This document shows positions 1-64,000 of a stretch of DNA of 64,000 bases, piece by piece. Location of the stretch: the NCBI GenBank assembly GCA_041394365.1, contig JAWKIM010000006.1, forward strand, positions 470,590-534,589, written 5' to 3'. The translations under genes were made by a program, and so were the position numbers. A model generated the notes under the pieces. That model searched no databases. It was not told the DNA's origin and saw only the letters and a program-made list of their open reading frames with translations. How positions within the stretch are numbered: the first letter of the stretch is position 1; every line of letters starts with the position of its first letter. The stretch comes from Acidimicrobiales bacterium (GTDB lineage Bacteria; Actinomycetota; Acidimicrobiia; Acidimicrobiales; CAIXPF01).

Positions 1-428
1 CTACGGCTGGGGTGCGGCGTTCGGGGCGCTGGGCGGCGGGTTGCTGGTGATCGACACGCCGGTGGTGGGCGCCGACAACTACGACCTGTTCCGCAGCCTC
101 GGCTACTACGCGGCGGTGATGGTCGGCGGCGCGGCTTCGATGATCGGCGCCGTGTTCGGCGCGGCGCTGCTGGTCGGGGTGCCGTGGCTGATGGAGTCCT
201 ACTCGATCGGCGCCAGCCCGAACCTGGTGCTGGGCGTGCTGCTGGTGGCGTCGATCCTGGTGGCACCCGGCGGGTTGGCGGTGGCGGTGCGCGACTACGT
301 GGCCGGCCTGATCGACGTGCGCGATCCGCTGCAGGACCGGGGCGGGACCGACGCCGACGCGCGGTTCGCTCCGTCCCCATCGGGCGGGCCGCCAACCGAC
401 GTCGCGGCGGGGCCGTCGGGGCACTACG

Positions 429-454
<26 letters not shown>
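1..454 (+). CDS. Branched-chain amino acid ABC transporter permease (LivM-like), C-terminal fragment. The 5' end lies outside the window.
   Basis: Hydrophobic in-frame ORF running from the window edge, with a C-terminal permease-like sequence (…AVFGAALLVGVPWLMES…) and Actinobacteria-type codon bias. Confidence 0.45.
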
Positions 455-1747
<1,293 letters not shown>

Positions 1748-1759
1748 GGGAGGATTGCC

Positions 1760-2238
1760 ATGACCGTTCCCACGAGCAGCGACACCTGGACCGATCCGGG
1801 CGCGCAGGCCCGCAAGGCGATCCTCGACCGAACCCGCACGGTGGCCATGGTGGGCGCCTCATCCAACCCGGCGCGCCCGTCGTACTTCGTGGCCACGTAC
1901 CTGTTGAGCTCCTCCACCGATTTCGACGTGTACTTCGTGAACCCGCGGGAGACCGAGATCCTCGGCCGGCCGGTGTACCCGTCGCTCGAGGCGCTGCCGG
2001 TGGTCCCGGATCTGGTGGACGTGTTCCGCCGGCCCGAGGACCTGCCGGCGGTGGCGGCCGAGGCCGTCGCGGTGGGCGCCAAGACGTTCTGGGCCCAGCT
2101 CGGCCTGCGCTCCGACGCGAGGCGGCCCAGGCCGCGCACGGCGCCGGGCTCGACGTGGTGATGGACCGCTGCCTGAAGATCGAAGGCGCGCCCGTTTCCA
2201 CGGCGGTCTCCACCTGGCCGGGTTCGACACCGGTGTGA
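1760..2238 (+). CDS. CoA-binding domain protein (YccU/YneT family); one frameshift near 2110.
   Basis: The 133-aa ORF matches CoA-binding proteins (MVGASSNPARPSY…VDVFRRPEDLP…GAKTFWAQLGL). The conserved tail (EAAAQAAHGAGLDVVMDRCLKIEGA…) continues in the +1 frame to about 2238. Confidence 0.6.
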
Positions 2239-2825
2239 TCAGCGCCAAGCGTCGCCGGGTCTGAGGCGGTGACCGAGGGTTGCGCCAGCTGCTGGTGCTG
2301 CGCCACGCCAGTCGGCGTGGCCGGTGGAGGCGTGGCCGATGCCGAGCGTCCGCTGTCGAGCCGTGGTGAACGGGCGGCCGGCCCGTCGGCCGGTTCCTGG
2401 CGGTCAACGAGCTGCTGCCCGATCACGTGGCCTGCTCGCCGGCCGCCGCACCCGGCGAACGGCCGATGCGGTGCTGCCGGGCGGCGGCAGGCTTGCTTCG
2501 GCGTGGCCGTGTCGATCGAGGGCCCAGCTCTGACGGCACGACGTGTTCCAGGTGGTCGGGAGCTGCCCGACGAGGCCCGCCGGGCACTGGTGAGGTGGGG
2601 CACGAACCGGAGCTGGTGGAGTTGGTGCGCACGCTGTGCGGCGCAGACGTCCGCCTGCCCCGCAGGGCGCTGGCGGTCATCGAGCTGGAGGCGCCGTGGC
2701 CGCTGCAGCCCGCCGGCCGGGGGGTGCTGCGGGCGCTGGTGACCCCCAAGCTGCTCGGAACCGGCTCGTGGACTACGGTTCCGGCCGGAACGTGACGGCG
2801 CAGTCAACAAAGCAGGGGGTTACTC

Positions 2826-4103
2826 GTGCCCTACGAGTTCACCGAGAAGGGCCAGGACACGCTGGCCAAGGTCAAGTCGTTCATGGACGACTACATCTAC
2901 CCGGCCGAGGAAGAGTGGAATCGGCAGTACCACGAGGGTGGGCCGAACAGCTACCCGCCGATCATGGAGGACCTGAAGGCCAAGGCCCGCAACGCCGGCC
3001 TGTGGAACCTGTTCATCCCGCACCTCGATCCGGGTGCGCCCGGCACCAAGCTGTCCAACCTCGACTATGCGCCGATCTCCGAGCAGCTGGGCAAGGTCAC
3101 GTTCGCTTCGGAGACCATGAACAGCTCGGCGCCGGACACCGGCAACATGGAGATCCTCAACCTCTACGCCTCGGAGCGGGTGAAGGAGCGGTGGCTGTCG
3201 CCCCTGCTCGAGGGTGAGATCCGTTCGGCGTTCTCCATGACCGAGCCCGATGTCGCGTCCTCCGATGCCACCAACATCTCGCTGCGCATCGAGCGTGACG
3301 GCGACGAGTACGTGCTCAACGGGCGGAAGTGGTTCAGCTCCGGTGCGCTGTCGGACCGCTGCAAGGTGCTCATCGTGATGGGCAAGACCGATCCGTCGGC
3401 CGCCCGGCACCGTCAGCAGTCGATGATCGTCGTGCCCAAGGACACCCCTGGCATCAGCTTCGGCATGGATCCGCACGTGTTCGGCTACCAGGACCGCGGC
3501 GGCCACCCCGAGGTGATCTACAACGACGTCCGGGTGCCGGCCGACAACCTGCTGGGTGAGGAGGGCGGCGGTTTCGCCATCTCCCAGGCCCGGCTCGGCC
3601 CGGGCCGCATCCACCACTGCATGCGTTCCATCGGTGTGGCGGAGCGGGCCCTCGAGTACATGATCAAGCGTTCGCTGCAGCGGTCGACGTTCGGCACGCT
3701 GGTGGCCCACAAGGGTCTGATCCAGGACTGGATCGCCGAGAGCCGCATCGAGATCGACATGGCTCGCGAGTACGTGCTGCGCTGCGCCCACCTGATGGAC
3801 ACCGTCGGCAACAAGGCGGCCGCCACCGAGATCAGCGGCATCAAGGTGGCCATCCCCAACATCACCCTCAAGGTGGTGGACCGGGCCATCCAGGTGCACG
3901 GCGCCGGCGGCGTGTCGCAGTACTTCCCGCTGGCCCACATGTGGGCCCACCAGCGCACGCTGCGCATCGCCGACGGTCCGGACGAGGTGCACAAGTTCAC
4001 CATCGCCCGCCGCGAGATCCTCAAGCACGCGCCGGACTTCAAGATCATGGGCGGCGCGGCCTCGTCGTCGTCGGCCGACCCGCAGGTGTTCATGCGCCCC
4101 TGA
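2826..4103 (+). CDS. Acyl-CoA dehydrogenase family protein (ACAD10/11-like).
   Basis: Full-length 425-aa ORF with GTG start, acyl-CoA dehydrogenase N-terminal, middle and C-terminal signatures (SAFSMTEPDVASSDATN…, GGGFAISQARLGPGRIHHCMRSIG, RIADGPDEVHKFTIARRE) and no frameshift. Confidence 0.9.
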   Translation: MPYEFTEKGQDTLAKVKSFMDDYIYPAEEEWNRQYHEGGPNSYPPIMEDLKAKARNAGLWNLFIPHLDPGAPGTKLSNLDYAPISEQLGKVTFASETMNSSAPDTGNMEILNLYASERVKERWLSPLLEGEIRSAFSMTEPDVASSDATNISLRIERDGDEYVLNGRKWFSSGALSDRCKVLIVMGKTDPSAARHRQQSMIVVPKDTPGISFGMDPHVFGYQDRGGHPEVIYNDVRVPADNLLGEEGGGFAISQARLGPGRIHHCMRSIGVAERALEYMIKRSLQRSTFGTLVAHKGLIQDWIAESRIEIDMAREYVLRCAHLMDTVGNKAAATEISGIKVAIPNITLKVVDRAIQVHGAGGVSQYFPLAHMWAHQRTLRIADGPDEVHKFTIARREILKHAPDFKIMGGAASSSSADPQVFMRP

Positions 4104-4137
4104 TCGGCCGCTCGGGGCCGAGCTCGGTCCGTTGGTG

Positions 4138-4174
4138 CCGGGGGACCTGTCCGCAGTGGCGGCGGGTCCCCCGG
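4138..4174. terminator. Perfect 10-bp stem hairpin (CCGGGGGACC…GGTCCCCCGG) between the convergent ACAD and hydrolase genes; probable bidirectional terminator.
   Basis: The inverted repeat was read directly from the sequence, and it sits between convergent stop codons at 4103 and 4188. Confidence 0.5.
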
Positions 4175-4187
4175 CCCGCGTCCGGGG

Positions 4188-5144
4188 TCAGCGCAGACGG
4201 GCGGCGACCGATCCCAGCGCCTCGATGATGCTGTCGGCCCAGAGCCGGGGTTGGCGGATGAACACGTCGTGGTCGGCCTCGAGATCGAAGCGGACGGCGC
4301 CCAGCGCCTCCGCCAGCGCCACCTGTCGGTGGGGGCGGACCAGGCGATCCCGCCGGGTGGCGACCACGGCGGCGGGCAGCCGCAGGGCTTCGGCGGTGCG
4401 CTGGCCGTCGAAGCGGGACAGCGCCCGCCCGGCGCCGATGGCGTCGGTGCTGTTGAGCCGCTTGGCCTCGGCCAGCAGCTGGGAGCGGTAGCGGGCGACC
4501 AGGTCGTCGCCGGCGGCCATGTCGTCGATGATGCGGTTGGCCACCTTGGTGTCGCCGCCGAGGCGCAGGGCCACGCCGATGGCGCCGAGGGTGCGCCACA
4601 GCAGGCGGTCGGTGCGCCGGCGGTTCCACTCGAGTGCGGTGGCGGCGAGCACCAGGCCGTGGACGAGGTCGGGCCGCCGCCGGGCGAGGAACAGGGCGAT
4701 GGGGCCGCCCATCGAGTAGCCACAGGCGATGAGCGGCTCGGCCGCGAGCTCGTCGCCGAGGGTGTCGAGCACGGCGGCGGCGTCATCGGCGGCGGCTTCG
4801 AGGGCGAACGGCCGGTTGGTGCGCAGGCCCCGACCGTGCCCACGGTGGTCGAGGGCGATCACGTTCCAACCGGCGGCCAGCGGTTCGTACAGGGCGAACC
4901 AGTTCAGGTCGGCGCTGGCCAGCCAGCCGTGCAGGAGGAGCACGGTGGGCCGTCCGGGCCGCTGCTCGCCGACCCGTACGAACGTCTCGCCCCGTCCCGG
5001 CAGGCTGACGATGCGCGCCGCCGGCAGGTATGGGGTCGCCGGATCGACGTCGGTATCGCTGGTGGGGGCTCCGGCCTCGGTGGGGGCTCCGGCTTCGCTG
5101 GGGGCTCCGGCTTCGGTGGGGGGCTGATCGGGCACGCTCCAGGT
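4188..5144 (-). CDS. Alpha/beta-fold hydrolase. Its N-terminal linker contains three 18-bp tandem repeats encoding (E/S)AGAPT.
   Basis: Carries the nucleophile-elbow motif GYSMGG and HGW…LDHRGHG. The annotated 489-aa ORF over-extends upstream; the likely GTG start lies near 5144, after the repeat region at 5057–5110. Confidence 0.75.
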   Translation of the reverse strand, partial: TWSVPDQPPTEAGAPSEAGAPTEAGAPTSDTDVDPATPYLPAARIVSLPGRGETFVRVGEQRPGRPTVLLLHGWLASADLNWFALYEPLAAGWNVIALDHRGHGRGLRTNRPFALEAAADDAAAVLDTLGDELAAEPLIACGYSMGGPIALFLARRRPDLVHGLVLAATALEWNRRRTDRLLWRTLGAIGVALRLGGDTKVANRIIDDMAAGDDLVARYRSQLLAEAKRLNSTDAIGAGRALSRFDGQRTAEALRLPAAVVATRRDRLVRPHRQVALAEALGAVRFDLEADHDVFIRQPRLWADSIIEALGSVAARLR

Positions 5145-5182
5145 TGGCACGCGCCCGGCGGCCGGGGGCTCGCCGGGCGGCG

Positions 5183-5938
5183 TCAGTTCCGCAGCCAGAG
5201 CTTCATCTCGGCGTGCAGGTCGTCGTAGAAGCCGGCGAACTGCTTGCGCAGGTTGCTCGCCGGCCAGCCCGCCGGGCACAGGCCGTCGGGCAGCAGCGGA
5301 TCCTCGAGCAGGTGGCGGAGGGTGGCGGCGGCCACCATGAACCGGCCGGCCAGGTCGTCGGTGTCGTGGAGGGCGTCGATGAGTGCCTCGGCGCGCGAGG
5401 CCCACGCCGGCAGGTCCCACAGCTGGGCCACGAGCGCGTCGCGGGGTACGCCCACGGGGGCGTCGGCCACGAACACGGTGCACTGTTCGGCGATGGGCGG
5501 GGGCAGGTGGCGCACGCCGAGGTTGTCGGGACGCAGCCAGACGCCCTCGCGGAACTCGCCGAGCCGCTGGCCGGTCATGGCCTGGCGCAGGGCGCTGCGG
5601 TCGGCGGCGCTGCGCGATGCGGGGTTCACCACGGCGAGGTACCACCGGCCGCTCCATGGGACCCGGGAGTCCACCCGGCTCTGCTCCTGGCGGCGCTGAC
5701 GGTCGACGAGGCGGGTGGAGAGGCGGTACCGGCCGTTCTCGAGGGTGACGTCGCCGGCGGTGACCATGCGGGACAGCGCGGTGCGGGCGGCGCCCTCGGT
5801 GATGCCGAACAGCTCGGCCACGGCCACGAGCTTGGCCACCGGGAGTCTGGGAGGATTGGTGCCGAGGAGGACCGACAGCATGACCGATCGGGCGGTCAAC
5901 GGGCGCAGGCCCAAACGGGCATTACGAGATTTCGTCAC
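5183..5938 (-). CDS. PaaX-family transcriptional regulator.
   Basis: The 251-aa ORF has a PaaX-like N-terminal wHTH (SVMLSVLLGT…ALSRMV) and a PaaX_C-like C-terminus. It is divergent from the desaturase gene, with only about 27 bp between the annotated starts. Confidence 0.75.
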   Translation of the reverse strand: MTKSRNARLGLRPLTARSVMLSVLLGTNPPRLPVAKLVAVAELFGITEGAARTALSRMVTAGDVTLENGRYRLSTRLVDRQRRQEQSRVDSRVPWSGRWYLAVVNPASRSAADRSALRQAMTGQRLGEFREGVWLRPDNLGVRHLPPPIAEQCTVFVADAPVGVPRDALVAQLWDLPAWASRAEALIDALHDTDDLAGRFMVAAATLRHLLEDPLLPDGLCPAGWPASNLRKQFAGFYDDLHAEMKLWLRN

Positions 5939-5965
5939 GTGTCTTGGGAAGTGTAAGGTCGAAAC

Positions 5966-6965
5966 ATGGCTTCCATCGCAACCGTAACGCTGCGGAACAG
6001 TATGGTCCCAGCCCGGTCGATGCTGCCCGATGTTCTACCCACGGATCGACTCAATGCGCGTGCAATGGCGAAACCGCCGTTGCGTGACGAGCTCCGTCGC
6101 ATCCGCAACGGGCGCTCGGCGGCGGCGGTGGCGTCGATCGGGGCCCAGCTGGTGGCCATCTACGCCGGTGCGATCTGGTGGGCCAACCCGCTGGGCTACG
6201 CACTGGCGTTCGTGCTGCTCGGCCGGGTCATCGTGTGCATGAACATCCAGGGCCACGAGGCGGTGCACCGCACGCTGTTCTCCAACAAGGCGGTGAACGA
6301 CTGGGTCGGGCGGTGGCTGCTGTCCTACCCGGGCGTTCGTGGCCTTCGAGCTGTACCGGCGCGGGCACATGGCCCACCATCGCGATGAGCTGGGCCCCGA
6401 CGAGCCCGACCTGGCGCTGTACCGGGGCTATCCGATCACCCGGGCGTCACTGCGCCGCAAGCTCGTGCGCGATGCGGTGGGGATCTCGGGCTGGAAGATC
6501 TTCAAGGGTCTGGTGCGGGGGTTGCGCAAGCCGCGCACCCGTCCGATCGCCGCTCGCATCCTGGGGACGCAGGTGGTGTTGCTGGCCGTGGCCACCGCCT
6601 TCGGCCGGCCGGAGCTGTACCTGCTGTGGTTCGGGCCATGGATGACGCAGTGGCGGGTGACCAACCGGCTGCGGGCGCTGGCCGAGCACGGCGGCATGAA
6701 GCAGTCGACCGACCGGCGCGAGACCACCCACCAGGTGCGCCAGTCGCCCGTGGCCCGGTTCTTCATGGTGCCGTACCACGTGGGGTTGCACCTGGCCCAC
6801 CACGTGGACATGGGCGTGCCGTGCTGGAACCTGCCGAGGCTGCACCGGGAGCTCCGGGCGTCGGGCTGGCTGCCCGACACCCTGATCTACCCGACCTACC
6901 GCTCGCTCTGGCGCCAGCTCAGCTCCCGCCCGGCTGATGCCGCAGAGGCTTCGAGGCGCGCCTGA
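5966..6965 (+). CDS. Membrane fatty-acid desaturase family protein; one frameshift at about 6355 (extra G in CCGGGCG).
   Basis: Three histidine boxes are present (GHEAVH; HMAHHRDE; HVGLHLAHH). The ORFs 5966–6388 and 6339–6965 join as …LLSYPAFVAFELY… when one G is removed. Confidence 0.8.
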
Positions 6966-7249
6966 CGCAGCCGGTTTCGCACCCAGCGCAGACGTCGAGA
7001 CTTTTAGGACTCAACCTGCACGTTGTTGGAACGGCATTAGCAGACGACGACCGGGGCAAACCCTAAAGATATGAGACTCTGACGACGAAGCCCTTGCACG
7101 TTACGTCGTGCATGCGGGAGGGCTGCAGTCGTGGTCCAGCAGGAAAGGAGCAATCCGTCAGCTGCGCACTGGGCATGGCGCACGGCCGCTTCTGCGGGGT
7201 CCTCTGGACATCCGTCCATGCGCTGGGGTGGCTGGGACCGCTCAGCCCT

Positions 7250-9370
7250 TGACGCAGGTGCTGTCGCTCCTCATGCCAGTGGCCGCCATCATTATGGCGC
7301 TTCGCATCTACCGGCCGCGTTCGGTGGCCGTGGTTGATGCTCGTGCTCAGCTTCGTCGTGTGGTTTATGGGTGGCGCCCTTCGCACGGTACTGGACGATG
7401 GGAGACCTGACGGCCGACAGGTCTCTCTTGCCGGATGCCGCGACGATCCCGGGTTATGTACTCGCCGCTGTCCTGTCTCGGGTTCAACAGGGCCCGAAGC
7501 CGCCGACATGATCTCGACGCCCTGCTCGACGGCGTTATCCCTGCACTCGTCGCTCTGCTCGGGGCGTGGGTGTTCCTGATCGGGCCAGCACTCGCAAAGG
7601 AACACGTTCCATTGCGAGTGAGGCTGGTCCTTGCCTGCTACCCGGCGATGTCGGTGCTCGTGTTGGCCATGGCAGCCCGAGTGGGCTTCTTGGGCAGTCA
7701 GCGCTCGGTTGTAGCCGTCAGGCTCTTTGTCGGAGCTGTTGTATGCGTTTTGGCTGGTGACGTGCTCTATATGGTCGCCGACGCGCATATCGCGGCAGTC
7801 CCTCTGCTGGTGATCGACGTCCCATATGTCGGGGCGTCAATCTGCGTGGGCCTCGCGGCATTGCACCCCACCATGCGCGAACTCACTGAACCTTCGCCGC
7901 TGGACGAATCCGCGCCGAGGCCGCTGGCGGATACTGCTCGTGTCGGCGATGCTTGGTCTGCCGGCGCTGGTTGCGGTCACGAGGCCGCGGGACGGGTGCA
8001 GACGGGCTGTTCATCGTCGGGCTCATCGGCGCGTTCACGGTCATGGGGACATGGCGGGTCTTCAGGGCATTGCGGGACCACGCGGCGGTTGAACGTCGCT
8101 TGCTGCACCAGGCAACCCATGACTCCGTGACGGGCCTTCCGAACCGGCTCTATGTAATGGAACACCTCGCCGCCGCCTTACGAACGCGCTTCGGAAGAGC
8201 GATCGGTGGCCGTGATCTTTGTCGATATTGATCGGTTCAAGCTCGTCAACGATACAGGCGGTCATAGCGTCGGCGACCAAGCCCTTCGGGCTGTTGCAAG
8301 ACGGATGTGGAAAACACCGCTCCTGGCGACATCGTGGCGCGTCGGTGGAGATGAGTTCGTCGTAGAGCACAGGTGCGTCAGCTTGACGCATGCGCATGCG
8401 CTCGCCGAGCGTCTGCACCAATCGTTTCAGACGCCGTTCACCATCGAGGAACAACAGATCTTCACCTCAGCCAGCCTGGGTGTGTCGTTCGCTCAGCACA
8501 ATGACGCTGACGCAACGGGGGATACGCTCCTACGCAATGCCGACATCGCAATGTATGAGGCGAAGCAGGCGGGCCGGAGATGGTGTCGCGGTCTTTGATG
8601 AGTCCATGAGCGACCGCGCCGCAGAAAGGGTCGCGCTCGAACAGGAGTTGCGAGTCGCACTTGTAGCGAGCGAGATCCACGCCAACTACCAACCGATCGT
8701 CGATTCCAGCGGTCAGAAGAGTTGTCGGATTCGAAGCACTCATGCGATGGCAGCATCCTCAGCGGACTTGTGCCGCCGGTGAAGTTCGTTCCCATTGCTG
8801 AAGAGAATGGTCTCATCGTTGAGTTCGGACTATTCATGCTGAATGAGGCTTGCAGAGAGTTGGTGCGCTGGCGCCGCCTACCCGGACACGATCGACTTAC
8901 CGTCTCCGTGAACCTGTCGCCGCCTCAACTTCGTGACAGTGATCTCGTGAGTGCAGTAGATGCCATCCTCGGTAGGCACGGACTGCCAGGTGATGCTCTA
9001 TGCCTTGAACTGACCGAATCGGTATTGATGGAGGATCCGGAACGAGCCGAGGAGATGCTAAGGAAGCTGCGAGCCCTGGGTGTAAGGTTATCGATCGACG
9101 ACTCCGGCACAGGCTATTCGTCGCTAGCCTATCTCAAACGATTTCCAGTGAATCAGGTCAAGATCGACAAGTCGTTTGTCGACGGGCTCGCCGATCCAAA
9201 CTCTTCTGAGGCATCGCTGGTGGCAGCGATCATCGCTATGGCCAGGGCACTCAATCTTACAACGGTCGCCGAGGGGGTCGAGTTGCCTGTCCAAGCCAAG
9301 GCTCTCGAGGAACTGGGGTGTGATAGATTCAGGGACTTTGTTTTTCGCGGCCGGTCATGGCACACCTGGT
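7250..9370 (+). pseudogene. Membrane-sensor GGDEF-EAL (diguanylate cyclase/phosphodiesterase) gene, broken by at least seven frameshifts. It lies in a low-GC (about 60%) island.
   Basis: A multi-TM N-terminal region is followed by a GGDEF domain (HDSVTGLPNR…, FVDIDRFKLVND, RVGGDEFVV) and an EAL domain (YQPIVD, LELTES, DDSGTGYSSLAYLKRF, KIDKSFV, AEGVE), distributed over at least six ORFs in three frames. GC content is visibly lower than in the flanks. Confidence 0.8.
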
Positions 9371-9441
9371 GCCGCCGACGATCGAACGCTCGAAGAAGCT
9401 TCGCGCATCACAACGAAGCCATCGGTGTTACCGAACCCCGC

Positions 9442-10254
9442 TTACCGCGCTGCGTCGTTCCTCGCCAGCGCCTCGATGATGTCGCCAGGCACGAGCCCGC
9501 GGACGGCAGGCTCGAAGTAGCTTGCCAGGAACATGACGCCCAGTGCAGCGTCGCCCGTATCTGCGAGGCGGCGGCGGAACGCAGGAACGTCCGTCCAAAC
9601 TGGGAGTGTTGCGGGGGAATCCAGATACTGGCGTGCTTCGAACCCGGCCAGCGCTGAGAACGGCCTGCCGCAGAGATGCTGGACCACTCTGAGCGCCTTG
9701 GTGTCCATGAGGGCAAGCGCGATTTCGGTGCCGACGGTGCCCGTCACGACGCCCATCGACCCGATGGTCGCTTGAACCAGGAAGGCCTTGCGGTACGCAG
9801 GTTCAACCGCAAGCGTGGCGCAGTCCCAGAGTCGTGTTGGGTCGGCCTTCAGGCCGGCCGCGTGAAGGGCGATCGGTCCCGGAACCCCCCAGATCCGAGC
9901 GAGATCGTCCATTGTCTTCCATCCGAGGCCACCGGGACCGATCAAGCGGGTGGCGGCAACAGGGATCAGCCGCTTGTGATCGATGATGCACGTGAAAAGA
10001 CTCGAAAACTCGTAGGGGGCATACTCGCTCGACATCACCGCTGGCCCATTGCCATACGCATCATCGAAGACGCGCCGCTCCACGGCCCGTGCGAGCTCAG
10101 CGCCATCGTCTTGTGAGGCGAAGACGTAGAGGCCGAAGGGCTGCTGCGGGCTGCCCTGACGCATCATGACCTCGTACGCGATGGACTTCAGATGCTCCTG
10201 CGTGAGGTCGATCCCGCCGGAGGGTTCGTCGGGGCGTAGCCTGTCGCTTCGCAT
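9442..10254 (-). CDS. Hypothetical protein of about 270 aa (possible GNAT/LuxI-fold acyltransferase; uncertain). It is operonic with the AdoMetDC-like gene.
   Basis: Intact ORF with its start 5 nt after the upstream stop. I recognise no confident motif; the real start is probably the internal Met MRSDRL… of the 327-aa ORF. Confidence 0.45.
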   Translation of the reverse strand: MRSDRLRPDEPSGGIDLTQEHLKSIAYEVMMRQGSPQQPFGLYVFASQDDGAELARAVERRVFDDAYGNGPAVMSSEYAPYEFSSLFTCIIDHKRLIPVAATRLIGPGGLGWKTMDDLARIWGVPGPIALHAAGLKADPTRLWDCATLAVEPAYRKAFLVQATIGSMGVVTGTVGTEIALALMDTKALRVVQHLCGRPFSALAGFEARQYLDSPATLPVWTDVPAFRRRLADTGDAALGVMFLASYFEPAVRGLVPGDIIEALARNDAAR

Positions 10255-10259
10255 GGCGG

Positions 10260-10634
10260 TCAGAACGGTCGCCCGACGATGGCCCGGGCGTCGAAGAACC
10301 GTGCGGTGTAGTCGATGGCGACATCGGCGTCGAACGCCTTGCAGGTGTACACGTCCACGCTGAAGAACAGCTGCGGCTGCTCCCACGCATAGAAGTGCGC
10401 ACCAGACGTCTCCCAGTGGATCCAACCGGCCCAGCCGAACCGATCGGACCGGTGGGTGACCGGACGGGTGAGGGTGACCATGTCGCAGACTCCCGATAGT
10501 CCGAGCAGGTACGACTCGATCGCTGCCGCGTCGATCGGCGCAGTCGGGATACCTTCGATAACGAGCCGTTGACGGAGAATGGTCGGCGCGAGGTCCACGA
10601 AAAGTGGTGAGTCGGCTGCTGTCTGCTGCATCAC
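10260..10634 (-). CDS. S-adenosylmethionine decarboxylase-like (SpeH/SpeD small class) family protein.
   Basis: The 124-aa ORF has a pattern GWAGWIHWETSGAHFYAWEQ…FFSVDVYTC, resembling the AdoMetDC processing and active region (ESH…HTWPE…AVDVFTC). Confidence 0.55.
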   Translation of the reverse strand: MMQQTAADSPLFVDLAPTILRQRLVIEGIPTAPIDAAAIESYLLGLSGVCDMVTLTRPVTHRSDRFGWAGWIHWETSGAHFYAWEQPQLFFSVDVYTCKAFDADVAIDYTARFFDARAIVGRPF

Positions 10635-10858
10635 GTCGTCACCCTAAACAGGGGTGATCGATCCGACGCCTTGATCCCCGTTAGTTATTCGGCCGAGCGA
10701 TGCAACTGTGTTCACCCAAGCGGACCATGTCATCGGCAATGGGCGAAACCCCTAGTCCGTCGCCACAGCCCCGAGGCGAGGGCAACGGTTCGCCGGGCGT
10801 TCGCCGTGCATCGGAAGGGGATCTGGTAGGCGGATGTCGCACCGGCGAGCGCGGATGG

Positions 10859-12063
10859 TCAGTGCGGGAGCTCGGGGGCTCGGTGCTCGGCACCGGCTTC
10901 GGCGGCGGCGCGGACGGTTCGGTAGGGGCGATCGAGAGCCAGGGCGGCAGCGGCGACGTCGTCGTGCTCGGCCTTGGCCCCCCAGGGGCCGTGCTTGACC
11001 CGAACGTCGTGGCCGTCCACCTGGACGGTCACCACCCGTCGAGGGGCCACCCAGCGGTCGACCAGCCGTTGGCGCACGCCCAGCGTGCCGGTCTCCCTCG
11101 CCAGCAACGAGCGCAGCTCCGCCGCCCGGCCCGGCTCGCACAGCACGCTGACCAACACCGCCGGTCGGGACTTCTTCATGGTGATCGGCGTGTGCCACAC
11201 ATCGAGTGCGCCCCGCTCCAGCAGCAGCTGCCCGACGTAGCCCAGCAGCTCACCGGTAACGTCGTCGAGGTTGGTCTCCAGCAGGCAGACGGTCTCGAGG
11301 TGGCCGGCCTCCGGCGCGGCGCCGGCGTGCGTCGCGGAACCGGCGGCGTCCACCACCACCACCACCACCTGCAGCAGGTTCGGGCGGCCCGGCGGTTGCG
11401 GGTGCCGGCGCCGTACCCAGTGGTACGAACGACGCCGTCGGGCACCGGGCCCCACCCCGTGGTGAGCGCCGCCACCAACGCAGCACCGGTGGGCGTGGTC
11501 AGCTCCATCGGCACGTCCACCCCCCGCACCGGCGCACCCTCGAGCAGGGCGGCCACCGCCGGCGCCGGGTTGGGCAGCACACCGTGCGCCGCCCGGATGG
11601 TGCCCACACCCACGGCGACGGGCCCGCAGCGGACCTCGTCGATGCCCAGGTCCTCGAGCGCCAGTGCCACGCCGACGGTGTCGATGATCGAATCGACCGC
11701 GCCCACCTCATGGAAGTGCACGTCCTGGGGGTCGACCCCGTGCAGGTGGCCCTCGATCTCGGCCAGCCGCCGGAACGTGGCCACCGCCCGCTCGGTGGCG
11801 CGGGCCGGCAGCCCGGCACCGGCGATGCGCTCGATGATGTCGGCCGCCCGGCGGTGGTGGTGCTGCTCCTCCACGCCCACCCGCACGTGCACGCCCCGCA
11901 GCCCGGCTCGGTCCACCACCGCCGACCCGAGCGACCAGCCGTCGTAGCCGAGGCGTCGGCAGCCCGCTTCCACCGCGGCGAGGTCGGCGCCGGCGTCGAG
12001 CAGGGCGCCGAGCGCCATGTCCCCGGCGATGCCGGCGAAGGGGTTGAACCAGGCGATCCGCAT
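10859..12063 (-). CDS. larC: LarC-like nickel-insertion protein (DUF111, nickel-pincer cofactor biosynthesis); one frameshift near 11390 beside a (CCA)6 run.
   Basis: N-terminus MRIAWFNPFAGIAGDMALGALLDAG. The C-terminal half (RPNLLQVV…ETNLDDVTGE…MKKSRP…) is in a second frame within the ORFs 11176–12063 and 10859–11455. Confidence 0.8.
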
Positions 12064-12076
12064 CAGTCGTCCGTCC

Positions 12077-12867
12077 TCAGCCCTCAGCCCTCAGCCCGCT
12101 CGCGGCCGGCTCGCTGACGAGGAGGCGCAGCACGGCGGACGCCGCCCCGAACCCGTTGTCGATGCCCACCACGGTGACGCCCGACGCGCAGCTCGACAGC
12201 ATGGCCAGCAGCGCGGTGACGCCTTGCAGACCGGCCCCGTACCCCACCGAGGTGGGCACCGCCACCACCGGCGCCGCCACCAGCCCGCCGATCACCGAGG
12301 CGAGCGCCCCTTCCATGCCGGCCACCACGATGGCGGCCCGGATGCCCTCCAGTTCATGCAGCGACGCCAGCAACCGGTGCAGCCCGGCCACACCCACGTC
12401 GTGCAGGCGGCGCACGGTCACGCCGTGGGCGCCGAGCACGGCGCAGCACTCGTCGGCCACGGGCAGGTCGGCGGTGCCGGCGGTGAGCACGGCCACCGGG
12501 CCGGGCCCGTCGCCGGCCGGTTCGACGGCCCGCCACACCACGGTGCTGCCGCCCGGCCCGCCATGGCACACCCCGTGGGCGGCCACGGTCAGGCACGCGT
12601 GACCTGGGCGTCGTCCGCCCGGGTGAGCACCACCGGGCCGTCGCTGCGGGCCAGCAGCTCGACCACCACGCCGGCGCAGTGCTCGGGAGCCTTGCCCGGT
12701 CCGTACACCGCTTCGCCGAAGCCCTGGCGCAGCCGGCGGTGGTGGTCCACCCGGGCGAAGCCGAGATCGGCGAACGGCAGCCGCCGCAAGTGGGCGACCG
12801 CCTCGTCCGCGGTGGTGGTGCCGGCGGCGACCTCGTCGAGCAGCCGCCGCAACGCCGTCTCATCCAT
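12077..12867 (-). CDS. larB: LarB-like (PurE-family) nickel-pincer cofactor biosynthesis protein; one frameshift near 12590.
   Basis: The N-terminal segment [10 protein letters not shown]…[30 protein letters not shown]…VLTRA ends at an in-frame stop, and the PurE-like C-terminal ORF (169 aa, [12 protein letters not shown]…GIDNGFGAA) follows in another frame. Confidence 0.8.
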
Positions 12868-12900
12868 GCCCCCATCATCGCCGACCGTCGGGCCGGGCCG

Positions 12901-12998
12901 GGAACCGGCTCGACGGTCGGCGCCTGCAACCGGCTCGACGGCGGTGCCCGCAACCGGCTCGACGGCGGTGCCCGCAACCGGCTCGACGGCGGTGCCCG
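12901..12998. repeat. 24-bp tandem repeat (CAACCGGCTCGACGGCGGTGCCCG), three perfect copies plus one degenerate copy, in the divergent larB / NTF2-like intergenic region.
   Basis: Read directly from the sequence. It lies between the larB start (about 12867, minus strand) and the NTF2-like ATG (13018, plus strand). Confidence 0.75.
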
Positions 12999-13017
12999 GG
13001 TCTGCGAGGGTGCAGCC

Positions 13018-13485
13018 ATGGACGCCACCGCCATCCGCCAGCGCATCGTCGACTACTACGCCGCCTGCAACCGGGGTGATGTTGAGGCGCTCGCTGCGCT
13101 GTTCACCGAGGACGTGGTCCACTACTTCCTCGCCCCCAACCTGGCGCCGCGCCCGGTGGCCGGCCGGGAGCACCTCGCCCACTACTGGCGCAAGGTGCAG
13201 GCCGCCTTCGACGGCTGCTGGGTGGTGGACCACCTCGTCGCCGACGCCGAGGCCGGCGAGGCGGTGATCGAGTGGACGCTCTTCTGGACGCCGCCGCAGA
13301 CCGGGGAGCGCGTCGCCACCCGGGGTGCCGAGTGGTATGTCTTCGACGGCGAGCTGATCAAGGAGATCCGCGCGTACTACCGCCAGGAGACGGCCACCTC
13401 GGAGCTGGAGGGCTTCCCGTACGCCGAGCGGGGCTACAGCCTGCCCGGCGCCGAGCGCAGCGTCCTGCAGCCCGCACCCCGCTGA
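13018..13485 (+). CDS. NTF2-like / SnoaL-like (ketosteroid-isomerase fold) protein.
   Basis: MDATAIRQRIVDYYAACNRGDVEALAALFTEDVVHY… is a typical SnoaL-like N-terminus. The annotated ORF over-extends upstream into the repeat array. Confidence 0.65.
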   Translation: MDATAIRQRIVDYYAACNRGDVEALAALFTEDVVHYFLAPNLAPRPVAGREHLAHYWRKVQAAFDGCWVVDHLVADAEAGEAVIEWTLFWTPPQTGERVATRGAEWYVFDGELIKEIRAYYRQETATSELEGFPYAERGYSLPGAERSVLQPAPR

Positions 13486-13517
13486 CGACCGACCCCGGCA
13501 GTGGCCCGCCCGTCCTG

Positions 13518-14342
13518 TCAGACCCCGGGGTCCGCCACGGGGATCCGGTCGAGCCGCACGGCGATGCCCTCGAGGCCGGGGCCGGCTGCGGGGTAGCGGC
13601 GCAGCACGGCGGGATCGTGGCCGGGCACCGCCCAGGCCGGGTCGTCCGCCAGGCGGCGCACGGTGTCGTGGCCCTCGAGCATGGCGCCCACGTCCACCAC
13701 CGTGGTGAACGGCCGGTTGGTCCGCAGGTGGTCGTAGTAGTGGGCGGCGTCGGAGGCGAGCACGATCCAGCCGATGGCGGTGTGCACCCGCACGCACTGC
13801 AGGCCGGCGGTGTGGCCGCCGATGAGATGGACCGACAGGCCGGGCGCCAGTGTCTCATCGCCGTCGTGGAACACGACCCGGTCCCGGTAGACCTCGACCA
13901 CCAGCGCCCCCACCTGCTCGGCGGTGAACCCGTGGCGCAGCGCCGAACGGGTCATGTGCCGGCCGGTGGCGAAGGCCATCTCTCGGTCCTGCACGTGGAA
14001 GCGGGCGGCGGGGAACTGGTCGAACCCGCCCACGTGGTCGTAGTGGAGGTGGGTCAGGATCACGTCGGTGGCGGCGGCGGCGTCGATGCCCACCAGCGCC
14101 AGGCCCTCGGCCGTGGTGCGCAGGCAGGTGCGGCCCCGGGCCTCGCCGTCGGCTCGGGAGAACCCGGTGTCGATCACCCAGGTGCGCTCCGGCCCCACCG
14201 CCGCCCACACGAAGTAGTCCATGGGCATGGGCACGTCGTGACGGTCCCCGCCGATGAAGTGCTCCGGTCGTCGCGCCGGTCGCTCGCCGTACTTGACGGC
14301 GTAGACCTCGTGGACCGGCAGTGCGCTGGTGTCAGCCCCCAT
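13518..14342 (-). CDS. MBL-fold metallo-hydrolase (AHL-lactonase-like).
   Basis: HLHYDHVGG zinc-binding motif in a 274-aa intact ORF. Confidence 0.8.
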   Translation of the reverse strand: MGADTSALPVHEVYAVKYGERPARRPEHFIGGDRHDVPMPMDYFVWAAVGPERTWVIDTGFSRADGEARGRTCLRTTAEGLALVGIDAAAATDVILTHLHYDHVGGFDQFPAARFHVQDREMAFATGRHMTRSALRHGFTAEQVGALVVEVYRDRVVFHDGDETLAPGLSVHLIGGHTAGLQCVRVHTAIGWIVLASDAAHYYDHLRTNRPFTTVVDVGAMLEGHDTVRRLADDPAWAVPGHDPAVLRRYPAAGPGLEGIAVRLDRIPVADPGV

Positions 14343-14631
14343 GCGGGCGCACGCTAGCCCGGCCCCGACGCGGCCGGGCCCCGACGCGACCGGGCCGGCC
14401 GCCGGGCGGCGGTGCCGCTTCGACGACCGGCCCGATCGGGCTGGGTGGAGGGTTGGTTGCGCTCCGGTGGGTCGGGGAGGGTCCGACCCACCGGGCGTTC
14501 CGGCGGGCTGGGAGCCGGAACGAGGTGCAGCTTCCGATCACCGGCTCAGCGCCGGCTCCCCGAACCCTCCGAATCCCCTGGGAATGCCACCTCCCGCGCA
14601 CCAGGTGGGGCGCCGCCGGGGGCCGAGCGGC

Positions 14632-15768
14632 TCAGCCGGTGGGGCCGGGGATGATGCGGCGCTCGATGAGGGCGCGCAGCCAGTGGCAGAACGATTCCTC
14701 GGTGTCGTAGGCGGCGTCGAAGCCGGCCCGGCGGATCTTGACGGTGGAGAGGAACGTGGGCGGCCGTGGCCGGGTCTCCCCGTGGGCGAAGCACCGGTCG
14801 GCGTAGTGGTGCGATTCGCCGAGCAACTGGTCCATGCGCAAGGGCCGCAGACCGTGGCGGGCCACCACGTCGTCCCACTGCGCCGCCCGGGCCGGCAGGT
14901 AGGTGGCCAGCTCGCACGGCTCGTCGGGTCCGGTCTCCACGCCGAGCACCTGGGCCATGGCCGGCCAGATGGTCCGCCATTCGAACACCTCGCCGTTGGT
15001 CAGGTTGAACGTCTCGCCGGCGGCGGCGCCGTGCGTGGCCGCCCAGTGCAGGGCGTCGGCCACCAGGCGCGAGTCCACCGCCTCCCAGACGTAGGGGACC
15101 CCGCCGGGGAAGGAGAACGGCTTGCCCTCGGCCCGGCGCAGCGCGGCGTACAGGCCGATCACCGGCGGCAGGTTCATCACCACCCCGTGGTTGGGTCCGA
15201 CGATCAGCTGCGGCCGGAAGATGGTGAACGTCCAGCCCCCGGCGGCCGCCCGCTCGCGCACCAGGTCCTCCTGCAGCCAGTAGAAGTTCGGGTGGTCGTC
15301 GCGCGGGGCCCGCTCCCGGGCCGGCACGGCGATGGGGTGCAGGTGGGCACCATACGCCTTGGTACCCTGCAGCAGGCTGAGGTGGCGCAGGACGCGGCCC
15401 GCGCCGCCACCCAGTGGATCGAGCACGTTGGCCAGCATCCGCCGGTTGCGCTCCATCTGCGCGGGGTCGCGCCAGCCGGCGATGAGCCCCGGTGCCTCGG
15501 AGACAGCGGCGTACACCACGTGGGTGATCCGGTTCTGCAGCGGCGCCAGGGCCGCCCGGCAGGCGTCGCCATCGGACAGGTCGACGGCCAGGTGGCGCAG
15601 CCGCCCACCGGGCACCGAGGCGTCGAGCTCGGGTGGCCGTCGTGACAGCGCCAGCACCTCCCAGCCCTCGGTGAGGAACCGTTCGGCGGCGGCGGTGCCG
15701 ACGAGGCCGCTGGCGCCGGCCACGAGGACGGTGCCGGGCTGCGCGTTGGTGGTCTCGGCCATGGTCAT
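14632..15768 (-). CDS. SDR-family NAD-dependent epimerase/dehydratase.
   Basis: N-terminal Rossmann motif VLVAGASGLVG in a 378-aa intact ORF. Confidence 0.8.
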   Translation of the reverse strand: MTMAETTNAQPGTVLVAGASGLVGTAAAERFLTEGWEVLALSRRPPELDASVPGGRLRHLAVDLSDGDACRAALAPLQNRITHVVYAAVSEAPGLIAGWRDPAQMERNRRMLANVLDPLGGGAGRVLRHLSLLQGTKAYGAHLHPIAVPARERAPRDDHPNFYWLQEDLVRERAAAGGWTFTIFRPQLIVGPNHGVVMNLPPVIGLYAALRRAEGKPFSFPGGVPYVWEAVDSRLVADALHWAATHGAAAGETFNLTNGEVFEWRTIWPAMAQVLGVETGPDEPCELATYLPARAAQWDDVVARHGLRPLRMDQLLGESHHYADRCFAHGETRPRPPTFLSTVKIRRAGFDAAYDTEESFCHWLRALIERRIIPGPTG

Positions 15769-15858
15769 GCCCGGACCGTAGCTGACCTACCGATCGGTAT
15801 GGGACGGGGGCGGCGCGGCTGGCGCCCGGTCGCTCGGCGGGGCCTACGATCGCCGACC

Positions 15859-16857
15859 ATGCGCGCCTACGTGTTGACCGGACAGAGCGATGCCCCGCTC
15901 GCCCTCGAGCAGCGACCCGAACCCGAGCCGGGCCCGGGCGAGGTGGCGGTGCGGGTGCAGGCCACCTCGCTCAACTACCGCGACCTGATGATCTCCCGCT
16001 CCGGCCGCTCGGGGATCGTGCCGTTGTCCGACGGTGCCGGGGTGGTGACCGCGGTCGGCGCCGGTGTCCGCTCGGTGGCCGAGGGCGACCTGGTGTGCGG
16101 CTGCTTCTTCTCGCACTGGCCGTCGGGGCGCATCAGCGCCGCCGTGCACGAGAGCGCGCTGGGCGGCGCCGTCGACGGCATGCTGGCCGAGGTCGTCGTG
16201 CTACCCGAGCACGGGGTGATCAAGGCGCCGAGGGGCTGGACGGCGGCCCAGGCGTCGACCCTGCCGTGTGCGGCGCTGACCGCCTGGAACGCGCTGGTCG
16301 GCGGCCAGCCGGTGCGCGCCGGTCAGACCGTGGTGCTGCTCGGCACCGGCGGGGTGTCGATCTTCGGGCTGCAACTGGCCAAGCTGCTCGGGGCCCGCAC
16401 GATCATCACGTCGAGCAGCGACGAGAAGCTCGCCCGCCTCGAGCCGTTCGAGGCCGACGCCACCATCAACTACACCGCCCACGAGCGCTGGTCGGACGTG
16501 GTGCTGGAGGAGACCGGCGGCCTCGGTGCGGAGCTCATCTTGGAGGTGGGCGGTGCCGGCACGCTGGCCCAGTCCATGCGCTGCACCCGCCACGGCGGCC
16601 AGATCGCGCTCATCGGCATCCTCACCGGTACCTCGGGGCAGGTGAACCCGGGGCTGCTGGTCGGGCGCAGCGTGGACCTGCGCGGTCTGTACGTGGGCAG
16701 TCGGGAGCAGTTCGCCGACATGAACGCCGCCATCGACCAGCACGGGCTCGAGCCGCTCATCGACCGGGTGTTCCCCTTCGCCGATGCCGCCGCGGCCTAC
16801 GAGCACCTCGCCTCGCAGCACCACATCGGCAAGGTGGTGATCAGCGTCGGCGACTGA
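15859..16857 (+). CDS. NADPH:quinone oxidoreductase / zinc-type alcohol dehydrogenase (MDR family).
   Basis: MRAYVLTG… start and a GTGGVS nucleotide-binding motif. The ORF track start at 15799 is probably an over-extension. Confidence 0.85.
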   Translation: MRAYVLTGQSDAPLALEQRPEPEPGPGEVAVRVQATSLNYRDLMISRSGRSGIVPLSDGAGVVTAVGAGVRSVAEGDLVCGCFFSHWPSGRISAAVHESALGGAVDGMLAEVVVLPEHGVIKAPRGWTAAQASTLPCAALTAWNALVGGQPVRAGQTVVLLGTGGVSIFGLQLAKLLGARTIITSSSDEKLARLEPFEADATINYTAHERWSDVVLEETGGLGAELILEVGGAGTLAQSMRCTRHGGQIALIGILTGTSGQVNPGLLVGRSVDLRGLYVGSREQFADMNAAIDQHGLEPLIDRVFPFADAAAAYEHLASQHHIGKVVISVGD

Positions 16858-16859
16858 CC

Positions 16860-18367
16860 TTGCCGGCTCGCGCCGGAGCGGCCCGGCGGTCCGCCCGGCC
16901 TTGGTGGTCCGCCCGGTCGCGGGTGTGGGCGGATCGACCGGCAGCTCGGCCGCCGTCCAGAACCCGGGCCGAGGCCGGCTGCCGGCACCGCCCTTGGCGT
17001 AGTGGCGCAGGCGGTCGGCGTCGCCGTCGGCGAGCAGGTCCACCACGTCGAACACCGTGTCGGGCCCGGCGGCGCGCAGGGCGGTGTCGCCCTCGCCCGG
17101 CTGCTTGGGCAGCGCCGTGGTCAACAGCACGTAGGGGGTGGCGCCACGGGCGGTGCGCACCGCCGCCGCCCGTCCCAGCGAACGCCACACCACCTCGTTG
17201 CGCAACAACCCGCCGCGATGGCTGGTGGACGGCCCGGCCACGTCGAACCACCACTCCTGCCCGGCGGCGTCGGCGGCGACGAAGGAAACGGCCACCCCGG
17301 TGCGGCGGATGCGGCGATCCCGCTCGCGCACGGTGAACCCGGCGTCCTCCAGAGCCTGCTCGGCCAACTTGGCCGCCGCCCGACCGTCGTCATCGCCGGC
17401 CCGGGCGCCGCTGCGTTGCACGGCGGTGTCGACCGTGCCGACCGGGTGGTTCCGTGCGATGAGCGCATCCTGCACCCGCTGCCGGGCGATGTCGACGTAG
17501 GCCGGGTCGAGGTCGTAGCCGACGTAGCGGCGGTCGAGCAGGGCTGCGGCCACCAGCGTCGAGCCGCTGCCCATGAACGGGTCGAGGACCAGATCGCCCT
17601 CGTAGGTGTACAGCCGGATGAGCTGCTCGGGCAGCTCCACCGGGAACGGCGCCGGGTGGCCGACCCGCTTGGCGCTCTCCGGCGGGATCGACCAGATGTC
17701 GAGGGTGAGGGCGAGGAAGTCCTCGGTCATGATCGTGCTGCGGTGGGGCAGGCCTGCGCCTGGCGCTGCTTGGCCGTGCGGGCCCGGTCGAAGCGGCCCT
17801 TGCTGGCCACGATGGCGCGCTCGGTGATGTCGCGCAGCACCGGGTTGGCGGGGCTGCGGAAGGATCCCCAGGCGCACGAGGCCGGAGGCGCCCTCGCCCT
17901 TCTGCCAGATCAGCTCGCCCCAGCAGCAGGCCGAGGTCGTGCTCGAGGATGCGGATGACGTCGGCCGACAGGCTGCGGTAGGGCTTGCGGCCGAGGTTGG
18001 CCACGTTCACCGCGATCCGCCCGCCGGGTTCGAGCTTGGCGGCGCAGGCGGCGAACACGTCGGTCAGCATCTGCAGGTACTCGAGGTAGGACGACGGCAC
18101 CCCCTCCCGTTCGAGCTCCTCCTCATACTGCTTGCCGGCGAAGTACGGCGGTGAGGTGACCACCAGCGCCACCGAACCGTCCTCGATGGTGTCGAGGTGG
18201 CGGGCATCGCCGCAGACGAACGGCTCGGCCACCGGTGCCGGGGCCGGCACCCGATCATCGTCGGAGAGCTCGGGGGCCCGGAAGCGGTCGTAGAACGGCG
18301 TCGCGTCGTGGCTCTCGCGTGCGCCCACCCCGAAGTTGGAGGTGGTCGTCCTGCGTCGCTGCTTCAT
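16860..18367 (-). pseudogene. DNA N4/N6 methyltransferase with a C-terminal extension of about 130 aa; at least three frameshifts (17700–17900). No cognate endonuclease is visible.
   Basis: Motif IV TSPPYF in the 325-aa ORF. ELIWQKGEGASG and the catalytic and AdoMet regions (DPFMGSGSTLVAA) are in other frames. The ORF 16201–17877 cannot be real beyond about 16860 because it overlaps the oxidoreductase on the opposite strand. Confidence 0.65.
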
Positions 18368-18576
18368 CGCCGGTGCTCGCTCCCTGGATCAAGGTGCCGC
18401 CAGGCTAGCGGAGCCGCGCGCGCAACGGCGAACATACGCGCGAGCACGGTGCCGGCCGGTCGGGGGACGATGTCGGGTAGGACATGCCGGGTGGTACGCA
18501 GCGTGCCCGTGGAGCATCCTGATCGATGCTTCGAGCCGGTCGTGGAACGCTCCAGATGGGCCGGGAAACAACAAGA

Positions 18577-18618
18577 GGCCGGTCACCGACCCAGGAGGGT
18601 TCGGGTCGGTGACCGGCC
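18577..18618. other. Perfect 16-bp inverted repeat (GGCCGGTCACCGACCC–N10–GGGTCGGTGACCGGCC) in the divergent intergenic region between the MTase and the HAD hydrolase.
   Basis: Read directly from the sequence. A lower-GC, promoter-like stretch follows at about 18640–18720. Confidence 0.6.
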
Positions 18619-18825
18619 GAATCTTGTGCGGCTGATCGTGCACCCGATCGCGCGAACTGTCCAGACACAGAATCACCATTTCGCGCCGTCGGCGCAGTGG
18701 CGCATACCTCAGGCGTTGGGAGTGGGGAGACCTACCGGTGAGGAGCGCACGGAGCGTGAACAGGCAGGCCGGGTCCGTCCCCAGGCTCCTCGCCGTGCAG
18801 CGCGCCGCCGGCCGTACGATCGAGC

Positions 18826-19645
18826 CGTGCTGCAGCAACCCGACGTGCCCGCCCGGCCCCGCCTCATCGCCACCGACCTCGACGGCACCCTGCTGCGCAG
18901 CGACGGCACGCTCAGCGATCGCACGGTGGCCACCGTCACCGCCTGCGAGGCGGCCGGCGCCACGCTGGTGATCGCCACCGGGCGACCGCCCCGCTGGATC
19001 TCCGCCATCGGTGAGCGGCTCGGCCACCAGGGCCTGGCGGTGTGCGCCAACGGCGCGCTGGTCTACGACCTGGAGACCGAGTCGGTGGTGTCGAGCACCC
19101 GCATCGAGGTAGACGCCGCCGCCGAGATCGTCCGCCGGGTGCGGCGGGCGTGGCCGGCCGCGGTGTTCGCGGTGGAGGCGGTGGACCACCTCGGCCTCGA
19201 ACCGGCGTGGCCGCTCAACTTCGAGCCGCCGCCGGGCACCCGCTTCGGCGACGCAACGGAGTTGGTGACCGTGCCGCCGGTGAAGATCCTCGCCCGCCTG
19301 GAGGGCCATCCGGTGGAGGCGGCGATGGCCAGCACGGCGGCCGATCTGGCGGGCCTGGCCGAGGTCACCTGGTCGGGCGGCAAGCACCTGCTGGAGATGA
19401 GCGCGCCGGGTGTCACCAAGGGCGCGGCGCTCGCCGCGCTGGCCGACCGGCTGGGGGTGGGCGCGGTGGAGGCGATCGCCTTCGGTGACATGCCCAACGA
19501 CCTGGACATGCTGCGCTGGGCCGGCCGGGGTCTGGCGGTGGCCAACGCCCACGAGCTGGTGCGGGCCGCCGCCGATGCGGTGGTGGGCGCCAACGACGAC
19601 GACGGCGTGGCCGCCGAGCTCGAAGCCGTGTTCGGTCTGGGCTGA
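18826..19645 (+). CDS. HAD-superfamily hydrolase (Cof-type phosphatase).
   Basis: LIATDLDGTLL motif I and GDMPNDLDML motif; GTG start. Confidence 0.85.
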
Positions 19646-19717
19646 CCCGAGCCGGCCGCGCCCCACTGCTCGGACCGCCGTTTCCGCCGGTGTCGCACCG
19701 CGTGCTGGACTGCGCAG

Positions 19718-20769
19718 GTGATCGTCGAATCGTTGCTACCGCTGGGCAAGCTCGACCCGGGCCTCCGCGAGCCGGAGACCCCGCTCGACATCAGGGACTT
19801 CGCCCGCTTGGCGGCGGTGGCGGAGGAGGTCGGCCTCGGCGCCGTGCTGGTGGAGGAGACGAAGGACGACCCGTTCCAGCTGCTCGCGCTGGGGGCGACC
19901 ACCACGTCGCGGATCCAGCTCGGCACGTCGGTGGCGATGGCCTTCCCCCGCAGCCCCACCGCCACCGCGATGTCGGCGTGGTCGCTGCAGAAGGTGTCCA
20001 ACGGCCGGTTCCTGCTGGGCCTGGGCACCCAGGTGCGGGCCCACATCGAGCGCCGGTACGGGCTGCCGTGGTCGGCGCCGGCGCCGTGGATCCGTGACTA
20101 CGTGGGGGCCATGCGGGCGGTGTGGGACTGCTGGCAGCACGGCACGCCGCTGCAGTTCGAGAGCGAGCACTACACGCTCAACCTGATGGTCCCGCTGTTC
20201 AACCCGGGCCCGATCGAGCACCCGCGCATCCCGGTGCACCTGGCCGCCATCGGCCCCAACATGTGCGCGGTGGCGGGGAGTTGGCCGATGGTGTGCGGCT
20301 GCACCCGGTGTGCTCCGCCAAGTTCATCGACACCGAGGTGCTGCCCGCTCTGGTCCGGGGCGCGGCGCGTACCGGTCGGGATGTCGACGAGGTCGAGATC
20401 TGCATGAAGCCGCTGATCGGCACGGCGCCGGACGCGGCGACGTTGGAGAAGGTGGTCCGCACCGTGCGGGCCCGGGTGGCGTTCTACCTGTCGACCCCGT
20501 CCTACCGGCGGGCGTTCGCGGTGCACGGGTGGGAGTCGATCGCCGAGCGGGCGTCGGTGCTGTCACGGGCGCAGCGGTGGGAGGAGCTGCCCGGGCTGGT
20601 GGACGACGAGCTGCTGCACACGATCGCCACCGTCGGCACCTACGACGAGATCGCGGGCAAGCTCAACGAGCGCTACGCCGGCCGGGTGCACCGCATCGAG
20701 TTCTCGATCCCGGTCAACAGCGAGCAGGACGCCGAGGCGTTCCGCTCGATCCTGGCGCAGCTGCGCTGA
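19718..20769 (+). CDS. LLM-class F420-dependent oxidoreductase (luciferase-like monooxygenase family); one frameshift at about 20285 (G-run).
   Basis: The ORFs 19718–20407 and 20122–20769 join as …AIGPNMCAVAGELADGVRLHPV… when one G is added. Luciferase-like TIM-barrel sequence throughout. Confidence 0.8.
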
Positions 20770-20850
20770 CCCACCCGGTCGGCGCTGGCCGACGTTCGGT
20801 TCGCCCGGCCGACGTTCGGTTCGGCCCGGCCGACCACCGGGCCAACCCTT

Positions 20851-21011
20851 CGCGGGCGATTCGATCTCGATTCGCCGTTCTCGACCGGCGTGGAGCAGCC
20901 GCCCACAGACGGTGGTCGTTGCTGACCCCACGGGTGTGCTGCCACGCGCCGGGTGCCCGATCTTTGTGTCTCACGACCGGTTCCGAATCGACGTCGAATC
21001 GAGCGCGACGG
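20851..21011. repeat. Palindromic MITE-like repeat, copy 1 (arms CGATTCGATCTCGATTCG … CGAATCGACGTCGAATCG).
   Basis: The inverted 18-bp arms, each containing TCGACGTCGA, are separated by about 110 bp. They lie between the convergent LLM and SDR genes, and homologous copies occur at about 27.1 kb and 50.8 kb. Confidence 0.8.
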
Positions 21012-21171
21012 TTTCCCGGGGACCCCCGGGTCTCGGCGCCCGATGCGGCCGAGCACCCGTCGGTCGGCTGCGCCACGGCGCCGCTACGGTGTTGGTGGTG
21101 CCGCAATCGATCGCCAACAGAGCCCCGGCCATCGGGCCGTTGCTAGCACAGCCCGGACGGCGCAGGCCGGG

Positions 21172-22107
21172 TCAGGCGGGCCGCAGGTCGATGCCGGTCA
21201 ACGCCCGGTAGCGCTCGAGGAACTCCGCAGTGGGCGCCGACCACAGCTCCTGCCAGGCGTCGTCGCCCAGCCGTTCCCGCAGCTCGATCATGGCCCGGCA
21301 GCCCTGGCCCACCGGACGTTGGCGCGCGCCGGGCGCGCCGCCGGTCACCGCCTCGCGCACCGCGGCGGCCACCTCGTCGGCGATCAACGACGGGTCCGAC
21401 GCCCGGGCGTGGTCGTAGCCGAGGGCGAAGCCCCAGTTCTTGGCGCTCTCCGGGTAGGGCGAGGTGCGCGGCGGCGGGGTGGTCTTCTGCTGGATCGGGG
21501 TGCGCACGGCACCCGGTTCGATGAGCACCACCCGCACGCCGAAGGGCCGGGCTTCCATGGCGAGCGCCTCGCTGGCCGCCTCGAGCGCGTACTTGGAGGC
21601 GCTGTAGGGCCCGAACATGGGCACGACCACCCGGCCGGCGATCGAGCTGATGTTGACGATGGTGCCGTGGCCCTGGGCGCGGAAGCGGGCCATCGCCGCC
21701 TGCATGCAGCGCACCGCGCCGAACAGGTTCGTCTCGAACAACGCCTTCCAACGGTCGATGCCGAACTCCTCGACCGAGCCCACCGGGCTGGTCCCGGCGT
21801 TGTTGACCAGCGCGTCGATCCGCTCGATGCCGTCGAAGGCGGCAGCCACCGAGGCGTCGTCGTCCACATCGAGCGCCACGATGCGCAGCGCCCTCGTCGA
21901 TCGAGCCGATCGTGCGGGACGCGGCCAGCAGGCCGGCGCCGTCGCGCTGCGGGTTGCGCATCCCCGCCACCACGTGCAGGCCGTCTTCGAGCAGGCGCAG
22001 CACGGTGGCGAAGCCGATCCGCTGGAGGTCCCGGTGACGAGCGCGGTGGCGGGTCGATCGGCGGCGGTGGGTGCTTCGGGCATGCGCGCATCCTCGCAGG
22101 AAGTCAT
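21172..22107 (-). CDS. SDR-family oxidoreductase; two frameshifts in the N-terminal region (about 21900 and about 21990).
   Basis: The cofactor motif TALVTGTSSGIG… is recovered across frames, and the catalytic YxxxK (YSASKYA) is present. Confidence 0.75.
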   Translation of the reverse strand: MTSCEDARMPEAPTAADRPATALVTGTSSGSASPPCCACSKTACTWWRGCATRSATAPACWPRPARSARSTRALRIVALDVDDDASVAAAFDGIERIDALVNNAGTSPVGSVEEFGIDRWKALFETNLFGAVRCMQAAMARFRAQGHGTIVNISSIAGRVVVPMFGPYSASKYALEAASEALAMEARPFGVRVVLIEPGAVRTPIQQKTTPPPRTSPYPESAKNWGFALGYDHARASDPSLIADEVAAAVREAVTGGAPGARQRPVGQGCRAMIELRERLGDDAWQELWSAPTAEFLERYRALTGIDLRPA

Positions 22108-22138
22108 CGCCGACGCTGTCGGCCCGGGCTGCGGCGGC

Positions 22139-23380
22139 TCAGCGGGCGGGTTGGCGGGCGCGGCGGTTGGTCAGGTTGCGCAGCGCCGGGCTGTCGGCGA
22201 AGCGCATGGCGATCGAGCCGGCCACCGCCAGCAGCATCACGTAGGTCACCGCCATCGGGCCGAGCTTCGGTTCGAGCTCGGCCGCCACGGCCAGCCCGGC
22301 GATCACCACCGAGAACTCGCCCCTGGCCACCAGTGACAGACCGGCTCGGCGCCGGCCGTGGATGGCGATGCCGTCGCGCCGGGCGGCCCACCAGCCGGTG
22401 GCGGTCTTGGTGGCGAACCCGACGACGGCCAGCACGGCGGCGGGCACCAGCACGGGGGTGAGCGTCCTGGGGTCCACCTGCAGCCCGAAGAACACGAAGA
22501 ACAGCCCGCTGAAGAGATCCCGGATGGGCTGCAGCAGCTCGCGACCGCGGTCGGCGACCTGATCGGACAGGGCGACACCCACCAGGAACGCGGCCACCGC
22601 GGCGGAGACCTGGACGCGCTCGGCCAGCCCGCCGATCAGCAGGGCGAGGCCGAGGATGCCGAGCAGCAGCAGCTCGGGGGAGCCGGTGTCGAGCAACCGG
22701 TTCACGTGACGGCCGTAGCGGGTGGCCACCAGCAGGGCGGCCACCACGGCGGCCACGGCGGTGGCGATGGCCACGGCCGCGTCCGCAGGCGCGGCCCCCA
22801 CCAGCAGCACGCCCAGCAGCGGCAGGTACACGGCCATGGCCAGATCCTCGAGCACGAGGACGGTGAGCACCGTGGGGGTCTCGCGGTTGCCGATGCGGTC
22901 GAGCTCGAGCAGCTGGCGGGCGATGATGCCGGAGGACGAGATGTAGGTGACCCCGGCCAGCACCGCGGCCGCCACCGGCCCCCAGCCCAACAGCAGGCCG
23001 GCGAGGAAGCCGGGGGCGCCGTTGGCGACGAGGTCCACGATGCCCGCCGGCCAGCCGGTGCGCAGGCCGTGGTGCAGCTCGGCCGGGGTGTACTCGAGGC
23101 CCAGCAGCAACAGCAGCAGCACGACACCGATGTCGGCGGCGATGCGGATGAACTCGCTGCTGGCGTCGAGGGGGATGGCGCTGCCCTCGCCCATGAGCAG
23201 CCCGGCCACGAGGTAGAGGGGGATGGTGGGCAGGCTGAGCGCCCGGGCCGTGCGCCCGAGCACGGCCAGCACGACGAGCACGCCGCCCAGCTCGAGCAGG
23301 GCGGCGCCGGTGGTGGACGCGGCGAGCAACGCCGCCGGCGGGCTCACGTGGCGGCGGTGGCCCGTGGCGGCCGGCCGAGC
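22139..23380 (-). CDS. Cation:proton antiporter (CPA2/Kef-type) membrane subunit.
   Basis: Polytopic membrane ORF (…LGLEYTP…, many TM helices). The likely GTG start is near 23340; the annotated 480-aa ORF over-extends. Confidence 0.8.
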   Translation of the reverse strand, partial: ARPAATGHRRHVSPPAALLAASTTGAALLELGGVLVVLAVLGRTARALSLPTIPLYLVAGLLMGEGSAIPLDASSEFIRIAADIGVVLLLLLLGLEYTPAELHHGLRTGWPAGIVDLVANGAPGFLAGLLLGWGPVAAAVLAGVTYISSSGIIARQLLELDRIGNRETPTVLTVLVLEDLAMAVYLPLLGVLLVGAAPADAAVAIATAVAAVVAALLVATRYGRHVNRLLDTGSPELLLLGILGLALLIGGLAERVQVSAAVAAFLVGVALSDQVADRGRELLQPIRDLFSGLFFVFFGLQVDPRTLTPVLVPAAVLAVVGFATKTATGWWAARRDGIAIHGRRRAGLSLVARGEFSVVIAGLAVAAELEPKLGPMAVTYVMLLAVAGSIAMRFADSPALRNLTNRRARQPAR

Positions 23381-23387
23381 GGCGCGC

Positions 23388-23868
23388 TCATCGGGTGAGC
23401 AGCTCGGCGGCGCGCTGCACGCTCGCCGCCGCGCCGACCACGAGCACCACGTCGTGGGCCTGCAGCTCGAACTCCGGCCCGGGCCCGGGGATGGACTGTC
23501 CCTCCCGGAGCACGGCCACCACCGAGGCCCCGGTGTCGGTGCGTATGCGGCCGTCGCCGATCGAACGACCGGTGAGGCCACCGTGGTCGGGCATGGTCAA
23601 CCACTCGATGGCGAGGCCCTCCACCTCGTGGCGGAGATCGCTGAGCCGTTCGGTGAGCTTGGTGCCGCCCAGCAACTCCACCACCACGGCCGCCTCCTCG
23701 CCGTTGAGCTCGACGCTCGCCCGGCAGGCGTCGGGGTCTTCGCGGTCGTAGACCACCAGGTCCCGCCGACGGTCGCGGCGGGCGACGATGGCCAGGTGTT
23801 CGCCCGCCTCGGTGGTGAACTCGTAGCGCGAGCCAACGCCCGGCAGCGGTGTCTCGAAGACCTCCATG
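23388..23868 (-). CDS. TrkA-C-domain antiporter regulatory subunit (KhtT-like).
   Basis: The protein MEVFETPLPGVGSRYEFTTEAGEHLAIV… sits immediately upstream of the antiporter gene, the classic khtT–khtU arrangement. Confidence 0.75.
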
Positions 23869-23983
23869 CCTGCACCTTTCCGTCGTGTCGGGATCCGGAC
23901 TCTGCCACAGCGGGTGGGTGCGGAGGGTCGAGGCCGGTGCGGCTTCGACGGACGCGCTCGCGACGGTTCCGCGGGTGGCTCCC

Positions 23984-24364
23984 TCACCGTCGCCGGGCGG
24001 CTCGGGTGCCGAGCACGCCACCGATGGTCACGCACCCGAGCACGGCCCCGGCGGCCACCAGCGAGGCGGTGGCCGTCACGTCCTCGTCGGGGCGTAGCGC
24101 CAGCATGGCGAGCCCGGCCAGCGCGGCTATCCCGCCACCGGCGGCGATCAGCGGCCCGCCCGCCCGGTGCGCTGCATACCAGGCGGTATCGTCACGCATG
24201 GTCGAGGGGAGCCTGATGCCGGCCCAGTGCTGGCGGGGCAGCCGGCCCTTGGCGCCGGCGAGGCCGATGGCGGCGACGACCGATCCCGAGACCAGCCACA
24301 GCAACCCCATCGCCCATGCCACCTGCGGCAGGTTAGGGCCCGGTGTGGCTGCGGTGCCGGTCAC
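23984..24364 (-). CDS. Small membrane protein (SdpI/YhfL-like).
   Basis: 126-aa ORF with 3–4 TM segments and good GC3 bias. Confidence 0.45.
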   Translation of the reverse strand: MTGTAATPGPNLPQVAWAMGLLWLVSGSVVAAIGLAGAKGRLPRQHWAGIRLPSTMRDDTAWYAAHRAGGPLIAAGGGIAALAGLAMLALRPDEDVTATASLVAAGAVLGCVTIGGVLGTRAARRR

Positions 24365-24422
24365 CGGCCCGGCCCTCGCCGTACCGACCGGTACGGATCC
24401 GCGTCGGTGGCGCGGCGTCGGC

Positions 24423-24734
24423 TCAACCGGGTTGCTCGGGCGGCTCGCCGATGTTGCGCCGCAGGATCTCGATCAGCGCATCGGTCAAGGCTTCGTCGTG
24501 GATGGCGATGCGCTGTAGGAGCGACCACATAGCTACATGATGGGCCACGTTCGCCTCGCCCACCTCCTGCACCGCCGCCCGCAGGTGCTCGAGCTCCACT
24601 TCGCTGCCGACGGTCAGATCCGGCGTGAGGGAGGCGATGGCCGAGGAGAAGCGCCCAGCGGCAGCGGCCACGTCCACCCAGGCGTCGACGGCTTCGTCGA
24701 AACGTTGACGGAACGACGCCGAGGAGGTGGGCAC
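24423..24734 (-). CDS. Hypothetical protein (103 aa).
   Basis: Intact ORF with strong GC3 skew; I recognise no domain. Confidence 0.4.
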   Translation of the reverse strand: MPTSSASFRQRFDEAVDAWVDVAAAAGRFSSAIASLTPDLTVGSEVELEHLRAAVQEVGEANVAHHVAMWSLLQRIAIHDEALTDALIEILRRNIGEPPEQPG

Positions 24735-24943
24735 GCTCTGAGGGTAGTGCCGAACTGGAATCTTGAGAGACCCGCTCGGTTTTGCAACCCCGCCGTCTGG
24801 ACGTTTCGTCCAAAGGGCTCGTGGCGTTGGGACGTGCGACCCTTCCCGTCAGCCGATCGACCCCACGCGAATTGGCCGAAACGGCCGCCGGGAACGGGCG
24901 AAGTCCACTCGTGTTCGCTCGTCTGCGGAGCTAGACAGGGGCC

Positions 24944-25543
24944 GTGAACGCCTCGCCTGTCGCGCCGGGTGGTCGCAGGCACCTGCTGGGCATGGTCTGT
25001 TCTGCCCTGGGGGCGTGCGCGGCCACGACCGACGAAACCCTCGCCGTGTGCTGGTCGGTCGGGCAGGAACCGGCGGAGCGGCCGGTGGCCAGCCTCGTCG
25101 CCATGACGCCGTCCGAGGATCGCCCGGTTCTCGACGAGCTCGTGGGCCGCATGCAGACCGGGGCCGTGCACGTGCACCGAGCGGCGCCCTCGGGAGCCAC
25201 GTACTTCGCCTACGACGGCCGGTCCACCGACTTCGACCGCATCCTGTGGTACTGGCAGCCGGCGGCGGCGCGCGGCTCGCCGGCGAGCGCGCCGGGGGCC
25301 GTGGCCGCCGCGGCGGACAGCGAGCTGCTGGCATCGCTGACCGACCGCGAGCGCGCCGTGATCACCGCGATCCTGGCCGGCTCCAGGGTCAGCACCATCG
25401 CCCGGAGCCTCTTCCTCAGCCCCAGCACGGTCCGCAGCCACCTGAGCGCGGCGTTCAAGAAGCTCCAGGTCGGGTCGCAGGCGGAGTTGATCGAGCGATT
25501 CGGGGGCGCTGCTCGGTCGTTGGAGGGCCGAGCGAGCAGCTGA
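24944..25543 (+). CDS. LuxR-family transcriptional regulator (C-terminal HTH).
   Basis: The LuxR HTH is LTDRERAVITAILAGSRVSTIARSLFLSPSTVRSHLSAAFKKLQV. Confidence 0.75.
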   Translation: MNASPVAPGGRRHLLGMVCSALGACAATTDETLAVCWSVGQEPAERPVASLVAMTPSEDRPVLDELVGRMQTGAVHVHRAAPSGATYFAYDGRSTDFDRILWYWQPAAARGSPASAPGAVAAAADSELLASLTDRERAVITAILAGSRVSTIARSLFLSPSTVRSHLSAAFKKLQVGSQAELIERFGGAARSLEGRASS

Positions 25544-25852
25544 CCCGCGCAGGGCTCCGGAGGTGCCGCCAGCACGAGCGTACCCTTGGGTACGGTCGGG
25601 TCGACGGGCGCGAGCACACCGGCGGGTACGGCCCCGGCCACGGCGACCACCCGATCGCCGGCGACCACCGTCGGGCGCTGCCAAGCCGAGCCGGGGACGG
25701 CCATCCGGTCGCTCCGGGACGCCGGGGTACCGCGAGGTATGACGCAGCGGTACGGTTCCGGCGGCCGAGGATCTTGGCCGTTTCGTGGAAAGTTGCACGA
25801 TCGCGGGTCCCGGCCGTACCCGGTCGGCGCGGCGATGCCTACGCTCGGTCCG

Positions 25853-26089
25853 TGGAGCGGCTGTGTCGGCGTGACGATTGCGACGGGCGTTGTGGCGAGC
25901 GGACGATCGAGGCGTTCACCCACCAGGTGCGGGCGCGGGCGGAGCGTGCGCCGGGCGTCGAAGGGCTGGTGCCGCTGACCGCCACTTGCATCCGGTGCCT
26001 GCACATGTGGCCGCAGGTGGTGAGCCGGGAGGAGATCGACAGCGGTCGGGCACTCGATCGGCTGTGCGATCGCTGCGCTGCCGGCTGAC
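25853..26089 (+). CDS. Candidate small Cys-rich protein (about 78 aa, CxxxxCxxxC … CxxC … CxxC).
   Basis: GTG-start ORF with high GC3, between the two inverted LuxR-HTH copies. It has no recognisable family and is low confidence. Confidence 0.3.
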
Positions 26090-26113
26090 GGTGACGGGCG
26101 CTCGACGACGGGC

Positions 26114-26440
26114 TCAGGTCTCGGGCGGCGGGTCGAGCCGGTAGCGCTCGACGAGCTCCGCCTGGGAGCGCACACCGAGCTTCTTGAAGGCCGCGCTCAG
26201 GTGGCTGCGCACGGTGCTCTCGCTCAGAACAGGCTGCGGCTGATCGTCTTGACCCGCCAACCGGCGAGCACGGGCCCACGACCGATCGCTCGCGGTCCGA
26301 GGTGGGCGAGCCGGGCTGCGGCTTCGGGCGTCGGCGCAGCGATGGCCCGAGGGGTCCGCAGCGGGAGCCTCTGCGTCGCCGGCGGGCTCGGCGGGCGGAG
26401 GTTGCCAGTACCAGACGATCTTGTTGAGCTCGGTGCCCCC
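26114..26440 (-). pseudogene. Truncated, frameshifted paralogue of the LuxR regulator (inverted partial duplication).
   Basis: …KIVWYWQ… and LSESTVRSHLSAAFKKLGVRSQAELVERY are about 80% identical at the nucleotide level to 25242–25543 on the other strand. The middle segment (TSDRERSVVG…) is in another frame. Confidence 0.6.
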
Positions 26441-26449
26441 GGAGGATCG

Positions 26450-28010
26450 CTGAGGCCCGGGTGACACTGACGTCGAGCAGGTTTCGCACGGTCGCGTTCG
26501 TGGCGCGGCCGTGTTCGGCCACAGGTGCGACGACCTTGCGGTCGATGTCGTAACCAGTGCGTCGGTGATAGCGCACGGCGGAGCCGAGTTGGGGTGAGGA
26601 CGGCGCTGCGAAGCCGATAGTCGAGCTGCGCGCGGTTGGCGCTCTGGCGCGTCGGCTCGAGCAGGTCGAACGGGGCGGCCGCCATCCGTGCGAGGACCGC
26701 CTGTGCGTCGGCGACCGGTCGCTGTGCGATCGGCGAGGGCCACGGCGTCGATCGGTCGGCGTTGCCAAAGCTCGCGCAGCGAGCAGGACGTCGGTCACGT
26801 CGGTGGCCGTTCAGCCCGTAGTCCCGTTGGACCAGCGCATTCGCGACCGCCTCGCGGACCGCGAGCTCCGGGAAGTCCGCGACGGTGATCTGCTGTCCTG
26901 AGCTCGGATCCACCGAGCCAGCCGTCGCACACCCCTGGACCGGGGCCCGCGCCCTTCTCGGTGCATGCCGGTCCGCCGGACTCCCGGGCCCGAACGCTCC
27001 GGCCGGCAGGCACCTGGCACCGTGCGCCTGCTGGGGCCGGCGCTCGCAGCCGGCCGGCAATCTGGGCCGTCCTTCAGCGGCGATTCGACGTCGATTCGAC
27101 GGCATCGACCGGCCGAGTTCGGCCAGCCACCGGTGGTGGCCTCACCCTCCGGTCGGGCTGCTCAGCCTCACCGATGGTGGCCGGACTTCGTGTCTCACGA
27201 CCAATTCCGAATCGACGTCGAATCGAGCGCGAAGGAGCCCGCCCATACCCCTCGGCATGTCGCCCACCCAGCCGCCAGAGCACGCCGGCGGTGAGCTGGA
27301 TCGAGAAGTCCGGCTCGGCCGACGATCTGACCCGGTGGACGTACACGAGTCGTGCGTCGTCACCCTGCGAGTCGGTCAGCAACAGCGCGCCGGCCCGGCG
27401 GAGCCGACCCTGGTCATCGAGCAGCTTCAGATTGCGCAGGAGCTCCGCCCCCGGCAGATCGGCGATCTCTCGGCCGGCCTCGGGCATGGCGCGAAGCCGA
27501 CGGCGCACGATGTCGATGGCAGCTGCGGAGACGTCGTCGAAACCGAGGTCCGTTGGCTCGGCCGTGATGTCCAGCCCTTGCCGGCTGGTGTAGAGCCGGT
27601 GCACCTCGACGGGACTCAGCGCCTTGCAGCCGGTGCCCATCCGCATCGTCACCCGTCCGGCGACCGAATAGACCTGCTGCCCCCGCGGGACGTCGAAGAC
27701 CATCAGGCGGACGTCGGCTGCCTCCGGCGGTCGGTACTCGGCGATGTCCACGACCAGGTTCGGGTTCGTGCGCTCGCAGATGCCCTTTCGCACGTCCATC
27801 ACGGACGCTGTTACGCCCCTGAGCGCGCCGATGCCACCGGGACGATCGGCGACACCGACGATCAGGTGCCCGCCATCTGCGTTGGCGAAGCACATGGCCG
27901 CCTCAGCGAGATCGGTCAGGGTTGCCGAGGTCGCGGGCGGTCTGCTTGAAGTCGAGTGTGGCCGACTCGAGGCTGTGCGCCGGCGAGCCCGTCGCGACGG
28001 CGTGCACGGC
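26450..28010 (-). pseudogene. AlbA_2 / HATPase_c_4-type putative transcriptional regulator, interrupted by palindromic repeat copy 2 and by frameshifts.
   Basis: The N-terminus MEVSDHIKL…ESATLDFKQ…LTDLAEAAMCFANADGGHLIVGVAD is an AlbA_2 domain. Downstream pieces are QQITVADFPELAVREAVANALVQRDY (HATPase_c_4) and GRATNATVRNLLDVSVTRASAILRG (C-terminal wHTH), in different frames. The repeat arms are translated inside the 346-aa ORF. Confidence 0.55.
27075..27234. repeat. Palindromic MITE-like repeat, copy 2, inserted within the AlbA_2 regulator gene.
   Basis: Arms CGATTCGACGTCGATTCG (27081–27098) and CGAATCGACGTCGAATCG (27208–27225). Confidence 0.8.
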
Positions 28011-28413
28011 CAGCTTGATGTGGTCCGATACTTCCATCGAGTTTTCCTGCACCCTCCACTCCCCAGATGGCAGGAAAACTCGGAGAAACCCCCTGCCGGG
28101 GGCGGCCGCGCCACCCTCGGCGGACGACGCTCGGCGCGGGAGTCTCTGGCTTGTCCCTCACAGGCCTATCGGCTGAGAGGGCGGGAGTAACCCCGGGAGT
28201 AACGAAGGCCGTCAGCTGCGACAGATCGACGACGCCCTTCGACTCGCCCTGGAACTCGACTGAGCCTGCGGTGCACATCGCACTCGAAACCGCCACCTCT
28301 ACCCGGCGTGGCGGAGGCGAGCGTCGGCGGGCTCCGGGTGTACCTGCCGTCGAGCACGATCCCAATCAGGCCCGGGTGCAGAACCGCAAGCGGCGCAACA
28401 ACCCCGCGATATC

Positions 28414-28640
28414 ATGATCGTTGTGACTGATATCCTGATCCGGGACGTGCCCGATGACGTCGTCGCCGCGCTCGGCGCGAACGCCCAACGCGCCGGTTTG
28501 GCGCGGGCAGAGTACCTCCGGCGGGTGCTGGCCGAGCAGCAAGGACCTCGGTCACCCGCGACCAACTCGATCGTTTCGCCGAGCGCACCGCCGATCTGGG
28601 CGATCCCGAGGTCATGGCCGCCGCGTGGCGGTGACCGGTT
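28414..28640 (+). pseudogene. RHH (FitA/VapB-like) antitoxin, frameshifted.
   Basis: MIVVTDILIRDVPDDVVAALGANAQRAGLARAEYLRRVLAE is the ribbon-helix-helix antitoxin pattern; the C-terminal part is lost to a frame change. Confidence 0.5.
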
Positions 28641-29024
28641 GGCTGATCGACAAGTCGGCGCTCACCCGTCTTGCGATGGCGAGTGGATAGTGGCTGTCGC
28701 GCATCCAGCGGCCTGGTGAGGATCTCGACCGTGACGTTGCTCGAGATCGGCTTCGACCCGCAACGGCATCGATCACCGCGCCACGCTGGGCGAGCCGCCG
28801 GTGTCGTCGATGCCCGTCGAGCACCTGGACCCCGCGATCGAAGCCCGTGCGGTCGAGCTTCAGATGTTGCTCGCCGATCAAGGTCAGCACCGCGCCCCGT
28901 CGATCCCCGATCTGCTCATCGCCGCAACTGCGGAAGCGGCGCGCTCGTGGTGCTGCACGTCGACAAGGACTTCGACCTCATCGCAGCGATCACCAACCAA
29001 CCGATCGAACGGCTCGACGTCTGA
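28640..29024 (+). pseudogene. VapC-type PIN-domain toxin, at least three frameshifts.
   Basis: [37 protein letters not shown] and [23 protein letters not shown] are in three different frames. Confidence 0.55.
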
Positions 29025-29159
29025 ACTGGGCGGGCACGGCCGCTCGACCTGACGTCCGTCGGAGGTCGCGGGTGGGTCAGCGACGGCACGCTGGCGGCGC
29101 GGAAGTTCCCTTGGACCTGGCGTTCGATCCGATCACAGTGGATGCGGCCCAGATGGGTA

Positions 29160-29480
29160 GGGTGCCGTGCGGGCGGCCTGCGGCCCGGTAGCTACGGCCG
29201 TGGCGATGGTGGCCGACGGGATGACCACGGCCGAGATCCTGGCCGAGCACCCCCGACCTGGAGGCCGAGGACGTGGCGCAATGCCTTCGCTATGCGGCAC
29301 CCGCCGTGGAGCGTGAGCTGCCGCCACGGCTGCCCGGAGTTCCTGCTCGATCAGAACCTCTCGCCGCTCGTCTCCGGCGTGTTGCAGGCGGCCGGTCATG
29401 ACGGTCCACGTGCGTGACCTCGACCTCGCCGCCGAAGGGCGCTGCGTGACGATCCTCGACGGATCTTTCCGAAGCTGAGT
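29160..29480 (+). pseudogene. Remnant of a DUF433 / DUF5615 gene pair (frameshifted, 3'-truncated).
   Basis: GMTTAEILAEHPDLEAEDVAQCLRYAA (DUF433-like) followed by LPEFLLDQNLSPLVSGVLQAAGHD (DUF5615-like N-terminus). Compare the intact pair at 47234–47847. Confidence 0.4.
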
Positions 29481-29739
29481 GGAAGATTGTACTGAACGTT
29501 GTTAGCTCGGTTGTCGACCGATCGCCGAGGGCGACAGCAGCATCTGACGTGACCTATCCGTCTGGTTGGAATGAGCGTATGTCGGCTACTTTGATGGACT
29601 GCCAGGCGGGAAATTGGAGCGGTCACGACGGGCTCCTCCGAATTGAATCGAGCGGATGTCGAGGTACTTCGAGACGTGGACCCGAAAATCGGGGTGCGAA
29701 CGAAGTCGTTCCTCGTGAATGTTGAGTTGGAAGGTCAAC

Positions 29740-30420
29740 TGCGTGGATCAACCCAGTTGATTCCCCTGCTTCTTGAGGCTGTCGCCGAGGAAGGCGCCCA
29801 GCCAGCGGCTTGTGTCAAAGTTCTGCGGCCCCTCTGAGTAGGGCGGTCCGTGAGCGCCGGGTCGAGGAGGCGGCTGGAGAGCTTGGGCGGTGGTTTGGGG
29901 GCGGTCGCCGGTGGCGGCACGTAGCCGTCACCGGCGCGAAGTCGTTCCTCGAAGCTCGCGGTGCGTCGTCGGCGCAGTAGCTCGACCACGACGGGCGTGA
30001 GGTGGTGGCGGCCGATGGCGCCGTCGGTCTTCACGGGCCCAGCACCATGCCGACCCCGTCGGCGTAGGCGCAGCCCTGCCGCACCTCGGCCACGCCGCTA
30101 TCGAGATCGACGTCGCCCCACGCTAGGCCGAGAACCTCCGACACCCGCCAGCCCTGGATGAACAGCAACGCCACCGCCACGCCCAGCCGATCCGGCGCAG
30201 CGTCGGCCACCAGCGCCTTCGCCGGCCGATAGGGCCCGTCGACTCGTGCGCGGCGTGCGCGGTGTGCGCAGTGCGCGGCGGGCGGAGCTTTGACACCGGG
30301 TTGGCGGCGATCAGGCTCGAGGGCGACGGCCTCCTCGAACGACCCGTCCGCCGCAGGCGCCGCTGTCCTTCGCCGCCCGTACGATGGGCGCTCAGAGTAC
30401 TCCCAGCCGGGAGTAACCGG
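29740..30420 (-). pseudogene. Tyrosine recombinase/integrase fragment (frameshifted, catalytic C-terminal part missing).
   Basis: The minus-strand translation gives …IAANPVSKLRPP…RARVDGPYRPAKALVADAAPDRLGVAVALLFIQGWRVSEVLGLAWGDVDLDSG…VKTDGAIGRHHLTPVVVELLRRRR, the integrase SAM-like and early catalytic-domain pattern. There is an internal stop/frameshift near 30035, and the region 3' of about 29740 is low-GC non-coding. Confidence 0.55.
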
Positions 30421-30541
30421 GAGTAATGGCGGGAGGAACGCCCCCGGCGCCGTCGAACACGCCGCGACGCGAGCCGGACGTTTTCCTGGTCAGAGTGCTA
30501 CGGGCCGATACCAGGCAACACGGCCGGCACGCAAAAGCCCT

Positions 30542-30632
30542 GCTGGCGGAACGGGGGGGATTCGAACCCCCGGGGCCTTTCGGCCCGGCCGCTTTCAAGG
30601 CGGCTGCATTCGTCCGCTCTGCCACCGTTCCG
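30542..30632 (-). tRNA. tRNA-Ser (anticodon TGA) with a long variable arm. The 3' end lies adjacent to the integrase remnant.
   Basis: Manual fold: acceptor GGCGGAA/TTCCGCC, anticodon stem GCCGC/GCGGC with loop CTTGAAA, long extra arm, T-loop GGGGGTTCGAATCCCCC. One extra C in the T-stem/acceptor junction makes the exact ends uncertain. Confidence 0.7.
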
Positions 30633-30714
30633 CCGACCATTCTCGCGCGGCGGCCGCCCGGTGCGGCGTGACCTTTGGCGACGGTGTGACGGGACCCGCG
30701 GTCGAGCGGGCCCG

Positions 30715-32852
30715 TCACGATGTCAACCGTTCAGTTGAGGGCGGGCGGCGCCGGCGGTGGCGGCACCGCCGGCCCGTTCCCGCTGTCGCACCGGCGCCGC
30801 CAACGCCGGCCGAGCCCACCAGCGAGCCGTGCAGCAGGTTCCGCACCAGCGTCGCCGCCAGGCCGTCCACACTGCCCCCGCCGCCGGTGACCAGCACCTC
30901 GGGCACCACGGTGATCTTGCCGTCGGCGATGGCGTTGGCCACCGCCACCAGCGCCGTGGCCACCTCGCCCAACGCCTGCTTCTGGGCTTCGAAGCCTTCC
31001 GCCTTGGCCAGTCCCAAGGCCTCCGTCGCCTTGGCCTCGGCCAGGCCGACCGCCTCGGTGCGGCTGGCCTCGGCGGCGCCGATGGCCTCCACCTTCACGG
31101 CCTCGGCCCGGCCGACGGACTCGATGCGCGCCGCCTCGGCCCGGCCCATCACCTCCACCCGGGTGGCCTCCGCTCGGGCGGTGGTCTCCACGTAGGCGGC
31201 CTCGCCCCGTGCCGCCTCGGCCCGAGCGTTGGCCTGGTTGTGGTTGATCTCCACCGACACCTGCGCCGATGCCAGCTGGCCTTGCATCTCAGCGGTACCG
31301 CAGGCCTTCTCCATCTCGATGCGCGCCGTCTGGGCCGTTGCTGCTCCTCGAACGTTGCCTTCTCCTGCTTGGCCACCTCCGCTGCGTCAACACCTGCACC
31401 AAGCTCCACAGGGAACTCGACGTCCTGGATGTACACGCCCTTGGTCTCCACCTCGTAGGCGTCGAGGTAGCGGCTGATGGCGGCGAACGCCGACTCCTGC
31501 ACCGCCGTCCTCGTCTCGATGAAGCGCACCGCCTCCAGCGCCTGGAGCGTGTTGCGGAAGTGGTTGCCCACCGCCGACTGCAGCACCTCGTTCACCAGGT
31601 TCTGCATGGTGCCGACCATCGAGATGACCTTCGGCGCCCAGGTGTCGGGCGCGTGGATCTGCACCTGCAGGTCGATCCGGAAGATGAAGCCCTCCCGGCT
31701 CTTGCCCTCGATCGGCGAGAGCTGGGCGTCGAGGTTGTGGGCCTGGGACACGGCGGTGGCCCAGTTGAGGGTGAGGATCGAGGTGGGCACGATCTCCGCC
31801 GCGTAGCAGCGCGGGTTGATCGGATACTTCCCGGTACGCAGCGGCTCCTGCCAGATGCCGCGGTGGCCCGGCCGTACGATCGACCCGAACTTGAACTCGG
31901 CGCCGGAGGTGTCCAGCGTCGGTAGACCGACGAAGGATTTCACCACCGCCACCTCGCCCTGGCGCACCACGAGCATGGGCACCAGCTCCACCCGCACCAG
32001 GAACGGGTTCAGCAGGTACGCGCCATACAGCAGCGGGTCGTGCTGCAGACCGATGCGCCCGCCGCCGTCGAGGAAGCGCTGGAAGTCCTGGTAGTTGTTG
32101 TGCTGCTCGTTCTTGTTGCCCAGCAGCACCTCGATGACCTCGGCGTCGGCTGCGCCGGCCTCCTCCATGCCGACGACGTCGTTGTAGCCACCCAGCCGGC
32201 TGGCGATGTCGCCCGAGGGCAACGGCTCGCCCTCCAGCGCGGTGACCACGCCCACCACATCGGTGTTGCCCTGCGGGGCGATGACCACCACCCGAAGGTG
32301 CTCGGGGCTCAACCCGAAGTCCTGCGGCGACAGCTCACCGTCCTGACCCACCGCCATGTCCGCACCGATCGGTACGCCGTAGACGGCATGGGCGGTGAGC
32401 ACCAGGAACGCGACCGGGTGGATGGGCAGCAGCGTGCCCGGCGTCAGCACCGGCCGCTGCACACCCTTCTGCCCGCCGTTGGCGAGGAAGGAGGCGACGT
32501 CGCCGAAGTTGCCGAAGGACGGGTGGTACACCGCGCTCTTGGCGCCGATGGGCAGCGGCGCACCCACCTGGGCGATGACCACGCCGATCTCGCCGGCGGG
32601 GATCTGCACCCACGGGTGCTTGCGCACCCGGTAGACGGGCCACAGCTTGAAGCGCAGGCCGGGCATGAGCAGATCGGCCTGGTAACCGGCCTCGCCGCGG
32701 AAGGCGATCGGGTCACCCGACGCCAGCCGCCGCCGGGCGAGCCGCTTGTTGACGAGGCCCAGCTCCGCCGGGCCGATGGAGTGCAGCGAGCGCAACGCGA
32801 CCACGGCGGCGACCGCCAGCGCGAACGCAGGAACGATGAACAGAGCCGGCAT
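30715..32852 (-). CDS. Flotillin / SPFH (band-7) family protein (YqiK-like); frameshift at about 31300–31350.
   Basis: An N-terminal TM is followed by an SPFH domain and an Ala/Glu-rich coiled-coil tail. The ORFs 31149–32852 and 30715–31314 join at …VAKQEKATFEEQQR / …MEKACGTAEMQ…. Confidence 0.75.
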
Positions 32853-33063
32853 CGACCGACCTCCTGGTTGACAAGTGGATGTTCCCTGCCGACCAGACTT
32901 CCCGGCGCACCGTTTGATGCAGGTCTACTCCCGAGTCGATGCCCTGGCAATCAAAATCGAGATGCCAGTTGGGTGACGACGGCCGGGGTGACCGCCGTGG
33001 GCGGTCGAGCGGTGCAACCCGTGTGGCTCCGGGCGCATCGCCGTGTAGGCTGTCGGCCGCATT

Positions 33064-33151
33064 GGAGAGGTGCCAGAGCGGCCGAATGGGGCGCCCTGCT
33101 AAGGCGTTGTCGGGGTCAACCCGACCGTGGGTTCAAATCCCACCCTCTCCG
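33064..33151 (+). tRNA. tRNA-Ser (anticodon GCT).
   Basis: Manual fold: acceptor GGAGAGG/CCTCTCC, anticodon loop CTGCTAA, long variable arm, T-arm GTGGGTTCAAATCCCAC. Confidence 0.85.
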
Positions 33152-33245
33152 CCGCCGTTCGGGGCCTCCAACCGGGGGCCCCGTCGTCGTTCCCGCCCCG
33201 GAAAAGCGGGCCCGCGGCCGTGCCGCCGCCTGGGAGGATGCCGCG

Positions 33246-33770
33246 ATGCTCGCCCGTCGCCGCGCCACCCCCACCGACGTCGGCCCGATCACCGACCACT
33301 TCGCGCTGCCCGCCGTGTACCGCTACCTGTGGGACGGTGAGGCCCCCGCCACCCACGTGGTGGCCGGCCTGCTCGAGCGCAGCGACCGCGACTTCGCGGA
33401 GCACGGCTACGGCTTGTGGGTCCTGACCGATCCCGCATGCCCCGACGCGGCGGTGGTGGGGGTGGTCGTGCTGCACGAGGTGGACGGCCATCCGGGCCGC
33501 GTCGAGCTGACCTACTCGCTCGATCCGGCGTACCAGGGCCGCGGGCTGATGACCACGGCGGCGGCCGAGGTGCTGGCCCACGGCTTCGACCGGTGCGGTC
33601 TCACCGAGATCCTCGCCGGGACCGACCCACCCAACGTCGCCTCCCAACGGGTGCTCGGCCGGCTGGGCATGCGTTCGATCGGCGAGCTGGTCATCGGCAC
33701 CGAGGAACCGGTGGCGCTGCCGTACTGGTCGGTGGACCGGGCTGGTCTGCGGGCCGCTACCGGCCGCTGA
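33246..33770 (+). CDS. GNAT-family N-acetyltransferase.
   Basis: The C-terminal part of the ORF 32040–33770 starts at an internal Met (MLARRRATP…). It carries the acetyl-CoA-binding motif QGRGLMTTAAAEVL. Confidence 0.7.
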   Translation: MLARRRATPTDVGPITDHFALPAVYRYLWDGEAPATHVVAGLLERSDRDFAEHGYGLWVLTDPACPDAAVVGVVVLHEVDGHPGRVELTYSLDPAYQGRGLMTTAAAEVLAHGFDRCGLTEILAGTDPPNVASQRVLGRLGMRSIGELVIGTEEPVALPYWSVDRAGLRAATGR

Positions 33771-33806
33771 CCGATCGGGTTCGGGCCCCGCCCTCCGACC
33801 GGCCGA

Positions 33807-34178
33807 TCAGCGCGCCCAGGTGGTGGGCCAGTCGTCCACCCGCAGCAGGAGCACCCCGCCGAGCGAGACCCGGTAGCTCGCCTCGCTCCGGGCGTCTGCC
33901 CGTTCGAGCATCGGTTCGACGCCGTCCCACTCGGTGGACCAGCGACGCTCGCCAGGGTCGTCGGACAGGGGGCGCCAGCGCAATGGCGCAGCCAGCAACC
34001 CCTGACGCACGGCGGCGAACCCGGCAGGGTCCACGGGCACGAACCGGTTGCCGCACACGCAGCGATAGCCGAGGGTCGGTCCCGGTTCATCGACGTGCAG
34101 CGGACCGACGGTGCCGTCCCAGATGGCGCCGGCACCGCAGCGCGAGCACTCGCGGGTGGGACGGCGCCACCCGTCGCT
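33807..34178 (-). CDS. Hypothetical Zn-ribbon-like protein (CxxC…CxC).
   Basis: Internal Met (MSDGWRRPTRECSRCGAG…) of the 223-aa ORF; the upstream part looks like out-of-frame noise. Confidence 0.4.
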   Translation of the reverse strand, partial: SDGWRRPTRECSRCGAGAIWDGTVGPLHVDEPGPTLGYRCVCGNRFVPVDPAGFAAVRQGLLAAPLRWRPLSDDPGERRWSTEWDGVEPMLERADARSEASYRVSLGGVLLLRVDDWPTTWAR

Positions 34179-34718
34179 CATCGCAGCTCGGATCAGGACC
34201 ACCGTCGCGGGTGGCGAGGGAGGGGCGGCGGCACCGCCGGCGACGCCGCGACCGTTCCCCCGCTCGGCGCTCGGACGCTGGTGGGCAGCGCACCGGCCAG
34301 GAACGGAAGCCGCGGCAGGCGACCGGACCGTTCGAGCGGTTGCCCCGCCGGAGCACCAGCACCAGCGCGGCGCTCCACAGCACGGCGGCCACCACGAGCA
34401 ACCCGAGGGGAGGCCACCGCCGGCATACCAGGCGATCGCCACCGCTGCGCTGCACACGTCGCCGATGACCCAGACCACGATGCCCGCCCGACGGCGGTAG
34501 AGCGGCCGGCGGGCCCCGGTCGCGCTCGAGCGTCGCCGCCTGGCGGAGCTCGCGCTGCCACTCGTCGGTGAGGTCGGCGCCAGCCCGTGCGCTTCGACGT
34601 GCGTGCCACCCCGCGGTCATCGGCACCGGTGGCCCGCGCCTGAACCGCGTCCGCTCCGGGCGGGGCGCCGCCCTACGCTGGCGGCACGCCGACCTTCCGC
34701 ATCCTCGGGCCGCTCGAG

Positions 34719-37700
34719 GTGGCCGGCCCGCTGGGCCCGCTCGACGTCGCCGGCGCGCGCGCCCGGGCCCTGCTCAGCTGCCTGGTGCTGCACGCCGACC
34801 AACCGGTGGCGGCCGAGCTGCTCATCGACTGGGTGTGGGGCGAGGCGTTGCCCCGCAACCCGCTCAACGCCCTGCAGGTGCAGCTGTCCAAGCTGCGCCG
34901 GCTGTTGTCGCCGCACGAGTTGGTCGCCTCCGGCAGCACCTACCGCCTGCTGGCCGACCGCGACGAGGTGGACGCCCACCGCTTCGAGCGCCTGGCCGCC
35001 GCCGCCCGCCAGGCCCGGGAGGACGGCGAGGCCCTTCGTGCGGCCGCCCTGTTCGACGAGGCCGCCGGCCTGTGGCGCGGCGTCGCCCTCGCCGAGGTGG
35101 ACCACCCCGACGCGGTGGCCGTTCGCAGCCGCCTGGAGGAACTGCGGCTCGACACCGTGGAGCATGGGCTGCACCTGCGGCTGGAGACCGCCGGCGGCGA
35201 GCAGCTGGGTCCGTTGATCGCCGAGCTGGAGCTGCAGTGCGCCCGCCAGCCTCTGCGGGAACGCCTGCGGACGCTGCACATCACCGCCCTGTACCGCAGC
35301 GGCCGCCAGGCCGAGGCGCTGCGGGCGTTCCAGGAGGCGCGCCGCACGCTGGTGGAGGAGATCGGCGTCGAACCGGGCGCCGAGCTGCGTGCCCTCGAGG
35401 CCGCCATCCTCGCCCAGGACCCCCAGCTCGGGACCGGGTCGTGGGGCGAGTGGCGGCGCCTGGCGGCCGGGGCCGCGACCGTCGGCTCCACCATCGATGC
35501 GCCCGCGCCCCTGGCCGAGGCCGCGCCGCCGTCCGGTGCCGGTGCCGGTGCCGAGCCCGAGCTCGCGCCGCTCGGTTCGCCACCGCCGGGCAACCTGCCG
35601 GTCGACCTCACGCCGTTCATCGGTCGCCGCGCCGAGCTGGCCGAGGTCGCCCGCCTGCTCGACGGTCCCGACCGGCTGATCACCCTGGTGGGCCCCGGCG
35701 GCGCCGGCAAGACCCGCCTGGCGCTGGCCGCGGCCCGGGCCGTGCAGCCCCCGCCCGCCGCCGGCCTGTGGCTGGTGGAGCTCGCCCCGGTGCTCGACGG
35801 CGACGTGGACGTGGCCGTGGCCACCGCCATCGGCGCGCTGGAGGGGCCGGAGGTGGACACCAGCGCCGGGGTCACCGCCCGGCTGCGGGCCTACATCGCC
35901 CGTCGCCCCCTGCTGCTGGTGCTCGACAACTGCGAGCACGTGATCGTCGACGCCGCCCGCCTGGTGGATGAACTGCTGCGGGCCTGCCCCGAGCTGCGGG
36001 TGCTCGCCACCAGCCGCGAGGGCCTGGGCGTGCCCGGTGAGCGCCTGTGGCCGGTCCCCCCGCTGGTGGGTGTCGACGCCGTCGAGCTGTTCGTGCAGCG
36101 CGCCCGCGCCCACGTCGCCGGCTTCGCGCCCGACGAGCGCGAGCTGGCCACCGTGGCGGAGCTGTGCGCCCGCCTCGACGGCCTGCCGCTGGCGTTGGAG
36201 CTGGCCGCCGCCCGCCTCCGCTCGCTCACCCTCGACGAGTTGGCGGGCCGCCTGGACGACCGGTTCCGCCTGCTGACCGGCGGCGCCCGCTCGGTGCTGC
36301 CCCGCCAGCAGACGCTGCGGGCCCTGGTGGACTGGTCCTACGACCTGCTCGACGAACGCGAGCGCCGGGTGTGGCAGGCGTTGTCGGCCATGTCCGGCGG
36401 CTGCCGGCTCGACGCCGCCGAGGCGGTGTGCGCCGACGAGCTGATCGATCGGGACGACGTGCTCGACCTGCTCGACAGCCTGGTGGACAAGTCCCTCGTC
36501 GCGGTCACCCGCACCGAGGATGCCGCCCGGTATGGCCTGTTGCAGACGATCGCCCTCTACGGCCGGGAGAAGCTGGCCGCCTCCGGCCGGGCCGAGGCGG
36601 TGCGCGATCGGCACCTGGCCTTCTGGGCATCGCTCGCCCCCGGCATGCTCGGCGGCCTGCAGAGCCCCGAACAGGGCCGCTGGCTGAGCAGGCTGCGCCC
36701 GACGTGGACAACGTGCGGGCCTGCGTGGCGTGGGCCGTGCAACGCGGCGATGCCGTGGCGGCCAGGGCCATCGCCAGCGGCACGCTGTGGTTCTTCTGGC
36801 TCGAAGGCGACCTCGGTGGCAGCCGCGACCTGCTGGCCCAGGCGCTGGCCATCCCGAGCGACGACGACAGCCCGGCGGGGCTGGCGTTGCGGGCGCGGTG
36901 CCTGGCCTCCGCCGCCTGGCTCGACAACTACACCGATGCCCGGGGTATGGCCGCGCTGCTGGAGGCGGTGGAGCTGGCCAAGGCCTCCGGTGACAGCGAG
37001 ACCATCGGCTTCGCCATGCTGCTCGCCGCCAACCACAGCCTCCACTACGGCGACGGCAGCAGGATGGCGATGCTGGTGGACGAGGCCGAAGCGCACCTGC
37101 AGGCCAGCGACTACCGCTGGGGCCTCGCCGCCGGGCGGCTGATGAAGGCGATGTTCCTGGGCTTCACCGGCCGCACGGCGGAGGCGGCCGCCTGCATCGA
37201 CGACGCCATGGCCCGCTTCCGGACGGTGGGAGATCGCTGGGGCATCGGTGTGGCGCTGTCGGAGGTGGCCGACATCGCCGAACGCCGCGGTGACTACGAC
37301 ACCACCATCGCCGCGCTCGAGGAGAGCCGGGCGCTGCTGCGCCAGTCGGGCTCCCAGCCCTTCGATGCGTTCCTGCAGGCCCGGCTGGGCAACGTGCTGG
37401 TGCTCCAGGGCCGCCTCGACGAGGCGGAGAAGCTCCACGAGGAGGCCCTGGCCGCGTCGACCCTGTCGGGACTGGTCCCCGAGCGGGCCATGGCCTTGGT
37501 GAGCGCCGGGTTCTCCCGGACGATGGCCGGACGCTTCGACGAGGCGTACGACGTGCTCATCGAGGCCGTGCGGCTCGGCGAGGACGACGATGCCGACGGC
37601 AAGCGACCCCGGCGGGTGCACATCGCCGCCATCGCTCACGCCCGGCTCGGCTTCCTGGCCGAGCGGCAGGAGCGCGCCGAGCAGGCCGAGGCCCACCACC

Positions 37701-38020
37701 TGGCCTGCCTGCGGGCGATGGTGACCGTGCGCGATGTGCGCGGCACCGCGCTGGCGCTCGAGGGCCTGGCCGGCGTGGCCGCGCTGCGGGGCGACGGCGA
37801 GCGGGCCGCGTTCCTGCTCGGCGCCGGGCACGGGCTGCGCAGCGGGGTGGGTGCGCCCCAGCCGCCCGCCGAGCGGGCCCTCGACGTCGATCGGATCGAG
37901 GCTGCCGCCCGCGACCTGCTCGGCGGGGACGCCGAGCGCTTCGAGCAGGCCTTCTCCGCCGGCGCGGCCGCCGCCGCCGAACCCGAGGGCCTGGTCGCAC
38001 CGCTGCTCGGCGAGGGGTGA
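34719..38020 (+). CDS. SARP/AfsR-family regulator (BTAD plus NB-ARC ATPase plus TPR); one frameshift at about 36690. Conserved N-terminal residues extend upstream of the first start codon.
   Basis: ILGPLEV…ARALLSCLVLHAD…WGEALPRN…LQVQLSKLRRLL (OmpR-type/BTAD), Walker A GPGGAGKTRLA, NB-ARC and TPR segments continuing in the frame of ORF 36047–38020. Confidence 0.85.
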
Positions 38021-38174
38021 CCACCGCGCCCCACGGGACCGGCGACAGCAGCGACGACAGCAGCGACGACAGCGCGACGACAGCCGGACGACGGGGACCG
38101 GTCAGCGGCGGGTCCCACGATGGCCCCGTCGACCGGAACCGCGACCGGTCGACGGATCCGCTGTTGGAGGAACG

Positions 38175-40388
38175 ATGTCCCGCTTCTTGTACCGACTGGG
38201 CCGCGCCGCGGCCCGCCACCCGTGGAGGGTGCTCGCCGTCTGGGTGCTCGCCGCCGTCGCCGTGGTCGGGCTGCGCAGCGCCGTGGGTGGGGAGACCACC
38301 GACCAGTTCAAGCTGCCCGGCACCGAGAGCCAGCAGGCCGTCGACCTGCTGCGCGACCGCTTCCCGGCCCAGGCCGGGCTGTCCGGCCAGGTCGTGTTCC
38401 AGGCGCCGGAGGGCACCACGCTCGCCGATCCGGCCAACCGGGCGGCGGTGGCCGAGACGGCCGAGTCGCTGCGGGCCACGCCGCACGTGACCGTGGTGAG
38501 CGACCCGTTCGACCCCGCCGCCCCCACCATCGCCCCCGATGGCCGCACCGGCTTCGTGACGGTCGGTTTCGACGTGGAGAACCTGCAGCCGGCCGACGCC
38601 GAGGCCGTCATCGAAGCGGTCGAGGTCGGCCGGGAGGCGGGCCTCGAGGTGGAGGTGGGCGGCAGCATCGCCCAGGCGGCCCAGGAGGTCGAGGGCCAGG
38701 AGGCCATCGGGCTGGCCGTGGCCGTGGTCGTGCTGCTCGTCGCCTTCGGCTCGGTCGTCGCCATGGGCATCCCGATCGGTACGGCGCTGTTCGGCATCTT
38801 CATCGGGTTGTCGCTGGTGACGGTGATGGCCGGCATCGTCGACGTGCCCACCGTGGCCCCGATGCTGGCCACCATGATCGGTCTCGGCGTGGGCATCGAT
38901 TACGCCCTGTTCGTGGTCACCCGCCACCGCCAGTTCCTCCACGAGGGCTGGAGCGTGCCCGACGCCGCCGGCCGGGCCAACGCCACCGCCGGCCAGGCGG
39001 TGCTCTTCGCCGGCATGACCGTGGTGGTGGCCATCTGCGGGCTGTTCCTGTCGGGTGTGCCCGCCATCGGCACCATGGGCCTGGCCGCCGGGATCGTGGT
39101 GATCGTCTCCATGGTGGCCGCGGTGACCCTGCTGCCCGCCTTCCTGGGCTTGGCCGGCTCCTGGGTGGACCGGCTGCGCATCGGTCGCCGCCGCTCGCTG
39201 GCGGTGCAGGCCCACGACACGATGGCCGGCCGCTGGGCACACCGGGTGGGCCGCCGCCCCTGGCCCTACGCGCTCGGTGCTTTCGCCCTGCTGGTGGCGC
39301 TGGCCGCGCCCGTCCTGGCCATGCGGCTCAGCATGCCCGACGATGGCAACGCTCCGATCGACAGCACCCACCGCAAGGCCTACGACCTGTTGGCCGGTGC
39401 GTTCGGCCCCGGCTTCAACGGCCCGCTCACCATCGTGGTCGACGCCGGTGCCGGCGCCGACGTGCAGCCCGCCCTCGACCGGGTGGTCACCGCCCTGCGG
39501 GCCGATGACGGCATCGCCAACGTGGGCGCCGTGCTGCCCAACCCGGCCGGCGACACCGCCGTGATCTTCGCCTACCCCACCACGTCGCCCCAGGACGAGG
39601 CCACCGAGGACCTGGTCCACCACCTCCGCCACGACGTGCTGGAGGGTATGGCCGGGGCCGGCGGCGACACCTACGTGGCCGGCTGGACCGCCACCGGCAT
39701 GGACATCTCCGAACGGCTGTCGGCCCGCACGCCGTGGTTCATCGGTGCGGTGGTGGCCCTGAGCTTCGTGCTGCTGATGATCCTGTTCCGCTCGGTGCTC
39801 GTCCCGCTGAAGGCGGCGCTGATGAACCTGCTGTCCATCGGGGCCAGCTACGGCCTGCTGGTGGCGGTGTTCCAGTGGGGCTGGGGCGGCTCGCTCATCG
39901 GGCTCGACGAGCCGATGCCGATCTCGCCGTTCGTGCCGATGATCATGTTCGCCATACTCTTCGGTCTGTCGATGGACTACGAGGTGTTCCTGTTGAGCCG
40001 GGTGCGGGAGGAGTTCGTCCGCCACGGCGACAGCCACCGCTCGGTGGTGGACGGTCTGGCCGGCACCGCCCGGGTCATCACCTCGGCGGCGTTGATCATG
40101 ATCAGCGTGTTCGGTGCGTTCGTGCTCTCGCCCGAGCCGATGCTCAAGATGTTCGGGTTGGGCCTGGCCTCCGCCGTGCTGATCGACGCCACCGTGGTGC
40201 GCATGGTGCTGGTGCCCGCCACGATGGCGCTGCTGGGCGGGGCCAACTGGTGGCTGCCCGGCTGGCTCGACCGCATCCTGCCCCACGTCGACATCGAGGG
40301 CGGTCCCGAGCTGGGCACGCTGCCCACCGGGGCCGGCGGGGCCGGCGGCCCGGCGTTCGATCCCGATCGGGAGCCGCAGCCCGCCTGA
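38175..40388 (+). CDS. MMPL-family RND-type membrane transporter.
   Basis: MSRFLYRLGRAAARHPWRVLAVWVLAAV… followed by two 6-TM bundles with periplasmic domains. Intact, about 737 aa. Confidence 0.9.
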   Translation: MSRFLYRLGRAAARHPWRVLAVWVLAAVAVVGLRSAVGGETTDQFKLPGTESQQAVDLLRDRFPAQAGLSGQVVFQAPEGTTLADPANRAAVAETAESLRATPHVTVVSDPFDPAAPTIAPDGRTGFVTVGFDVENLQPADAEAVIEAVEVGREAGLEVEVGGSIAQAAQEVEGQEAIGLAVAVVVLLVAFGSVVAMGIPIGTALFGIFIGLSLVTVMAGIVDVPTVAPMLATMIGLGVGIDYALFVVTRHRQFLHEGWSVPDAAGRANATAGQAVLFAGMTVVVAICGLFLSGVPAIGTMGLAAGIVVIVSMVAAVTLLPAFLGLAGSWVDRLRIGRRRSLAVQAHDTMAGRWAHRVGRRPWPYALGAFALLVALAAPVLAMRLSMPDDGNAPIDSTHRKAYDLLAGAFGPGFNGPLTIVVDAGAGADVQPALDRVVTALRADDGIANVGAVLPNPAGDTAVIFAYPTTSPQDEATEDLVHHLRHDVLEGMAGAGGDTYVAGWTATGMDISERLSARTPWFIGAVVALSFVLLMILFRSVLVPLKAALMNLLSIGASYGLLVAVFQWGWGGSLIGLDEPMPISPFVPMIMFAILFGLSMDYEVFLLSRVREEFVRHGDSHRSVVDGLAGTARVITSAALIMISVFGAFVLSPEPMLKMFGLGLASAVLIDATVVRMVLVPATMALLGGANWWLPGWLDRILPHVDIEGGPELGTLPTGAGGAGGPAFDPDREPQPA

Positions 40389-40444
40389 GGCGGCATCGCC
40401 GGCCAACGGCAGGCCGGCCGGCCAGACCATGACCTCCACGCGGA

Positions 40445-40479
40445 GGGGCCCGGTTCCCGAGTGATCGGGGACCGGGCCC
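40445..40479. terminator. GC-rich hairpin (GGGGCCCGGTTCCC…GGGGACCGGGCCC) about 57 nt after the MMPL stop.
   Basis: Inverted repeat read from the sequence. Confidence 0.5.
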
Positions 40480-40501
40480 GCTGCGCCTGAGGGGAGCTTT
40501 C

Positions 40502-40555
40502 GGGTTCTCGTGTGGGTTCTCGTGTGGGGATCTCGTGTGGGGTTCTCGTGTGGGG
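40502..40555. repeat. 13-bp tandem repeat (GGGTTCTCGTGTG ×4, one variant GGGGATCTCGTGT).
   Basis: Read from the sequence. It lies between the MMPL terminator and the stop of the minus-strand ORF 40566–40895. Confidence 0.7.
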
Positions 40556-40565
40556 GTCGGTGCCG

Positions 40566-40895
40566 TCAGCGAGCGAGCACCAGGGCTCGTTCGTGGGGGC
40601 CACCTCCGAGCAGCGACACCGTGGCGGCCACCGACAGCTCGTCGACGGCCGCCACGGCGGGGCTGGGTGTGCTGACCGACGCCGACGCAGCGTCCGGTTC
40701 GCCCGTGTCGCCGGGAGCCGCCGCCGTGCGGGGCCCCGCCGACACCACGTCGCCGGACGTCGGGGAAGTCGGGGTCGGTCCTTCGCCGCCGGCGGCCGGA
40801 GCCGTTCCCTCCTGGGCGCCGGTGCCGGCGACGGCGCGACCGCCCGACGCCGCGATGGCCACCAGGACCGGCGCGGCGCAGCGGAAGCGAAGCAT
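40566..40895 (-). CDS. Possible small secreted Ala/Pro/Gly/Thr-rich protein.
   Basis: MLRFRCAAPVLVAIAASGGRAVA… is signal-peptide-like, followed by low-complexity sequence. Weak evidence. Confidence 0.3.
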   Translation of the reverse strand: MLRFRCAAPVLVAIAASGGRAVAGTGAQEGTAPAAGGEGPTPTSPTSGDVVSAGPRTAAAPGDTGEPDAASASVSTPSPAVAAVDELSVAATVSLLGGGPHERALVLAR

Positions 40896-41041
40896 GCACC
40901 CGGTGTCGGCGCCGTTTCGTGCGAGCCGCGTAGGACGATGGGCCCGGGGCCCCGCCGGACCGATCGAGGCACCGACGGCTCGGCCGTGAACAGCGTGTGT
41001 CCGGCCTGGGGCCGCCGGCACCGGGCCGGTAGGTTTGCGCC

Positions 41042-41815
41042 ATGGTCGTGCGCCGTTTCGCCGAGTTGCGTCATCCGCAGGTTCCCGAGCTCGTGTCCGA
41101 GTCGTCGGTGTTCATCCAGCCGATCGGGGCGGTCGAGCAGCACGGGCCGCACCTGCCGTTCGTGACCGACTTCCTCATCGCCTCGGCGGTGGCCGAAGCG
41201 GCGGTGGCCGACCGTGGCGACGAGCTCGACCTGTGGCTGCTCGAACCGCTCGCCTACACCAAGTCCAACGAGCACGCCCACTTCCCCGGCTCGGTGTGGT
41301 TGTCGGTGGACACGCTGCTGGGCGTGCTCGACGCGGTGGGTCGGGCGGTGGCGGCCACCGGGGCCAAGCGGCTGGTGTTCTTCAACGGGCACGGCGGCAA
41401 CACCGCCCTGCTCGGCGTGGCCTGCCGGGAGGTGCGCCTGAAGTACGGGCTGCTGACGTTCCTCATGCACCCGTCGATCCCGCCGGACCACGGTGGCGCC
41501 TCCACCGCCGACGAGCTCGGCATGGGGATCCACGCCGGCCTGCACGAGACCTCGATGGTGCTGCACCTGCGTCCCGATCTGGTGGACATGGACCTGGCCG
41601 CCCGCAACGTGCCCGAGTGGCTGGCCGACAACGAGCACGTGCGCTTCGGCGGCGGCGTGAGCTTCGGCTGGCTGGCCGACGACTTCGGCCCCGACGGGCA
41701 CATCGGCGATCCCACCGGCTCGTCGGCCGAGCTGGGCAAGTCGCTGTTCGAGGCGGCGGTGACCCGGGTGGGTGAGCAGCTGGCCGAGGTGGCCCGCTTC
41801 ACGTTCGATCGTTAG
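41042..41815 (+). CDS. Creatininase-family amidohydrolase.
   Basis: Creatininase-fold signatures (IGAVEQHGPHLP, FFNGHGGN), intact. Confidence 0.85.
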   Translation: MVVRRFAELRHPQVPELVSESSVFIQPIGAVEQHGPHLPFVTDFLIASAVAEAAVADRGDELDLWLLEPLAYTKSNEHAHFPGSVWLSVDTLLGVLDAVGRAVAATGAKRLVFFNGHGGNTALLGVACREVRLKYGLLTFLMHPSIPPDHGGASTADELGMGIHAGLHETSMVLHLRPDLVDMDLAARNVPEWLADNEHVRFGGGVSFGWLADDFGPDGHIGDPTGSSAELGKSLFEAAVTRVGEQLAEVARFTFDR

Positions 41816-43080
41816 AGCGTCAGCTCGGTCTCGGTGCGGGTGCGGGCCACGAGCCGGCCCCGGGCGAACACCAGCCGGTCACCGGGCGCCGACGCCACCG
41901 CCTCGCGCACCGTCGTCGCCCGGATGGCGAGCAGCTCGGCCGGGTCGCCCGGCGCCATCGTGACCGGCGGCAGGCCCATGGCCCGACGAGCCGCGTTGCT
42001 GATCGCCTCGTAGGCGTCCTCGGCGCTGAGGTGGGCGGCCATGACCAGCAGCGCGGCCGTCTCCAACGGGTCACCCCGGCCCACCGTGTTGAACGGATCC
42101 TGCAGGTTGTCGGCGCCGGCGGCCACGTTCACGCCCGCTTCGCGCAGCGCGGCGATGGCGGTCAGGCCCCGGGGTTGGGCGGTGCGGATGCCGCGGGCCT
42201 GGAGGAACAGGTTGGTCTGGGGCAGCGTCACCACCGAGATGCCCGCCGCCGCGGTCTCGGCGGCCACCTCGGCTTGGAGCTCGGGCGGTTGGATGCCGAG
42301 CGAGGTGCAGTGGCTGGCCACCACGCCGTGGCGGAAGCCGGTGGCGATGACCCGGCGGGCGAGGGTGCGCAGGTCGAGCGAGTGCGGGTCGAGGTTCTCG
42401 TCCATGTGCAGATCGAGGGGCTTGCCCCGCTCGGCGGCGGCTTCGAGGGCGAGCTCGAGGTGGGTGGTGCGGTCCGGGTCGATGTGCGGGCAGCCGCCGC
42501 CCACGTCCACGCCCAGATCGAGGGCTTCGGCCAGCAGCCGGCGGTTGGTGGCGCCCGCGTCGCCGCCGAGGGGCCGGCCGATGAGGGCGACGATCTGCAG
42601 GTCGAAGACCGGTGCGAGCTCGGCCTTGAGCTGCAGCAACGCCTCGACGCTGCGCAGCCCGATGAGCTCGTTGAGATCGACGTGGGTGCGGATGGCGGTG
42701 CAGCCGTGTGCCAGGTTGTGCAGGGCGGCGCGGCGGGCCCGACGGTGGATCTCCTCGACGGTGCGGTCTGGGTAGCGGGCCAGGTAGGCCTCGATGGCGC
42801 CGTGCAGGTCGCCGGCCGGGTTGGGGATGAGGTCGGCGGTGAGGGCCTTGTCGAGGTGGGCGTGGGGTTCGGCCGGGGCCGGGAGCAGGAGGTAGCCGTC
42901 GAGGTCGAGCTCGATGTCGAGGTCCGGGCCGGGGTCGGGGTCGGGGTCGGTGGGGCGTGGGGGGCCGGCGGGTCCGGCTGCGGCCGGCTCGATGGAGGCG
43001 ATGGTGCCATCGGAGGGTGAGAGGCGGACGTCGACCAGTCGGCCGTCGGCGAGGCGGGCGGAGCGCAGCAGCATGGCCGT
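41812..43080 (-). CDS. Amidohydrolase-superfamily protein (cytosine-deaminase-like).
   Basis: Metal-binding HAHLD motif, …HCTSL… and a TIM-barrel amidohydrolase layout. The real start is probably MLLRSARLADGR…, about 43070. Confidence 0.75.
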   Translation of the reverse strand, partial: TAMLLRSARLADGRLVDVRLSPSDGTIASIEPAAAGPAGPPRPTDPDPDPGPDLDIELDLDGYLLLPAPAEPHAHLDKALTADLIPNPAGDLHGAIEAYLARYPDRTVEEIHRRARRAALHNLAHGCTAIRTHVDLNELIGLRSVEALLQLKAELAPVFDLQIVALIGRPLGGDAGATNRRLLAEALDLGVDVGGGCPHIDPDRTTHLELALEAAAERGKPLDLHMDENLDPHSLDLRTLARRVIATGFRHGVVASHCTSLGIQPPELQAEVAAETAAAGISVVTLPQTNLFLQARGIRTAQPRGLTAIAALREAGVNVAAGADNLQDPFNTVGRGDPLETAALLVMAAHLSAEDAYEAISNAARRAMGLPPVTMAPGDPAELLAIRATTVREAVASAPGDRLVFARGRLVARTRTETELTL

Positions 43081-43336
43081 GCAGTCTGCCCCCGGCCGCC
43101 GGCGGGGCCCGAGCCGTACGGCGACGCTGACGACCGTCTGTCCAGCGGTCATCCGGCGGGCCGAGAACCCGCTACCCGGACAGACCTGCGCGTTCCCGGC
43201 GCGAGCCACCCCGCTCAGTCCATCGCGTGACGCAACGATGCTGGTCAAAGCCAGGCTGGTCCGACGGTGTCGAGCGCCCGCGTCGGGAACGCGCAGGTTT
43301 CAGGGCGCCCGGCACCGCTGGGGGTCGTGGTCGGCG

Positions 43337-43735
43337 TCAGCTCGGCTGGAGGAGTTGCACCACGTTGCCGTCCGGGTCTCGGAACGTGGCGATCCAGCCG
43401 CCCCGCGGCTCCTGCGACGGCTCCCGGGTGAAGGTGACGCCGTGGTGTCGGAGGTGGGCGGCGGTGCGGGCGATGTCGATGACGGCGAGGTTGATCATGA
43501 TGCGGAGCGGGTCGGTGGCAGCGCCGCTGAGCTCGGTGTGGATGCCGAGCGTGAGGCGCATGCCGTTCGGCCATTCGATGGCGAGGTGGCCCGGCCGGTC
43601 GGTGCGAACAGGCAGGCCCAGCGTGTCGCGGTAGAACGAGGCGAGGGCCGGGTAGCGCTCGGCCGTGGTCCAGATCAGCACGCCGTTGACCGGGCCGGGG
43701 GCGTCGGGGTGGGTGGTAGAAGAGCGGTCGACCAT
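43337..43735 (-). CDS. VOC (glyoxalase/bleomycin-resistance fold) family protein.
   Basis: 132-aa intact ORF with a VOC βαβββ pattern. Confidence 0.75.
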   Translation of the reverse strand: MVDRSSTTHPDAPGPVNGVLIWTTAERYPALASFYRDTLGLPVRTDRPGHLAIEWPNGMRLTLGIHTELSGAATDPLRIMINLAVIDIARTAAHLRHHGVTFTREPSQEPRGGWIATFRDPDGNVVQLLQPS

Positions 43736-43806
43736 GGGGCCAGTCCACCACCGGCAACCGGCTTGCCGCTCGCCGGGTATCGGCCGCTAGAGTGAGACGC
43801 CGACCT

Positions 43807-43880
43807 GCGCTCGTAGCTCAATTGGATAGAGCATCTGACTACGGATCAGAAGGTTGGGGGTTCGAGTCCCTCCGAGCGCG
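43807..43880 (+). tRNA. tRNA-Arg (anticodon ACG).
   Basis: Manual fold: acceptor GCGCTCG/CGAGCGC, D-arm GCTCAATTGGATAGAGC, anticodon stem TCTGA/TCAGA with loop CTACGGA, T-arm GGGGGTTCGAGTCCCTC. Confidence 0.9.
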
Positions 43881-44095
43881 CAGATCAAGCCCAGGTCAGA
43901 GTGGGTGTTCCTCGACCTGTGCTCGCTCGTGTTCGGGGTGGCATCTGACCCACGCTGGCTGATTGCGCCCAACTCCCAACGGCTTGGCGAAATCGAGGTC
44001 CAACGTGAACTCCTCCAACGTCAGGTCGCGCTTCCCGAAGGTGACTGGCGGGCGTAGCCCGGCAGGGCGAAGCGCCGGTGGCGTGGCCACTGTCG

Positions 44096-45476
44096 TCAGT
44101 CCCGCCACGGCATGGTGTTGAACGACACGAGGACGCGGGCGCGGTCAGCCGTGAGGTAGCTCTCGAGGGAGCCGGGCGGCGTGGCGGTGCTCCACATGGT
44201 CGAGCCGGTTGCCGTGTCCAGCGCAGAGAGGCGCCCGCCGCCGAGGAGGAAGGAGCGGTGTCCTTCGATCGCCTGGGGTGCGCCGAGGTAGTTGCCCGGA
44301 TCGATGGGCTGCTCCCAGCGCACCGCGCCGCTGCGCAGGTCGTAGGCCGTCGTACGCCCCGCAGCGTCGGTGCCCACGGTGGTGATGACGATGCCGTCCC
44401 CAACCGGCCAGAGATCGCCGTAGGTTGGGGCACCGGCCGCGGTCCACAGCGTCGTTCCGTCGTCGGCGTCGAGTGCTTGCAGCACGGGCCGGCGCATCGG
44501 AGGCAGGCTCACCGGAGCGTCGATGGTGGGTGGCGGGGACGCTTCGTAGATGTAGCCGACGACGGTTCCGTCCGCCGCCGCAGGATGATGCAGCACCGGG
44601 GCCCGCCACCGCTCCGTTCCGTCCTCGGTGTCGATCGCAACCGACAGGTAGGTGATCGTCGGAGGGAGCGAGCCGGGCGGGTGGAGCCCGGGTTCGGGTG
44701 TCTCGATGGTGGGCAGCACGATCATCGTCGATGTGTCGCTGGTGGCGACGGCGCTGGTGGCTCGCGACACGCCCACCTGCGAGGAATCGACGATCGTGAA
44801 CGGAATGGTCCAGCGTGTTGTTCCAGTGCGGCGGTCGAGCCCGGTGACGGTGTGGTCGGTGGCGAGGATCGTCATGTCCTCGGTGTTGGCGATCGGGCCC
44901 AGGGTGCCACTCGTGCCGGGGATGCTCGCCGGATCGACGCGCCAACGTTCGGCGCCCGTGGTGGCGTCGACGCCGATGATCGTGGTTGTGCCGCCGGTGT
45001 CGATGGGCAGCACGACGATGTCGCCGGCCGCGATCGGTCCCGGTGGCCGTCCCCACAGCCCGAACGAACCACCTCCAGCCAGCTCGCGCTCTCCACAACT
45101 CGCTACCGCTGCTGGCAAGCAGGGCGACGGCGTCGTGCTGCTGCGCCGGTGGGTTTCCGGTGGTGTCCTCGGTCAGCGAGGTCAGGAGCACGATCTGCGG
45201 CGAGGAGCCGACGATCTCCCGCCACGCCAACTCGGCGGAGCAGTACCACCAGGCCGGTTCCCCTCGGTCGAGCGAGTAGCTCGCCAGGGCCGGCGACGTG
45301 CCCGGGGCACACGACGAAGCCAGGCTGGTCAACGTCGGGGCGGGGCCGGTCGTCGACGAAGGCACGGCCGCGTCGGCGGTTGTGGTGGTCCCCGCCTCTC
45401 GAGTCGGCTGGCTTCCCCGCAGCCGGTCAGGGCCATGGCCACGACGAGCACCGATGTCCACGTTCGCACGGCGTTC
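44096..45476 (-). pseudogene. PQQ-like beta-propeller lipoprotein (BamB-like), at least two frameshifts.
   Basis: Lipoprotein signal MNAVRTWTSVLVVAMALTGCG at about 45476, then propeller repeats (…TGAERWR…, …DGTTLWT…, …SGAVRWEQ…) spread over two or three frames. Confidence 0.6.
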
Positions 45477-45837
45477 ATGCCCTGAACCTCCCGCGGCTGT
45501 GGATCCGCTGACCGGCTTCGATCCTCGCGCCGGACTCGCCGCGCTCGGAGAGTCCTCTGTCATCCGCAAGGGCGGCCGAATGTAGTTGCCCCCTTGCGAC
45601 CGACGGCAACGGCGCCCGGGTGCGCTGACCGATGCTCACTTGGCTCGCCTGTCCCAGCCCGGCACGGCAGCGGCGAACCGCGGGGTGCCCAGCTCCCCTG
45701 GGGACGGGTGTCGCACGCTGCGTGTGCGCCCTCGGCTTCCCGTTTCGTTAGGCTCTCGCTTCGAGCAAGCGCCGGAGGTGACAGGCCAGCTACGGGTTTC
45801 CGACAGTGCGCGTGGCAGAACTGATGGCGGAGGGGCC

Positions 45838-46805
45838 ATGGCAGCATCATTTCGGTTCGGTGGCTTGACAACGGCCGGCCCTCGGGAAGCGACGGAGCAG
45901 TTTGCTCGCACTGCCGAGACCGTTGGCCTCGACACGATCTTGATGGCGGACCATCTGATCGAGATCGCAGATGCGCCGACATCGCTGATGTTCATGGCCG
46001 ATCAAACCGATCGCATCCGCATCGGGACCTACGTGATGTGCGCCGACTTCCGGCACCCGGTGGTCATGGCCCGCGGCCTCGCCAACATCGACGAGCTCAG
46101 CGGGGGTCGCCTCGAGGTCGGGTTGAGAGCGGGCTACCTGCGCCGCGAGTACGAGGCCGCAGGCATTCCCCTTGCATCGGGAACGGTGCGCCTGGCCCGG
46201 TTGCAGGAGACCACTGCGATCGTGAAAGCGATGCTGACCACCAGCCCTGTGGAGTTCACCGGCAATCACTTCGCGCTCAGCGGGCAAGTTGCCTTTCCGG
46301 TCGCCCGACAGCGGCCACGCCCGCCCTTCTTGATCGGGGGTGGCGGGCCCAAGCTGCTCAGCTGGGCAGCGGCGGAAGCCGACATCGTGAGCTTCGTCCC
46401 GCAATCGGCAGTGGACGCAACCTGCGGGTGTCGACCATGACCGGCTCGGCCGTTGATGCACGCGTCGCACTCGTCAGGACGCTCGCCGGGGAGCGCGCAG
46501 ACGAGCTCGAGTTGAACACGCTGCTCTGGCATCTCGACATCACCGCCGACCGGCGCAGCGCCGCCGAACGATGGCTTGACAGCGTCCGCAACCAGAGCGG
46601 TGCCTACACGCGAGCCTTCACGTTCGACAGTGAGGTCACCGCAGCGGACATCCTCGACTCGCCCTACTTCGCCTTCGGGACCGTCGAGGACATCGTCGAG
46701 CACTTTCGTGCAATGCGAGCCCGGACAGGCATCTCGTACTGGGCGCTGATGCCGCACCACCTTGCGCCCTTCCTCCCTGTGCTCGAAGCGCTCAAGACCG
46801 GCTGA
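45838..46805 (+). CDS. LLM-class F420-dependent oxidoreductase (second paralogue); one frameshift at about 46430.
   Basis: MAASFRFGGL… luciferase-like barrel. The C-terminal part (…DSPYFAFGTVEDIVEHF…) continues in the frame of ORF 46038–46805. Confidence 0.7.
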
Positions 46806-46838
46806 ACGGCTCTCGGTGCAGGGACCGCCGGCCGCCCG

Positions 46839-47237
46839 ATGGCGATCGAGCTCCTCGAACTCGTTCCGTTGCGTGATGAGCTGGAGGCCTTGCCGCGCGA
46901 TCTGAAGGCGGCGCAGACGGAGATCAACCGGCTGCAGGGTCGGCTGGGTCCTGCTGCGCCGTACGGACACGTTTCTGGGGGCAGCCCGAGTTCGGCGACC
47001 ATGATCGGTGCGGCTGTCGACGACTACTCCTACCCCACCACGATCGCCAGGCACAGCGGTCGGTCCCCTCGCAACGAGCTCTGCTATGCGGCCCACGGCG
47101 AGGCTTCGTACCTGCTCGCTGATGGCGGTCGGTCAACGGACTGGGTGCCGAACCTACTGGCCGGTTTCCGTGACGATGGCCGACCGGCGGGAGTGGTCGA
47201 CGGGGAGCCGGGTGGTGGGGCACACTGGGTGGCGTGA
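46839..47237 (+). CDS. Hypothetical coiled-coil protein. Its N-terminus is paralogous to the N-terminus of the PrimPol-helicase at 48290.
   Basis: ELLELVPLRDELEALPRDLKAAQTEINRLQGRLG compared with EQHELARLREELEASRRDLQAAQAEIDRLRGLLG. Confidence 0.4.
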   Translation: MAIELLELVPLRDELEALPRDLKAAQTEINRLQGRLGPAAPYGHVSGGSPSSATMIGAAVDDYSYPTTIARHSGRSPRNELCYAAHGEASYLLADGGRSTDWVPNLLAGFRDDGRPAGVVDGEPGGGAHWVA

Positions 47238-47473
47238 CCGATGAGCTGCTGGCACGGATCGTGGTCGATCCGCAGATCTGTTTCGGGAAGCCGACGGTGC
47301 GCGGGCATCGGATCTGGGTTTCGCTGGTGCTCGGGTACCTGGCGGAGGGCTGGTCGGTCGAGCAGATCGTGGAGGAGTTCCCGGGTCTGGAGCCTCTCGA
47401 TGTTCGAGCGTGTGTCGCGTACGGGGCTCGGCTGGCCGACGTCCGTTTCGTTGACCTCGACGATGTGGCGTGA
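47234..47473 (+). CDS. DUF433-domain protein (putative antitoxin of a DUF433/DUF5615 pair).
   Basis: 79 aa, …RHSGRSPRNELCY… no; the diagnostic stretch is VDPQICFGKPTVRGHRIWVSLVLGYLAEGWSVEQIVEEF. It overlaps the next gene by 4 nt (ATGA). Confidence 0.75.
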   Translation: MTDELLARIVVDPQICFGKPTVRGHRIWVSLVLGYLAEGWSVEQIVEEFPGLEPLDVRACVAYGARLADVRFVDLDDVA

Positions 47474-47847
47474 GGTTCAAGCTCGACGAGAACCTCGGTC
47501 GGAGCGCGCTCGAAGCCTTCCGCAACGCCGGCCACGATGTCTCGAGCGTTGTGCTGCAGCACCTCGCCGGCGCGACGGATCAGCGGGTGCTCGCCGTCTG
47601 CGAGGTGGAGGGCCGTGTGCTCGTCACGTTGGACCTCGACTTCGCCAACCCGCTCCACCACGATCCTCGCGGCACGCCCGGCGTCGCGGTGCTGCGCCTA
47701 CCGGCGAACGCCGGCCCTTCTGATGTCGGGCGTGCGATCGAGACCCTGCTGGACGCGGTCGCCGCCCATGACATCGGGGGGTCGCTGTGGATCGTTCGCG
47801 CCGACCGCGTCCGGGTCTGGCAACCCACCTCGACCGACGGCGCGTGA
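47470..47847 (+). CDS. DUF5615-domain protein (PIN-like, putative toxin partner).
   Basis: MRFKLDENLGRSALEAFRNAGHDV… Mut7-C/PIN-like fold. It is translationally coupled to the DUF433 gene. Confidence 0.75.
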   Translation: MRFKLDENLGRSALEAFRNAGHDVSSVVLQHLAGATDQRVLAVCEVEGRVLVTLDLDFANPLHHDPRGTPGVAVLRLPANAGPSDVGRAIETLLDAVAAHDIGGSLWIVRADRVRVWQPTSTDGA

Positions 47848-48142
47848 GCGGCCGGCTCTGCTGGCGCCATCGCCCTCGTGGGCACGGTGGATACCGTTTA
47901 CAAGGGACGCCAGCTCGACGTCTCCTCACGGACGGTGGCCGGCTCACAGGTCTCCAGACGCCTCGCACCCGGCATGAACCGAGTTCCGGCGTGAGAACTG
48001 CCGTGAGAACCATCCGGCGGACAAACCCGGCCGCTGACGGTCGTCGAAGGGCAGCGATGGTCACACTATTCGCCCAGGCCAGGGTGCGTATCGGGCACTC
48101 ATGGTCGCTCCTGGTCGCTCGTCGTAACGGCGCTCGCGAGTT

Positions 48143-48184
48143 CTACGGATCAGAAGGTTGGGGTTCGAGTCCCTCCGAGCGCGC
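48143..48184 (+). repeat. 42-bp direct repeat of the tRNA-Arg 3' end (att-like island boundary).
   Basis: CTACGGATCAGAAGGTTGGGGTTCGAGTCCCTCCGAGCGCGC compared with tRNA positions 43839–43881. It differs only by a single G in the GGGGG run. Confidence 0.85.
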
Positions 48185-48289
48185 TGAGGACGACCAGGTG
48201 CAAGGCCCTTTCCTTCGGGGGAGGGCCTTCGTCGTTGACGGCCTCAACGGCGATGCCGGGTTGGTGCCGGTGGGTGGGATCATGGCCGG

Positions 48290-50716
48290 ATGGAGGGCCC
48301 GGGAACCGCCGAGCAGCACGAGTTGGCGCGGCTGCGCGAGGAGCTCGAGGCCTCTCGGCGCGACCTGCAGGCGGCGCAGGCGGAGATCGATCGGCTCCGG
48401 GGCTTGCTCGGCTTGGATCGCCCGGTACCCGAGGGGCCGGGCGACGGCCGGCTGTTCGTGCCCGATGCGCCGCCGACCGACGACGCTGACCCCGTCGCTC
48501 ACGCCGCCGCGGCCGGCAATGCCCCGGCCGGCGCTGCGGTGTCCCGGTCTTCGCCGCCCGGGGAGAAGTTGGCGTTGTTCCGCCGCCTGTTCGCCGCTCG
48601 CACCGATGTGTTCGCCCTGCGATGGGAGAACCGTTCGACGGGCAAGGCCGGGTGGATGCCGGCTCGCAACGGGGGCCGGGATGGGCCGTTGCGTCCCCTC
48701 ACCGAGGAGGTGCTGCGGGCCCATCTCGAGGGCCGAGACCACGTGGGCGTGTACCCGCTGCGCCACGGCGACGTGTGCACGGTGCTGGCGTGCGACTTCG
48801 ACGGCGCCTCGTGGGCGTTGGACGCCCGGGCCTTCCACGATGCGGCCATCGCCGCCGGTCTGCAGCCGCTGCTCGAACGCTCCCGTTCCGGTCAGGGTGC
48901 GCACGTCTGGCTGTGCTTCTCCCAGCCCGTTCCGGCCGCCTCGGCACGACGGTTGGGGGCCGGGCTGCTGCGTCGGGCCATGGATGAACGCGTCGAGCTC
49001 GATCTGGCGTCCTACGACCGGTTGTTCCCCTCGCAGGACCAGCTGCCCCGCCAGGGTTTCGGGAACCTGATCGCGCTGCCGTTGCAGGGCGAGTGCCGGC
49101 GCCGGGGCACGACGGTGTTCCTCGACCCGACCACGTTGGAACCGTTCGAAGACCAGTGGGCGGTGCTCGGTGCGGTCCGGCCGGCCGATCGGTCGACCGT
49201 GGAGCGGCTCGCCGACCAGCTCGACCCGTTCGAGCGCCCGGCCCGGCAACGTCCGCCTTTCGCCCGTGCGCCGGTGCCTTCGGTGGTGCGGGCCGAGCTC
49301 GGGGCCGGGGTCTCCTTCGATCGGATCGGGCTGCCGGCGTGGTTGGTGGCCGAGCTCAAGCATGCGGCCTCGCTGCCGAACGGCAGGTTCTTCGAGAAGC
49401 AGCGCCTGCGGTTCTCCACCTGGGACACGCCGAGGGTGATCCGCAGCTACCGGGAGTCGCTCGACCGGCTGGAGATACCGCGCGGTCTGCTCGAGCGGGC
49501 GCGCGGCATCGTCGAGGGTGCCGGTGCCGCGCTCGAGCTGTCCGACCGCCGCGTCATCGTGGAACCGTTCACCTTCCGGTTCGACGGGACGCTGCGGGCC
49601 GAGCAGCAGGCGGCCGTGGCGGCGCTGGCGGGTCACGACCACGGGATGCTCATCGCCCCGCCGGGCACCGGCAAGACCGTGATCGGCTGCGCCCTCATCG
49701 CCGCCCACCAGACGCCGACGTTGGTGTTGGTGGACCGTCGCCCGCTGGCGGAACAATGGCGGGAACGGCTCGGTATGTTCCTCGGCCTGCAGGCGCGCCA
49801 GATCGGCCAGAGCGGTGGCGGGCGCAGCCGACTGAGCGGCATCGTCGACATCGCCCTGCTGCAGTCGCTGGCCCGCCAACCCGACCGGGCCCTCGAGCTG
49901 TTCGGTCGCTACGGGCTGGTGATCGTCGACGAGTGCCACCACGCGCCGGCGGCCAGCTACGAGCCCATCCTGGCCGCCGCCACCACCCGCCGGTGGATCG
50001 GCCTGACCGCCACGCCGTTCCGGGCCGACCGCCTGGACCCGCTGATCGCCTTCTACTGCGGGCCCATCCGCCACGAGATCCCGGCGGAGAGCACGCCGAG
50101 CGCGTCGCTGCCGCGGCAGCTGCACGTGCACACCACCGAGCTGCACCTCGACGAGGACACCCCGCACATCCAGGACGTGTTCCGTGCCCTCGCCCACGAC
50201 GACGCCCGCAACCGTCTGATCGTCGAGCACCTGACCTCGCTGGCCCGGGAGGCACGGAAGGTCCTGGTGCTCTCCCAACGCAAGGACCACCTCGAAGCGC
50301 TCGCCGCCCTGCTCGACGCCGAGGGCCTCGATCCGGTCCTCCTCGTCGGTGGGCAGGGACGCAAGCTCAGCCGTGCCGTGATCGACGAGCTCGGCGAACG
50401 GGTCCGCGGCGCCGATGGGGTGCTGGCGCTGGCCACGGGCAGCTACCTGGGCGAGGGCTTCGACCTGCCGGGCCTCGACACGCTCGTACTCGCCTTCCCG
50501 GTGTCGTTCAAGGGTCGGATCATCCAGTACGTCGGCCGGCTGTTGCGCCCCGACCCCGCCAAGACCGACATCGTCGTGCACGACTACCACGACCCGCACG
50601 TAGCGGTGCTCGTGGCGATGGCCCGCAAACGGCTGGCCGCCTACCGGCAGCTCGGCTTCGTCACCCCCGCCCACCTGCCCGCCGTCCCGCCCAGCCGACC
50701 GGACGACGCCTTCTGA
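48290..50716 (+). CDS. Archaeo-eukaryotic primase (PrimPol-like) – SF2 DEAH-box helicase fusion protein with an N-terminal coiled coil.
   Basis: AEP motifs (GVYPL; TVLACDFDGASW = DxD; GAHVWLCF = sxH; FGNLIALPLQG), then Walker A PPGTGKT, DECH (VIVDECHH) and the helicase C-terminal domain. The ORF is intact at 808 aa. Confidence 0.8.
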   Translation: MEGPGTAEQHELARLREELEASRRDLQAAQAEIDRLRGLLGLDRPVPEGPGDGRLFVPDAPPTDDADPVAHAAAAGNAPAGAAVSRSSPPGEKLALFRRLFAARTDVFALRWENRSTGKAGWMPARNGGRDGPLRPLTEEVLRAHLEGRDHVGVYPLRHGDVCTVLACDFDGASWALDARAFHDAAIAAGLQPLLERSRSGQGAHVWLCFSQPVPAASARRLGAGLLRRAMDERVELDLASYDRLFPSQDQLPRQGFGNLIALPLQGECRRRGTTVFLDPTTLEPFEDQWAVLGAVRPADRSTVERLADQLDPFERPARQRPPFARAPVPSVVRAELGAGVSFDRIGLPAWLVAELKHAASLPNGRFFEKQRLRFSTWDTPRVIRSYRESLDRLEIPRGLLERARGIVEGAGAALELSDRRVIVEPFTFRFDGTLRAEQQAAVAALAGHDHGMLIAPPGTGKTVIGCALIAAHQTPTLVLVDRRPLAEQWRERLGMFLGLQARQIGQSGGGRSRLSGIVDIALLQSLARQPDRALELFGRYGLVIVDECHHAPAASYEPILAAATTRRWIGLTATPFRADRLDPLIAFYCGPIRHEIPAESTPSASLPRQLHVHTTELHLDEDTPHIQDVFRALAHDDARNRLIVEHLTSLAREARKVLVLSQRKDHLEALAALLDAEGLDPVLLVGGQGRKLSRAVIDELGERVRGADGVLALATGSYLGEGFDLPGLDTLVLAFPVSFKGRIIQYVGRLLRPDPAKTDIVVHDYHDPHVAVLVAMARKRLAAYRQLGFVTPAHLPAVPPSRPDDAF

Positions 50717-50802
50717 TCGGAGCCCGCCCGCGCGACCGATCGTGTCGCGGGCTGGGAGATGCGGTCGGCCGATCGACCACGGGCGACTCCGGTGGGGGCT
50801 CT

Positions 50803-50964
50803 CCGGCGTCCTTCGCGGTCGATTCGACGTCGATTCGCCTTGGTCGACCGGGGCGGGCGAGTCGGCCCCGTTCCGTGGCCGCCCGTGACCCCGGGGGCCC
50901 GGAGCGTCGCCTGACGTGCTGTGATGTTGTGTGTGGCGACCAATTCCGAATCGAGCTCGAATCG
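50803..50964. repeat. Palindromic MITE-like repeat, copy 3, between the PrimPol-helicase and the HelD-like genes.
   Basis: Arms CGATTCGACGTCGATTCG (50810–50827) and CGAATCGAGCTCGAATCG (50937–50954). Confidence 0.8.
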
Positions 50965-51176
50965 AGCGCGACGGATTTCCCACACACCCTGCCGAACCAG
51001 GGCACAGGACCGAGGAGACCAGCCCGTCTGCAGGGACCGAGCCGGCCAGCCCGTCGGCGGAGACCGAGCCGGCGCACCACGCGGCTCGCAGCGACGACCC
51101 GGGCCGGGCGGACCGCGCCCCGCGGCCTAGATTCGCGACGGTCCCGGCGCCCGGTCGGCGACCACCCCGAGGTGTG

Positions 51177-53530
51177 ATGACGGAGCTGTCCGAAGAGCTG
51201 GAGCGCGAACGCGAGTACCTGCGCGCCGCCCACGAACGGGTCCAACGCCTGCGCGACGGCGCCCGGTTGGTGGCCGAGCAGGCCGGCGCCCGGGTGGCCG
51301 CCGACGAGATGGAACCGGGCGCCCAGTTCACCCGTGACGTGGCGGTGGTGCACGCCGCCCACCGGGCCACCATGCTCGACATCCCCGCCGATCGGCTCTG
51401 CGTGGGCCGCATCGACGGCGACCTGGCCGGCGAGACCAACAGCACGCTCTACATCGGGCGGGTGGCCGTCTCCGACGAGCACGGCGACCCGATGATCGTG
51501 GACTGGCGGGCCCCGGCCGCCGCCGCGTTCTACCGCGCCCGCCCCGGCGACCCGATGGGCGTGCGCCGCCGTCGCCACTTCCGCTGGCGCGGCGGCCAGC
51601 TGGTGGGCCTCGACGACGAGCTCGTCGACCGCAGTGCCCTCGACCACCGCGAGCTGCACCTGGTGGGCGAGGCCGCCCTCCTCGCCGCACTGGAGGCGCC
51701 CCGCACCGGGCGCATGACCGACATCGTGGGCACCATCCAGGCCGACCAGGATCGCATCATCCGCCGCCCGGCCCGCGGCGTGACCATCGTGCAGGGCGGA
51801 CCCGGCACCGGCAAGACGGCGGTGGCGTTGCACCGCGCCGCGTACCTCCTCCACGAGCTCGCCGGTCGCGGCGATCTGGCCGCGGTGCTGTTCATCGGCC
51901 CCACCGACACGTTCCTGCGCTACGTGGGCGACGTGGTGCCCTCCCTCGGCGAGGACCAGATGATGATGGCCACCGCCGCCGACCTGGGCCCCCCGGTGAC
52001 CGTGACCGGTCGCGACGCCGACGAGGTGGCCCGCATCAAGGGCGACGTCCGCATGGCCGCGGTGCTCGTCCGCGCCGTGCAGGGCTTCGAGCAACCGATC
52101 AGGACCACCGCCCAGATCGGCTGCGGCCGGTACTACCTCAAGCTCGAACCGGCGGCGGTGCGCAAGCTGGTGGTGCGCACCCGCAAGCTGGGTGGCACCC
52201 ACAACGAACGGGTGCCGCTGGTGCGCGACGGGGTGATCGAGCTCCTCGCCGCCGACTTCGAACGCCGGGTGCGCGCCGACGTGGCCGCCGGGCGCCTCCT
52301 GCCCGGCGCGGTGCCCAAGTTCCGCCCGGTGCTCGACCGGGCCGCGGTGCGCGCCGTGTGCGATCGGATCTGGCCCCCGCTCACGCCCCAGCTCGCGCTC
52401 AGCCGGCTGCTGGCGTCCCGTGCCCGCCTGCGCCACGCCACCAAGGACCTGTTCGAACCGGCGGAGGCCGAGCTGCTGCACCGGCCGAGCTCCGCCGGGT
52501 GGACCGCCGCCGACGTGTCCCTCCTCGACGAGCTCGCCGTGCTCCTCGGTCGCGACGACCAGGACGACGGCGAGGCCAGCGGCCGTCGTGCGAGCGAACT
52601 GGCCGGTGCGTCGTTCCAGCTGGTGGAGACGGCGCTGGCCGAGGAGATGCAGGCCGCCCTGGAGAACCGCACCGCCGACTGCCCGCGCTGCCAGCTGGAG
52701 CTGGCCTACGGCCGCGCCGAGGACGGCACCCTCACGTTGACCTGCACCAACCCCGTGTGCCCCGGCGCACCTGGCCGGCGTACGACATCATCGGTGAGGA
52801 CGCCACCCAGTTCCTCGCCGCCGTGATCGAGGAGCTGTCGGACCGCTACGCCGAGGTCGAGTGCGCGTCCCCTGCATCGCCGATCGGCGCTTCGCCCACG
52901 TGGTCATCGACGAGGCGCAGGACGTGTCGGCCATGCAGTGGCGGGCCATCGCCCGGCGCTGCCCCAGCCCGGCGTTCACCGCGGTGGGCGATCTCGACCA
53001 GGCCAGCCAGCCGTGGTCGATCCATGACTGGGGCCCGGTCTTCGAGCTCGGCGGCCGCAGCGGCGCCGAACTGGTGGAGCTGACCGTCAACTACCGCACG
53101 CCGGCGGAGGTGATGGCCTTCGCCGTCGACGAGGTGGCGCAGCACGGGCGTACCGTGTCGGCGCCCGCCGCCATCCGCTTCTCCGGTGCGTCGCCGCAGG
53201 TGCGCACCGGCGGGGTCGATGCACTCGAGGAGCTGTTGGTGGAGGCCCGCGGCGGTGGGCGAGGCCGGCACCGTCGTCGCCGTCGTGCCCGAGGGCCTCA
53301 CCCGTCCCCACGATGACGCCTTCCTCACCGCCACCCAGACCAAGGGTTTGGAGTTCGACGGGGTCATCGTGTTCGACCCGGCCGCCATCGCCGCCGAGTC
53401 ACCGTTCGGCGCCACCCGCCTCTACGTGGCGTTGACCCGCACCACCCGACTGCTGTGGGTCGTCCGGCCCGCCGTGGGTGGCGCGCGGTGGTGGTCGGCG
53501 GCTGATCACGGCCGCGGGCTGATCACGGCC
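51177..53530 (+). CDS. HelD-like (UvrD/helicase IV family) helicase; at least two frameshifts (about 52780 and about 53240).
   Basis: HelD-type N-terminal domain (LYIGRVAVSDEHGDPMIVDWRAPAAAAFY), Walker A GGPGTGKT, motif II HVVIDEAQD, NYRTP and the C-terminal TKGLEFD…ALTRTT pattern, spread over three frames. Confidence 0.75.
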
Positions 53531-54107
53531 GGGCGTCGGGTGCGTCGGCCGTGTGCGCCGGTCGGTAGCGCAGCGCCACCGCACCGGCGGCGAGCTCCTG
53601 ACGGCCGACGAGCTCCAGGTCGAGTCGCTCGCGCAGGCCGGCGAGCAGCGTCGGGCCGTGGCCCGCCACGATGGGGTGCACGACGAACTCGTACTCGTCG
53701 ATCAAGCCCAGGTCGGCCAGCGCCAGCGGCAGGGTCACGCCGCCCACGTGCAGGCCCTCACCGGGTTCGTCCTTCAGCCGCTGCACGGCGGTGGCCAGAT
53801 CCCCCTGCAGGAGCTCGGCGTTCCAGTCGACCCGCTCGAGGGTGCTCGACACGACGTACTTCCGGGCGGCGTCGATCGTTGCGGCGAAGGGGATCATCCA
53901 ATCGGCCATCCACTCCGGCCACCGCCCCGGGGCCGGCTGCCGCCACGCTTCTTCCATCATCTGATAGGTCACCCGGCCGAAGAGCAGGGCGTCGGCCCGC
54001 GCCAGGTTGGCGGCGTGATGGCGGTGCAGTTCCTCGGTGGGGTTGCCCACCCGGTGATCGATGCACCCGTCGAGGGTGACGTTGATCGAATAGCGCAGTG
54101 GCCTCAT
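53523..54107 (-). CDS. Dihydrofolate reductase-family protein (RibD C-terminal domain type).
   Basis: MRPLRYSINVTLDG…VGGVTL… pattern with an RBS GGAGA upstream. Confidence 0.75.
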   Translation of the reverse strand: MRPLRYSINVTLDGCIDHRVGNPTEELHRHHAANLARADALLFGRVTYQMMEEAWRQPAPGRWPEWMADWMIPFAATIDAARKYVVSSTLERVDWNAELLQGDLATAVQRLKDEPGEGLHVGGVTLPLALADLGLIDEYEFVVHPIVAGHGPTLLAGLRERLDLELVGRQELAAGAVALRYRPAHTADAPDARP

Positions 54108-54299
54108 GGTCGGTCTCCTCGTCGTCGCCGAACGCGTGCGGTTGCAGTCCGACGCAGCGGGCGGTGCGTTCTCATCGGTGGTGCTCGGAGCGCGTCGTAC
54201 GCGGAACGTGACCATCACCGGGTCGAAGGTGACCGTCGCCCCGCTACGGTGCGCCGGCCCGGTGGCTACCGTGCCCATCATCCTGGTGGGAGGTGGACC

Positions 54300-55947
54300 A
54301 TGGCCCTGCTCGGGAGCTTCCGTCGTTCGATCGGGCGCCGCGGCGCGGTGGTGGTGCTCGGCCTGAGCCTTGTGGTTGCCATGGCGGGTGCGCCGTCGAC
54401 GGCCGGGTCGGCCCAGGTCGTCGGCGCCGACGTGGTGGTCGGTCACTCGTTCCTCACGGTGTGGGGGCCGTCGGTGGTGGGTGCAAACGTGAACGTGCAG
54501 AACCTCGGGCCGGAGGTGGCCTCGGGCGTGGTGGTCACGTTCACGGTGCCGGAGGGCGCGGCCATCGTCTCCGGCGAGCAGCTGACCTTCAGCGGCGCCG
54601 CCGCCACCACCGAACCGCAACCGTGTGACGTGGCCGCCGATCGGCGCGCCCTGACCTGCACCATGCCGAGCGACCTGGCGCAGACCGGTGGTCTGTTGGC
54701 CTCGGCGGTGGTGGCCAACGCCGGGCTGGCCGCCGGCTCCACGATCGACCTCCGCGTCGAGGTGGGTGCCGCCGTGGCCGACCCGGAGACGTCGAACAAC
54801 GTGCGCGAGCTGCCGGTCACCTTCACCGGCCCGGCGGTGGCGCTCGACCTGGCCGATCTCGCGCTCACCCTGACGTACCCGCCGGTATCCGGCGACGACC
54901 CGGCCGTCGTCGGCGTCTACTTCAACCTGGCGTACACCGGGCCCCGCCCCGGCCACCGACGTGCAGGTCACGGTGCAGGCCTCCGGCGGGTGCGGTGCTG
55001 ACACCGCGCTGGTGGTCGGGCAACGACCCGATGTCCTGCCCCCTGGAGGATCCGGCGCCGGTGCTCGTCTGCACCATGGCCCGCTACGACAAGGGCGGCA
55101 ACATCCCCGTCTCGGTGGGGGTGTCGGTCATCAACGTCGGCCTGCCGGCCGGCTCGGTCATCGACGTCGAGGCGACGGTCACCCATGCCCAGCTGGACCC
55201 GACCCCCGATGATCACACCGTCACCGTGCCCGTGGCCTTCGCGGGCGGCCCGGTGCCGACCATCCCGGGGGAGAGCACCGCGCAGCTCGTCCTTCGAGCG
55301 GCACAGGCGCCCCAGTTCGATCCGCAGCCGCCCGTCGTTGCCGACGGCCGCGTCGTGGTGTTCCACTGGGAGGTGGCCTCCTCCGGTCCTACACCGGTCA
55401 CCCGGGTGCGGTGGGTGTTGACCCTCGGCCCGGGCATGACCATGCTGCCGCCGTTCACCCCGTGGGGACCCGTCGTCTGCACCGTCCGCGCCGGTCCTGC
55501 TGTCGGCGCCGGCGCCGGCGGGACGACGTTCGACTGCGTCGCCGACCGGCCGCTGCTGGCCGGCTCGACGTTCTGCAGGTGTCGCTCCGAGCCTCGTTCG
55601 GCGCGAGCGTCGGGGCCACGCTGTGGACGGAGGCCTACGTCGCCTCGGAGCGCACCGACCCGGTGCCGGCCGACAACCATGCGGTGCAGAGCGTCGCCGT
55701 GCCCGAGCGGCGCCCGTCGCCGTCGTTCCCCACTCCCGGCGGTGCGCCTGCGGCGTCCACCAGCATCCCGACCATGTCCGACGCGTCCCTGCCCGCCACG
55801 GGCCGTCCTGCGATGGTGCCGGTGCTCGTGGCCGGCGTGCTGCTCGGCGTCGGCTTGGCGCTGCGCGGCGTCGCCGGACGGTCCCGTCAGCGCTCGGCCC
55901 TGCCCAGCAACTCGCCGAGGCCGGGCCAGTCCATGCGGTTGAGGTAG
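54300..55947 (+). CDS. Secreted DUF11-repeat surface protein with an LPATG sortase signal; at least three frameshifts.
   Basis: Signal peptide MALLGSFRRSIGRRGAVVVLGLSLVVAMAG, DUF11 repeats (SNNVRELPVTFTGP, PADNHAVQSVAV), and C-terminal LPATG plus a hydrophobic segment plus an R/K tail. It overlaps the next minus-strand gene convergently by about 60 bp. Confidence 0.65.
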
Positions 55948-56387
55948 GTGTGGTCCGACACGATGCGACCGTCGCCGTCGAACGTATAGATCCCGCACCA
56001 CGACAGCTCCCAACCGGAGCGGGCATCGTCGACGATCGACGCCTCCACGGTCACGACGTTGCCCGACGGGATGACCCGCCGGAACACCATCCGCCGGCCG
56101 GGCGCCTTGCCCTTGATGATGACCTCGGCCCGGATGAAGGCATCGGCGTCGAGGAGCAGGTTCTGCGGGTTGGCGCCGCCGGCGGTCCAGCCGGAACCGT
56201 CGAGGTTCAGCGCGTGGAACGACGGTGCGTACGCCTCGCGCACGAAACGCTCCATGTCCTCACCGTTGTACAGCTCCCGGAACCGCTCCATGGCGGCGAC
56301 GTTGCGGCGCTCCTCGTCGCTCATCGCCCGCCCGCCGGCATGGGTGTGGGCTGGGTTGAGATCCATCCCGTCGCTGTGCTTGGCCAT
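55887..56387 (-). CDS. NTF2-like / SnoaL-like protein.
   Basis: 166-aa portion of the ORF 55887–57311 starting MAKHSDGMDL…; SnoaL-like pattern. Confidence 0.55.
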   Translation of the reverse strand: MAKHSDGMDLNPAHTHAGGRAMSDEERRNVAAMERFRELYNGEDMERFVREAYAPSFHALNLDGSGWTAGGANPQNLLLDADAFIRAEVIIKGKAPGRRMVFRRVIPSGNVVTVEASIVDDARSGWELSWCGIYTFDGDGRIVSDHTYLNRMDWPGLGELLGRAER

Positions 56388-56459
56388 CGCGTCCCCCTGG
56401 TCGTCCCGGGGCGAACCTAGCGGGCGTGAGCGCCCGCCGGGATGGGGTAGAGCGAACCC

Positions 56460-57146
56460 ATGAGCACCGATGAGTTCGAACGCGGCGCCGGCGAGACCGT
56501 CGAGCAGGTCGCCGAGCTGCCCGCCGGCGAACGCTTCGCCGCCGCCGCCCGGGGGTCGGCCAACCCGGCGGCCCTGGCCTGGTTGGCCGAGGGGTTGCGG
56601 CTGGACGCGGCTGCCTCGGTGCTCGACATCGGCACCGGTATGGGTGGGCCGGCCGGGTGGTTGACCGAGCGGTACGGCTGCCGGGTGGTGGGTGTGGAGC
56701 CGGCGCACGCCGCCGCCCGGGCCGCGGCCACCCTGTTCGATGTCCCCGTGGCGCAGGGCGGTGCCGTCGCCCTGCCGGTGCGCACCGACGCGTTCGACGC
56801 CGCGCTGCTGCTCGGCGTGCTCTCCGTGGTGGACGATCCGGAGGCCACGCTGGTGGAGGCCCGCCGGGTGGCGCGGTCGCTGGCGGTGCTGGAGTGGTGT
56901 GCCCAGGGCGCCGACGACGTGTCCGCCGGCGGCAGCCGGTTCCCCACCGAGACATCGTTGCTGGCGCTGCTGGACGCAGCCGGCTGGACGGTGCAGCAGA
57001 GCAGCGCCCTGCAGCTCGACGCCCCGCACGTGTGGGAGAGCGCCGCCCAGGCGGTCGAGGCCCCGCCGGATCCCGACGAGCAGGAGGTGGTGGCCGCCAT
57101 CGAGCGGGGCGAGCTGGCGCCGTTCCTGGCCGTCGCCCTGCGGTGA
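56460..57146 (+). CDS. Class I SAM-dependent methyltransferase.
   Basis: VLDIGTGMGGPAGWL (motif I) and an acidic motif II. Confidence 0.8.
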   Translation: MSTDEFERGAGETVEQVAELPAGERFAAAARGSANPAALAWLAEGLRLDAAASVLDIGTGMGGPAGWLTERYGCRVVGVEPAHAAARAAATLFDVPVAQGGAVALPVRTDAFDAALLLGVLSVVDDPEATLVEARRVARSLAVLEWCAQGADDVSAGGSRFPTETSLLALLDAAGWTVQQSSALQLDAPHVWESAAQAVEAPPDPDEQEVVAAIERGELAPFLAVALR

Positions 57147-57181
57147 ACGTCGCCCACCAGGCCCCGGGGTGCCCCAAGGAG

Positions 57182-58237
57182 ATGGTGCACGGCCCCTGCG
57201 GCGGCGTGCAGCCGGACCGGTCGTGCGAGGTCGACGCTCGCCCGTGCCCGTTCGTGGCCTTGCCGAGCGCGTCGGGACCGCCGCCATACCGTTCGGTGTT
57301 GCTGCCGCCACCGTACCGATCGGTGTGGCCGCCGGATTCGTCTCCGGTGCCGGTCCCGGTGCCGGTGCCGGTGCCGCTCACCTTCGACGAGCCGGCCCTG
57401 GTGGTGGACGTGCGGGCGCCGTTGCGCTGGCCGGGCGGCGCGCTCGGCCTGTGGCGACGGACCGCAGCTGTCGTGTCGGGCTGCATCGCCCTCGTGGGTG
57501 ATCACGCCGACAACCCGCCGGCTCACGACGACACCGGCCGGCTCCCTCCGGAGGAGGTCATCGCCGTCCTGCTCGACGCCGGGGTCCGCGCCATCGTGAC
57601 CGTCACCGGCCGCAGCCACAGCCCCGCCGACGTGCGCCGCCTGGTGCGGAGTTGCCGCGACGTCGGCGCCCTGGCCGTGCACGTGGTCACCGGCGACCAC
57701 CCGCGCGCGCTCGGCATCGACCGCGCCGTACGGTTTGATACGGAGTCGCTGCGCATGCTGCCTGAGGCGCCGGCGGCCCAGGTGGCGGCCACCGTCGCCG
57801 AGTCGCCCGCCGCTCCCGGTGATCGCGTCGGCCGCCTGCTCGCCAAGCAGCGCGCCGGCGCGTCGGCGTGCATCCTCAACCACAGCGGCGACGCGGGTGC
57901 GCTCATCGCCTTCGTGGACCGCTGCCGGGAGGCGGGGGTCACGCTGCCGATGATCGCCCCCGTGCCGATGGTGGCCGACCGCCACGCCGCCCTCCGCCTG
58001 GCCGCGTTCCCGGGCCTGCGACTGCCCGCCGGGTTCCTGGCCGGGATCGCCGACGCCGCCGACCCCGCCGCGCACGGGCCGGCGCTGGCCGCCCAGCTCG
58101 CGGCAACGCTCGTGCGTTCCGGCCGGTTCGCCGGCATCAACCTCTCCGGCGGCGCCGCCGGGCTCACGCCCGACGAGCGGCTCGCCGCCACCGCCGCCTT
58201 CATCGCCGCCACGCGCGCTGCGCTCCGAGTGAGGTGA
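57182..58237 (+). CDS. Methylenetetrahydrofolate reductase-like protein with an N-terminal MTHFR_C-type Cys motif and an internal PPPYRSV / PVPVPVPVP repeat linker.
   Basis: RBS AAGGAG before ATG; MVHGPCGGVQPDRSCEVDARPCPF; C-terminal TIM-barrel MTHFR-like region. Confidence 0.65.
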   Translation: MVHGPCGGVQPDRSCEVDARPCPFVALPSASGPPPYRSVLLPPPYRSVWPPDSSPVPVPVPVPVPLTFDEPALVVDVRAPLRWPGGALGLWRRTAAVVSGCIALVGDHADNPPAHDDTGRLPPEEVIAVLLDAGVRAIVTVTGRSHSPADVRRLVRSCRDVGALAVHVVTGDHPRALGIDRAVRFDTESLRMLPEAPAAQVAATVAESPAAPGDRVGRLLAKQRAGASACILNHSGDAGALIAFVDRCREAGVTLPMIAPVPMVADRHAALRLAAFPGLRLPAGFLAGIADAADPAAHGPALAAQLAATLVRSGRFAGINLSGGAAGLTPDERLAATAAFIAATRAALRVR

Positions 58238-58261
58238 CCTCGGCCCGATGCCGCGAGCCGT

Positions 58262-59670
58262 TCATCCCAACGGCAACCGGTGCAGCTGAGCGTCGTCCCA
58301 ACCGGTGAACCAGACGGCCTGCCCGTCGGTGGCCACGCCCCCGCCGCCCGTGGAAGGCAGGTAGCGATCGACGACGCGGTTCTGGGTGGGGTCGATGCGG
58401 ACCAGCAACGCTGTCTTCGAGCTGATCCACAGCGACCCGGCCGCTTCGACGAAGTCGGTGTGCCAGTCCATCGCCACGGCCGCGTACGGGATCTTGGCGA
58501 CGACCGTGTTCGTGGCGGGATCGATGCGGTTGAGCGTCTCGAACAGCGCACCGCCGTTCGGCGAGCCGGCGACTGCACCGGGGTCCGGCTCGACCCCGCT
58601 CGTCCACATGCTCCCGAAGGCCGAGCGGATCTTGAAGGGGCCACCAAGGATAGCGATGTCTGCCAACACCGCGCCGGTGGTCGGATCCACTCGGTAGATG
58701 CCGAAGTCGCCCTGGAGCGGCACATGGGAGACCCCCACCGTGCCGAACCCGTAGCCGAGGTTGTCTGCGCCCCGGGGCGCCGGCATGGTCTGGGCAATGG
58801 TGTTGGTGCTGGGGTCGATGCGCACGAGCATCCGATCGAGCCCGCTCTCGTCGCTGAGCACCCAGATCCCATCCTCGGCCGCAACCGGACCATCCGGTAT
58901 GGCGCCGCCGACGCCGCGTAGACCGCCCGGTATGGTGATGTGGGCGATAATCTGCCCGGTGTCAAGGTCGATCCGGTTCAGTTGATCGTTCGACACTCCG
59001 TGGCCATCCACAGTGAGCCGAACGCAACTGCGGGACGGGTCGGGAAGTTGTCGAGCTGCAACGGCACGGTGCCCACCAGCTCCCCGGTGCTGGCATCGAA
59101 CCGCTGGATGGGACCGAGATCGAGGATCACCCACACACTCGATCCACCGGTGACGACCTGTGCTGGTTTGGTGGCCGTTGCACGGGAGGTGACAGCGGCG
59201 TCGGCTGCACTTCGGATCACGGGCAGCCCGAGCAACGCCTCGTCCAGGGCGGTGCTCGACGCCGCGGTTGTCGGGGACGTGATCGTTGCGCTCGAGGTGA
59301 CCGCTGCCGAGGATGTTGTCGGCCGCACGGTGGGTTCGGTGACGGGGCTGTCGACAACGTCGAGCTCGCGGGGCTCATCACGGCGAGCGGCGATGAACAG
59401 CACGGAGAGCAGCACTGCGGCGGCGATGGCGCCGAGCACGGCCAACCTGCGGCGGCTGTCGTTCAACCTGCTCCGGGTGTCCTTTGCGTGGCGGATGATG
59501 TCCATGGCGACCACCTGGGGGTTGGGTTCGTCCTCTGCCGGGCTGGCGGCACCGCCGTGCTGGCCGTCGGCGTCAGCGGCGAGGCGAGCCCGAAGGCGAG
59601 CGGTGAGCGCGGCCGTGGGAGCGACGTCGGGATCGGGGCGGCGAAGGATGTCGAGGGGATCAGGATTCAT
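58262..59670 (-). CDS. Anti-sigma-factor-like membrane protein with an extracytoplasmic beta-propeller (YVTN/YncE-like) domain; one frameshift at about 59000.
   Basis: Cytoplasmic N-terminus, a single TM (LAVLGAIAAAVLLSVLFIAA) and propeller repeats. It lies directly downstream of the ECF sigma gene. Confidence 0.6.
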
Positions 59671-60163
59671 CGCGGCCCTCGTCCTTTGCTCGGTAGCTGT
59701 GCCAATGCTCGTCGAGCCCGCGCCAACAGGGACTCGGCGCTGTGCACGCTGCGCTCCAGTAGTTCGGCAATCGTCGGGACGGAGAGGTCGTCGAGATAGC
59801 GCAGCGTGAGGACCATCCGGTACTGCGGTGGCAAACCGGTCAGGACCTCCTCGGCCAGGCCCGCCTCGAGGACTTCGCTCCAGCTCGACTGCGTCTCACG
59901 CCGCCCCGACCGCCAGGAGGTTCCGCTCGTCACGTGCGCGCCGGCGCCAATGGTCGATCAGTTTGTGGCGGGCGATGCCGAGCAGCCAACTCACGTCGGC
60001 CGTTCGTGGGGGGTTGCCGGAAGGCTCGACAGAGCGGCCATGAAGGTCTCTGACGTCAGCTCCTCGGCGATCGCCCGATCGGCGCAGCGCCGGAACAGGT
60101 AGCCGTACACCCTGCCGACATGGGCGTCGTAGAGGTCCAGCAACGCAACCGGCGCGTCGGTCA
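59667..60163 (-). CDS. ECF-subfamily RNA polymerase sigma-70 factor; two frameshifts.
   Basis: Region 2 (MTDAPVALLDLYDAHVGRVYGYLFRRC…; …WLLGIARHKLIDHWRRR…) and region 4 (RMVLTLRYLDDLSVPTIAELL) are in three frames. Confidence 0.65.
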
Positions 60164-60300
60164 TCGGCGGGCTCTGGCTCCATCACAGCTCTCTAGTCGT
60201 TCCGAACCGGCGCCGCTCCGTCGCGCTGTCCATATTTTTCCGGTGTGATCGCTCGCCTTGGTCGAAGTCGAACTCCGGGCAGGGGATCGGTCGCACTACC

Positions 60301-60693
60301 GTGCACCACGTGCTGGAGACGATGGATGTGGCCGGGTTCGTGGCGCTCGAGACGGCCGTGTGGCAGGCGTTGGTCGACGGCGACGGCGAGGCCGATGCCG
60401 GGCTGCTGGCCGAGGAGTTCATCGGCGTGTACCCCACCGGGTTCGCCGGCCGGGCCGAGCACGCCGCCCAGCTGGCCGCCGGGCCCACCGTCCGTCGCTT
60501 CGAGCTGTCGCAGGTCCGCCTGTTGCCCGTGGCCGACGACGCCGCGCTGCTGTGCTACCGGGCGGTCTACGAGCGGGCGTCGGGCGGTGGCTCCGAATCG
60601 ATGTACGTCAGCTCGTTGTGGTGCCGGCGCGACGGTGCCTGGCTGAACGTGTTCAGCCAGGACACCCCCGACACCGGCATCACCGTCGTGTAG
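60301..60693 (+). CDS. DUF4440 / SnoaL-like domain protein.
   Basis: 130-aa intact ORF with an NTF2-fold pattern. Confidence 0.55.
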   Translation: MHHVLETMDVAGFVALETAVWQALVDGDGEADAGLLAEEFIGVYPTGFAGRAEHAAQLAAGPTVRRFELSQVRLLPVADDAALLCYRAVYERASGGGSESMYVSSLWCRRDGAWLNVFSQDTPDTGITVV

Positions 60694-60696
60694 CGA

Positions 60697-61530
60697 TCAC
60701 ACGTCCTGGCGCCGCAGCAACGCCGTGCCGGTGACCAGCCCGGCCGCCGCCCAGGCGGCGATCACCGCGACGTTGCCCACGTTCGACAGCGCCGCGGCCA
60801 GTGTCTCCGGCGTGTCGGCCGCCGAGCGGGTGCCGAGCAGGCCGTGGGCGGCGGTGAACGGCAGGAACCGTGAGACGGTGGCGGGGAGCATGCCCCGTAC
60901 GAGCGTCTCCACCGCCAGCGCCCAGACCAGCACGGTGGTGACCGCCGCCGCGCTGTGGCGGACGAGCAGCCCCACGCCCAGCCCGATGACGGGAGCCAGG
61001 GAGGTCAGCGCCAACGCCCACGCTGTGCCCGACACCGCGCCGGACAGGTCCCCGGTTTCCATACCGCTCAGCATGCCGCCGACCAGGCCTCCCGATATAC
61101 CGACCGCCCCCATCGTGAGGCCGAGGACGGTGGCCAGGCACGCCTTGGCGGCGACGAGCAGTGCCCGTGACGGCCGGGTGGTGAGAGCGCCGGCGAGCGT
61201 GCCGTGCTGCACCTCGGAGGTGAACAGCAGCGTGCCGGCCACCATGGCGAACAACGTGGTGAGCCAGCTCGACACCAGGAACGTGTTGCCGATGGTGAAG
61301 GGAAGGTGCTCGTAGGGGTCCTCCTTCACGACCGTTCCGAGGATCAAGGACATACCGATCCCGATGGTGGCGGCGAGGCCGGTGAACAGCACGGTCGAGC
61401 GCACGGAGCGGAGCTTGATCCACTCGCTGTGCAGGGTGGCGGGGATGGTGGTGCGCAACCCGGTCGTCGGGGCCGACGCCGCGGTCGTTCGGGTCGTGGA
61501 GATGTCGGCGAGAGGGAGGGTCGTGGTCAT
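60697..61530 (-). CDS. ABC-2 type transporter permease.
   Basis: Six-TM ABC-2 permease pattern immediately downstream of the ABC ATPase. Confidence 0.7.
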   Translation of the reverse strand: MTTTLPLADISTTRTTAASAPTTGLRTTIPATLHSEWIKLRSVRSTVLFTGLAATIGIGMSLILGTVVKEDPYEHLPFTIGNTFLVSSWLTTLFAMVAGTLLFTSEVQHGTLAGALTTRPSRALLVAAKACLATVLGLTMGAVGISGGLVGGMLSGMETGDLSGAVSGTAWALALTSLAPVIGLGVGLLVRHSAAAVTTVLVWALAVETLVRGMLPATVSRFLPFTAAHGLLGTRSAADTPETLAAALSNVGNVAVIAAWAAAGLVTGTALLRRQDV

Positions 61531-61597
61531 CGGGTCTTCCTTCGGGTTACGGCGCATGGATCGGGTCGGGTTCGAGATCGGGTCAGGGTCTCGCCGC

Positions 61598-62320
61598 TCA
61601 GGCGGCGGTGTGGCGGGCGTGGTCGCGGGTGAGGTCCACGACGATGTCCTCGAGGCTGCGGGAACGGTCGCGCGCCAGCGTTCGGGCGAGCGGCTCGGCG
61701 GTGATCAGCCGGCCGTTGCCGACGACCACCAGGTCATCGGCGAACGTGGCCAGTTCGGCGATGAAGTGGCTCGAGACGAACACGGTGCCGCCCCGGGCGG
61801 CGAAGCCGGTGAGCATCGTGCGCAGCCAGCGGATGCCGTCGGGGTCGAGGCCGTTCGCCGGTTCGTCGAGCATGAGGATGTGCGGATCGCCGAGCAGCGC
61901 ACCGGCGATGGCCAGCCGCTGGCGCATCCCGAGCGAGAAGCCGCCCACCCGCCGGTTGGCGGCGTCGTCCAGGCCGACCGCGTGGAGCACCTCGTCGACT
62001 CGCCGCGCCGGCAGCGAGCCGAGCGAAGCCATGGCCCGCAGGTGGTTGCGGGCGGACCGGCCGGGGTGCATGGCGCGGGCGTCGAGCACCACCCCGATGG
62101 TCCGGGCCGGGTGGGCGAGCTCGGCGAAGGTGGCGCCGTCGAAGGTCACTGCGCCGGCGTCCGGCCGGGCCAGGCCCACCATCATCCGCATGGTCGTGGA
62201 CTTGCCGGCGCCGTTCGGGCCGACGAAGCCGGTGGCGCGCCCGGTGGCGAGCTCGAAGGAGAGGTCGTCGACCACCGTGCGGCGGCCGTAGGTCTTGCTG
62301 AGGTGGAAACCGTGATCATG
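61598..62320 (-). CDS. ABC transporter ATP-binding protein; one frameshift at about 62300 (missing C in a CCC run).
   Basis: Walker A GPNGAGKST, signature LSLGMRQRL and Walker B ILMLDEP. The N-terminal 15 aa (MITVSHLSKTYGRR…) is recovered in another frame. Confidence 0.8.
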   Translation of the reverse strand, partial: HDHGFHLSKTYGRRTVVDDLSFELATGRATGFVGPNGAGKSTTMRMMVGLARPDAGAVTFDGATFAELAHPARTIGVVLDARAMHPGRSARNHLRAMASLGSLPARRVDEVLHAVGLDDAANRRVGGFSLGMRQRLAIAGALLGDPHILMLDEPANGLDPDGIRWLRTMLTGFAARGGTVFVSSHFIAELATFADDLVVVGNGRLITAEPLARTLARDRSRSLEDIVVDLTRDHARHTAA

Positions 62321-62621
62321 ACGTGCTCCTGGGGTGGGCGCTCGGGGCGAGCGGGGTGGGCGGCGTGGGTCGGGTGAGCGGGGTGATGGCGATCAACTCG
62401 GCGTTGATCGATGCCAGGAACGCCACGAGGCCGTGTAGGTGGGCGGCGTCGCGGATCGTGCCGGTGAGGCGGGTGTCACCGGTGTCGTCCCAGCCGACGT
62501 TGAAGTCGTCGAGGAACGGACCGAGCAGGTGGCGGCCGAGCCGTCCCCGGATCACGAGCTCGTGGGTGTGTTCATCGGGCATGGCGGTACCGTCGCACCG
62601 CACCGGGTGAACGGGCTTCAC
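62316..62621 (-). CDS. Small hypothetical protein upstream of the ABC exporter.
   Basis: High GC3 ORF with an MPDEHTHELVIRGRLG… start at about 62582; no recognised domain. Confidence 0.35.
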   Translation of the reverse strand: MKPVHPVRCDGTAMPDEHTHELVIRGRLGRHLLGPFLDDFNVGWDDTGDTRLTGTIRDAAHLHGLVAFLASINAELIAITPLTRPTPPTPLAPSAHPRSTS

Positions 62622-62665
62622 CCCGCCGCCGGTTCACCCGGTGAACCGGCGGCGGTCACCGCTAG

Positions 62666-64000
62666 CGTGCGCCCGGTGGGCCCACAGCCGAACGGTGACC
62701 TGGCGGCCACCAAGCTGCGTCCGCCGCAGCCACCCGAGCGCTTCGTGGACCGCGCTCGCCTTGCCGCGGTGCTCGACGGCGCCACTGCGGCGTCGGTGCC
62801 GCTGGTGCTGGTCAGCGCGCCGGCCGGCTCGGGGAAGTCGACGCTGGTGGCCGCGTGGGCGGCAGCCAGCACCGTGCCGGTGGCGTGGTTGCAGTTGGAG
62901 GAGCTCGACGCCGACCCGGCGCGCTTCTGGGTGTCGATCCTCGCCGCCATCGGTCGGGTCGATGCAGCGTGCGCCGCTCGCCTGATCCCGCTGACGGCCG
63001 GCGGTGGTGCGGTGCTGGTGCCTGCCCTCGTCAACGAGGTGTCGAACCGCACGGAACGTCTTGTCGTGGTCCTGGACGACTACCACCTGGTGGACGACGC
63101 CGGTGTGCACCGCGACGTGGAGCGCCTCGTGGATCTGTCACCACCGCAGCTCTCATTGGTGGTGCTGACCCGGTCGGATCCACCGTTCCGGCTCGGACGC
63201 ATGCGCTTGCGGGACCGGGTGCGGGAGATCCGGGCGGACGACCTCCGCTTCGAGGGGCCGGAGGCGACGGCGCTGCTCGGCCCGGCCGCCGACGCGCTCG
63301 ACGGCGAGGCCCTCGGGGCGCTGTTCGCCCGCACCGAGGGATGGGCGGCGGGGCTGGTGCTCGCCGGGCTCTCGCTCGCCCGCGCCCCCGACGTGGTTCA
63401 CGCCACCCGGTTCGTCGAGACGTTCCGGGGCGACGATCAGCTCGTCGCCGGCTACCTCACCGACGAGCTGCTCGCCGTGCTGGAACCGACCGAGCGCCGC
63501 CGCATGGTCGAGGCGGCGGTGCTGCACCGCCTGTCGGGCCCGCTGTTGGACGCGGCCACCGGCTCCGACGACGGTGCCGCGTGGCTCGACGCGCTGGCGG
63601 CCCACAACCAGCTCGTCATCCGGCTCGACACCGTGGGCGAGTGGTACCGCTACCACCACCTCTTCCGAGATCTGCTGCTGCTCGAGGCGAAACGTTCGAT
63701 CCCGCAGCGGCTGCCCGAGCTGCACCGCAAGGCGGCGGACTGGTTCGAACGATCGGGCCATCCGGCCGCGGCGGTGGACCACCTCATCGAAGCCGGAGAG
63801 CGCGAGCGGGCCATGCTGCTCATGCGCATCGTCGGACCGGACCTGCTGGGCAGCGGCCGGCTGCGCACGCTGCGGAACATCCTCGACCGGCTCGCCGCCG
63901 GCGGAGCGCTCGATGGGATCGGCCTGATCCTGTCGGGTTGGTACCACTACCTCACCGGCCGGTACGACACCGCCCAGCACCTGCTCGATCGGGCGGTCGT
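62666..64000 (+). CDS. LAL-family (MalT-like, LuxR C-terminal) large ATP-binding regulator, N-terminal part. The 3' end lies outside the window.
   Basis: FVDRARL…LVSAPAGSGKSTL…WLQLEELDADPARFW…LVVVLDDYH… is the classic MalT/LAL N-terminal AAA-type domain. Confidence 0.75.

Follow-up and report, generated by a model that had tools for sequence, protein, structure and literature searches.

A new family of extragenic palindromic repeats in the Acidimicrobiia with a shared 18-bp motif and an invariant 127-nt architecture

A new repeat family of the extragenic-palindrome type was found in a stretch of 64,000 nucleotides from an Acidimicrobiales genome (hereafter the window), where it is represented by three copies of a composite element of about 165 bp. 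Two properties make this family unusual, namely an exact 18-mer that recurs across families of the class Acidimicrobiia and an architecture in which the two arms of the composite are invariably 127 nt apart. The motif occurs throughout the class, the flanks of its hairpins covary, it is biased towards the 3' ends of genes, the paired form has a fixed geometry and has been amplified in one lineage, and one of its copies interrupts a gene; the hallmarks of a MITE, namely target-site duplication, terminal inverted repeats and a transposase, were not found. Repetitive extragenic palindromes (REPs) are known from Enterobacteria and Pseudomonas, and paired REPs are known as BIMEs, which bind IHF, gyrase or Pol I. 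In a REPtron, REPs flank the gene of a RAYT, which is a Y1 HUH transposase. A preliminary description of the three copies had offered three options (a non-autonomous transposable element, a REP/BIME-like element or a cassette of regulator binding sites). The second was found to be the best of them, and we consider the chance to be even that the element belongs with the REP/BIME-like extragenic palindromic repeats and is built on the class-wide motif.

Three composite copies and their geometry

The three copies, A, B and C, all lie on the + strand with their 165-bp cores at 20847..21011 (nhmmer E=7e-39), 27071..27235 (E=2e-46) and 50810..50974 (E=3e-34) respectively, and their sequences agree with the earlier description. 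The left arms were located at 20857..20874 (CGATTCGATCTCGATTCG), 27081..27098 (CGATTCGACGTCGATTCG) and 50820..50837 in copies A, B and C respectively, and the right arms at 20984..21001 (CGAATCGACGTCGAATCG), 27208..27225 (again CGAATCGACGTCGAATCG) and 50947..50964 (CGAATCGAGCTCGAATCG), all on the + strand. Four of the six arms are exact, and the remaining two deviate at two central bases, CG being replaced by TC in the left arm of A and by GC in the right arm of C; the latter is still self-palindromic, yet it is mismatched to its left arm. A search of the window for the 18-bp arm with up to three mismatches gave 10 strand-hits, every one within these six arms, compared with a chance expectation of 0.08 (100 dinucleotide shuffles), and this bears out the claim that inverted 18-bp arms bound the three elements. 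The G+C content of the window is 71.5% and neither avoidance nor excess of GANTC or CGAWTCG was observed in it outside the arms. Alignment and repeat finding extended the inverted-repeat similarity by 10 nt past each arm (CCTTCGCGGG... / ...AGCGCGACGG), which gives extended arms of about 28 bp and the conserved core of 165 bp. The sub-terminal motifs that had been reported, TCGACCGG at 6 nt past the left arm and GTGTnTnnCGACCnnTTC ahead of the right arm, are present in all three copies.

The arm-to-arm spacing in A, B and C is exactly 127 nt and the 109-nt interior is without indels. The same spacing was found in all 14 copies available, which represent eight independent sequence types, despite a central segment of 59 nt that is merely 34-59% identical between types, in agreement with the divergent centres described before; indels occur just outside the arms of these same copies. 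Inside the composite, TCGAC (6 nt after the left arm; 20881-20885 in A, 27105..27109 in B and 50844-50848 in C, + strand; columns 37-41 of alignment A7) and CGACC are invariant. The + strand also has three annotated mini-palindromes. The first, CACC-N3-GGTG (A, 20904-20914; B, 27128..27138; C, 50867-50877; columns 60-70), has C60, C62, G68 and G70 invariant in 13 copies with 90% of its cells paired, and the second has the same form (A, 20945-20955; B, 27169..27179; C, 50908-50918; columns 101-111). The third, TCGTG-N3-CACGA (A, 20964-20976; B, 27188..27200; C, 50927-50939; columns 120-132), overlaps a conserved GTGTC..CGACC block. Taken together, the mini-palindromes are 89.9% paired and show a covariation of 0.187 against 0.138 in shuffles (4 of 500 reach 0.187), and interior covariation outside them was unsupported. 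From the left arm through the two CACC palindromes to the right arm, successive dyad centres are separated by 43, 41 and 43 nt.

Taken alone, the arms of a composite show no fold (z about 0). The whole composite folds strongly because its arms pair with each other, and it forms one hairpin of -85 to -97 kcal/mol with z from -4 to -6.9 (A, -85 kcal/mol, z=-3.96; B, -94.6 kcal/mol, z=-6.85; C, -97.1 kcal/mol, z=-5.02). The perfect self-palindrome CGATTCGACGTCGAATCG makes up the left arm in four of 12 cases; these arms, as well as the CG to GC change in the right arm of C, keep the local symmetry and break the long stem, which argues against pure arm-to-arm pairing. In every copy the left arm is of the T..T type and the right arm of the A..A type, and the composites sit after stop codons, so that two REP-type palindromes of opposite orientation form a 3' extragenic mosaic unit as in a BIME. 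Copies A and C, a fourth copy from sister strains (see below) and copies L106, L107, L108 and L110 have the same orientation as the upstream gene, and B, L103 and L112 do not. The counts of G·T and A·C wobbles (12:7) pick no strand. No peptide is conserved among the copies, and their open frames merely reflect the high G+C content.

A luciferase-like monooxygenase gene (+) and an SDR gene (-) converge with their 3' ends on copy A, which is located 78 nt past the stop of the former and 161 nt past that of the latter. Copy C is positioned 94 nt past the stop of a TOTE AEP-helicase (primase-helicase) gene and upstream of a UvrD-like helicase gene, and copy B is inside a decayed AlbA_2/HATPase_c_4 gene. 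These positions confirm that the copies occupy 3', intergenic or decaying-gene sites. Three GenBank MAG contigs from sister strains are 97-99% identical to the window. An empty orthologous site for copy A was not found among the SDR homologues outside the species, which are at most 63% identical over their full length, are non-syntenic and in no case carry the motif.

The family also deserves to be called undescribed as far as our searches reach. No Rfam family matched the element, either at the gathering score, which only tRNAs reached, or at permissive E-values up to 1-5. BLAST against plasmids and phages gave no match, and viral contigs gave one chance-like match without paired flanks. A literature search for the exact sequence, its half-sites and extragenic palindromes of Acidimicrobiia retrieved no relevant description, and the exact sequence was absent from 8 million papers.

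The arm motif in the Acidimicrobiia

The exact 18-mer was found at no fewer than 102 genome loci in a scan of one genome per GTDB species, and the idea that the arms might be restricted to the three loci of the window therefore fails decisively. Among the matches listed, 94 of the 102 loci belong to Acidimicrobiia, including Iamiaceae, Microthrixaceae, Acidimicrobiaceae, Aquihabitans sp. G128 and many MAGs, and the other eight, in other phyla, are at chance level. Three of the MAGs contain at least about 28, 17 and 12 loci each. From the secondary sites the unit can be written as CGAWTCG-N4-CGAWTCG, that is, two 7-bp palindromes placed 11 bp, or one helical turn, apart. The arm had been described as a direct repeat and a palindrome at once, and it is both because each 7-mer is palindromic and the pair is 11 bp apart. 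The W position is free (TT or AA at 10 sites, AT at five and TA at one) and the four central bases vary (ACGT, GTGT, ATAT, CTGT and GCGC).

At most loci outside the source lineage the motif is single. Where paired motifs occur in other genomes, they are 30-107 bp apart without a common helical phase. The motif is also found in tandem arrays and rarely within genes. Extended sub-families that are specific to a genome surround the same core, such as a unit of about 70 bp in MAG BP_73, and this is the behaviour of REP-type repeats. The arm that looks like a terminal inverted repeat in the window is therefore not specific to the composite element, as the motif is mostly the tip of a single hairpin across the Acidimicrobiia.

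The hairpins were recognized from the flanks of the motif. The two 10-nt flanks vary between loci but tend to be complementary, with a mean of 5.1 of 10 positions paired against 2.9 in controls, and at least seven of 10 are paired at 26% of sites against 1% of controls. The covariation score of the flanks in an ungapped alignment of 100 sites is 0.236, compared with 0.144±0.009 for shuffles, none of which reached 0.236 in 500 trials, and with at most 0.15 in slid registers. Example folds of the 18-mer with its flanks range from -22 to -36 kcal/mol, with z from -3.7 to -10.6. The 18-mer and its flanks thus form an imperfect palindrome of the kind that defines a REP (about 20-40 nt and able to form a stem-loop). 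The GTAG/GTGG-type 5' tetranucleotide of REPs is missing from Aquihabitans and from the copies of the window; GTAG or GTAC upstream of the hairpin is confined to some of the genome-specific sub-families (VAR_78 and BP_73).

Sites were positioned relative to genes with a crude GC3-based gene finder, by which about 70% of them are intergenic. Among the sites in Acidimicrobiia, 25 lie between convergent genes and six between divergent genes (binomial estimate, p about 9e-4). A further 31 lie between tandem genes, and 21 of these are closer to the upstream stop, with a median distance of 80-107 nt from it. In most Acidimicrobiia the single-motif hairpins occur 30-130 nt downstream of stop codons. 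Twenty-seven sites fall within predicted genes, eight of them near a start that is probably over-extended; some intragenic matches are plain coding coincidences, since the 18-mer encodes RFDVDS. The T..T form shows no strand bias with respect to how the upstream gene is oriented (18:13).

The genes beside the motif have little in common. The 130 neighbouring proteins match 183 unrelated Pfam families; no gene family is enriched among them, and transposase, RAYT and Y1_Tnp are absent from their 25 most frequent Pfam families. Two loci with motif pairs were inspected for RAYT-sized genes between the motifs and none was found; one contains a gene for an AMP-binding enzyme, with both copies of the motif inside its coding sequence as FDVDS, and the other contains a 202-aa hydrophobic ORF. 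The sites are not found upstream of functionally related genes as the operators of a regulon would be, and the cassette of regulator binding sites proposed earlier is disfavoured because of the 3'-end location (25:6 convergent to divergent), the unrelated neighbours and the covarying stems that flank the motif. No T-run was seen after the hairpins, which are G+C-rich and do not lead into the U-tract of an intrinsic terminator, and no terminator-like or promoter-like consensus site was found in 20500-27600 of the window.

Distribution and insertion of the paired form

A metagenome scan with a composite-specific pattern returned 10 contigs, each with a complete element in unrelated flanks. With a profile built from all copies, matches over the full length were confined to the source species and these 10 contigs, and other Acidimicrobiia match it by the arm alone. 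The paired form is lineage-restricted, as it was found only in the source species and the 10 metagenome contigs. Copy B and five metagenome copies constitute a B-type sub-family, 75-89% identical, in which homology spans about 230-290 bp and the flanks beyond are unrelated; three of the B-type left junctions read TGA. The homology between copies fades gradually.

Copy B provides the case in which a target can be reconstructed. The intact homologues of the AlbA_2 fragment were found by exhaustive search to be about 570-600 aa long, the closest being P0124 (592 aa, 58% identical), which has the AlbA_2 and HATPase_c_4 domains. With P0124 as the tblastn query, aa 42-255 align to 27916-27278 and aa 278-309 to 26901-26806 of the window. 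The N-terminal part of the interrupted gene is at 27278..28037 and its C-terminal remains are at 26298..26901, both on the - strand, the latter being frameshifted and lacking the equivalent of aa 310-440. The gap between the two gene breakpoints is 22-23 residues in intact relatives compared with 376-379 nt in the window, and homology to B-type copies stops at 26898 (L107) and at 27277 (L110), which are the same two breakpoints. This coincidence, from tblastn on the one hand and inter-copy comparison on the other, indicates that a 379-nt unit with the composite at its centre (26899..27277, + strand) replaced 66 nt, or 22 codons, of the gene on the - strand. The ends of the unit are not inverted repeats and share just the 4-nt GAGC, with the arms lying 52-182 nt inside them. 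These junctions show that copy B arrived by insertion or recombination, and they do not point to a cut-and-paste DDE transposase. The TGA at 26899-26901 was considered as the stop of a + strand gene and was rejected, as these three bases lie antisense to a Ser codon in the AlbA_2 gene. The 273-aa product P0001 annotated in GenBank reads through copy B to 27074, and its C-terminus is therefore likely to be spurious.

The sister strains hold a fourth composite copy that is missing from the window. It lies inside a 523-bp insert with imperfect inverted ends of 21 nt (GGCTCTCCGCGATC... / GGCTCTTCGCGTTC..., 17 of 21 matching) and an 8-bp flanking duplication, GCCAAAGG; the window has the empty site of this ISL3-type MITE, with a single GCCAAAGG, at 30672..30679 (- strand). 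The ends of the insert presumably belong with the ISL3 family, which they resemble. The composite fills only about positions 107-272 of the insert, with composite-like sequence confined to about 108-293 and the remainder being unique, and is therefore cargo there. This strain-polymorphic insert was accordingly rejected as an example of composite transposition. ISL3-like terminal inverted repeats were searched for near A, B and C, and the scores were at background level.

The other hallmarks of a MITE were looked for as well. The search for target-site duplications that had been suggested with the three copies was carried out and gave no consistent direct repeat at the core borders of the 13 copies examined. 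Terminal inverted repeats are absent from the true ends, which are mapped for copy B only, and no autonomous element with the same ends was found in the window, 120 loci, plasmids, phages or viral contigs. The earlier view of the element as MITE-like thus holds in that it is a dispersed non-coding repeat that occurs in unrelated contexts and interrupts a gene, and it does not hold for the duplication, the inverted repeats at the ends and the transposase, none of which was found.

Explanations for the element and comparison with known systems

The palindromic arms are class-wide and located mostly just past genes, which places the element nearer to the REPs and BIMEs of E. coli than to a classical MITE. 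Under the REP/BIME-like reading, the two motifs of the source lineage with their 10-nt outer flanks would be the halves of one stem of about 28 bp, and this stem would close the interior of 109 nt, fixed in length, with its three small palindromes. Single-stranded RNA, in the 3' UTR of the upstream gene, or single-stranded DNA could then fold into the long hairpin, whose role may be that of a hairpin for transcript ends or transcript stability, or of a site that a putative conserved host factor recognizes. Multiplication would proceed without target-site duplication, with an HUH/RAYT-type single-strand enzyme and illegitimate recombination as the candidate routes. Several observations count against this reading, namely the lack of a U-tract, the unbiased orientation (18:13), the strandless wobble (12:7) and the failure to find RAYT and GTAG, together with the exact 18-mer that is kept across families, unlike the species-specific REPs. 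The strict 127-nt spacing is not demanded by a hairpin either. It fits a DNA-protein architecture better and is the main argument for the explanation considered next.

A putative protein of the Acidimicrobiia may instead recognize pairs of CGAWTCG in duplex DNA, in which case the composite would be a nucleoprotein site of fixed geometry, with four dyads that follow one another at about 42 bp along one helical face. Its role would be architectural, gyrase/BIME-like or linked to termination, and would not involve a folded single strand. The 7-mers are one helical turn apart, the 127-bp spacing persists in 14 copies of eight types with centres of 34-59% identity and indels in the flanks, and the dyad centres follow each other at 43, 41 and 43 nt. 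In addition, four of 12 left arms and the right arm of C are self-palindromic, so that local symmetry is kept where arm-to-arm pairing is broken, and the conservation of the exact 18-mer across families implies a factor acting in trans. However, the flanks of single sites covary so as to maintain pairing, which a dimer binding the duplex does not need, the pairs in other genomes are 30-107 bp apart without a common helical phase, and the W positions as well as the central N4 are free to vary. A candidate protein was not found and the neighbouring genes are functionally unrelated. We regard this explanation as unlikely. A broader version, in which CGAWTCG-N4-CGAWTCG is the site of a putative Acidimicrobiia-wide protein (HUH/RAYT-like, architectural or a termination factor) and the composite is its nucleoprotein module of fixed geometry, is in our judgement similarly a minority possibility.

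Two further explanations seem somewhat less probable. A classical MITE would be a non-autonomous element whose inverted repeats of about 28 bp are bound by a transposase encoded elsewhere, and the long inverted arms, the small size without an ORF, the copies in unrelated contexts, the 75-89% identity within the B-type sub-family and the unit inserted into a gene would all suit it. We nevertheless find it improbable in view of the lack of a target-site duplication in the 13 copies whose core borders were examined, the ends of the B unit (26899 and 27277) that lie outside the arms and share only GAGC without being inverted, the gradual fading of homology between copies and the arm motif that is mostly single. 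No transposase occurs among the most frequent families of the 130 neighbours, and no plasmid, phage or viral source was found. A true MITE of the same species has clear 21-nt inverted repeats with an 8-bp duplication and contains the composite only internally, and repeats like these were not found near A, B or C. The element could also be a structured non-coding RNA gene or a cis-regulatory RNA of about 165 nt, with a closing stem and three small hairpins whose three-dimensional fold would fix the length. The consensus fold does consist of a closing stem and three fixed hairpins (89.9% paired; covariation 0.187 against 0.138), the length is strictly conserved and seven copies share the orientation of the upstream gene, the exceptions being B, L103 and L112. 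Against these points stand the lack of an Rfam match even at permissive E-values, the lack of a promoter-like site, internal hairpins of only 4-5 bp with few compensatory changes (five cells), the arms that are mostly lone hairpins in other genomes, the copies located in pseudogenes and inside a MITE, and a wobble asymmetry that picks no strand. There is, in our opinion, only a slight chance that such an RNA accounts for the element.

Soil, freshwater, marine and wastewater communities all contain Acidimicrobiia in abundance, but the class is genetically poorly studied, and our literature search found no prior description of a repeat family in it. A class-wide 18-bp motif that marks the 3' ends of genes would provide a handle for finding the protein or enzyme that binds it. 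The motif could improve the annotation of operons and terminators in high-GC MAGs, where products such as P0001 read through a copy, and its sites are likely hotspots of recombination and of breaks in assemblies. As a constraint, the invariant 127-nt geometry is unusually clean and could discriminate between RNA-fold and DNA-architecture models. Should the protein-site explanation be true, the element would be a type of chromosomal 3'-end element that is not described in any bacterium, and would go beyond another REP family.

Several known systems share features with the element. As in MITEs, the copies are small, non-coding and dispersed with inverted-repeat ends; the ISL3-type MITE of 523 bp in the sister strains, however, has 21-nt terminal inverted repeats (GGCTCTYCGCG...) and the duplication GCCAAAGG, and the composite borders have neither. 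PATEs and derivatives of IS200-IS605, and other relics of HUH (Y1) single-strand transposons, are another comparison. They have hairpins with conserved mismatches near their ends and true termini without inverted repeats or target-site duplication, and the possible insertion beside a short fixed sequence is matched by the TGA at three B-type left junctions. They differ in that no TnpA or TnpB was seen here, the comparison being made with one mapped junction pair, and in that the two hairpins of the composite have different mismatches on one strand (T·T and A·A).

Hairpin terminators without a U-tract, the ‘I-shaped’ terminators, and conserved terminator motifs have been reported in mycobacteria. 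The element resembles them in sequence and position, as a G+C-rich hairpin without a T-run that is enriched between convergent genes of a high-GC actinobacterium and has an apex shared between many loci. The composite is, however, far larger, and the motif is also found in tandem arrays and rarely within genes. DNA uptake sequences (DUS in Neisseria and USS in Pasteurellaceae) occur as inverted pairs in terminators, DUS at roughly one per kb. They are likewise short sequences that are conserved family-wide and are often placed as palindromes after genes. The density here is low in comparison, as the six arms are the sole motif sites in 64 kb and most 8-kb loci hold one, and the Acidimicrobiia motif is itself palindromic.

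The REPs and BIMEs, with which the favoured reading groups the element, share several features with it. Both are short imperfect extragenic palindromes found for the most part directly behind genes, inverted copies pair into a mosaic in both, and both have sub-families of extended flanks in each genome with no target-site duplication and no coding capacity. On the other hand, the RAYT gene and the GTAG-type 5' signature were not found here, and one and the same 18-mer recurs in several families of a class, whereas REPs are as a rule specific to a species. The Acidimicrobiia motif has as its core a tandem of two 7-bp palindromes, and the composite has an invariant interior of 109 nt with mini-palindromes where BIMEs have short linkers.

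Occurrences of the 18-mer in other Acidimicrobiia

The 18-mer that forms the arms of the composite copies, a class-wide motif found mostly singly at hairpin tips, occupies the apex of a genome-specific repeat of ~70 bp in MAG BP_73, one of the genomes in which the exact sequence was found. The consensus of this repeat reads ...TTTCGgc.GCGTACGCAG[18]CTGCg.ac.gc.gCCGAATTCGACG..., and an A+T-rich block (AGAAAAT...TGA) often lies ~40 nt upstream. Several Acidimicrobiia MAGs carry exact 18-mers in tandem arrays of two or three, spaced 11-53 nt apart (L015 3974-4044, L036 1559-1606, L096 5086-5136, L100 4130-4193 and L023 6692-6754), and the 11-mer CGATTCGACGT is present in 2.6 copies in L015. Hairpin element status does not hold for every match, as the motif at positions 4332 and 4959 of L069 is plain coding sequence (RFDVDS and GFDVDS) within an AMP-binding enzyme gene.

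Gene context of copies B and C

Copy B lies in the pseudogene of a ~590-aa AlbA_2 and HATPase_c_4 protein (26298-28037, reverse strand), which is interrupted by the B unit (the 379-nt segment that carries this copy), is frameshifted and lacks the equivalent of residues 310-440. It is annotated in GenBank as two products of 273 and 268 aa, the first of which reads across the repeat. The same decayed region contains a 90-nt inverted repeat adjoining copy B (25415-25504 and 26138-26227; 78% complementary, arms 633 nt apart).

Copy C separates two genes in a region (48239-52826) that likely represents a defence island. The first encodes an AEP primase of the TOTE type (Pfam AEP-TOTE, E=4e-71) joined to a ResIII/DEAD helicase, and the gene after it encodes a UvrD-like helicase. 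A tRNA gene (43807-43880) was noted together with this region. The second copy of a 102-nt direct repeat (46847-46948 and 48310-48411; 74% identical) falls within the 5' portion of the TOTE gene, pointing to an upstream duplication of a gene fragment.

Elsewhere in the window, three tandem 24-bp units (CGGCGGTGCCCGCAACCGGCTCGA...) were observed at 12915-12997 within an apparent coding region. The stretch 7000-11000, where confident GC3-type gene calls are few, has a G+C content of 59-66% versus ~72% elsewhere and may have been acquired horizontally.

Strain variation and a polymorphic MITE near a tRNA gene

From the tRNA gene at 30547 to copy B, the sequence resembles a variable island. Beside the AlbA_2 pseudogene, a PIN toxin paired with a FitA-like RHH antitoxin was found, along with a DUF5615 gene, at ~28600-29300 (L113 8866-9473). 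Apart from the insertion described below, two more strain indels distinguish the window from the sister MAG contigs (L113-L115), at 26438/26439 and 29457; these indels measure 448 bp (L113 11462-11910), part of it 75% similar to window positions 25088-25221, and 200 bp (L113 8220-8420).

The fourth composite copy is internal to a 523-bp MITE that is present in all three sister contigs (L113 6469-6991) and missing from the window, where the empty site lies at 30672-30679, ~40 nt from the tRNA gene (30547-30631, reverse strand). The element is flanked by an 8-bp target-site duplication, GCCAAAGG, and bounded by 21-nt imperfect terminal inverted repeats, GGCTCTCCGCGATCAAGCGGG and GGCTCTTCGCGTTCGGGCGGG, which resemble the ends of the ISL3 family.

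What the first reader, a model, noticed from the sequence alone, without database searches (positions are those of the whole stretch)
27075..27234. Repeat copy 2 sits inside an AlbA_2-type regulator gene
The AlbA_2 N-terminal domain lies upstream of the repeat, at about 28010→27250 on the minus strand. The HATPase_c_4 segment (…AVREAVANALVQRDY…) and the C-terminal wHTH lie downstream, at about 26900→26460. The long ORF is translated straight through both repeat arms (…RSIRRRFGIGRETRS…AVESTSNRR). This is either a repeat insertion that inactivated the gene or an in-gene structured element tolerated as a linker.
Basis: partly seen in the sequence, partly recalled or inferred. Interest (0 to 1): 0.6.

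Follow-up and report, generated by a model that had tools for sequence, protein, structure and literature searches.

The report
Palindromic repeat inside a dead gene
A copy of an undescribed non-coding palindromic repeat, normally found between genes, has replaced 66 bases in the middle of an AlbA_2/HATPase_c_4 gene that is now a multiply broken pseudogene; this is an ordinary kind of event, though the repeat family has some unusual features.

Summary
A palindromic repeat core of about 167 nt (27070-27236) lies inside a minus-strand AlbA_2-type gene, and an ORF runs through both arms. It is not a linker. An intact 592-aa orthologue in a related MAG (P0018/L017) is contiguous across this point. 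112 of 117 full-length homologues have exactly 51 residues there. In the window, 66 nt (22 codons) are replaced by 376 nt (26902-27277). This shifts the frame, and a stop follows the second arm. There is no target-site duplication, only a 4-nt microhomology. The gene has further lesions: an early frameshift, a ~317-nt deletion that removes the whole Pfam HATPase_c_4 domain, later frameshifts and a lost C-terminus. Two sister MAG assemblies share the insert and the main lesions. The repeat belongs to a dispersed family: 3 copies in the window and 8 in metagenome contigs, the others mostly lying just after gene ends. Its 18-nt arms are nearly invariant, each made of two 11-bp direct repeats, and are always separated by exactly 109 nt of poorly conserved sequence. 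I found no coding signal, no conserved interior RNA fold, and no Rfam, phage, plasmid or literature match. The best reading is a REPIN/MITE-like interspersed repeat inserted in a recently dead gene. The mobilising protein is unknown.

The parts
27924..28037 (-). AlbA_2/HATPase_c_4 pseudogene, residues 1-38 (frame -3). A frameshift follows at about 27920.
   Evidence: tblastn of the intact orthologue P0018. The same frameshift is present in sister MAGs L015/L016.
27278..27919 (-). Pseudogene residues 41-254, including the AlbA_2 domain. 88% aa identity to P0018.
   Evidence: dN/dS about 0.14 against the orthologue.
26902..27277 (+). 376-nt foreign segment (long form of the repeat unit). It replaces 66 nt (22 codons, EVAERAMDLVRVRRRERNLLLA) of the gene.
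   Evidence: Junction alignment to the empty site in L017. Homology of 26898-27276 to L003, L010, L013 and L014 in unrelated contexts.
26902..26918 (+). Terminal hairpin module GCTCGG-ATCCA-CCGAGC at the left end of the insert. The adjacent TCAG (26898-26901) is shared with the gene as a microhomology.
   Evidence: L010 has a compensated version, GCCCGG-ATCCA-CCGGGC, placed right after a stop codon.
27070..27098 (+). Left inverted repeat. It contains the invariant 18-nt arm (27081-27098), made of two tandem 11-bp units.
27099..27182 (+). Poorly conserved interior. About 49% identity between family representatives, with no indels in 11 copies.
   Evidence: No conserved RNA pairs and no coding periodicity.
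27183..27207 (+). Conserved asymmetric box GGAyTTCGTGTCyCACGACCAATTC next to the right arm.
27208..27236 (+). Right inverted repeat. It contains the invariant 18-nt arm (27208-27225).
27237..27277 (+). Semi-conserved tail (GCCCGCCCATACCCCTCGGCATGTCGCCCACCCAGCCGCCAG) shared with long-form copies.
27074..27076 (-). Stop codon that ends the ORF crossing the repeat. This ORF is annotated in NCBI as a 273-aa 'helix-turn-helix domain-containing protein', P0001.
26803..26904 (-). Pseudogene residues 276-309 (…SGQQITVADFPELAVREAVANALVQRDY…), in frame -2.
26796..26802 (-). Breakpoint of a ~317-nt deletion that removes residues ~310-416, i.e. the whole Pfam HATPase_c_4 domain.
26440..26736 (-). Remnants of the C-terminal wHTH region (residues 439-485 in frame -2, 487-~540 in frame -3). 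The C-terminus is lost at a 447-nt deletion at 26438/26439.
20846..21012 (+). Repeat copy 1 (core). It lies between the convergent luciferase-like oxidoreductase gene (ends 20769) and the SDR gene (21172-22107, minus strand).
   Evidence: Also present in the short-read contig L018.
50809..50975 (+). Repeat copy 3 (core). It lies between the TOTE-type AEP-helicase gene (48290-50716) and a UvrD-like gene.

Best explanation
Copy 2 belongs to a dispersed, non-coding palindromic repeat family of this Acidimicrobiia lineage. The family resembles REPINs and MITEs. The copy sits inside a gene that is now a pseudogene.

Shown:
- A discrete 376-nt unit occupies the place of 66 nt in the length-invariant helix region between the AlbA_2 part and the HATPase_c_4 part of a 592-aa COG2865-type protein. 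The unit consists of a hairpin module, a GC-rich module, a 167-nt core with two invariant inverted arms, and a tail.
- The net +310 nt shifts the frame, and the crossing ORF stops just after the second arm. The insert cannot be a translated linker.
- The gene also has an early frameshift, a ~317-nt deletion of the ATPase-like domain, later frameshifts and a truncated C-terminus.

Inferred:
- The family spreads, or is kept, through a trans-acting protein that reads the arms. Each arm is two 11-bp direct repeats. The two arms are inverted and always 127 bp apart start to start, about 12 helical turns. This would explain why the arms and the spacing are invariant while the interior drifts.
- Copy 2 arrived as a whole unit, because its left end is the same as in L003 and L010. 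The arrival also deleted 66 nt and left no target-site duplication.
- Inactivation is recent relative to the split from the relative that carries the intact gene.
For: - Empty site and lesion map against the intact, syntenic orthologue.
- 112 of 117 homologues have exactly 51 residues across the junction.
- Frame and stop.
- The same insert, frameshift and 317-nt deletion occur in two other MAG assemblies.
- Family: 3 window copies against 0 expected, plus 8 further GC-rich copies in genome and metagenome contigs.
- Gap-free 169-column alignment with arms 93-96% identical and interior 49% identical.
- The long form is shared with L003, L010, L013 and L014 in unrelated flanks.
- The other copies lie mostly just downstream of stop codons or between convergent genes.
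- No 3-periodicity, and stop codons in every frame in at least one copy.
- No conserved interior pairing.
- No Rfam match.
- dN/dS about 0.14 with dS about 0.5.
Against: - No transposase, RAYT or other candidate mobilising gene was found. None appears among the strong Pfam hits in the window.
- No empty/filled polymorphism of the same site between close strains was seen.
- The lack of a TSD and the 66-nt target loss are not the signature of classical cut-and-paste or copy-paste transposition.
- Only 11 copies were available, so unit boundaries (especially the right end) and genome-wide copy number are uncertain.
- The interior is not self-complementary, unlike the hairpin-forming spacers described for REPINs (PMC3116915).
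- The window appears to contain small indel differences from short-read contigs. The small frameshifts therefore count as evidence only where sister assemblies share them.
Confidence: 0.72

Rival explanations
1. The 376-nt segment was not inserted by an element-specific mechanism. It was copied or captured from another intergenic locus during error-prone double-strand-break repair or illegitimate (microhomology) recombination. It replaced 66 nt of a gene that lies in a rearrangement-prone region.
For: - No TSD, a 66-nt target loss, and a 4-nt TCAG microhomology at one junction.
- The same gene has two further deletions (~317 and 447 nt), and its neighbourhood has an inverted LuxR duplication.
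- The segment looks like a typical mosaic intergenic stretch, including a hairpin that elsewhere directly follows stop codons.
Against: - The left end of the segment coincides to within a few bases with the point where homology starts in L003 and L010, whose flanks are unrelated. This favours a discrete unit.
- The family is dispersed over many loci with invariant arms.
Confidence: 0.3
2. The repeat is a host-functional DNA or RNA element, such as a protein-binding architectural site, an insulator or terminator between genes, or a small RNA. On this view it is not a selfish mobile element, and copy 2 is an accidental ectopic copy.
For: - Strict conservation of the arms, of the 109-nt spacing and of an asymmetric box across copies whose interiors are about 50% diverged.
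- Typical position after gene ends or between convergent genes.
- Strong arm-arm hairpin, z about -6.5 on both strands.
Against: - No covariation; the arms never vary and the interior fold is not conserved.
- No promoter- or terminator-like consensus and no Rfam family.
- A copy inside a dead gene, antisense to it, serves no obvious host purpose.
- Absent from 21.8 kb of the related genome L017.
Confidence: 0.25
3. The repeat is a natural, translated or structured in-gene linker between the AlbA_2 and HATPase_c_4 parts of a functional regulator.
For: An ORF is open through both arms. NCBI annotates a 273-aa CDS across it.
Against: - Stop codon directly after the second arm, and the downstream gene part in another frame.
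- 116 of 117 full-length homologues have 50-52 residues across this segment, and none shows an insert.
- The orthologue is intact without it.
- The ATPase-like domain is deleted and the C-terminus is lost.
- All six frames show stops in some copy of the repeat, and there is no codon periodicity.
Confidence: 0.02
4. The junctions are an assembly artefact, i.e. a repeat-induced chimera in a MAG contig.
For: - Repeats break short-read contigs; L018 ends inside copy 1.
- The window shows small indel differences from short-read contigs.
Against: - The identical insert and both junctions are present in contigs of two other MAG assemblies, with gene sequence on both sides.
- Both flanks belong to the same orthologous gene, in the right order and orientation.
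Confidence: 0.03

Closest known systems
[quoted passage not shown]
   Same: - Two short, highly conserved sequences in inverted orientation, each with its own palindromic core (TCGACGTCGA).
- The two are separated by a less conserved spacer at a family-specific fixed distance. SBW25 REPINs use 71 or 110 bp; here the distance is 109 nt between arms.
- Dispersed mainly in extragenic space.
- Mosaic association with other small intergenic motifs, as in BIMEs.
- No TSD.
   Different: - A different phylum (an Acidimicrobiia MAG).
- The arms are two tandem 11-bp units rather than a GTAG-type REP.
- The spacer is not self-complementary.
- No RAYT gene could be looked for genome-wide.
- Copy number is unknown.
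- An asymmetric conserved box lies next to one arm only.
MITEs with terminal inverted repeats (e.g. Neisseria Correia elements, enterobacterial ERIC/IRU)
   Same: - Size of 150-400 bp, non-coding, with inverted repeats of about 29 nt (83% complementary in copy 2).
- Multiple dispersed copies, with occasional insertion into genes.
   Different: - No target-site duplication at the one site where the empty state is known.
- Conservation continues outside the inverted repeats.
- The interior is far more diverged than in typical recently amplified MITE families, yet never changes length.
- No parent IS with matching ends was found.
COG2865-type AlbA_2 (PF04326) + HATPase_c_4 (PF13749) + C-terminal wHTH proteins, often annotated 'ATP-dependent DNA helicase RecG' or 'putative DNA-binding domain-containing protein'
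   Same: The disrupted gene is an orthologue of P0018: 88% aa identity over residues 41-254, next to the same tRNA-Ser.
   Different: The window copy lacks the PF13749 domain, has shifted frames and has lost its C-terminus. It is a pseudogene, not a member with a novel linker.

Membership tests
REPIN / REP | Two conserved REP sequences in inverted orientation at a family-specific fixed distance | tested here: met
REPIN / REP | The whole unit, spacer included, forms a hairpin in ssDNA or RNA | tested here: not met
   Only the arms pair. Interior complementarity in the palindromic register is 0.25-0.43, close to the level expected for random sequence of this G+C content. MFE interior folds differ between copies.
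REPIN / REP | Predominantly extragenic, many copies per genome | tested here: inconclusive
   10 of 11 copies lie outside recognisable genes. There are 3 copies per 64 kb in the window, but no whole-genome census was possible.
REPIN / REP | A cognate single-copy RAYT (Y1 transposase) flanked by REPINs in the same genome | not testable with these tools
   Only 64 kb of the genome is available. No transposase-like family appears among the strong Pfam hits in the window.
MITE (TIR-type, DDE-transposase dependent) | Terminal inverted repeats at the very ends of the unit | tested here: not met
   Homology between copies extends about 170 nt to the left and about 45 nt to the right of the inverted repeats.
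MITE (TIR-type, DDE-transposase dependent) | Target-site duplication flanking the insertion | tested here: not met
   Comparison with the empty site in L017 shows no duplication, a loss of 66 nt, and only a 4-nt microhomology.
AlbA_2 + HATPase_c_4 (COG2865-type) protein | PF04326 domain present | tested here: met
   E=1.6e-8, 35.5 bits against a cutoff of 25.3.
AlbA_2 + HATPase_c_4 (COG2865-type) protein | PF13749 domain present, with a continuous reading frame of about 570-600 aa | tested here: not met
   No PF13749 hit in any window fragment. The domain (P0018 residues 309-392) falls within the ~317-nt deletion. The remnants are spread over three reading frames, with at least four changes of frame.
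Known structured RNA (Rfam 15) | Match to a covariance model at the gathering score | tested here: not met
   Only tRNAs in the window. The best hit in 26800-27400 has E=0.68, far below gathering.

The most novel reading that the evidence does not exclude
The family is not a conventional MITE or REPIN. It may be a new type of protein-organised DNA site in Acidimicrobiia. Two inverted pairs of 11-bp iterons are held exactly 12 helical turns apart, next to an asymmetric box, and the interior is free to vary. A dedicated recombinase or architectural protein that requires this geometry would maintain and copy the site. Insertion into the AlbA_2 gene would be a by-product of its activity.
Probability: 0.15. 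Interest if true: 0.6.

Novelty: new member of a known kind. Interest (0 to 1): 0.3.

Why it matters
For the finding itself, the gain is mainly in annotation. The 273-aa 'helix-turn-helix domain-containing protein' called in NCBI MAGs is the front part of a dead COG2865-type gene fused to 61 repeat-encoded residues. It should be marked as a pseudogene.

The repeat family is the more interesting by-product. It is an undescribed interspersed element in a poorly studied actinobacterial class. It combines near-invariant double-iteron arms, an exactly fixed spacer length and a freely drifting interior. If its mobilising or binding protein were identified, it would extend REPIN/RAYT-like biology, or a new analogue of it, beyond Proteobacteria. 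It would also give a marker for strain typing and for assembly breaks in these MAGs.

Tried and rejected
- **Coding potential of the repeat.** Variation by codon phase is 34/32/40, and every frame has a stop in at least one copy. Rejected.
- **Conserved RNA structure.** RNAalifold finds only the invariant arms and three tiny helices, with 1 compensatory pair. Per-copy MFE interiors differ. Rejected for the interior.
- **Rfam.** Nothing at gathering score or at E<=10.
- **Promoter and terminator consensus scan.** None found.
- **Viral contigs** (2 patterns), **plasmid and phage collections.** No match.
- **Literature search** for the arm sequence. No paper found.
- **nhmmer with the family profile.** No extra or degenerate copies in the window, and none in the 21.8-kb orthologous region L017.
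- **L002 as a second empty site.** The gene is truncated before the junction, so it is not usable.
- **L005, L007, L008 and L011** from the metagenome scan. L005 is a simple repeat, L007 and L008 are AT-richer ORF-free contigs, and L011 is a different GC-rich element. None is a member of this family.
- **Strain-level empty sites for copy 1, via the SDR gene.** Exact look-ups failed. L018 shows copy 1 present. The more distant L020 has a different downstream gene.
- **A gene start at the conserved ATGGCGCCC in the tail.** It is not in frame with downstream genes. Rejected.
- **Self-splicing intron or intein reading.** No Rfam intron match, the insert is 376 nt, its boundaries lack intron consensus, and the frame is not restored. 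Not pursued further.

Full report
**Source and setting.** The window has 71.5% G+C. The ORF that crosses the repeat is 100% identical to an NCBI protein from a 'MAG: Acidimicrobiia bacterium' on a 558-kb contig. The same protein and locus occur in two further MAG assemblies: GCA_050186215.1 (L015) and GCA_050176135.1 (L016).

**Is the repeat real?**
- The repeat finder reports three copies in register, at about 20826-21011, 27050-27235 and 50789-50974.
- The paired-arm pattern CGATTCGANNTCGATTCG-N(95-125)-CGAATCGANNTCGAATCG matches exactly three times, always on the + strand and always with 109 nt between the arms. It matches 0 times in 100 dinucleotide-preserving shuffles. Single arms with up to 2 mismatches occur nowhere else in the window.
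- In copy 2 the inverted repeat extends to 29 nt (27070-27098 / 27208-27236, 83% complementary). Each arm consists of two tandem 11-bp units.

**The gene around it.**
- Pfam finds AlbA_2 (PF04326) in the ORF 27074..28114(-), but finds no HATPase_c_4 in any downstream fragment.
- A search with a reconstructed homologue returned more than 120 full-length proteins of 570-600 aa with the PF04326+PF13749 architecture. Among them is P0018 (592 aa), from a related MAG (GCA_022842355.1, locus L017).
- L017 is syntenic with the window. The same tRNA-Ser lies next to the gene, and several neighbouring genes match at 78-85% nucleotide identity.
- tblastn of P0018 against the window gives this lesion map:

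| P0018 residues | Window coordinates | Frame / state |
|---|---|---|
| 1-38 | 28037-27924 | frame -3 |
| 39-40 | | frameshift |
| 41-254 | 27919-27278 | frame -1, 88% identity |
| 255-275 | | missing (replaced by the insert) |
| 276-309 | 26904-26803 | frame -2 |
| about 310-416 | | deleted (~317 nt) |
| 439-485 | 26736-26596 | frame -2 |
| 487-~540 | 26591-26440 | frame -3 |
| C-terminus | | lost |

- In P0018 the Pfam HATPase_c_4 hit covers residues 309-392. The whole Pfam-defined domain is therefore gone from the window.
- L015 and L016 are identical to the window across the N-terminal part, the early frameshift and the repeat, and they share the 317-nt deletion. They differ downstream by two 2-nt indels and retain 447 nt that the window has lost at 26438/26439.
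- The major lesions are thus reproducible across assemblies. The window does differ from short-read contigs of the same species by small indels elsewhere: 3 gaps in 2224 nt against L018. I therefore rely only on lesions that are shared between assemblies or are large.

**The junctions.** I aligned the empty site of L017 to the window.
- Gene homology runs up to the Leu254 codon (27280-27278) and resumes at TCAGG (26901 downward).
- The 66 nt between these points in L017 encode EVAERAMDLVRVRRRERNLLLA. In the window, 376 nt (27277-26902) take their place.
- The net +310 nt shifts the frame by one, which agrees with the observed frames.
- There is no target-site duplication. The only shared bases are TCAG at the downstream junction.
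- In an alignment of 117 full-length homologues, the segment corresponding to P0018 residues 240-290 has exactly 51 residues in 112 and 50-52 in 116. This is a length-invariant structured segment, not a variable linker.
- The ORF crossing the repeat stops at 27076-27074.
- Together these results refute the 'tolerated linker' reading.

**Age of the inactivation.** For the surviving pieces, dN/dS against the orthologue is about 0.14 at dS about 0.5. Most of the divergence therefore accrued under purifying selection, and the inactivation is recent relative to the split of the two lineages.

**What the inserted segment is.**
- One scan of species-representative genomes and one of metagenome contigs with the paired-arm pattern gave one and eleven loci respectively. 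Eight of these twelve belong to the same GC-rich family: L003, L004, L006, L009, L010, L012, L013 and L014.
- Together with the three window copies, they align without a single gap over 169 columns.
- Mean pairwise identity among seven divergent representatives, by region:

| Region | Identity |
|---|---|
| Arms | 93-96% |
| 12 nt outside the right arm | 82% |
| Asymmetric box next to the right arm (GGAyTTCGTGTCyCACGACCAATTC) | 72% |
| 84-nt interior | 49% |

- Copy 2 is closest to copies on other contigs: 88-89% identity to L010 and L013, and about 80% over about 380 nt to L003 and L014. It is only about 70% identical to copies 1 and 3 in its own genome.
- Homology to L003 spans window 26898-27276, almost exactly the foreign segment in the gene. 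The flanks of L003, L010, L013 and L014 are unrelated to the window and to each other.
- The left end is a small hairpin, GCTCGG-ATCCA-CCGAGC. L010 has a compensated version (GCCCGG…CCGGGC) directly after the stop codon of a cytochrome-c-like gene. A related motif occurs twice after a stop codon in L009.
- The unit is therefore modular: hairpin, GC-rich module, core and tail. This is reminiscent of mosaic intergenic elements.

**Where the other copies sit.**
- Copy 1 lies between the convergent luciferase-like oxidoreductase and SDR genes.
- Copy 3 lies between a TOTE-type AEP-helicase gene and a UvrD-like gene.
- The metagenomic copies mostly lie 75-190 nt after a stop codon, several of them between convergent genes.
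- Copy 2 is the only one found inside a recognisable gene, and it is antisense to that gene.

**What the repeat is not.**
- *Not coding.* Variable columns are spread 34/32/40 over the three phases, and every frame contains stops in at least one copy.
- *Not a structured RNA with a conserved fold.* RNAalifold recovers only the invariant arms and three 3-4-bp helices, with a covariation term of +0.11 kcal/mol. Per-copy MFE structures share nothing beyond the arm stem. The interior is not self-complementary, at 0.25-0.43 in the palindromic register. The arm-arm hairpin itself is very stable, with z about -6.5 on both strands.
- *No database match.* No Rfam family matches. No promoter- or terminator-like consensus is present. 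Viral contigs, phage records and plasmid records hold nothing similar. The arm sequence is not in the searchable literature.
- *No mobilising gene seen.* No transposase- or integrase-type family is among the strong Pfam hits of 71 window ORFs or of the genes next to the copies.

**Interpretation.**
- The conservation pattern is best explained by sequence-specific recognition of the arms by a protein that needs a fixed geometry. The arms are near-invariant and each is built from two 11-bp direct repeats. They are inverted and sit 127 bp apart start to start, about 12 helical turns. The spacer drifts in sequence but never changes length.
- The closest described entities are REPINs: inverted REP doublets at family-specific distances, 71 and 110 bp in P. 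fluorescens SBW25, extragenic and mobilised in trans by RAYTs (PMC3116915).
- The family meets the 'inverted doublet at a fixed distance' feature, and apparently the 'extragenic' feature. It fails the 'whole unit forms a hairpin' feature. The RAYT association could not be tested.
- It fails two defining features of TIR-type MITEs. There is no TSD, and homology extends beyond the inverted repeats.
- I therefore describe it as REPIN/MITE-like in how it probably works, without filing it as a member of either.

**How copy 2 arrived.** Two routes remain open.
- The shared left end favours movement as a discrete unit.
- The 66-nt target loss, the microhomology and the deletion-prone neighbourhood are equally compatible with capture of a copy during error-prone break repair.
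- Which lesion killed the gene first cannot be told.

**Verdict.** The linker reading is refuted, and the gene is a pseudogene. A repeat landing in a decaying gene is ordinary. The repeat family is undescribed and has an unusual architecture of fixed length and variable interior, which gives the finding modest residual interest.

Noticed in passing
window 43807-43896 and 48143-48199: The 3' end of tRNA-Arg(ACG) is duplicated about 4.3 kb downstream (40 nt, 88% identity). This looks like att repeats bracketing a small integrated island that holds a PQQ-like beta-propeller gene (44096-45172, minus strand) and a DUF5615 gene (47455-47847). In the relative L017 a Phage_integrase gene sits beside the matching tRNA fragment.
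   Followed up: partly
window 48290-53316: A TOTE conflict-system gene with AEP primase and ResIII/DEAD helicase domains (PF22548, E=3.6e-71) is followed by repeat copy 3. After that comes a UvrD-like gene that is split in two (51171-52826 / 52798-53316).
   Followed up: partly
window 24944-25543 (+) and 26114-26440 (-): Two LuxR/GerE-family paralogues lie in inverted orientation (90-nt arms, 78% complementary). The minus-strand copy is a remnant that has lost 447 nt relative to sister MAG L015 and now abuts the truncated end of the AlbA_2 pseudogene.
   Followed up: partly
window 28414-30631: A FitA-like RHH + PIN toxin-antitoxin pair and a DUF5615 gene lie between tRNA-Ser(TGA) and the AlbA_2 pseudogene. 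In the relative L017 the tRNA directly abuts the intact gene, so this ~2.5-kb block is an insertion or a variable segment.
   Followed up: partly
window 19718-20769; 21172-22107; 30715-32852; 60697-62621: Several genes appear split by frameshifts. Against a short-read contig of the same species (L018), the window shows 3 indels in 2224 nt, and its SDR protein is only 85% identical. This suggests small indel errors in the window's assembly, or ongoing decay.
   Followed up: partly
L009 ~1465-1520; L010 ~1395-1420; window 26895-26918: A small hairpin motif, TGAGCnCGGATCCnCCGnGnC, recurs immediately after stop codons (twice in tandem in L009) and forms the left end of the copy-2 insert. It may be a separate short intergenic repeat of this lineage.
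   Followed up: no
window 20790-20835: A tandem duplication of GGCCGACGTTCGGTTCG lies just left of repeat copy 1. Similar CCGAACG/CGTTCGG motifs occur in the flanks of other copies.
   Followed up: no
window 12918-12998: Three tandem units of a 24-nt repeat (94% identity), apparently within a coding region (family D6).
   Followed up: no
L007 1935-2117; L008 634-814: AT-richer contigs with no ORF above 100 aa carry ~185-bp elements with the same arm motif embedded in a longer, near-perfect TIR (GGyTACAACTrCGATTCGACTTCGATTCG). They are probably an unrelated, possibly eukaryotic, MITE family picked up by the pattern.
   Followed up: partly
L011 2589-2745: A GC-rich element from another metagenome has the same 18-nt arms but a 140-nt unit. 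Its interior holds three further CGATTCGG units spaced 11 bp apart. This hints that 11-bp-phased GATTCG iterons are a recurring binding motif.
   Followed up: no

Follow-up and report, generated by a model that had tools for sequence, protein, structure and literature searches.

The 64-kb stretch of Acidimicrobiales DNA that we analysed, hereafter the window, carries a tRNA-Ser(TGA) gene and, on the same strand, a degenerate tyrosine integrase gene whose former start (30385) lies 159 nt from the tRNA 3′ end (30544). Beyond the integrase lie a low-GC stretch, a series of toxin-antitoxin and associated genes on the opposite strand and an AlbA_2/HATPase_c_4 pseudogene, with copies of a short doubled motif at two places (Table 1). 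An earlier note on this DNA had interpreted the segment as what is left of an integrative element beside tRNA-Ser(TGA), including a degenerate tyrosine integrase. Our comparison with relatives supported this reading, although the extent of the decay and the role of the repeats as boundaries had to be revised.

Table 1. Features of the tRNA-Ser(TGA) locus, with positions in the window and the basis on which each was assigned.
Feature	Position	Strand	Basis
AlbA_2/HATPase_c_4 pseudogene	26440..28052	-	Pfam SLFN_AlbA_2
Distal doublet (putative arm sites)	28183..28203	-	GTTACTCCC-ggg-GTTACTCCC on the integrase strand, 12-nt spacing; window motif matches
PemK/MazF-like toxin gene, last 16 codons (QLRQIDDALRLALELD, then stop)	28213..28263	+	Full gene of 156 aa in L005, Pfam PemK_toxin
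VapB (FitA-like RHH) antitoxin gene	28414..28635	+	Pfam FitA-like_RHH
VapC (PIN) toxin gene	28625..29024	+	Reconstructed protein 98% identical to intact P0066 and P0067
DUF433 gene	29117..29337	+	Alignment to L005
DUF5615 (PIN-like) N-terminal stump, ~33 codons	29335..29433	+	Pfam DUF5615, residues 1-33 of the L083 ORF
Low-GC stretch	29434..29837	+	Composition; gene calls and ORF of L083-L090
Tyrosine integrase remnant	29838..30385	-	Pfam Phage_integrase; homologues, alignment; comparison with the L005 integrase
9-nt tandem repeat CGTGCGCGG, 4.7 copies	30245..30284	.	TRF
Integrase-proximal cluster (putative arm sites)	30398..30439	-	On the integrase strand: TTCCTCCC (degenerate), TTACTCCC, TTACTCCC, spacing 12 + 10 nt
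Conserved CTCTGACCAGG box, putative second arm-site class	30485..30495	-	Match to the family box consensus
tRNA-Ser(TGA)	30544..30631	-	ARAGORN; Rfam tRNA, 54 bits

The GGGAGTAAC doublets noted previously are real and non-random. Exact GGGAGTAA occurs four times in the 64 kb, compared to an expectation of 0.31, and none of 100 shuffles reached four; all the occurrences are in the two doublets (28183-28203 and 30409-30427). Read on the integrase strand, the cluster beside the integrase comprises three direct copies, of which the one nearest the tRNA is degenerate (GGGAGGAAC, 30431-30439), followed by one inverted copy (30398-30404). The two clusters have the layout of lambda-type arm sites, being short, distinct from the core, inside the element and on both sides of the core. 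Readings of the motif as a Shine-Dalgarno/start signal, a stop-codon cassette or an ECF promoter were dropped given its positional conservation across the family described below.

The assignment of the remnant to the integrase family was upheld, as its Pfam Phage_integrase match is real and homologues align to it. Comparison with the intact integrase of L005 (415 aa) revealed that the start codon has mutated from ATG to ATC (30383-30385), with about 17 N-terminal codons remaining, and that there are two internal deletions. One, at ~30337, accounts for the loss of the predicted arm-binding domain and the greater part of the core-binding domain, and the other, at ~29926, for that of ~86 aa with the HxxR and H boxes. 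What survives at the C-terminus is the tail GYV..GDRPQTTAQ..SSRLLDP with the catalytic Tyr, contrary to the previous view that the gene had simply lost its C-terminus. Of the catalytic residues, the window copy retains Arg I (in GWRVSE), the Lys of the beta-hairpin and the Tyr (in GYV), whereas the full R-K-H-R-H/W-Y set of a tyrosine recombinase is found in relatives such as L005 and L079. The 9-bp tandem repeat noticed earlier was also recovered, in the linker that joins the core-binding domain to the catalytic one, where it encodes PRT repeats whose copy number varies by strain (PPRTPRTPRTPRT in L002, PPRTPRTPRT in L083 and a single PPRTSRAHRR in the intact L005). The same integrase remnant was found in L002 and in the eight sister assemblies of this locus (L083-L090); the remnant, with its dead integrase, appears to be fixed in this species-level clade. 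Compared to L034 and L047, the window locus is in inverted orientation.

The tRNA gene was found where the earlier note had placed it, by ARAGORN and by Rfam, the latter identifying nothing else in 27.9-30.7 kb. In the family to which the integrase belongs, the att core is the 3′ 18-19 nt of the tRNA, which in the window (30544-30562) represents the attL side. The opposite copy was sought by aligning the tRNA and spacer locally to the window and by a scan of 19-mers that allowed mismatches, with shuffles. No attR core better than chance emerged to the left of the tRNA; a candidate at the expected distance of 71 nt (28093-28111) had 8 of 19 matches by eye and was not significant. Past the distal doublet, the window DNA contains no CTGACCAGG box and no att core by which the left end of the element could be placed. 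There is no recognisable attR in the window, and the doublets, previously taken as bounds, do not delimit the decayed zone, since the AlbA_2 gene to the left of the distal doublet is also a pseudogene, in relatives as well as in the window. That gene carries a MITE-like insert (27050-27236), repeated elsewhere in the window, and is also split in L083 (pieces of 44, 273 and 268 aa); its intact homologue in L079 (593 aa) is the first cargo gene after the integrase. Despite its location outside the doublets, the AlbA_2 pseudogene is probably island DNA of an older or tandem element.

Homology of the window to L005 begins at ~28214, at the remaining codons of the pemK-like gene, which is otherwise deleted with a junction ~10 nt from the distal doublet that is identical in L083. 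The identities proposed for the genes that follow (FitA-like RHH, PIN, DUF433 and DUF5615) were all supported, the RHH protein by Pfam in the window and the others via relatives. Pfam searches of six-frame translations of the window matched only the FitA-like RHH and, weakly, the integrase because the frames are fragmented. In vapB there is one window-private 1-nt deletion (28549); L083 and L005 both have an uninterrupted gene of 73 aa. The vapC frame is interrupted in the window only, by private indels at 28686-28943, with L083-L090 and L005 having a complete gene of 134 aa. All eight independent assemblies of the same locus have intact VapB (70-73 aa) and VapC (132-134 aa) at 97-99% identity and, judged from these assemblies, both genes of VapBC remain intact in the population. 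The DUF433 frameshifts in the window are mostly private indels, apart from one extra C at ~29250 in common with L083, and the gene was called intact (76-91 aa) in five Logan assemblies (L086-L090). In contrast to the full 124-aa gene in L005, DUF5615 is deleted beyond its stump in all strains, and homology to L005 stops at 29433. The low-GC stretch, which has no homology to L005, had been considered non-coding; in relatives it makes up the 3′-terminal two-thirds of an ORF of 236 codons that is fused to the DUF5615 stump, and of which the window lacks 200 nt at 29456 through a private deletion. A duplication in the relatives was ruled out as the source of that difference since their extra 66 codons are unique sequence, and a lipoprotein reading of the ORF was dropped as it has no canonical lipobox.

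With VapB and VapC intact in eight assemblies and DUF433 in five, the initial impression that every gene in the segment is broken was not supported by the comparison. The window has 19 small private indels between 28214 and 30549, compared to zero to three in each of four of the eight sister assemblies, and four independent assemblies mutually agree at all 19 sites. Relative to L083, 57 of 69 indels over 19 kb are deletions in the window (12 are insertions), mostly of 1-2 nt in short runs, and like indels interrupt housekeeping genes that are intact in L083, namely those for a 350-aa luciferase-like oxygenase, a 707-aa flotillin and a 1100-aa regulator. Because the private indels are so short and deletion-biased and also affect housekeeping genes, most of the window frameshifts are probably consensus errors of this assembly. 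It is unlikely that the window is instead faithful and that the whole remnant, including VapBC and DUF433, has truly decayed by many small deletions. Such decay would agree with the concentration of indels relative to L083 in the island (17 per kb for the integrase remnant versus 1.6 per kb for the core flank), as unconstrained DNA is expected to gather indels, and with the larger private deletions of 200 and 448 nt, which are unlikely as base-calling errors. However, neutral decay normally yields far more substitutions than indels, and gap openings versus mismatches number 15 to 14 in 26438-29457 and 21 to 9 in 29457-30680. As the indels of the window occur in clusters instead of being spread evenly, and other parts of it have intact long ORFs, some of the frameshifts could be real strain differences.

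A probable role of the repeats emerged from the wider integrase family. We found 451 relatives of the integrase, all in Acidimicrobiia, including intact proteins in L005 (contig JADLEF010000242.1) and in the cultured isolate Desertimonas flava SYSU D60003 (L003). A tRNA gene is located 100-200 nt upstream of the integrase in 45 of 80 loci, the targets of the family being tRNA-Ser, tRNA-Ala, tRNA-SeC and tRNA-Thr; two TTACTCCC-type members (L009 and L011) occupy different tRNA-Ser genes within one MAG. Two to five direct repeats with 10-12 nt spacing lie ~100 nt 3′ of the tRNA, just ahead of the integrase start, in 41 of the 45 loci, a conservation of position and strand seen in 2.2% of control windows. 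The box, CTGA(C/A/G)C(A/T)GG, occurs at +41 to +55 from the tRNA end in 24 of the 45 loci (1.3% of control windows) and also in all seven complete elements, 30-41 nt ahead of the attR core. Each of these complete elements (5.7-10.8 kb) also carries, on the same strand, a second doublet or triplet, and 60-100 nt past it the last 18-19 nt of the tRNA recur (0-2 mismatches over 18 nt). The suggested check for motif pairs near tyrosine integrases gave a consistent result: of the 36 TTACTCCC doublets within 1.2 Mb of related loci, every one is integrase-proximal or downstream of the integrase, on the same strand.

The integrases of the family, which may bind these repeats, have ~85 extra N-terminal residues, a putative arm-binding domain that on its own had no Pfam match. 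Structure prediction gave a beta-beta-beta-alpha fold followed by a 4-helix core-binding domain, and the best structural matches of the model were to full-length lambda Int (154-164 columns, E 8e-6), with the arm-binding part modelled at a pLDDT of only ~50-60. The arm motif varies with integrase lineage rather than with tRNA identity, and residues of the predicted arm-binding domain covary with it, a covariation that is confounded by phylogeny. The integrase is the only gene common to all repeat-carrying loci, whereas the cargo varies widely; in the complete elements it includes a TrwC/MobF-type relaxase-helicase, an Xis-like HTH_17 protein, HTH_3 proteins and toxin-antitoxin pairs, such as the HigBA-like pair that in L063 takes the place of VapBC at the distal end of the element.

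Since complete elements have both a second doublet and a copy of the tRNA end, the repeats are best read as arm-type integrase sites in a family that does duplicate the tRNA end. This corresponds to one of the two possibilities raised in the earlier note, with which position, strand, periodicity, lineage covariation and a second cluster inside attR are all consistent; the other, in which the doublets would themselves form the att core and the tRNA would be left unduplicated, conflicts with the tRNA-end copy past the distal doublet of complete relatives. The window holds a remnant and not a member of the tRNA-targeting tyrosine-integrase elements: with the integrase start lost, two deletions in the integrase and the outer attR gone, the element cannot move by itself. 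We consider it likely that this is an immobile remnant of a small integrative mobilizable element (IME), that the doublets are its arm repeats (putative sites) and that most of its frameshifts are artefacts.

The element would belong to an Acidimicrobiia-wide family that inserts at the 3′ ends of tRNA genes, here that of tRNA-Ser(TGA). An intact member is envisaged as comprising, in order, the tRNA 3′ end (att core, 18-19 nt), ~45 nt, the CTGACCAGG box, ~45 nt, two to five direct arm repeats (TTACTCCC in the lineage of the window), the integrase, cargo, two to three arm repeats on the same strand, the box and a copy of the att core. By analogy with lambda Int, the arm repeats would be bound by the N-terminal arm-binding domain of the integrase while its core-binding and catalytic domains are on the core, thereby assembling the complex for integration or excision. 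As the proximal cluster ends ~25 nt ahead of the integrase start codon, it probably also mediates autoregulation of the integrase. The ancestor was probably an L005-like element of >11 kb that lost 8.3 kb of cargo, most of its pemK-like gene and most of DUF5615, as well as two internal parts of the integrase and the outer attR (box and core).

The location of the proximal cluster directly upstream of the integrase start is also that of a promoter or operator, and the HTH_17 and HTH_3 proteins of complete elements are conceivable ligands if the repeats were operators through which a different DNA-binding protein of the element, either an excisionase/RDF or an HTH repressor, controls integrase transcription. 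We regard this as very unlikely, because only the integrase accompanies the repeats at every locus among otherwise diverse cargo, the motif class tracks residues of the arm-binding domain, and the second cluster is at the far end, beside attR and remote from the integrase, an arrangement of recombination sites rather than of an integrase operator. There is slightly more, though still little, probability that the left doublet is the integrase-proximal cluster of a second, older tandem element that lost its integrase by deletion and had AlbA_2 as its first cargo gene. The decayed AlbA_2 gene of the window starts 145 nt from the doublet, its counterpart in L079 directly follows an integrase, and GC3 is atypical from ~24.6 to 30.5 kb, hence the island exceeds 2.2 kb. 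However, a tandem element requires two deletions that each end flush at the doublet, and neither the CTGACCAGG box nor the core is on the side where such an element should have them. Moreover, the 5′ flank of the left doublet (ttcG) is of the distal type seen elsewhere (tccG, gccG) rather than the near-invariant proximal agcG, with the distal cluster of L063 as the best match of the flank. It is more improbable again that the arm arrays of the integrase-dead remnant have been kept for a use, whether as substrates of a paralogous integrase with the same TTACTCCC specificity elsewhere in the genome (in trans-mobilisation or integrase-mediated rearrangement) or as regulatory sites for the flanking toxin-antitoxin and AlbA_2 genes; the presence of L009 and L011 in one MAG and the inversion with respect to L034 and L047 would fit the former.

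Read as arm sites, the repeats have clear parallels in better known systems. In lambda, the arm sites are P1/P2 and P′1-P′3, with the P′1-P′3 tandem triplet next to int. The window family resembles lambda-type systems (lambda, mycobacteriophage L5, Tn916 and CTnDOT) in having arm-binding (here predicted), core-binding and catalytic domains, short non-core direct repeats flanking the core and a tandem triplet beside the integrase. It differs in the TTACTCCC motif with its lineage variants and 12-nt phasing, which are specific to the Acidimicrobiia family, and in having both clusters on one strand and the extra CTGACCAGG box in both arms. Arm-binding domains and arm sites are the norm for integrases of mobile elements (PMC8138268). 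As in other tRNA-integrated islands and IMEs, the integrase lies beside the tRNA 3′ end and a repeat of that end marks the far border, and the complete relatives are also comparable to relaxase-bearing IMEs in size (5.7-10.8 kb), TrwC/MobF-type relaxase-helicase, Xis-like HTH_17 protein and toxin-antitoxin cargo. The window copy, in contrast, is a fossil whose relaxase, most of whose integrase and whose far border are gone. Actinomycete integrative and conjugative elements (AICEs) such as pSAM2 and SLP1 are elements of about 10 kb that have a tyrosine integrase and insert at tRNA 3′ ends. The window family shares with them an actinobacterial host, the integrase type, the target and a size of ~10 kb, but its complete relatives have a TrwC/AAA_30 relaxase-helicase in place of an FtsK-like Tra; Pfam searches of high-GC3 ORFs of L005, L017, L031, L043, L063 and L077 identified no FtsK/SpoIIIE-like Tra or RepSA-type gene. 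The overlapping antitoxin-toxin pair at the distal end of the element is like the VapBC and DUF433/DUF5615 cassettes of other mobile islands, with nothing unusual in the window pair, whose frame interruptions are probably sequence errors.

For the window itself the result is of small import, the locus being the fossil of a tRNA-integrated island of an ordinary type. It does serve as a caution that frameshifts crowded into one assembly can arise as consensus errors and that sister assemblies should be compared before genes are called decayed. More broadly, the comparison defines attL and attR, together with the arm repeats and the additional box, in a large family of uncharacterised IMEs of Acidimicrobiia. 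The variation of the arm motif together with the N-terminal domain of the integrase points to a possible recognition code, and the family represents a natural data set for arm-site recognition and for the marking of island borders in this poorly studied class.

The proposal that a decayed integrative element with a degenerate integrase lies beside tRNA-Ser(TGA) was borne out by an intact counterpart and by lesions common to all assemblies of the locus. The counterpart, locus L005 of Acidimicrobiales SJ307, has flanks as in the window, an intact integrase gene (415 aa) and, ~8.3 kb past it, a cassette of DUF5615, DUF433, VapC, VapB and PemK genes with 91.6% identity to window 28214-29432. Relative to L005, the window has lost an RHS toxin, an IS256-type transposase and a relaxase; DUF5615 is cut to 33 codons, the pemK-like gene to its last 16, and the stretch between that stump and the distal doublet is missing. 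Positions 4739-11231 of L005, the closest intact element, encode a TrwC relaxase, an IS256/Mutator-type transposase and a 1140-aa RHS-repeat toxin; the relaxase ORF and the transposase gene overlap, the relaxase ORF running over the transposase gene at its downstream end.

Coordinates of the island remnant, its repeats and neighbouring features in the window
Feature	Position	Strand	Remark
Tyrosine integrase remnant	~29838-30385	minus	
tRNA-Ser(TGA)	30544-30631	minus	
GGGAGTAA, distal doublet	28183, 28195		exact
GGGAGTAA, tRNA-proximal cluster	30409, 30419		exact
GGGAGGAAC, tRNA-proximal cluster	30431		degenerate third copy
Inverted copy of motif, tRNA-proximal cluster	30398-30404		
9-nt repeat	30245-30284		
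Second conserved box	30485-30495		
pemK-like stump	28213-28263		
AlbA_2/HATPase_c_4 pseudogene			145 nt past distal doublet; contains one MITE-like copy
MITE-like repeat, three copies	20826-21011, 27050-27236, 50807-50981		~170-190 nt
Inverted ends of MITE-like repeat	27070-27098 / 27208-27236		29 nt
LuxR/GerE regulator gene and inverted broken paralogous fragment	25415-25504 / 26138-26227 and 24763-26088		between SdpI and AlbA_2 pseudogene
LuxR/GerE inverted arms	25415-25504 / 26138-26227		90 nt, 78% complementary

The integrase-like translation proved to be that of a tyrosine integrase, with a weak Phage_integrase match in Pfam and strong matches to Acidimicrobiales integrases. Judged by its sequence, the window gene is dead. 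Alignment with full-length relatives revealed ATC in place of the ATG start codon of the intact L005 gene, about 17 retained N-terminal codons, and a deletion fusing ..DGSF to EEAV..LIAANPV that took away the N-terminal DNA-binding domain together with most of the core-binding domain. A second deletion fuses ..RAGD to GYVRHLG; the HxxR and His boxes are among the ~86 residues it removed. The segment with the beta-hairpin Lys and catalytic Arg I (GWRVSE) survives, as does the C-terminal tail with its Tyr, so that the gene has two internal deletions rather than the lost C-terminus first described. In the protein, the 9-nt repeat corresponds to PRT repeats of the linker that joins the core-binding domain to the catalytic one; their copy number differs among strains.

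Relatives of this integrase numbered 451 in a search of GTDB with one genome per species; all belong to Acidimicrobiia, and 80 loci were inspected. At 45 of the 80, the integrase start lies 100-200 nt downstream of the 3' end of a tRNA gene on the same strand; the target is mostly tRNA-Ser (TGA, CGA or GGA), with tRNA-Ala, tRNA-SeC or tRNA-Thr at some loci. A second configuration, with an inverted tRNA just downstream of an integrase at the opposite element end, occurs at L050, L055, L060, L061, L065 and L070. One MAG (MFD04944.bin.2.195) has two family members, L009 and L011, at tRNA-Ser(TGA) and tRNA-Ser(CGA), both with motif TTACTCCC, and cross-recognition between the elements is therefore conceivable.

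The doubled motif is a genuine feature of the window, whose G+C is 71.5%: four exact copies of GGGAGTAA occur in 64 kb against 0.31 expected, none of 100 shuffles contained four or more, and the repeats are therefore real and non-random. The 10-nt doublet and the 9-nt repeat were both recovered by TRF. Of the two readings in the earlier note, the better explanation, and a well-supported one, is that the repeats are arm-type sites putatively bound by the integrase; this draws on repeats across the family, a model of the integrase N-terminus and the rule, general among integrases of mobile elements, that an arm-binding domain recognises arm sites (PMC8138268). In 41 of the 45 loci, against 2.2% of control windows, an 8-mer recurs exactly between +81 and +180 from the tRNA end, its copies 10-13 nt apart (12 nt in 36 loci); the remaining four have repeats judged by eye to be imperfect. 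The motif varies by integrase lineage (TTACTCCC, TTGCTCCC, TTACTCCA, TTACTCTC, TTGCTACC, TAGCTACC, TTAGTCTC, TTACTGCC), independently of tRNA identity, and N-terminal-domain residues covary with it, RRVRGRTREEAL accompanying CTCCC and RSVSGATRDKAI CTACC or CTTCC. Across 1.2 Mb of related loci, all 36 TTACTCCC-N2-4-TTACTCCC doublets were associated with a tyrosine integrase (30 integrase-proximal, six downstream on the same strand, none elsewhere). The AlphaFold model, covering the N-terminal 182 residues of a family integrase, has three strands and a helix, then a four-helix core-binding domain predicted with confidence; structurally it matched full-length lambda integrase best (154-164 aligned columns), with low confidence in the strand-helix part, to which Pfam gave no match.

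The seven complete elements (5.7-10.8 kb) contradict the other reading, in which the doublets serve as the att core of a family that leaves the tRNA unduplicated. Intact members do copy the tRNA end: each of the seven has an 18-19-nt repeat of the tRNA 3' end, preceded at 60-100 nt by a distal doublet or triplet of the cognate motif. Both att arms also carry a second conserved box, CTGA(C/A/G)C(A/T)GG, which among related loci L003-L082 lies at +41 to +55 from the tRNA end (24 of 45 loci) and precedes the attR core by 30-41 nt (7/7 complete elements), compared with 1.3% of control windows; Xis, a host factor or Int are candidate binding partners.

The cargo of the complete relatives and L005 includes TrwC/AAA_30 relaxase-helicases, HTH_17 (excisionase-like) proteins and HTH_3 regulators, with toxin-antitoxin pairs towards the distal end; the high-GC3 ORFs scanned contained no FtsK-like translocase. 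By this gene content, the family elements are small integrative mobilizable elements rather than AICEs or prophages.

The doublets had also been taken to bound the decayed zone, which was not the case. L005 homology begins ~10 nt from the distal doublet, and neither the conserved box nor an att core was found beyond it in the window. The AlbA_2/HATPase_c_4 pseudogene lies there, an intact homologue of which is the first cargo gene of a related element (L079), and GC3 is atypical from ~24.6 kb. The left border has therefore been erased, with island-type DNA reaching further left. The distal doublet could have come from a second element in tandem, but its flank looks like that of a distal rather than a proximal cluster, so a single element is favoured.

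The claim that every gene is broken was not supported. With a frame-corrected VapC as query, we recovered intact proteins 98% identical to it, on contigs that represent the window locus itself at 97-99.3% identity: three NCBI MAGs (L083-L085) and five Logan assemblies from different runs (L086-L090), with L002 spanning the integrase end. VapB, VapC, a luciferase-like oxygenase (350 aa), a flotillin (707 aa) and an 1100-aa regulator are intact in these sister assemblies, and DUF433 was called intact in the five Logan assemblies. Over 19 kb, the window differs from L083 by about 152 substitutions and 69 indels, 57 of which are deletions in the window, mostly of 1-2 nt in short G/C runs or dinucleotide repeats; several hit the oxygenase, flotillin and regulator genes. 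Within 28214-30549 the window has 19 small private indels, versus 0-3 in each of four independent assemblies. Private 1-2 nt indels at 20275, 31335/31379/31401, 34217-34577 and 36699 interrupt four genes (luciferase-like oxygenase, flotillin/Band_7, a 269-aa gene and the 1100-aa BTAD regulator) that are intact in L083 at 98-99% identity, suggesting deletion-biased consensus errors throughout the window. Neutral decay of the remnant is a far poorer fit than long-read-type consensus errors, as such private, deletion-biased lesions also break housekeeping genes intact in L083; the indels are clustered, however, and a minority could be real. Many split genes (FMN_dh, AMP-binding, BBE/FAD_binding_4, integrase P0008) were also observed in L001 (ERZ25039533 contig_55475) and many MFD MAG loci, which are long-read-style assemblies; the error signature is the one suspected in the window.

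In contrast to the private indels, the two integrase deletions, the lost start codon, the DUF5615 and pemK truncations and the split AlbA_2 gene are common to all assemblies and hence real; one extra C in DUF433, found in some strains, is counted with them. The low-GC stretch described as non-coding belongs in relatives to a 236-codon ORF, 200 nt of which are absent from the window. Larger gaps relative to the sister assemblies, of 448 nt (window 26438/26439, L083 7361-7809) and 200 nt (window 29456, L083 10851-11051), probably reflect true deletions at strain level, in contrast to the 1-2 nt indels.

Around the remnant, the MITE-like copies share 70-73% identity. A HAD-hydrolase gene (window ~19 kb) adjoins tRNA-Ser(GCT) in loci L034 and L047, compared using window 18854-19635 and 30546-33155, and lies on the far side of the island in the window and L005, suggesting that a segment with both tRNA-Ser genes and the island was inverted.

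Much of the apparent gene breakage is thus probably artefactual. The remnant itself is real, appears from the assemblies compared to be fixed in a species-level clade, and amounts to an ordinary fossil of an element type already known.

What the first reader, a model, noticed from the sequence alone, without database searches (positions are those of the whole stretch)
43807..48184. Integrase-less 4.3-kb genomic island at the tRNA-Arg(ACG) 3' end with a 42-bp att duplication
The last 43 nt of tRNA-Arg (43839–43881) are repeated at 48143–48184, with a single G-run difference. The interval carries typical accessory cargo. It holds a frameshifted BamB-like lipoprotein, an F420-type LLM oxidoreductase paralogue (a second copy is at 19718), a coiled-coil fragment and an intact DUF433/DUF5615 addiction-type pair. 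No integrase or excisionase is present, so the element is probably immobilised. A strong hairpin (48202–48229) follows the repeat.
Basis: seen in the sequence. Interest (0 to 1): 0.6.

Follow-up and report, generated by a model that had tools for sequence, protein, structure and literature searches.

The report
Integrase-less islet at tRNA-Arg gene
A 4.3-kb stretch of foreign DNA sits behind a tRNA-Arg gene, bracketed by the footprint that site-specific integrases leave; it has no integrase of its own, which makes it an ordinary decayed genomic islet and not a new kind of element.

Summary
tRNA-Arg(ACG) lies at 43807-43881. Its last 43 nt (from anticodon-loop position 33 to the 3' end) recur at 48143-48184, one G shorter. 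A 12-bp-stem hairpin follows at 48202-48229.

No integrase, excisionase or transfer domain was found in any of the six reading frames between the repeats.

- **Same site, different occupant.** A lineage about 96% identical in the flanks carries a different 6.6-kb island at this tRNA, with a tyrosine integrase. It is bounded by the same 43-nt block starting at the same nucleotide.
- **The block is a used attachment core.** The exact 43-mer occurs in nine IMG/VR viral contigs without a full tRNA, each next to a related integrase.
- **The islet likely once resembled its neighbour.** The first 60 nt after the window's tRNA resemble that island's attachment arm.
- **Cargo.** An F420-dependent LLM oxidoreductase, a BamB-like lipoprotein, a DUF433/DUF5615 pair and three gene remnants.
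- **The "frameshifts" are doubtful.** The source is an Acidimicrobiales MAG with systematic one-base homopolymer deletions, and a short-read contig shows the LLM gene intact.

Verdict: a decayed, CIME-like tRNA islet at an integration hotspot. It is a new member of a known kind and of low interest.

The parts
43807..43881 (+). tRNA-Arg(ACG) gene, the integration target. It is intact, and under the standard model its 3' half is supplied by the element.
   Evidence: ARAGORN; Rfam tRNA 69.6 bits, full model. Identical in the relatives L001-L003 and in the distant relatives L018 and L019.
43839..43881 (+). attL core: 43-nt identity block running from anticodon-loop position 33 to the 3' end of the tRNA.
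   Evidence: Alignment A1; repeat family D5; 23-nt core found twice, zero expected. The same block, with the same start, bounds the relative's integrase island and is present in IMG/VR att sites.
43882..43940 (+). Element-side arm next to attL. It is a diverged copy of the trailer and hairpin that follows the repeat in the relative's island.
   Evidence: Local alignment score 39-43 against the relative's post-repeat trailers, versus 17-18 +/- 3.7 for shuffles; 0 of 1000 shuffles reach it. Its own hairpin is weak, z = -0.96.
43980..44008 (-). Remnant of a second DUF5615-type toxin gene, in inverted orientation.
   Evidence: 29-nt inverted repeat, 93% complementary to 47624-47652 inside the DUF5615 gene (I2). 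Its translation FTLDLDFAKPL matches VTLDLDFANPL at 9 of 11 positions.
44096..45481 (-). BamB-like (PQQ_2 beta-propeller) lipoprotein gene with a lipobox (MALTGC). It has two frame changes in the window.
   Evidence: Pfam PQQ_2, 3e-23. Six-frame reading. The repaired 461-aa product aligns collinearly with P0002 (467 aa, 40% identity, 2e-82). NCBI annotates only the 340-aa piece.
45838..46805 (+). F420-dependent LLM-class oxidoreductase gene (TIGR03621 family). The window lacks one G at 46418.
   Evidence: Pfam Bac_luciferase. NCBIfam TIGR03621, 281.9 bits against a cut-off of 213. Intact at 322 aa in the short-read contig L097.
46839..47237 (+). Chimeric 132-aa ORF. Residues 7-37 resemble the N-terminal coiled coil of the neighbouring AEP-TOTE helicase. 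Residues 58-110 are the first half of a Ddn-like F420H2-dependent reductase domain (PF04075); the second half is missing.
   Evidence: BLASTP 21/31 identical, 1e-8. DNA repeat D1, 74% over 102 nt. Only itself found in the 5.8-billion-protein search. phmmer hits to small PF04075 proteins. Identical in L097.
47234..47473 (+). DUF433 gene, the putative antitoxin. Its GTG start overlaps the stop of the 132-aa ORF (GTGA).
   Evidence: Pfam DUF433, 1.5e-23. Exact protein also found in Logan contigs L008 and L097.
47470..47847 (+). DUF5615 gene, a PIN-like putative toxin. Its start overlaps the DUF433 stop.
   Evidence: Pfam DUF5615, 1.4e-19, with weak PIN_10 and Mut7-C hits. Exact protein also found in L008.
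48143..48184 (+). attR core: the displaced 3' fragment of tRNA-Arg, 42 nt, one G fewer in the G-run.
   Evidence: Not a tRNA by ARAGORN or Rfam.
48202..48229 (+). Strong hairpin with a 12-bp stem and UUCG loop. It is probably the original terminator of the tRNA gene, displaced along with the 3' fragment.
   Evidence: Fold of 48185-48245: -30.4 kcal/mol, z = -2.5. Unrelated to any trailer in the relative. Homology to the relative resumes at 48239.

Best explanation
The segment 43882-48184 is what remains of a mobile element that a tyrosine integrase once inserted into the tRNA-Arg(ACG) gene.

**How the repeats arose (inferred from the standard model).**
- The crossover took place in the anticodon loop.
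- The element carried its own copy of the tRNA from position 33 to the 3' end, so the gene was restored. That copy is attL, 43839-43881.
- The original 3' fragment and its terminator hairpin were pushed 4.3 kb downstream. They are attR, 48143-48184, and the hairpin at 48202-48229.

**What happened afterwards (inferred).**
- The integrase module normally sits directly behind the tRNA. Here it was deleted or replaced.
- Three gene scraps mark the rearrangements: an inverted DUF5615 piece, the 5' end of an AEP-TOTE-type helicase gene, and half of a Ddn-like reductase gene.

**What is left.**
- Probably functional cargo: an F420-dependent LLM oxidoreductase and a BamB-like lipoprotein.
- A DUF433/DUF5615 toxin-antitoxin-type pair, which would disfavour loss of the segment.

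**Mobility.** The islet cannot move by itself. Both att cores are intact, so a matching integrase supplied in trans could still excise it. The island that occupies this site in a sister lineage carries such an integrase. That is the CIME situation.

**Shown:** the repeats, their register, the absence of an integrase, the strain variability, and the use of this att core by integrases elsewhere.
**Inferred:** the order of events, which repeat copy is native, and any present-day mobility.
For: 1. The repeat is exact apart from one G, has two copies only and none expected by chance. It starts at tRNA position 33 (read).
2. The sister lineage (L001, L002, L003, L009; about 96% identical flanks) has a different 6.6-kb island at the same tRNA. 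Its integrase gene starts 156 nt after the tRNA. It is bounded by the same 43-nt block with the same start. The two islands share no cargo.
3. The exact 43-mer occurs in 11 IMG/VR contigs. Nine of them have no full tRNA, and each of those has a tyrosine integrase 29-39% identical to the sister lineage's within about 1.3 kb on the 3' side.
4. The 60 nt after the window's tRNA resemble the sister island's att arm; 0 of 1000 shuffles reach the score. This suggests a related attP and hence a lost integrase.
5. No integrase, excisionase or relaxase appears in six frames, and there is no integrase anywhere in the window.
6. Composition differs. The islet is 68.3% GC against a window mean of 71.5%. 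Islet genes have GC3 of 0.75-0.87, against 0.90-0.94 for flanking genes.
7. Gene remnants are present.
8. Homology to the sister lineage stops at the tRNA end and resumes at 48239.
Against: - No genome with an empty site was found, so the insertion is inferred from the footprint and from a differently occupied site.
- The attL and attR junctions are supported only by the MAG contig. The short-read contigs L008 and L097 cover 45714-48044 and reach neither junction.
- The sister lineage has three extra genes (TetR, DJ-1/PfpI, bestrophin) between its attR and the AEP-TOTE gene, and a different trailer after its repeat. At least one lineage therefore has a more complicated history, and the assignment of the hairpin as the native terminator is an inference.
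- The islet's mosaic content means it may be the residue of more than one event.
Confidence: 0.8

Rival explanations
1. The 4.3 kb is not one decayed element. It is the compressed residue of several successive integrations at this hotspot (tandem accretion), followed by deletions that removed the internal att sites and all integrases.
For: The content is a mosaic: an inverted DUF5615 remnant next to attL, a 5' piece of a diverged AEP-TOTE gene, and half a Ddn-like gene fused into one ORF. The sister lineage appears to have an island plus an extra three-gene segment behind the same tRNA. Tandem accretion with decayed elements is described as common (PMC5704250).
Against: No third or degenerate copy of the repeat is detectable inside the islet, downstream of it, or in the relative's extra segment. 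The best local alignments are at chance level. This is a refinement of the main explanation more than an alternative to it.
Confidence: 0.12
2. The second copy is the leftover of an old tandem tRNA-Arg gene duplication (a tRNA pseudogene). The DNA between the copies accumulated by processes unrelated to site-specific integration.
For: tRNA gene fragments do occur in prokaryotic genomes (PMC9897764). No integrase is present.
Against: There is no trace of a 5' half (alignment A1). The fragment begins at exactly the nucleotide where the repeat begins in the relative's integrase-bearing island, and within 2 nt of where it begins in the viral att sites. The interval is compositionally foreign and differs between strains.
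Confidence: 0.03
3. The arrangement is an assembly artefact of an error-prone long-read MAG: a chimeric join, or a collapse of population variants, at the 43-nt repeat.
For: The contig shows systematic homopolymer deletions. The junctions are not covered by independent contigs. Another MAG from the same project breaks inside the AEP-TOTE gene. The population is heterogeneous at this locus.
Against: A 43-nt repeat is far too short to mislead a long-read assembler. The interior of the islet is reproduced at 99.6-100% identity in short-read contigs from two other runs. The att-arm similarity at 43882-43940 fits a genuine attL.
Confidence: 0.05

Closest known systems
CIME (cis-mobilizable element), as defined for the ICESt1/ICESt3 family in streptococci and reviewed in PMC5704250
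   Same: It is flanked by attL and attR of a site-specific integrase at the 3' end of a tRNA gene. [quoted passage not shown] It sits at a site where related, integrase-bearing elements integrate in sister strains.
   Different: No mobilisation or accretion has been observed here. The host is an uncultured Acidimicrobiales bacterium. The parent element is unknown, and no conjugation module is present in the sister island either, so the ICE/IME ancestry that is part of the CIME concept is not shown.
Islander-type tRNA/tmRNA genomic islands (PMC4383910)
   Same: A regenerated target tRNA and its displaced 3' fragment mark the two ends precisely. [quoted passage not shown]
   Different: Such islands are expected to carry a tyrosine integrase inside (PMC4383910 describes integration as integrase-catalysed). 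This one has none.
The 6.6-kb integrase island at the same tRNA-Arg in GCA_050186215.1, GCA_050246965.1 and GCA_050176135.1 (L001-L003)
   Same: Same target and same 43-nt core with the same start. The arm after the core is related. It also has a toxin-antitoxin-type pair at its attR end (there a HEPN protein with an upstream partner).
   Different: It has an integrase and two HTH_17 (excisionase-like) genes, TetR and BenE. It shares no cargo with the window's islet. Its repeat extends to about 106 nt at 95% identity.
DUF433 / DUF5615 (PIN-like) two-gene modules, predicted type II toxin-antitoxin systems (family assignment from Pfam; the toxin-antitoxin prediction is from my own knowledge of comparative-genomic surveys, not checked here)
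   Same: Two small adjacent genes with overlapping stop and start codons. The second has weak PIN_10 and Mut7-C similarity.
   Different: No experimental evidence here. A third, chimeric ORF is translationally coupled upstream.

Membership tests
tRNA-targeting integrative genomic island (Islander definition) | Intact target tRNA gene at one end | tested here: met
   ARAGORN; Rfam 69.6 bits, full-length model.
tRNA-targeting integrative genomic island (Islander definition) | Displaced 3' fragment of the same tRNA as a direct repeat at the other end | tested here: met
   43839-43881 versus 48143-48184, 42 of 43 positions matching.
tRNA-targeting integrative genomic island (Islander definition) | Repeat begins at a recognised crossover sublocation (anticodon loop, T-loop or 3' end) | tested here: met
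   It starts at tRNA position 33, two bases before the anticodon. The relative's island has the same start. The sublocation concept is from bioRxiv 10.1101/2020.11.02.365908.
tRNA-targeting integrative genomic island (Islander definition) | Tyrosine integrase gene inside the island, usually next to the tRNA | tested here: not met
   Six-frame Pfam scans. tblastn with the relative's integrase against the whole window.
tRNA-targeting integrative genomic island (Islander definition) | Variable presence among close relatives | tested here: met
   The sister lineage has a different island at the same site, and homology breaks at the tRNA end and at 48239. An empty site was not found.
CIME (cis-mobilizable element) | Retains both attL and attR | tested here: met
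   Both cores are present and differ by one G, which may be an assembly error.
CIME (cis-mobilizable element) | Lacks integration and transfer genes | tested here: met
CIME (cis-mobilizable element) | Derives from an ICE or IME by decay | tested here: inconclusive
   The attL arm is related to that of the integrase-bearing island and gene remnants are present. No parent element was found.
CIME (cis-mobilizable element) | Can be excised or transferred by the machinery of a related element integrated next to it | not testable with these tools
   This needs reads spanning attP/attB junctions, or an experiment.
Second tRNA gene or tRNA pseudogene | Recognisable 5' half or cloverleaf at 48100-48184 | tested here: not met
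   No tRNA hit at E up to 10. ARAGORN is negative. The upstream 39 nt do not align with the tRNA's 5' half.
Prophage, satellite, or actinomycete integrative conjugative element | Structural, replication or conjugation genes | tested here: not met
   The only Pfam families found are PQQ_2, Bac_luciferase, DUF433, DUF5615 and a weak PF04075 hit. There is no DNA match to phage or plasmid collections.
Type II toxin-antitoxin pair (DUF433 / DUF5615) | Two small adjacent co-oriented genes from the two families, with overlapping start and stop | tested here: met
   Pfam. GTGA overlap at 47470-47473.
Type II toxin-antitoxin pair (DUF433 / DUF5615) | Toxicity of one partner, neutralised by the other | not testable with these tools
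   Requires expression experiments.

The most novel reading that the evidence does not exclude
The islet may be a working hitch-hiker and not a dead remnant. In that reading it is an integrase-less element kept in place by its toxin-antitoxin pair. It would be excised, and perhaps spread, by integrases of the co-circulating tRNA-Arg islands in the same Acidimicrobiales population. Its chimeric 132-aa protein carries a copy of the N-terminal coiled coil of the adjacent AEP-TOTE primase-helicase. That protein might bind and modulate this putative conflict-system enzyme.
Probability: 0.06. Interest if true: 0.5.

Novelty: new member of a known kind. Interest (0 to 1): 0.2.

Why it matters
On its own it matters little. 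Integrase-less, att-flanked islets behind tRNA genes are a well-described end state of integrative elements.

It has three modest uses:
1. It marks tRNA-Arg(ACG) as an integration hotspot in an uncultured Acidimicrobiales lineage. Two different occupants in two roughly 96%-identical lineages show ongoing exchange there.
2. It gives a defined attL/attR pair and a candidate integrase (in the sister lineage) for anyone who wants a site-specific integration tool for this poorly tractable group.
3. It is a caution for annotation. The apparent pseudogenes in this MAG are mostly homopolymer errors.

Tried and rejected
1. **Third or degenerate repeat copy.** I looked in the window downstream of 48184, inside the islet, inside the relative's island and in the relative's extra three-gene segment. 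Only chance-level alignments turned up.
2. **Integrase remnants.** Six-frame Pfam scans and tblastn found none.
3. **Shared cargo between the two islands.** tblastn and tblastx found none.
4. **An intact parent element or other copies of the islet.**
   - The metagenome scan with the LLM protein gave only 31%-identical hits.
   - Plasmid and phage collections gave no match.
   - The GenBank phage collection does not contain the 43-mer.
   - IMG/VR does not contain either junction sequence.
5. **An empty site.**
   - Exact-protein look-ups of the glyoxalase and the helicase returned nothing or returned the relative's type.
   - The second MAG from the same project starts inside the helicase gene.
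6. **Distant relatives.**
   - Among the genome-contig loci scanned for tRNAs, L018, L019 and L041 (amidohydrolase 58-66% identical) keep tRNA-Arg on the same side of the amidohydrolase and creatininase genes. Downstream they have unrelated genes and no repeat. No integrase domain was found among the large downstream ORFs checked in L019 and L041.
   - Helicase orthologues at 76-83% identity lie in other contexts.
   - Neither set settles the ancestral state.
7. **The 132-aa ORF as an orphan coiled-coil gene.** Rejected: a full HMMER search shows half of a PF04075 domain.
8. **The LLM at 19718 as a recent paralogue.** Rejected: 27% identity.

Full report
**1. The observation**

ARAGORN finds three tRNA genes in the window. 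One is tRNA-Arg(ACG) at 43807-43881, and Rfam agrees (69.6 bits, full model).

Reading the sequence and the four-way alignment A1 shows that 43839-43881, CTACGGATCAGAAGGTTGGGGGTTCGAGTCCCTCCGAGCGCGC, recurs at 48143-48184. The second copy has four G instead of five in the G-run. A 23-nt core of the repeat occurs exactly twice in the 64 kb and never in 100 shuffles.

The repeat begins at tRNA position 33, two bases before the anticodon, and runs to the last base of the gene. The second copy is only a fragment:
- ARAGORN does not call it.
- An Rfam scan at E up to 10 gives no tRNA hit there.
- The 39 nt upstream of it do not align with the 5' half of the tRNA.

The hairpin at 48202-48229 (AAGGCCCTTTCC-TTCG-GGGGAGGGCCTT) is real. 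The 61-nt segment folds at -30.4 kcal/mol, z = -2.5.

**2. What lies between the repeats**

Pfam, NCBIfam and a six-frame reading give the following.

| Coordinates | Strand | Feature |
|---|---|---|
| 43980-44008 | - | 29-nt piece, 93% complementary to part of the DUF5615 gene. It encodes FTLDLDFAKPL and is a remnant of a second toxin gene. |
| 44096-45481 | - | BamB-like PQQ_2 beta-propeller lipoprotein with a lipobox |
| 45838-46805 | + | F420-dependent LLM oxidoreductase, TIGR03621 family, 281.9 bits against a cut-off of 213 |
| 46839-47237 | + | 132-aa ORF |
| 47234-47473 | + | DUF433 |
| 47470-47847 | + | DUF5615 (PIN-like) |

The last three genes overlap by GTGA.

The 132-aa ORF is not simply a coiled-coil fragment.
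- Residues 7-37 are 68% identical to the N-terminus of the AEP-TOTE primase-helicase that starts at 48290. At the DNA level this is 74% over 102 nt.
- A full HMMER search of 1.84 billion representative proteins shows that residues 58-110 match the first half of small PF04075 (Ddn-like, F420H2-dependent reductase) proteins. The second half is missing.
- It is therefore a fusion of two gene scraps. It is identical in an independent short-read contig, so it is not an assembly error.

Six-frame Pfam scans of 43882-48238 find no integrase, excisionase, relaxase, replication or structural domain.

**3. A caveat about the source**

The 340-aa BamB piece and the 132-aa ORF are each matched 100% by an NCBI protein recorded on one 558-kb contig and named as from an Acidimicrobiales bacterium MAG; that contig is taken to be the window's source.

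Compared with its closest relatives, the window has many one-base deletions, nearly all in G or C runs. That pattern is typical of an unpolished long-read assembly.
- The LLM gene is out of frame in the window because one G is missing at 46418. A 99.6%-identical short-read contig (L097, Logan SRR32609467) has that G and an intact 322-aa gene.
- The two frame changes in the BamB-like gene fall in a four-base run (45415-45418) and in a GC repeat (around 45085). Repairing them gives a 461-aa protein that aligns end to end with a 467-aa homologue.
- The "frameshifted" cargo, and possibly the one-G difference between the repeats, should therefore not be taken as evidence of decay.
- The decay that is solid consists of the three gene remnants and the missing integrase.

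**4. Relatives**

Exact-protein look-ups found three MAGs (GCA_050186215.1, GCA_050246965.1, GCA_050176135.1). They are 99.8% or more identical to one another and about 96% identical to the window on both sides.

Their homology to the window runs up to the end of the tRNA and resumes at 48239, 51 nt before the AEP-TOTE start codon. In between they carry something else:
- a 6.6-kb island with a tyrosine integrase starting 156 nt after the tRNA;
- two HTH_17 genes, TetR, BenE and a HEPN-containing pair;
- closure by the same 43-nt block starting at the same nucleotide;
- then three further genes (TetR, DJ-1/PfpI, bestrophin) before the AEP-TOTE gene.

The two islands share no protein. A further Logan contig (L113) has the same bestrophin/AEP-TOTE junction.

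It is clearly not met. No genome with an unoccupied site was found.

**5. The 43-mer as an attachment core**

The exact 43-mer occurs in 11 IMG/VR viral contigs.
- Two contain a whole tRNA-Arg.
- Nine contain no tRNA at all.
- In each of those nine, a tyrosine integrase 29-39% identical to the sister lineage's lies within about 50-1300 nt on the 3' side.
- In these sites the identity with the tRNA starts two bases further upstream (GACTACGG...).

This is the usual attP-int layout. It shows independently that this block of tRNA-Arg is a target used by a family of integrases.

**6. Did the islet once have an integrase?**

The 60 nt after the window's tRNA (43882-43940) are significantly similar to the trailer that follows the repeat in the sister lineage, at both its attL and its attR (score 39-43 against 17-18 +/- 3.7; 0 of 1000 shuffles). 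The 60 nt after the window's distal repeat are unrelated to either.

Under the standard model, the sequence after the restored tRNA comes from the element. The islet's attP arm is therefore related to that of the integrase-bearing island. This argues that the islet lost an integrase and did not simply never have one.

By the same logic, the distal hairpin is the best candidate for the tRNA's original terminator. The three extra genes in the sister lineage would then be an older insertion whose distal end was lost. This ordering is inference. No degenerate third repeat supports it.

**7. Composition**

The islet is 68.3% GC against a window mean of 71.5%. Its genes have GC3 of 0.75-0.87, against 0.90-0.94 for the flanking genes.

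**8. Wider context**

Among the genome-contig loci scanned for tRNAs, L018, L019 and L041 (amidohydrolase 58-66% identical) keep tRNA-Arg on the same side of the amidohydrolase and creatininase genes. Downstream they have unrelated genes and no repeat. No integrase domain was found among the large downstream ORFs checked in L019 and L041. Synteny therefore breaks at the tRNA.

The AEP-TOTE helicase family is very large (more than 7000 hits at E < 1e-50). Orthologues at 76-83% identity sit in other neighbourhoods, one of them next to an integrase and an antitoxin gene. That gene may itself be accessory.

The islet's DNA has no counterpart in plasmid or phage collections.

**9. Comparison with known kinds**

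The structure meets every Islander-type criterion except the defining internal integrase. [quoted passage not shown] Whether it behaves as one, by excision or accretion with an incoming element, cannot be tested here. The ICE/IME ancestry implied by that term is not shown.

**10. Verdict**

This is a decayed, att-flanked islet at a tRNA integration hotspot in an uncultured actinobacterium. It is a new member of a well-known kind.
- Interest: 0.2.
- Confidence in an integration origin: about 0.8. The remainder is split between a multi-event history (0.12), an assembly artefact (0.05) and a tRNA duplication remnant (0.03).

Noticed in passing
window 31337-36699, 52768, 52862, 62305, 62640 and elsewhere: Compared with roughly 96%-identical MAGs, the window has many one-base deletions, almost all in G or C runs. 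The HelD/HelR-like gene (50931-54079) is split into three ORFs, whereas the relative has one 777-aa gene. This is probably an unpolished long-read assembly, so frameshift-based pseudogene calls in this window are unreliable.
   Followed up: partly
window 48290-50716 and 50931-54079: An 808-aa AEP-TOTE primase-helicase fusion (Pfam PF22548 plus ResIII/DEAD) is followed by a HelD/HelR-like RNA-polymerase-recycling ATPase. The pair is conserved in the sister lineage. Helicase orthologues at 76-83% identity sit in quite different neighbourhoods, one of them next to an integrase and an antitoxin gene. No TPR, OB or TBP partners of the described TOTE systems were seen.
   Followed up: partly
L001 12886-19459 (GCA_050186215.1) and its copies in L002 and L003: A compact 6.6-kb island at the same tRNA-Arg. 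It carries a tyrosine integrase, two HTH_17 genes, TetR, a BenE transporter and a HEPN-containing pair, and is flanked by a 106-nt repeat at 95% identity. It looks like a currently competent element and has no replication or conjugation genes.
   Followed up: partly
window 54180-55865 and 58230-60281: Two further segments (1.7 and 2.0 kb) are present in the window but absent from the sister lineage. The second has lower GC (67-69%) and an ORF with a DUF6923 repeat. No terminal repeats or mobility genes were found.
   Followed up: partly
window about 4300-13000: This is the lowest-GC stretch of the window (down to 62.8% over 4.3 kb near 6500-10800). Its ORFs match alpha/beta hydrolase, fatty-acid desaturase and EAL domains, and several ORFs have no Pfam match. 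It may be another acquired region.
   Followed up: partly
L114 (GCA_041394305.1, contig JAWKIK010000016.1), position 1: A second MAG carrying a member of the same 90%-identity protein cluster has its 140-kb contig ending about 41 codons into the AEP-TOTE gene. That is the stretch also present in the islet's 132-aa ORF. Population heterogeneity or this short repeat may break assemblies here.
   Followed up: no
window 40341-40560 and 42920-43335: There are short tandem-repeat length differences (12- and 18-nt units) and a highly diverged patch at the 5' end of the amidohydrolase gene, relative to the sister lineage. The surrounding flanks are about 96-97% identical overall.
   Followed up: no
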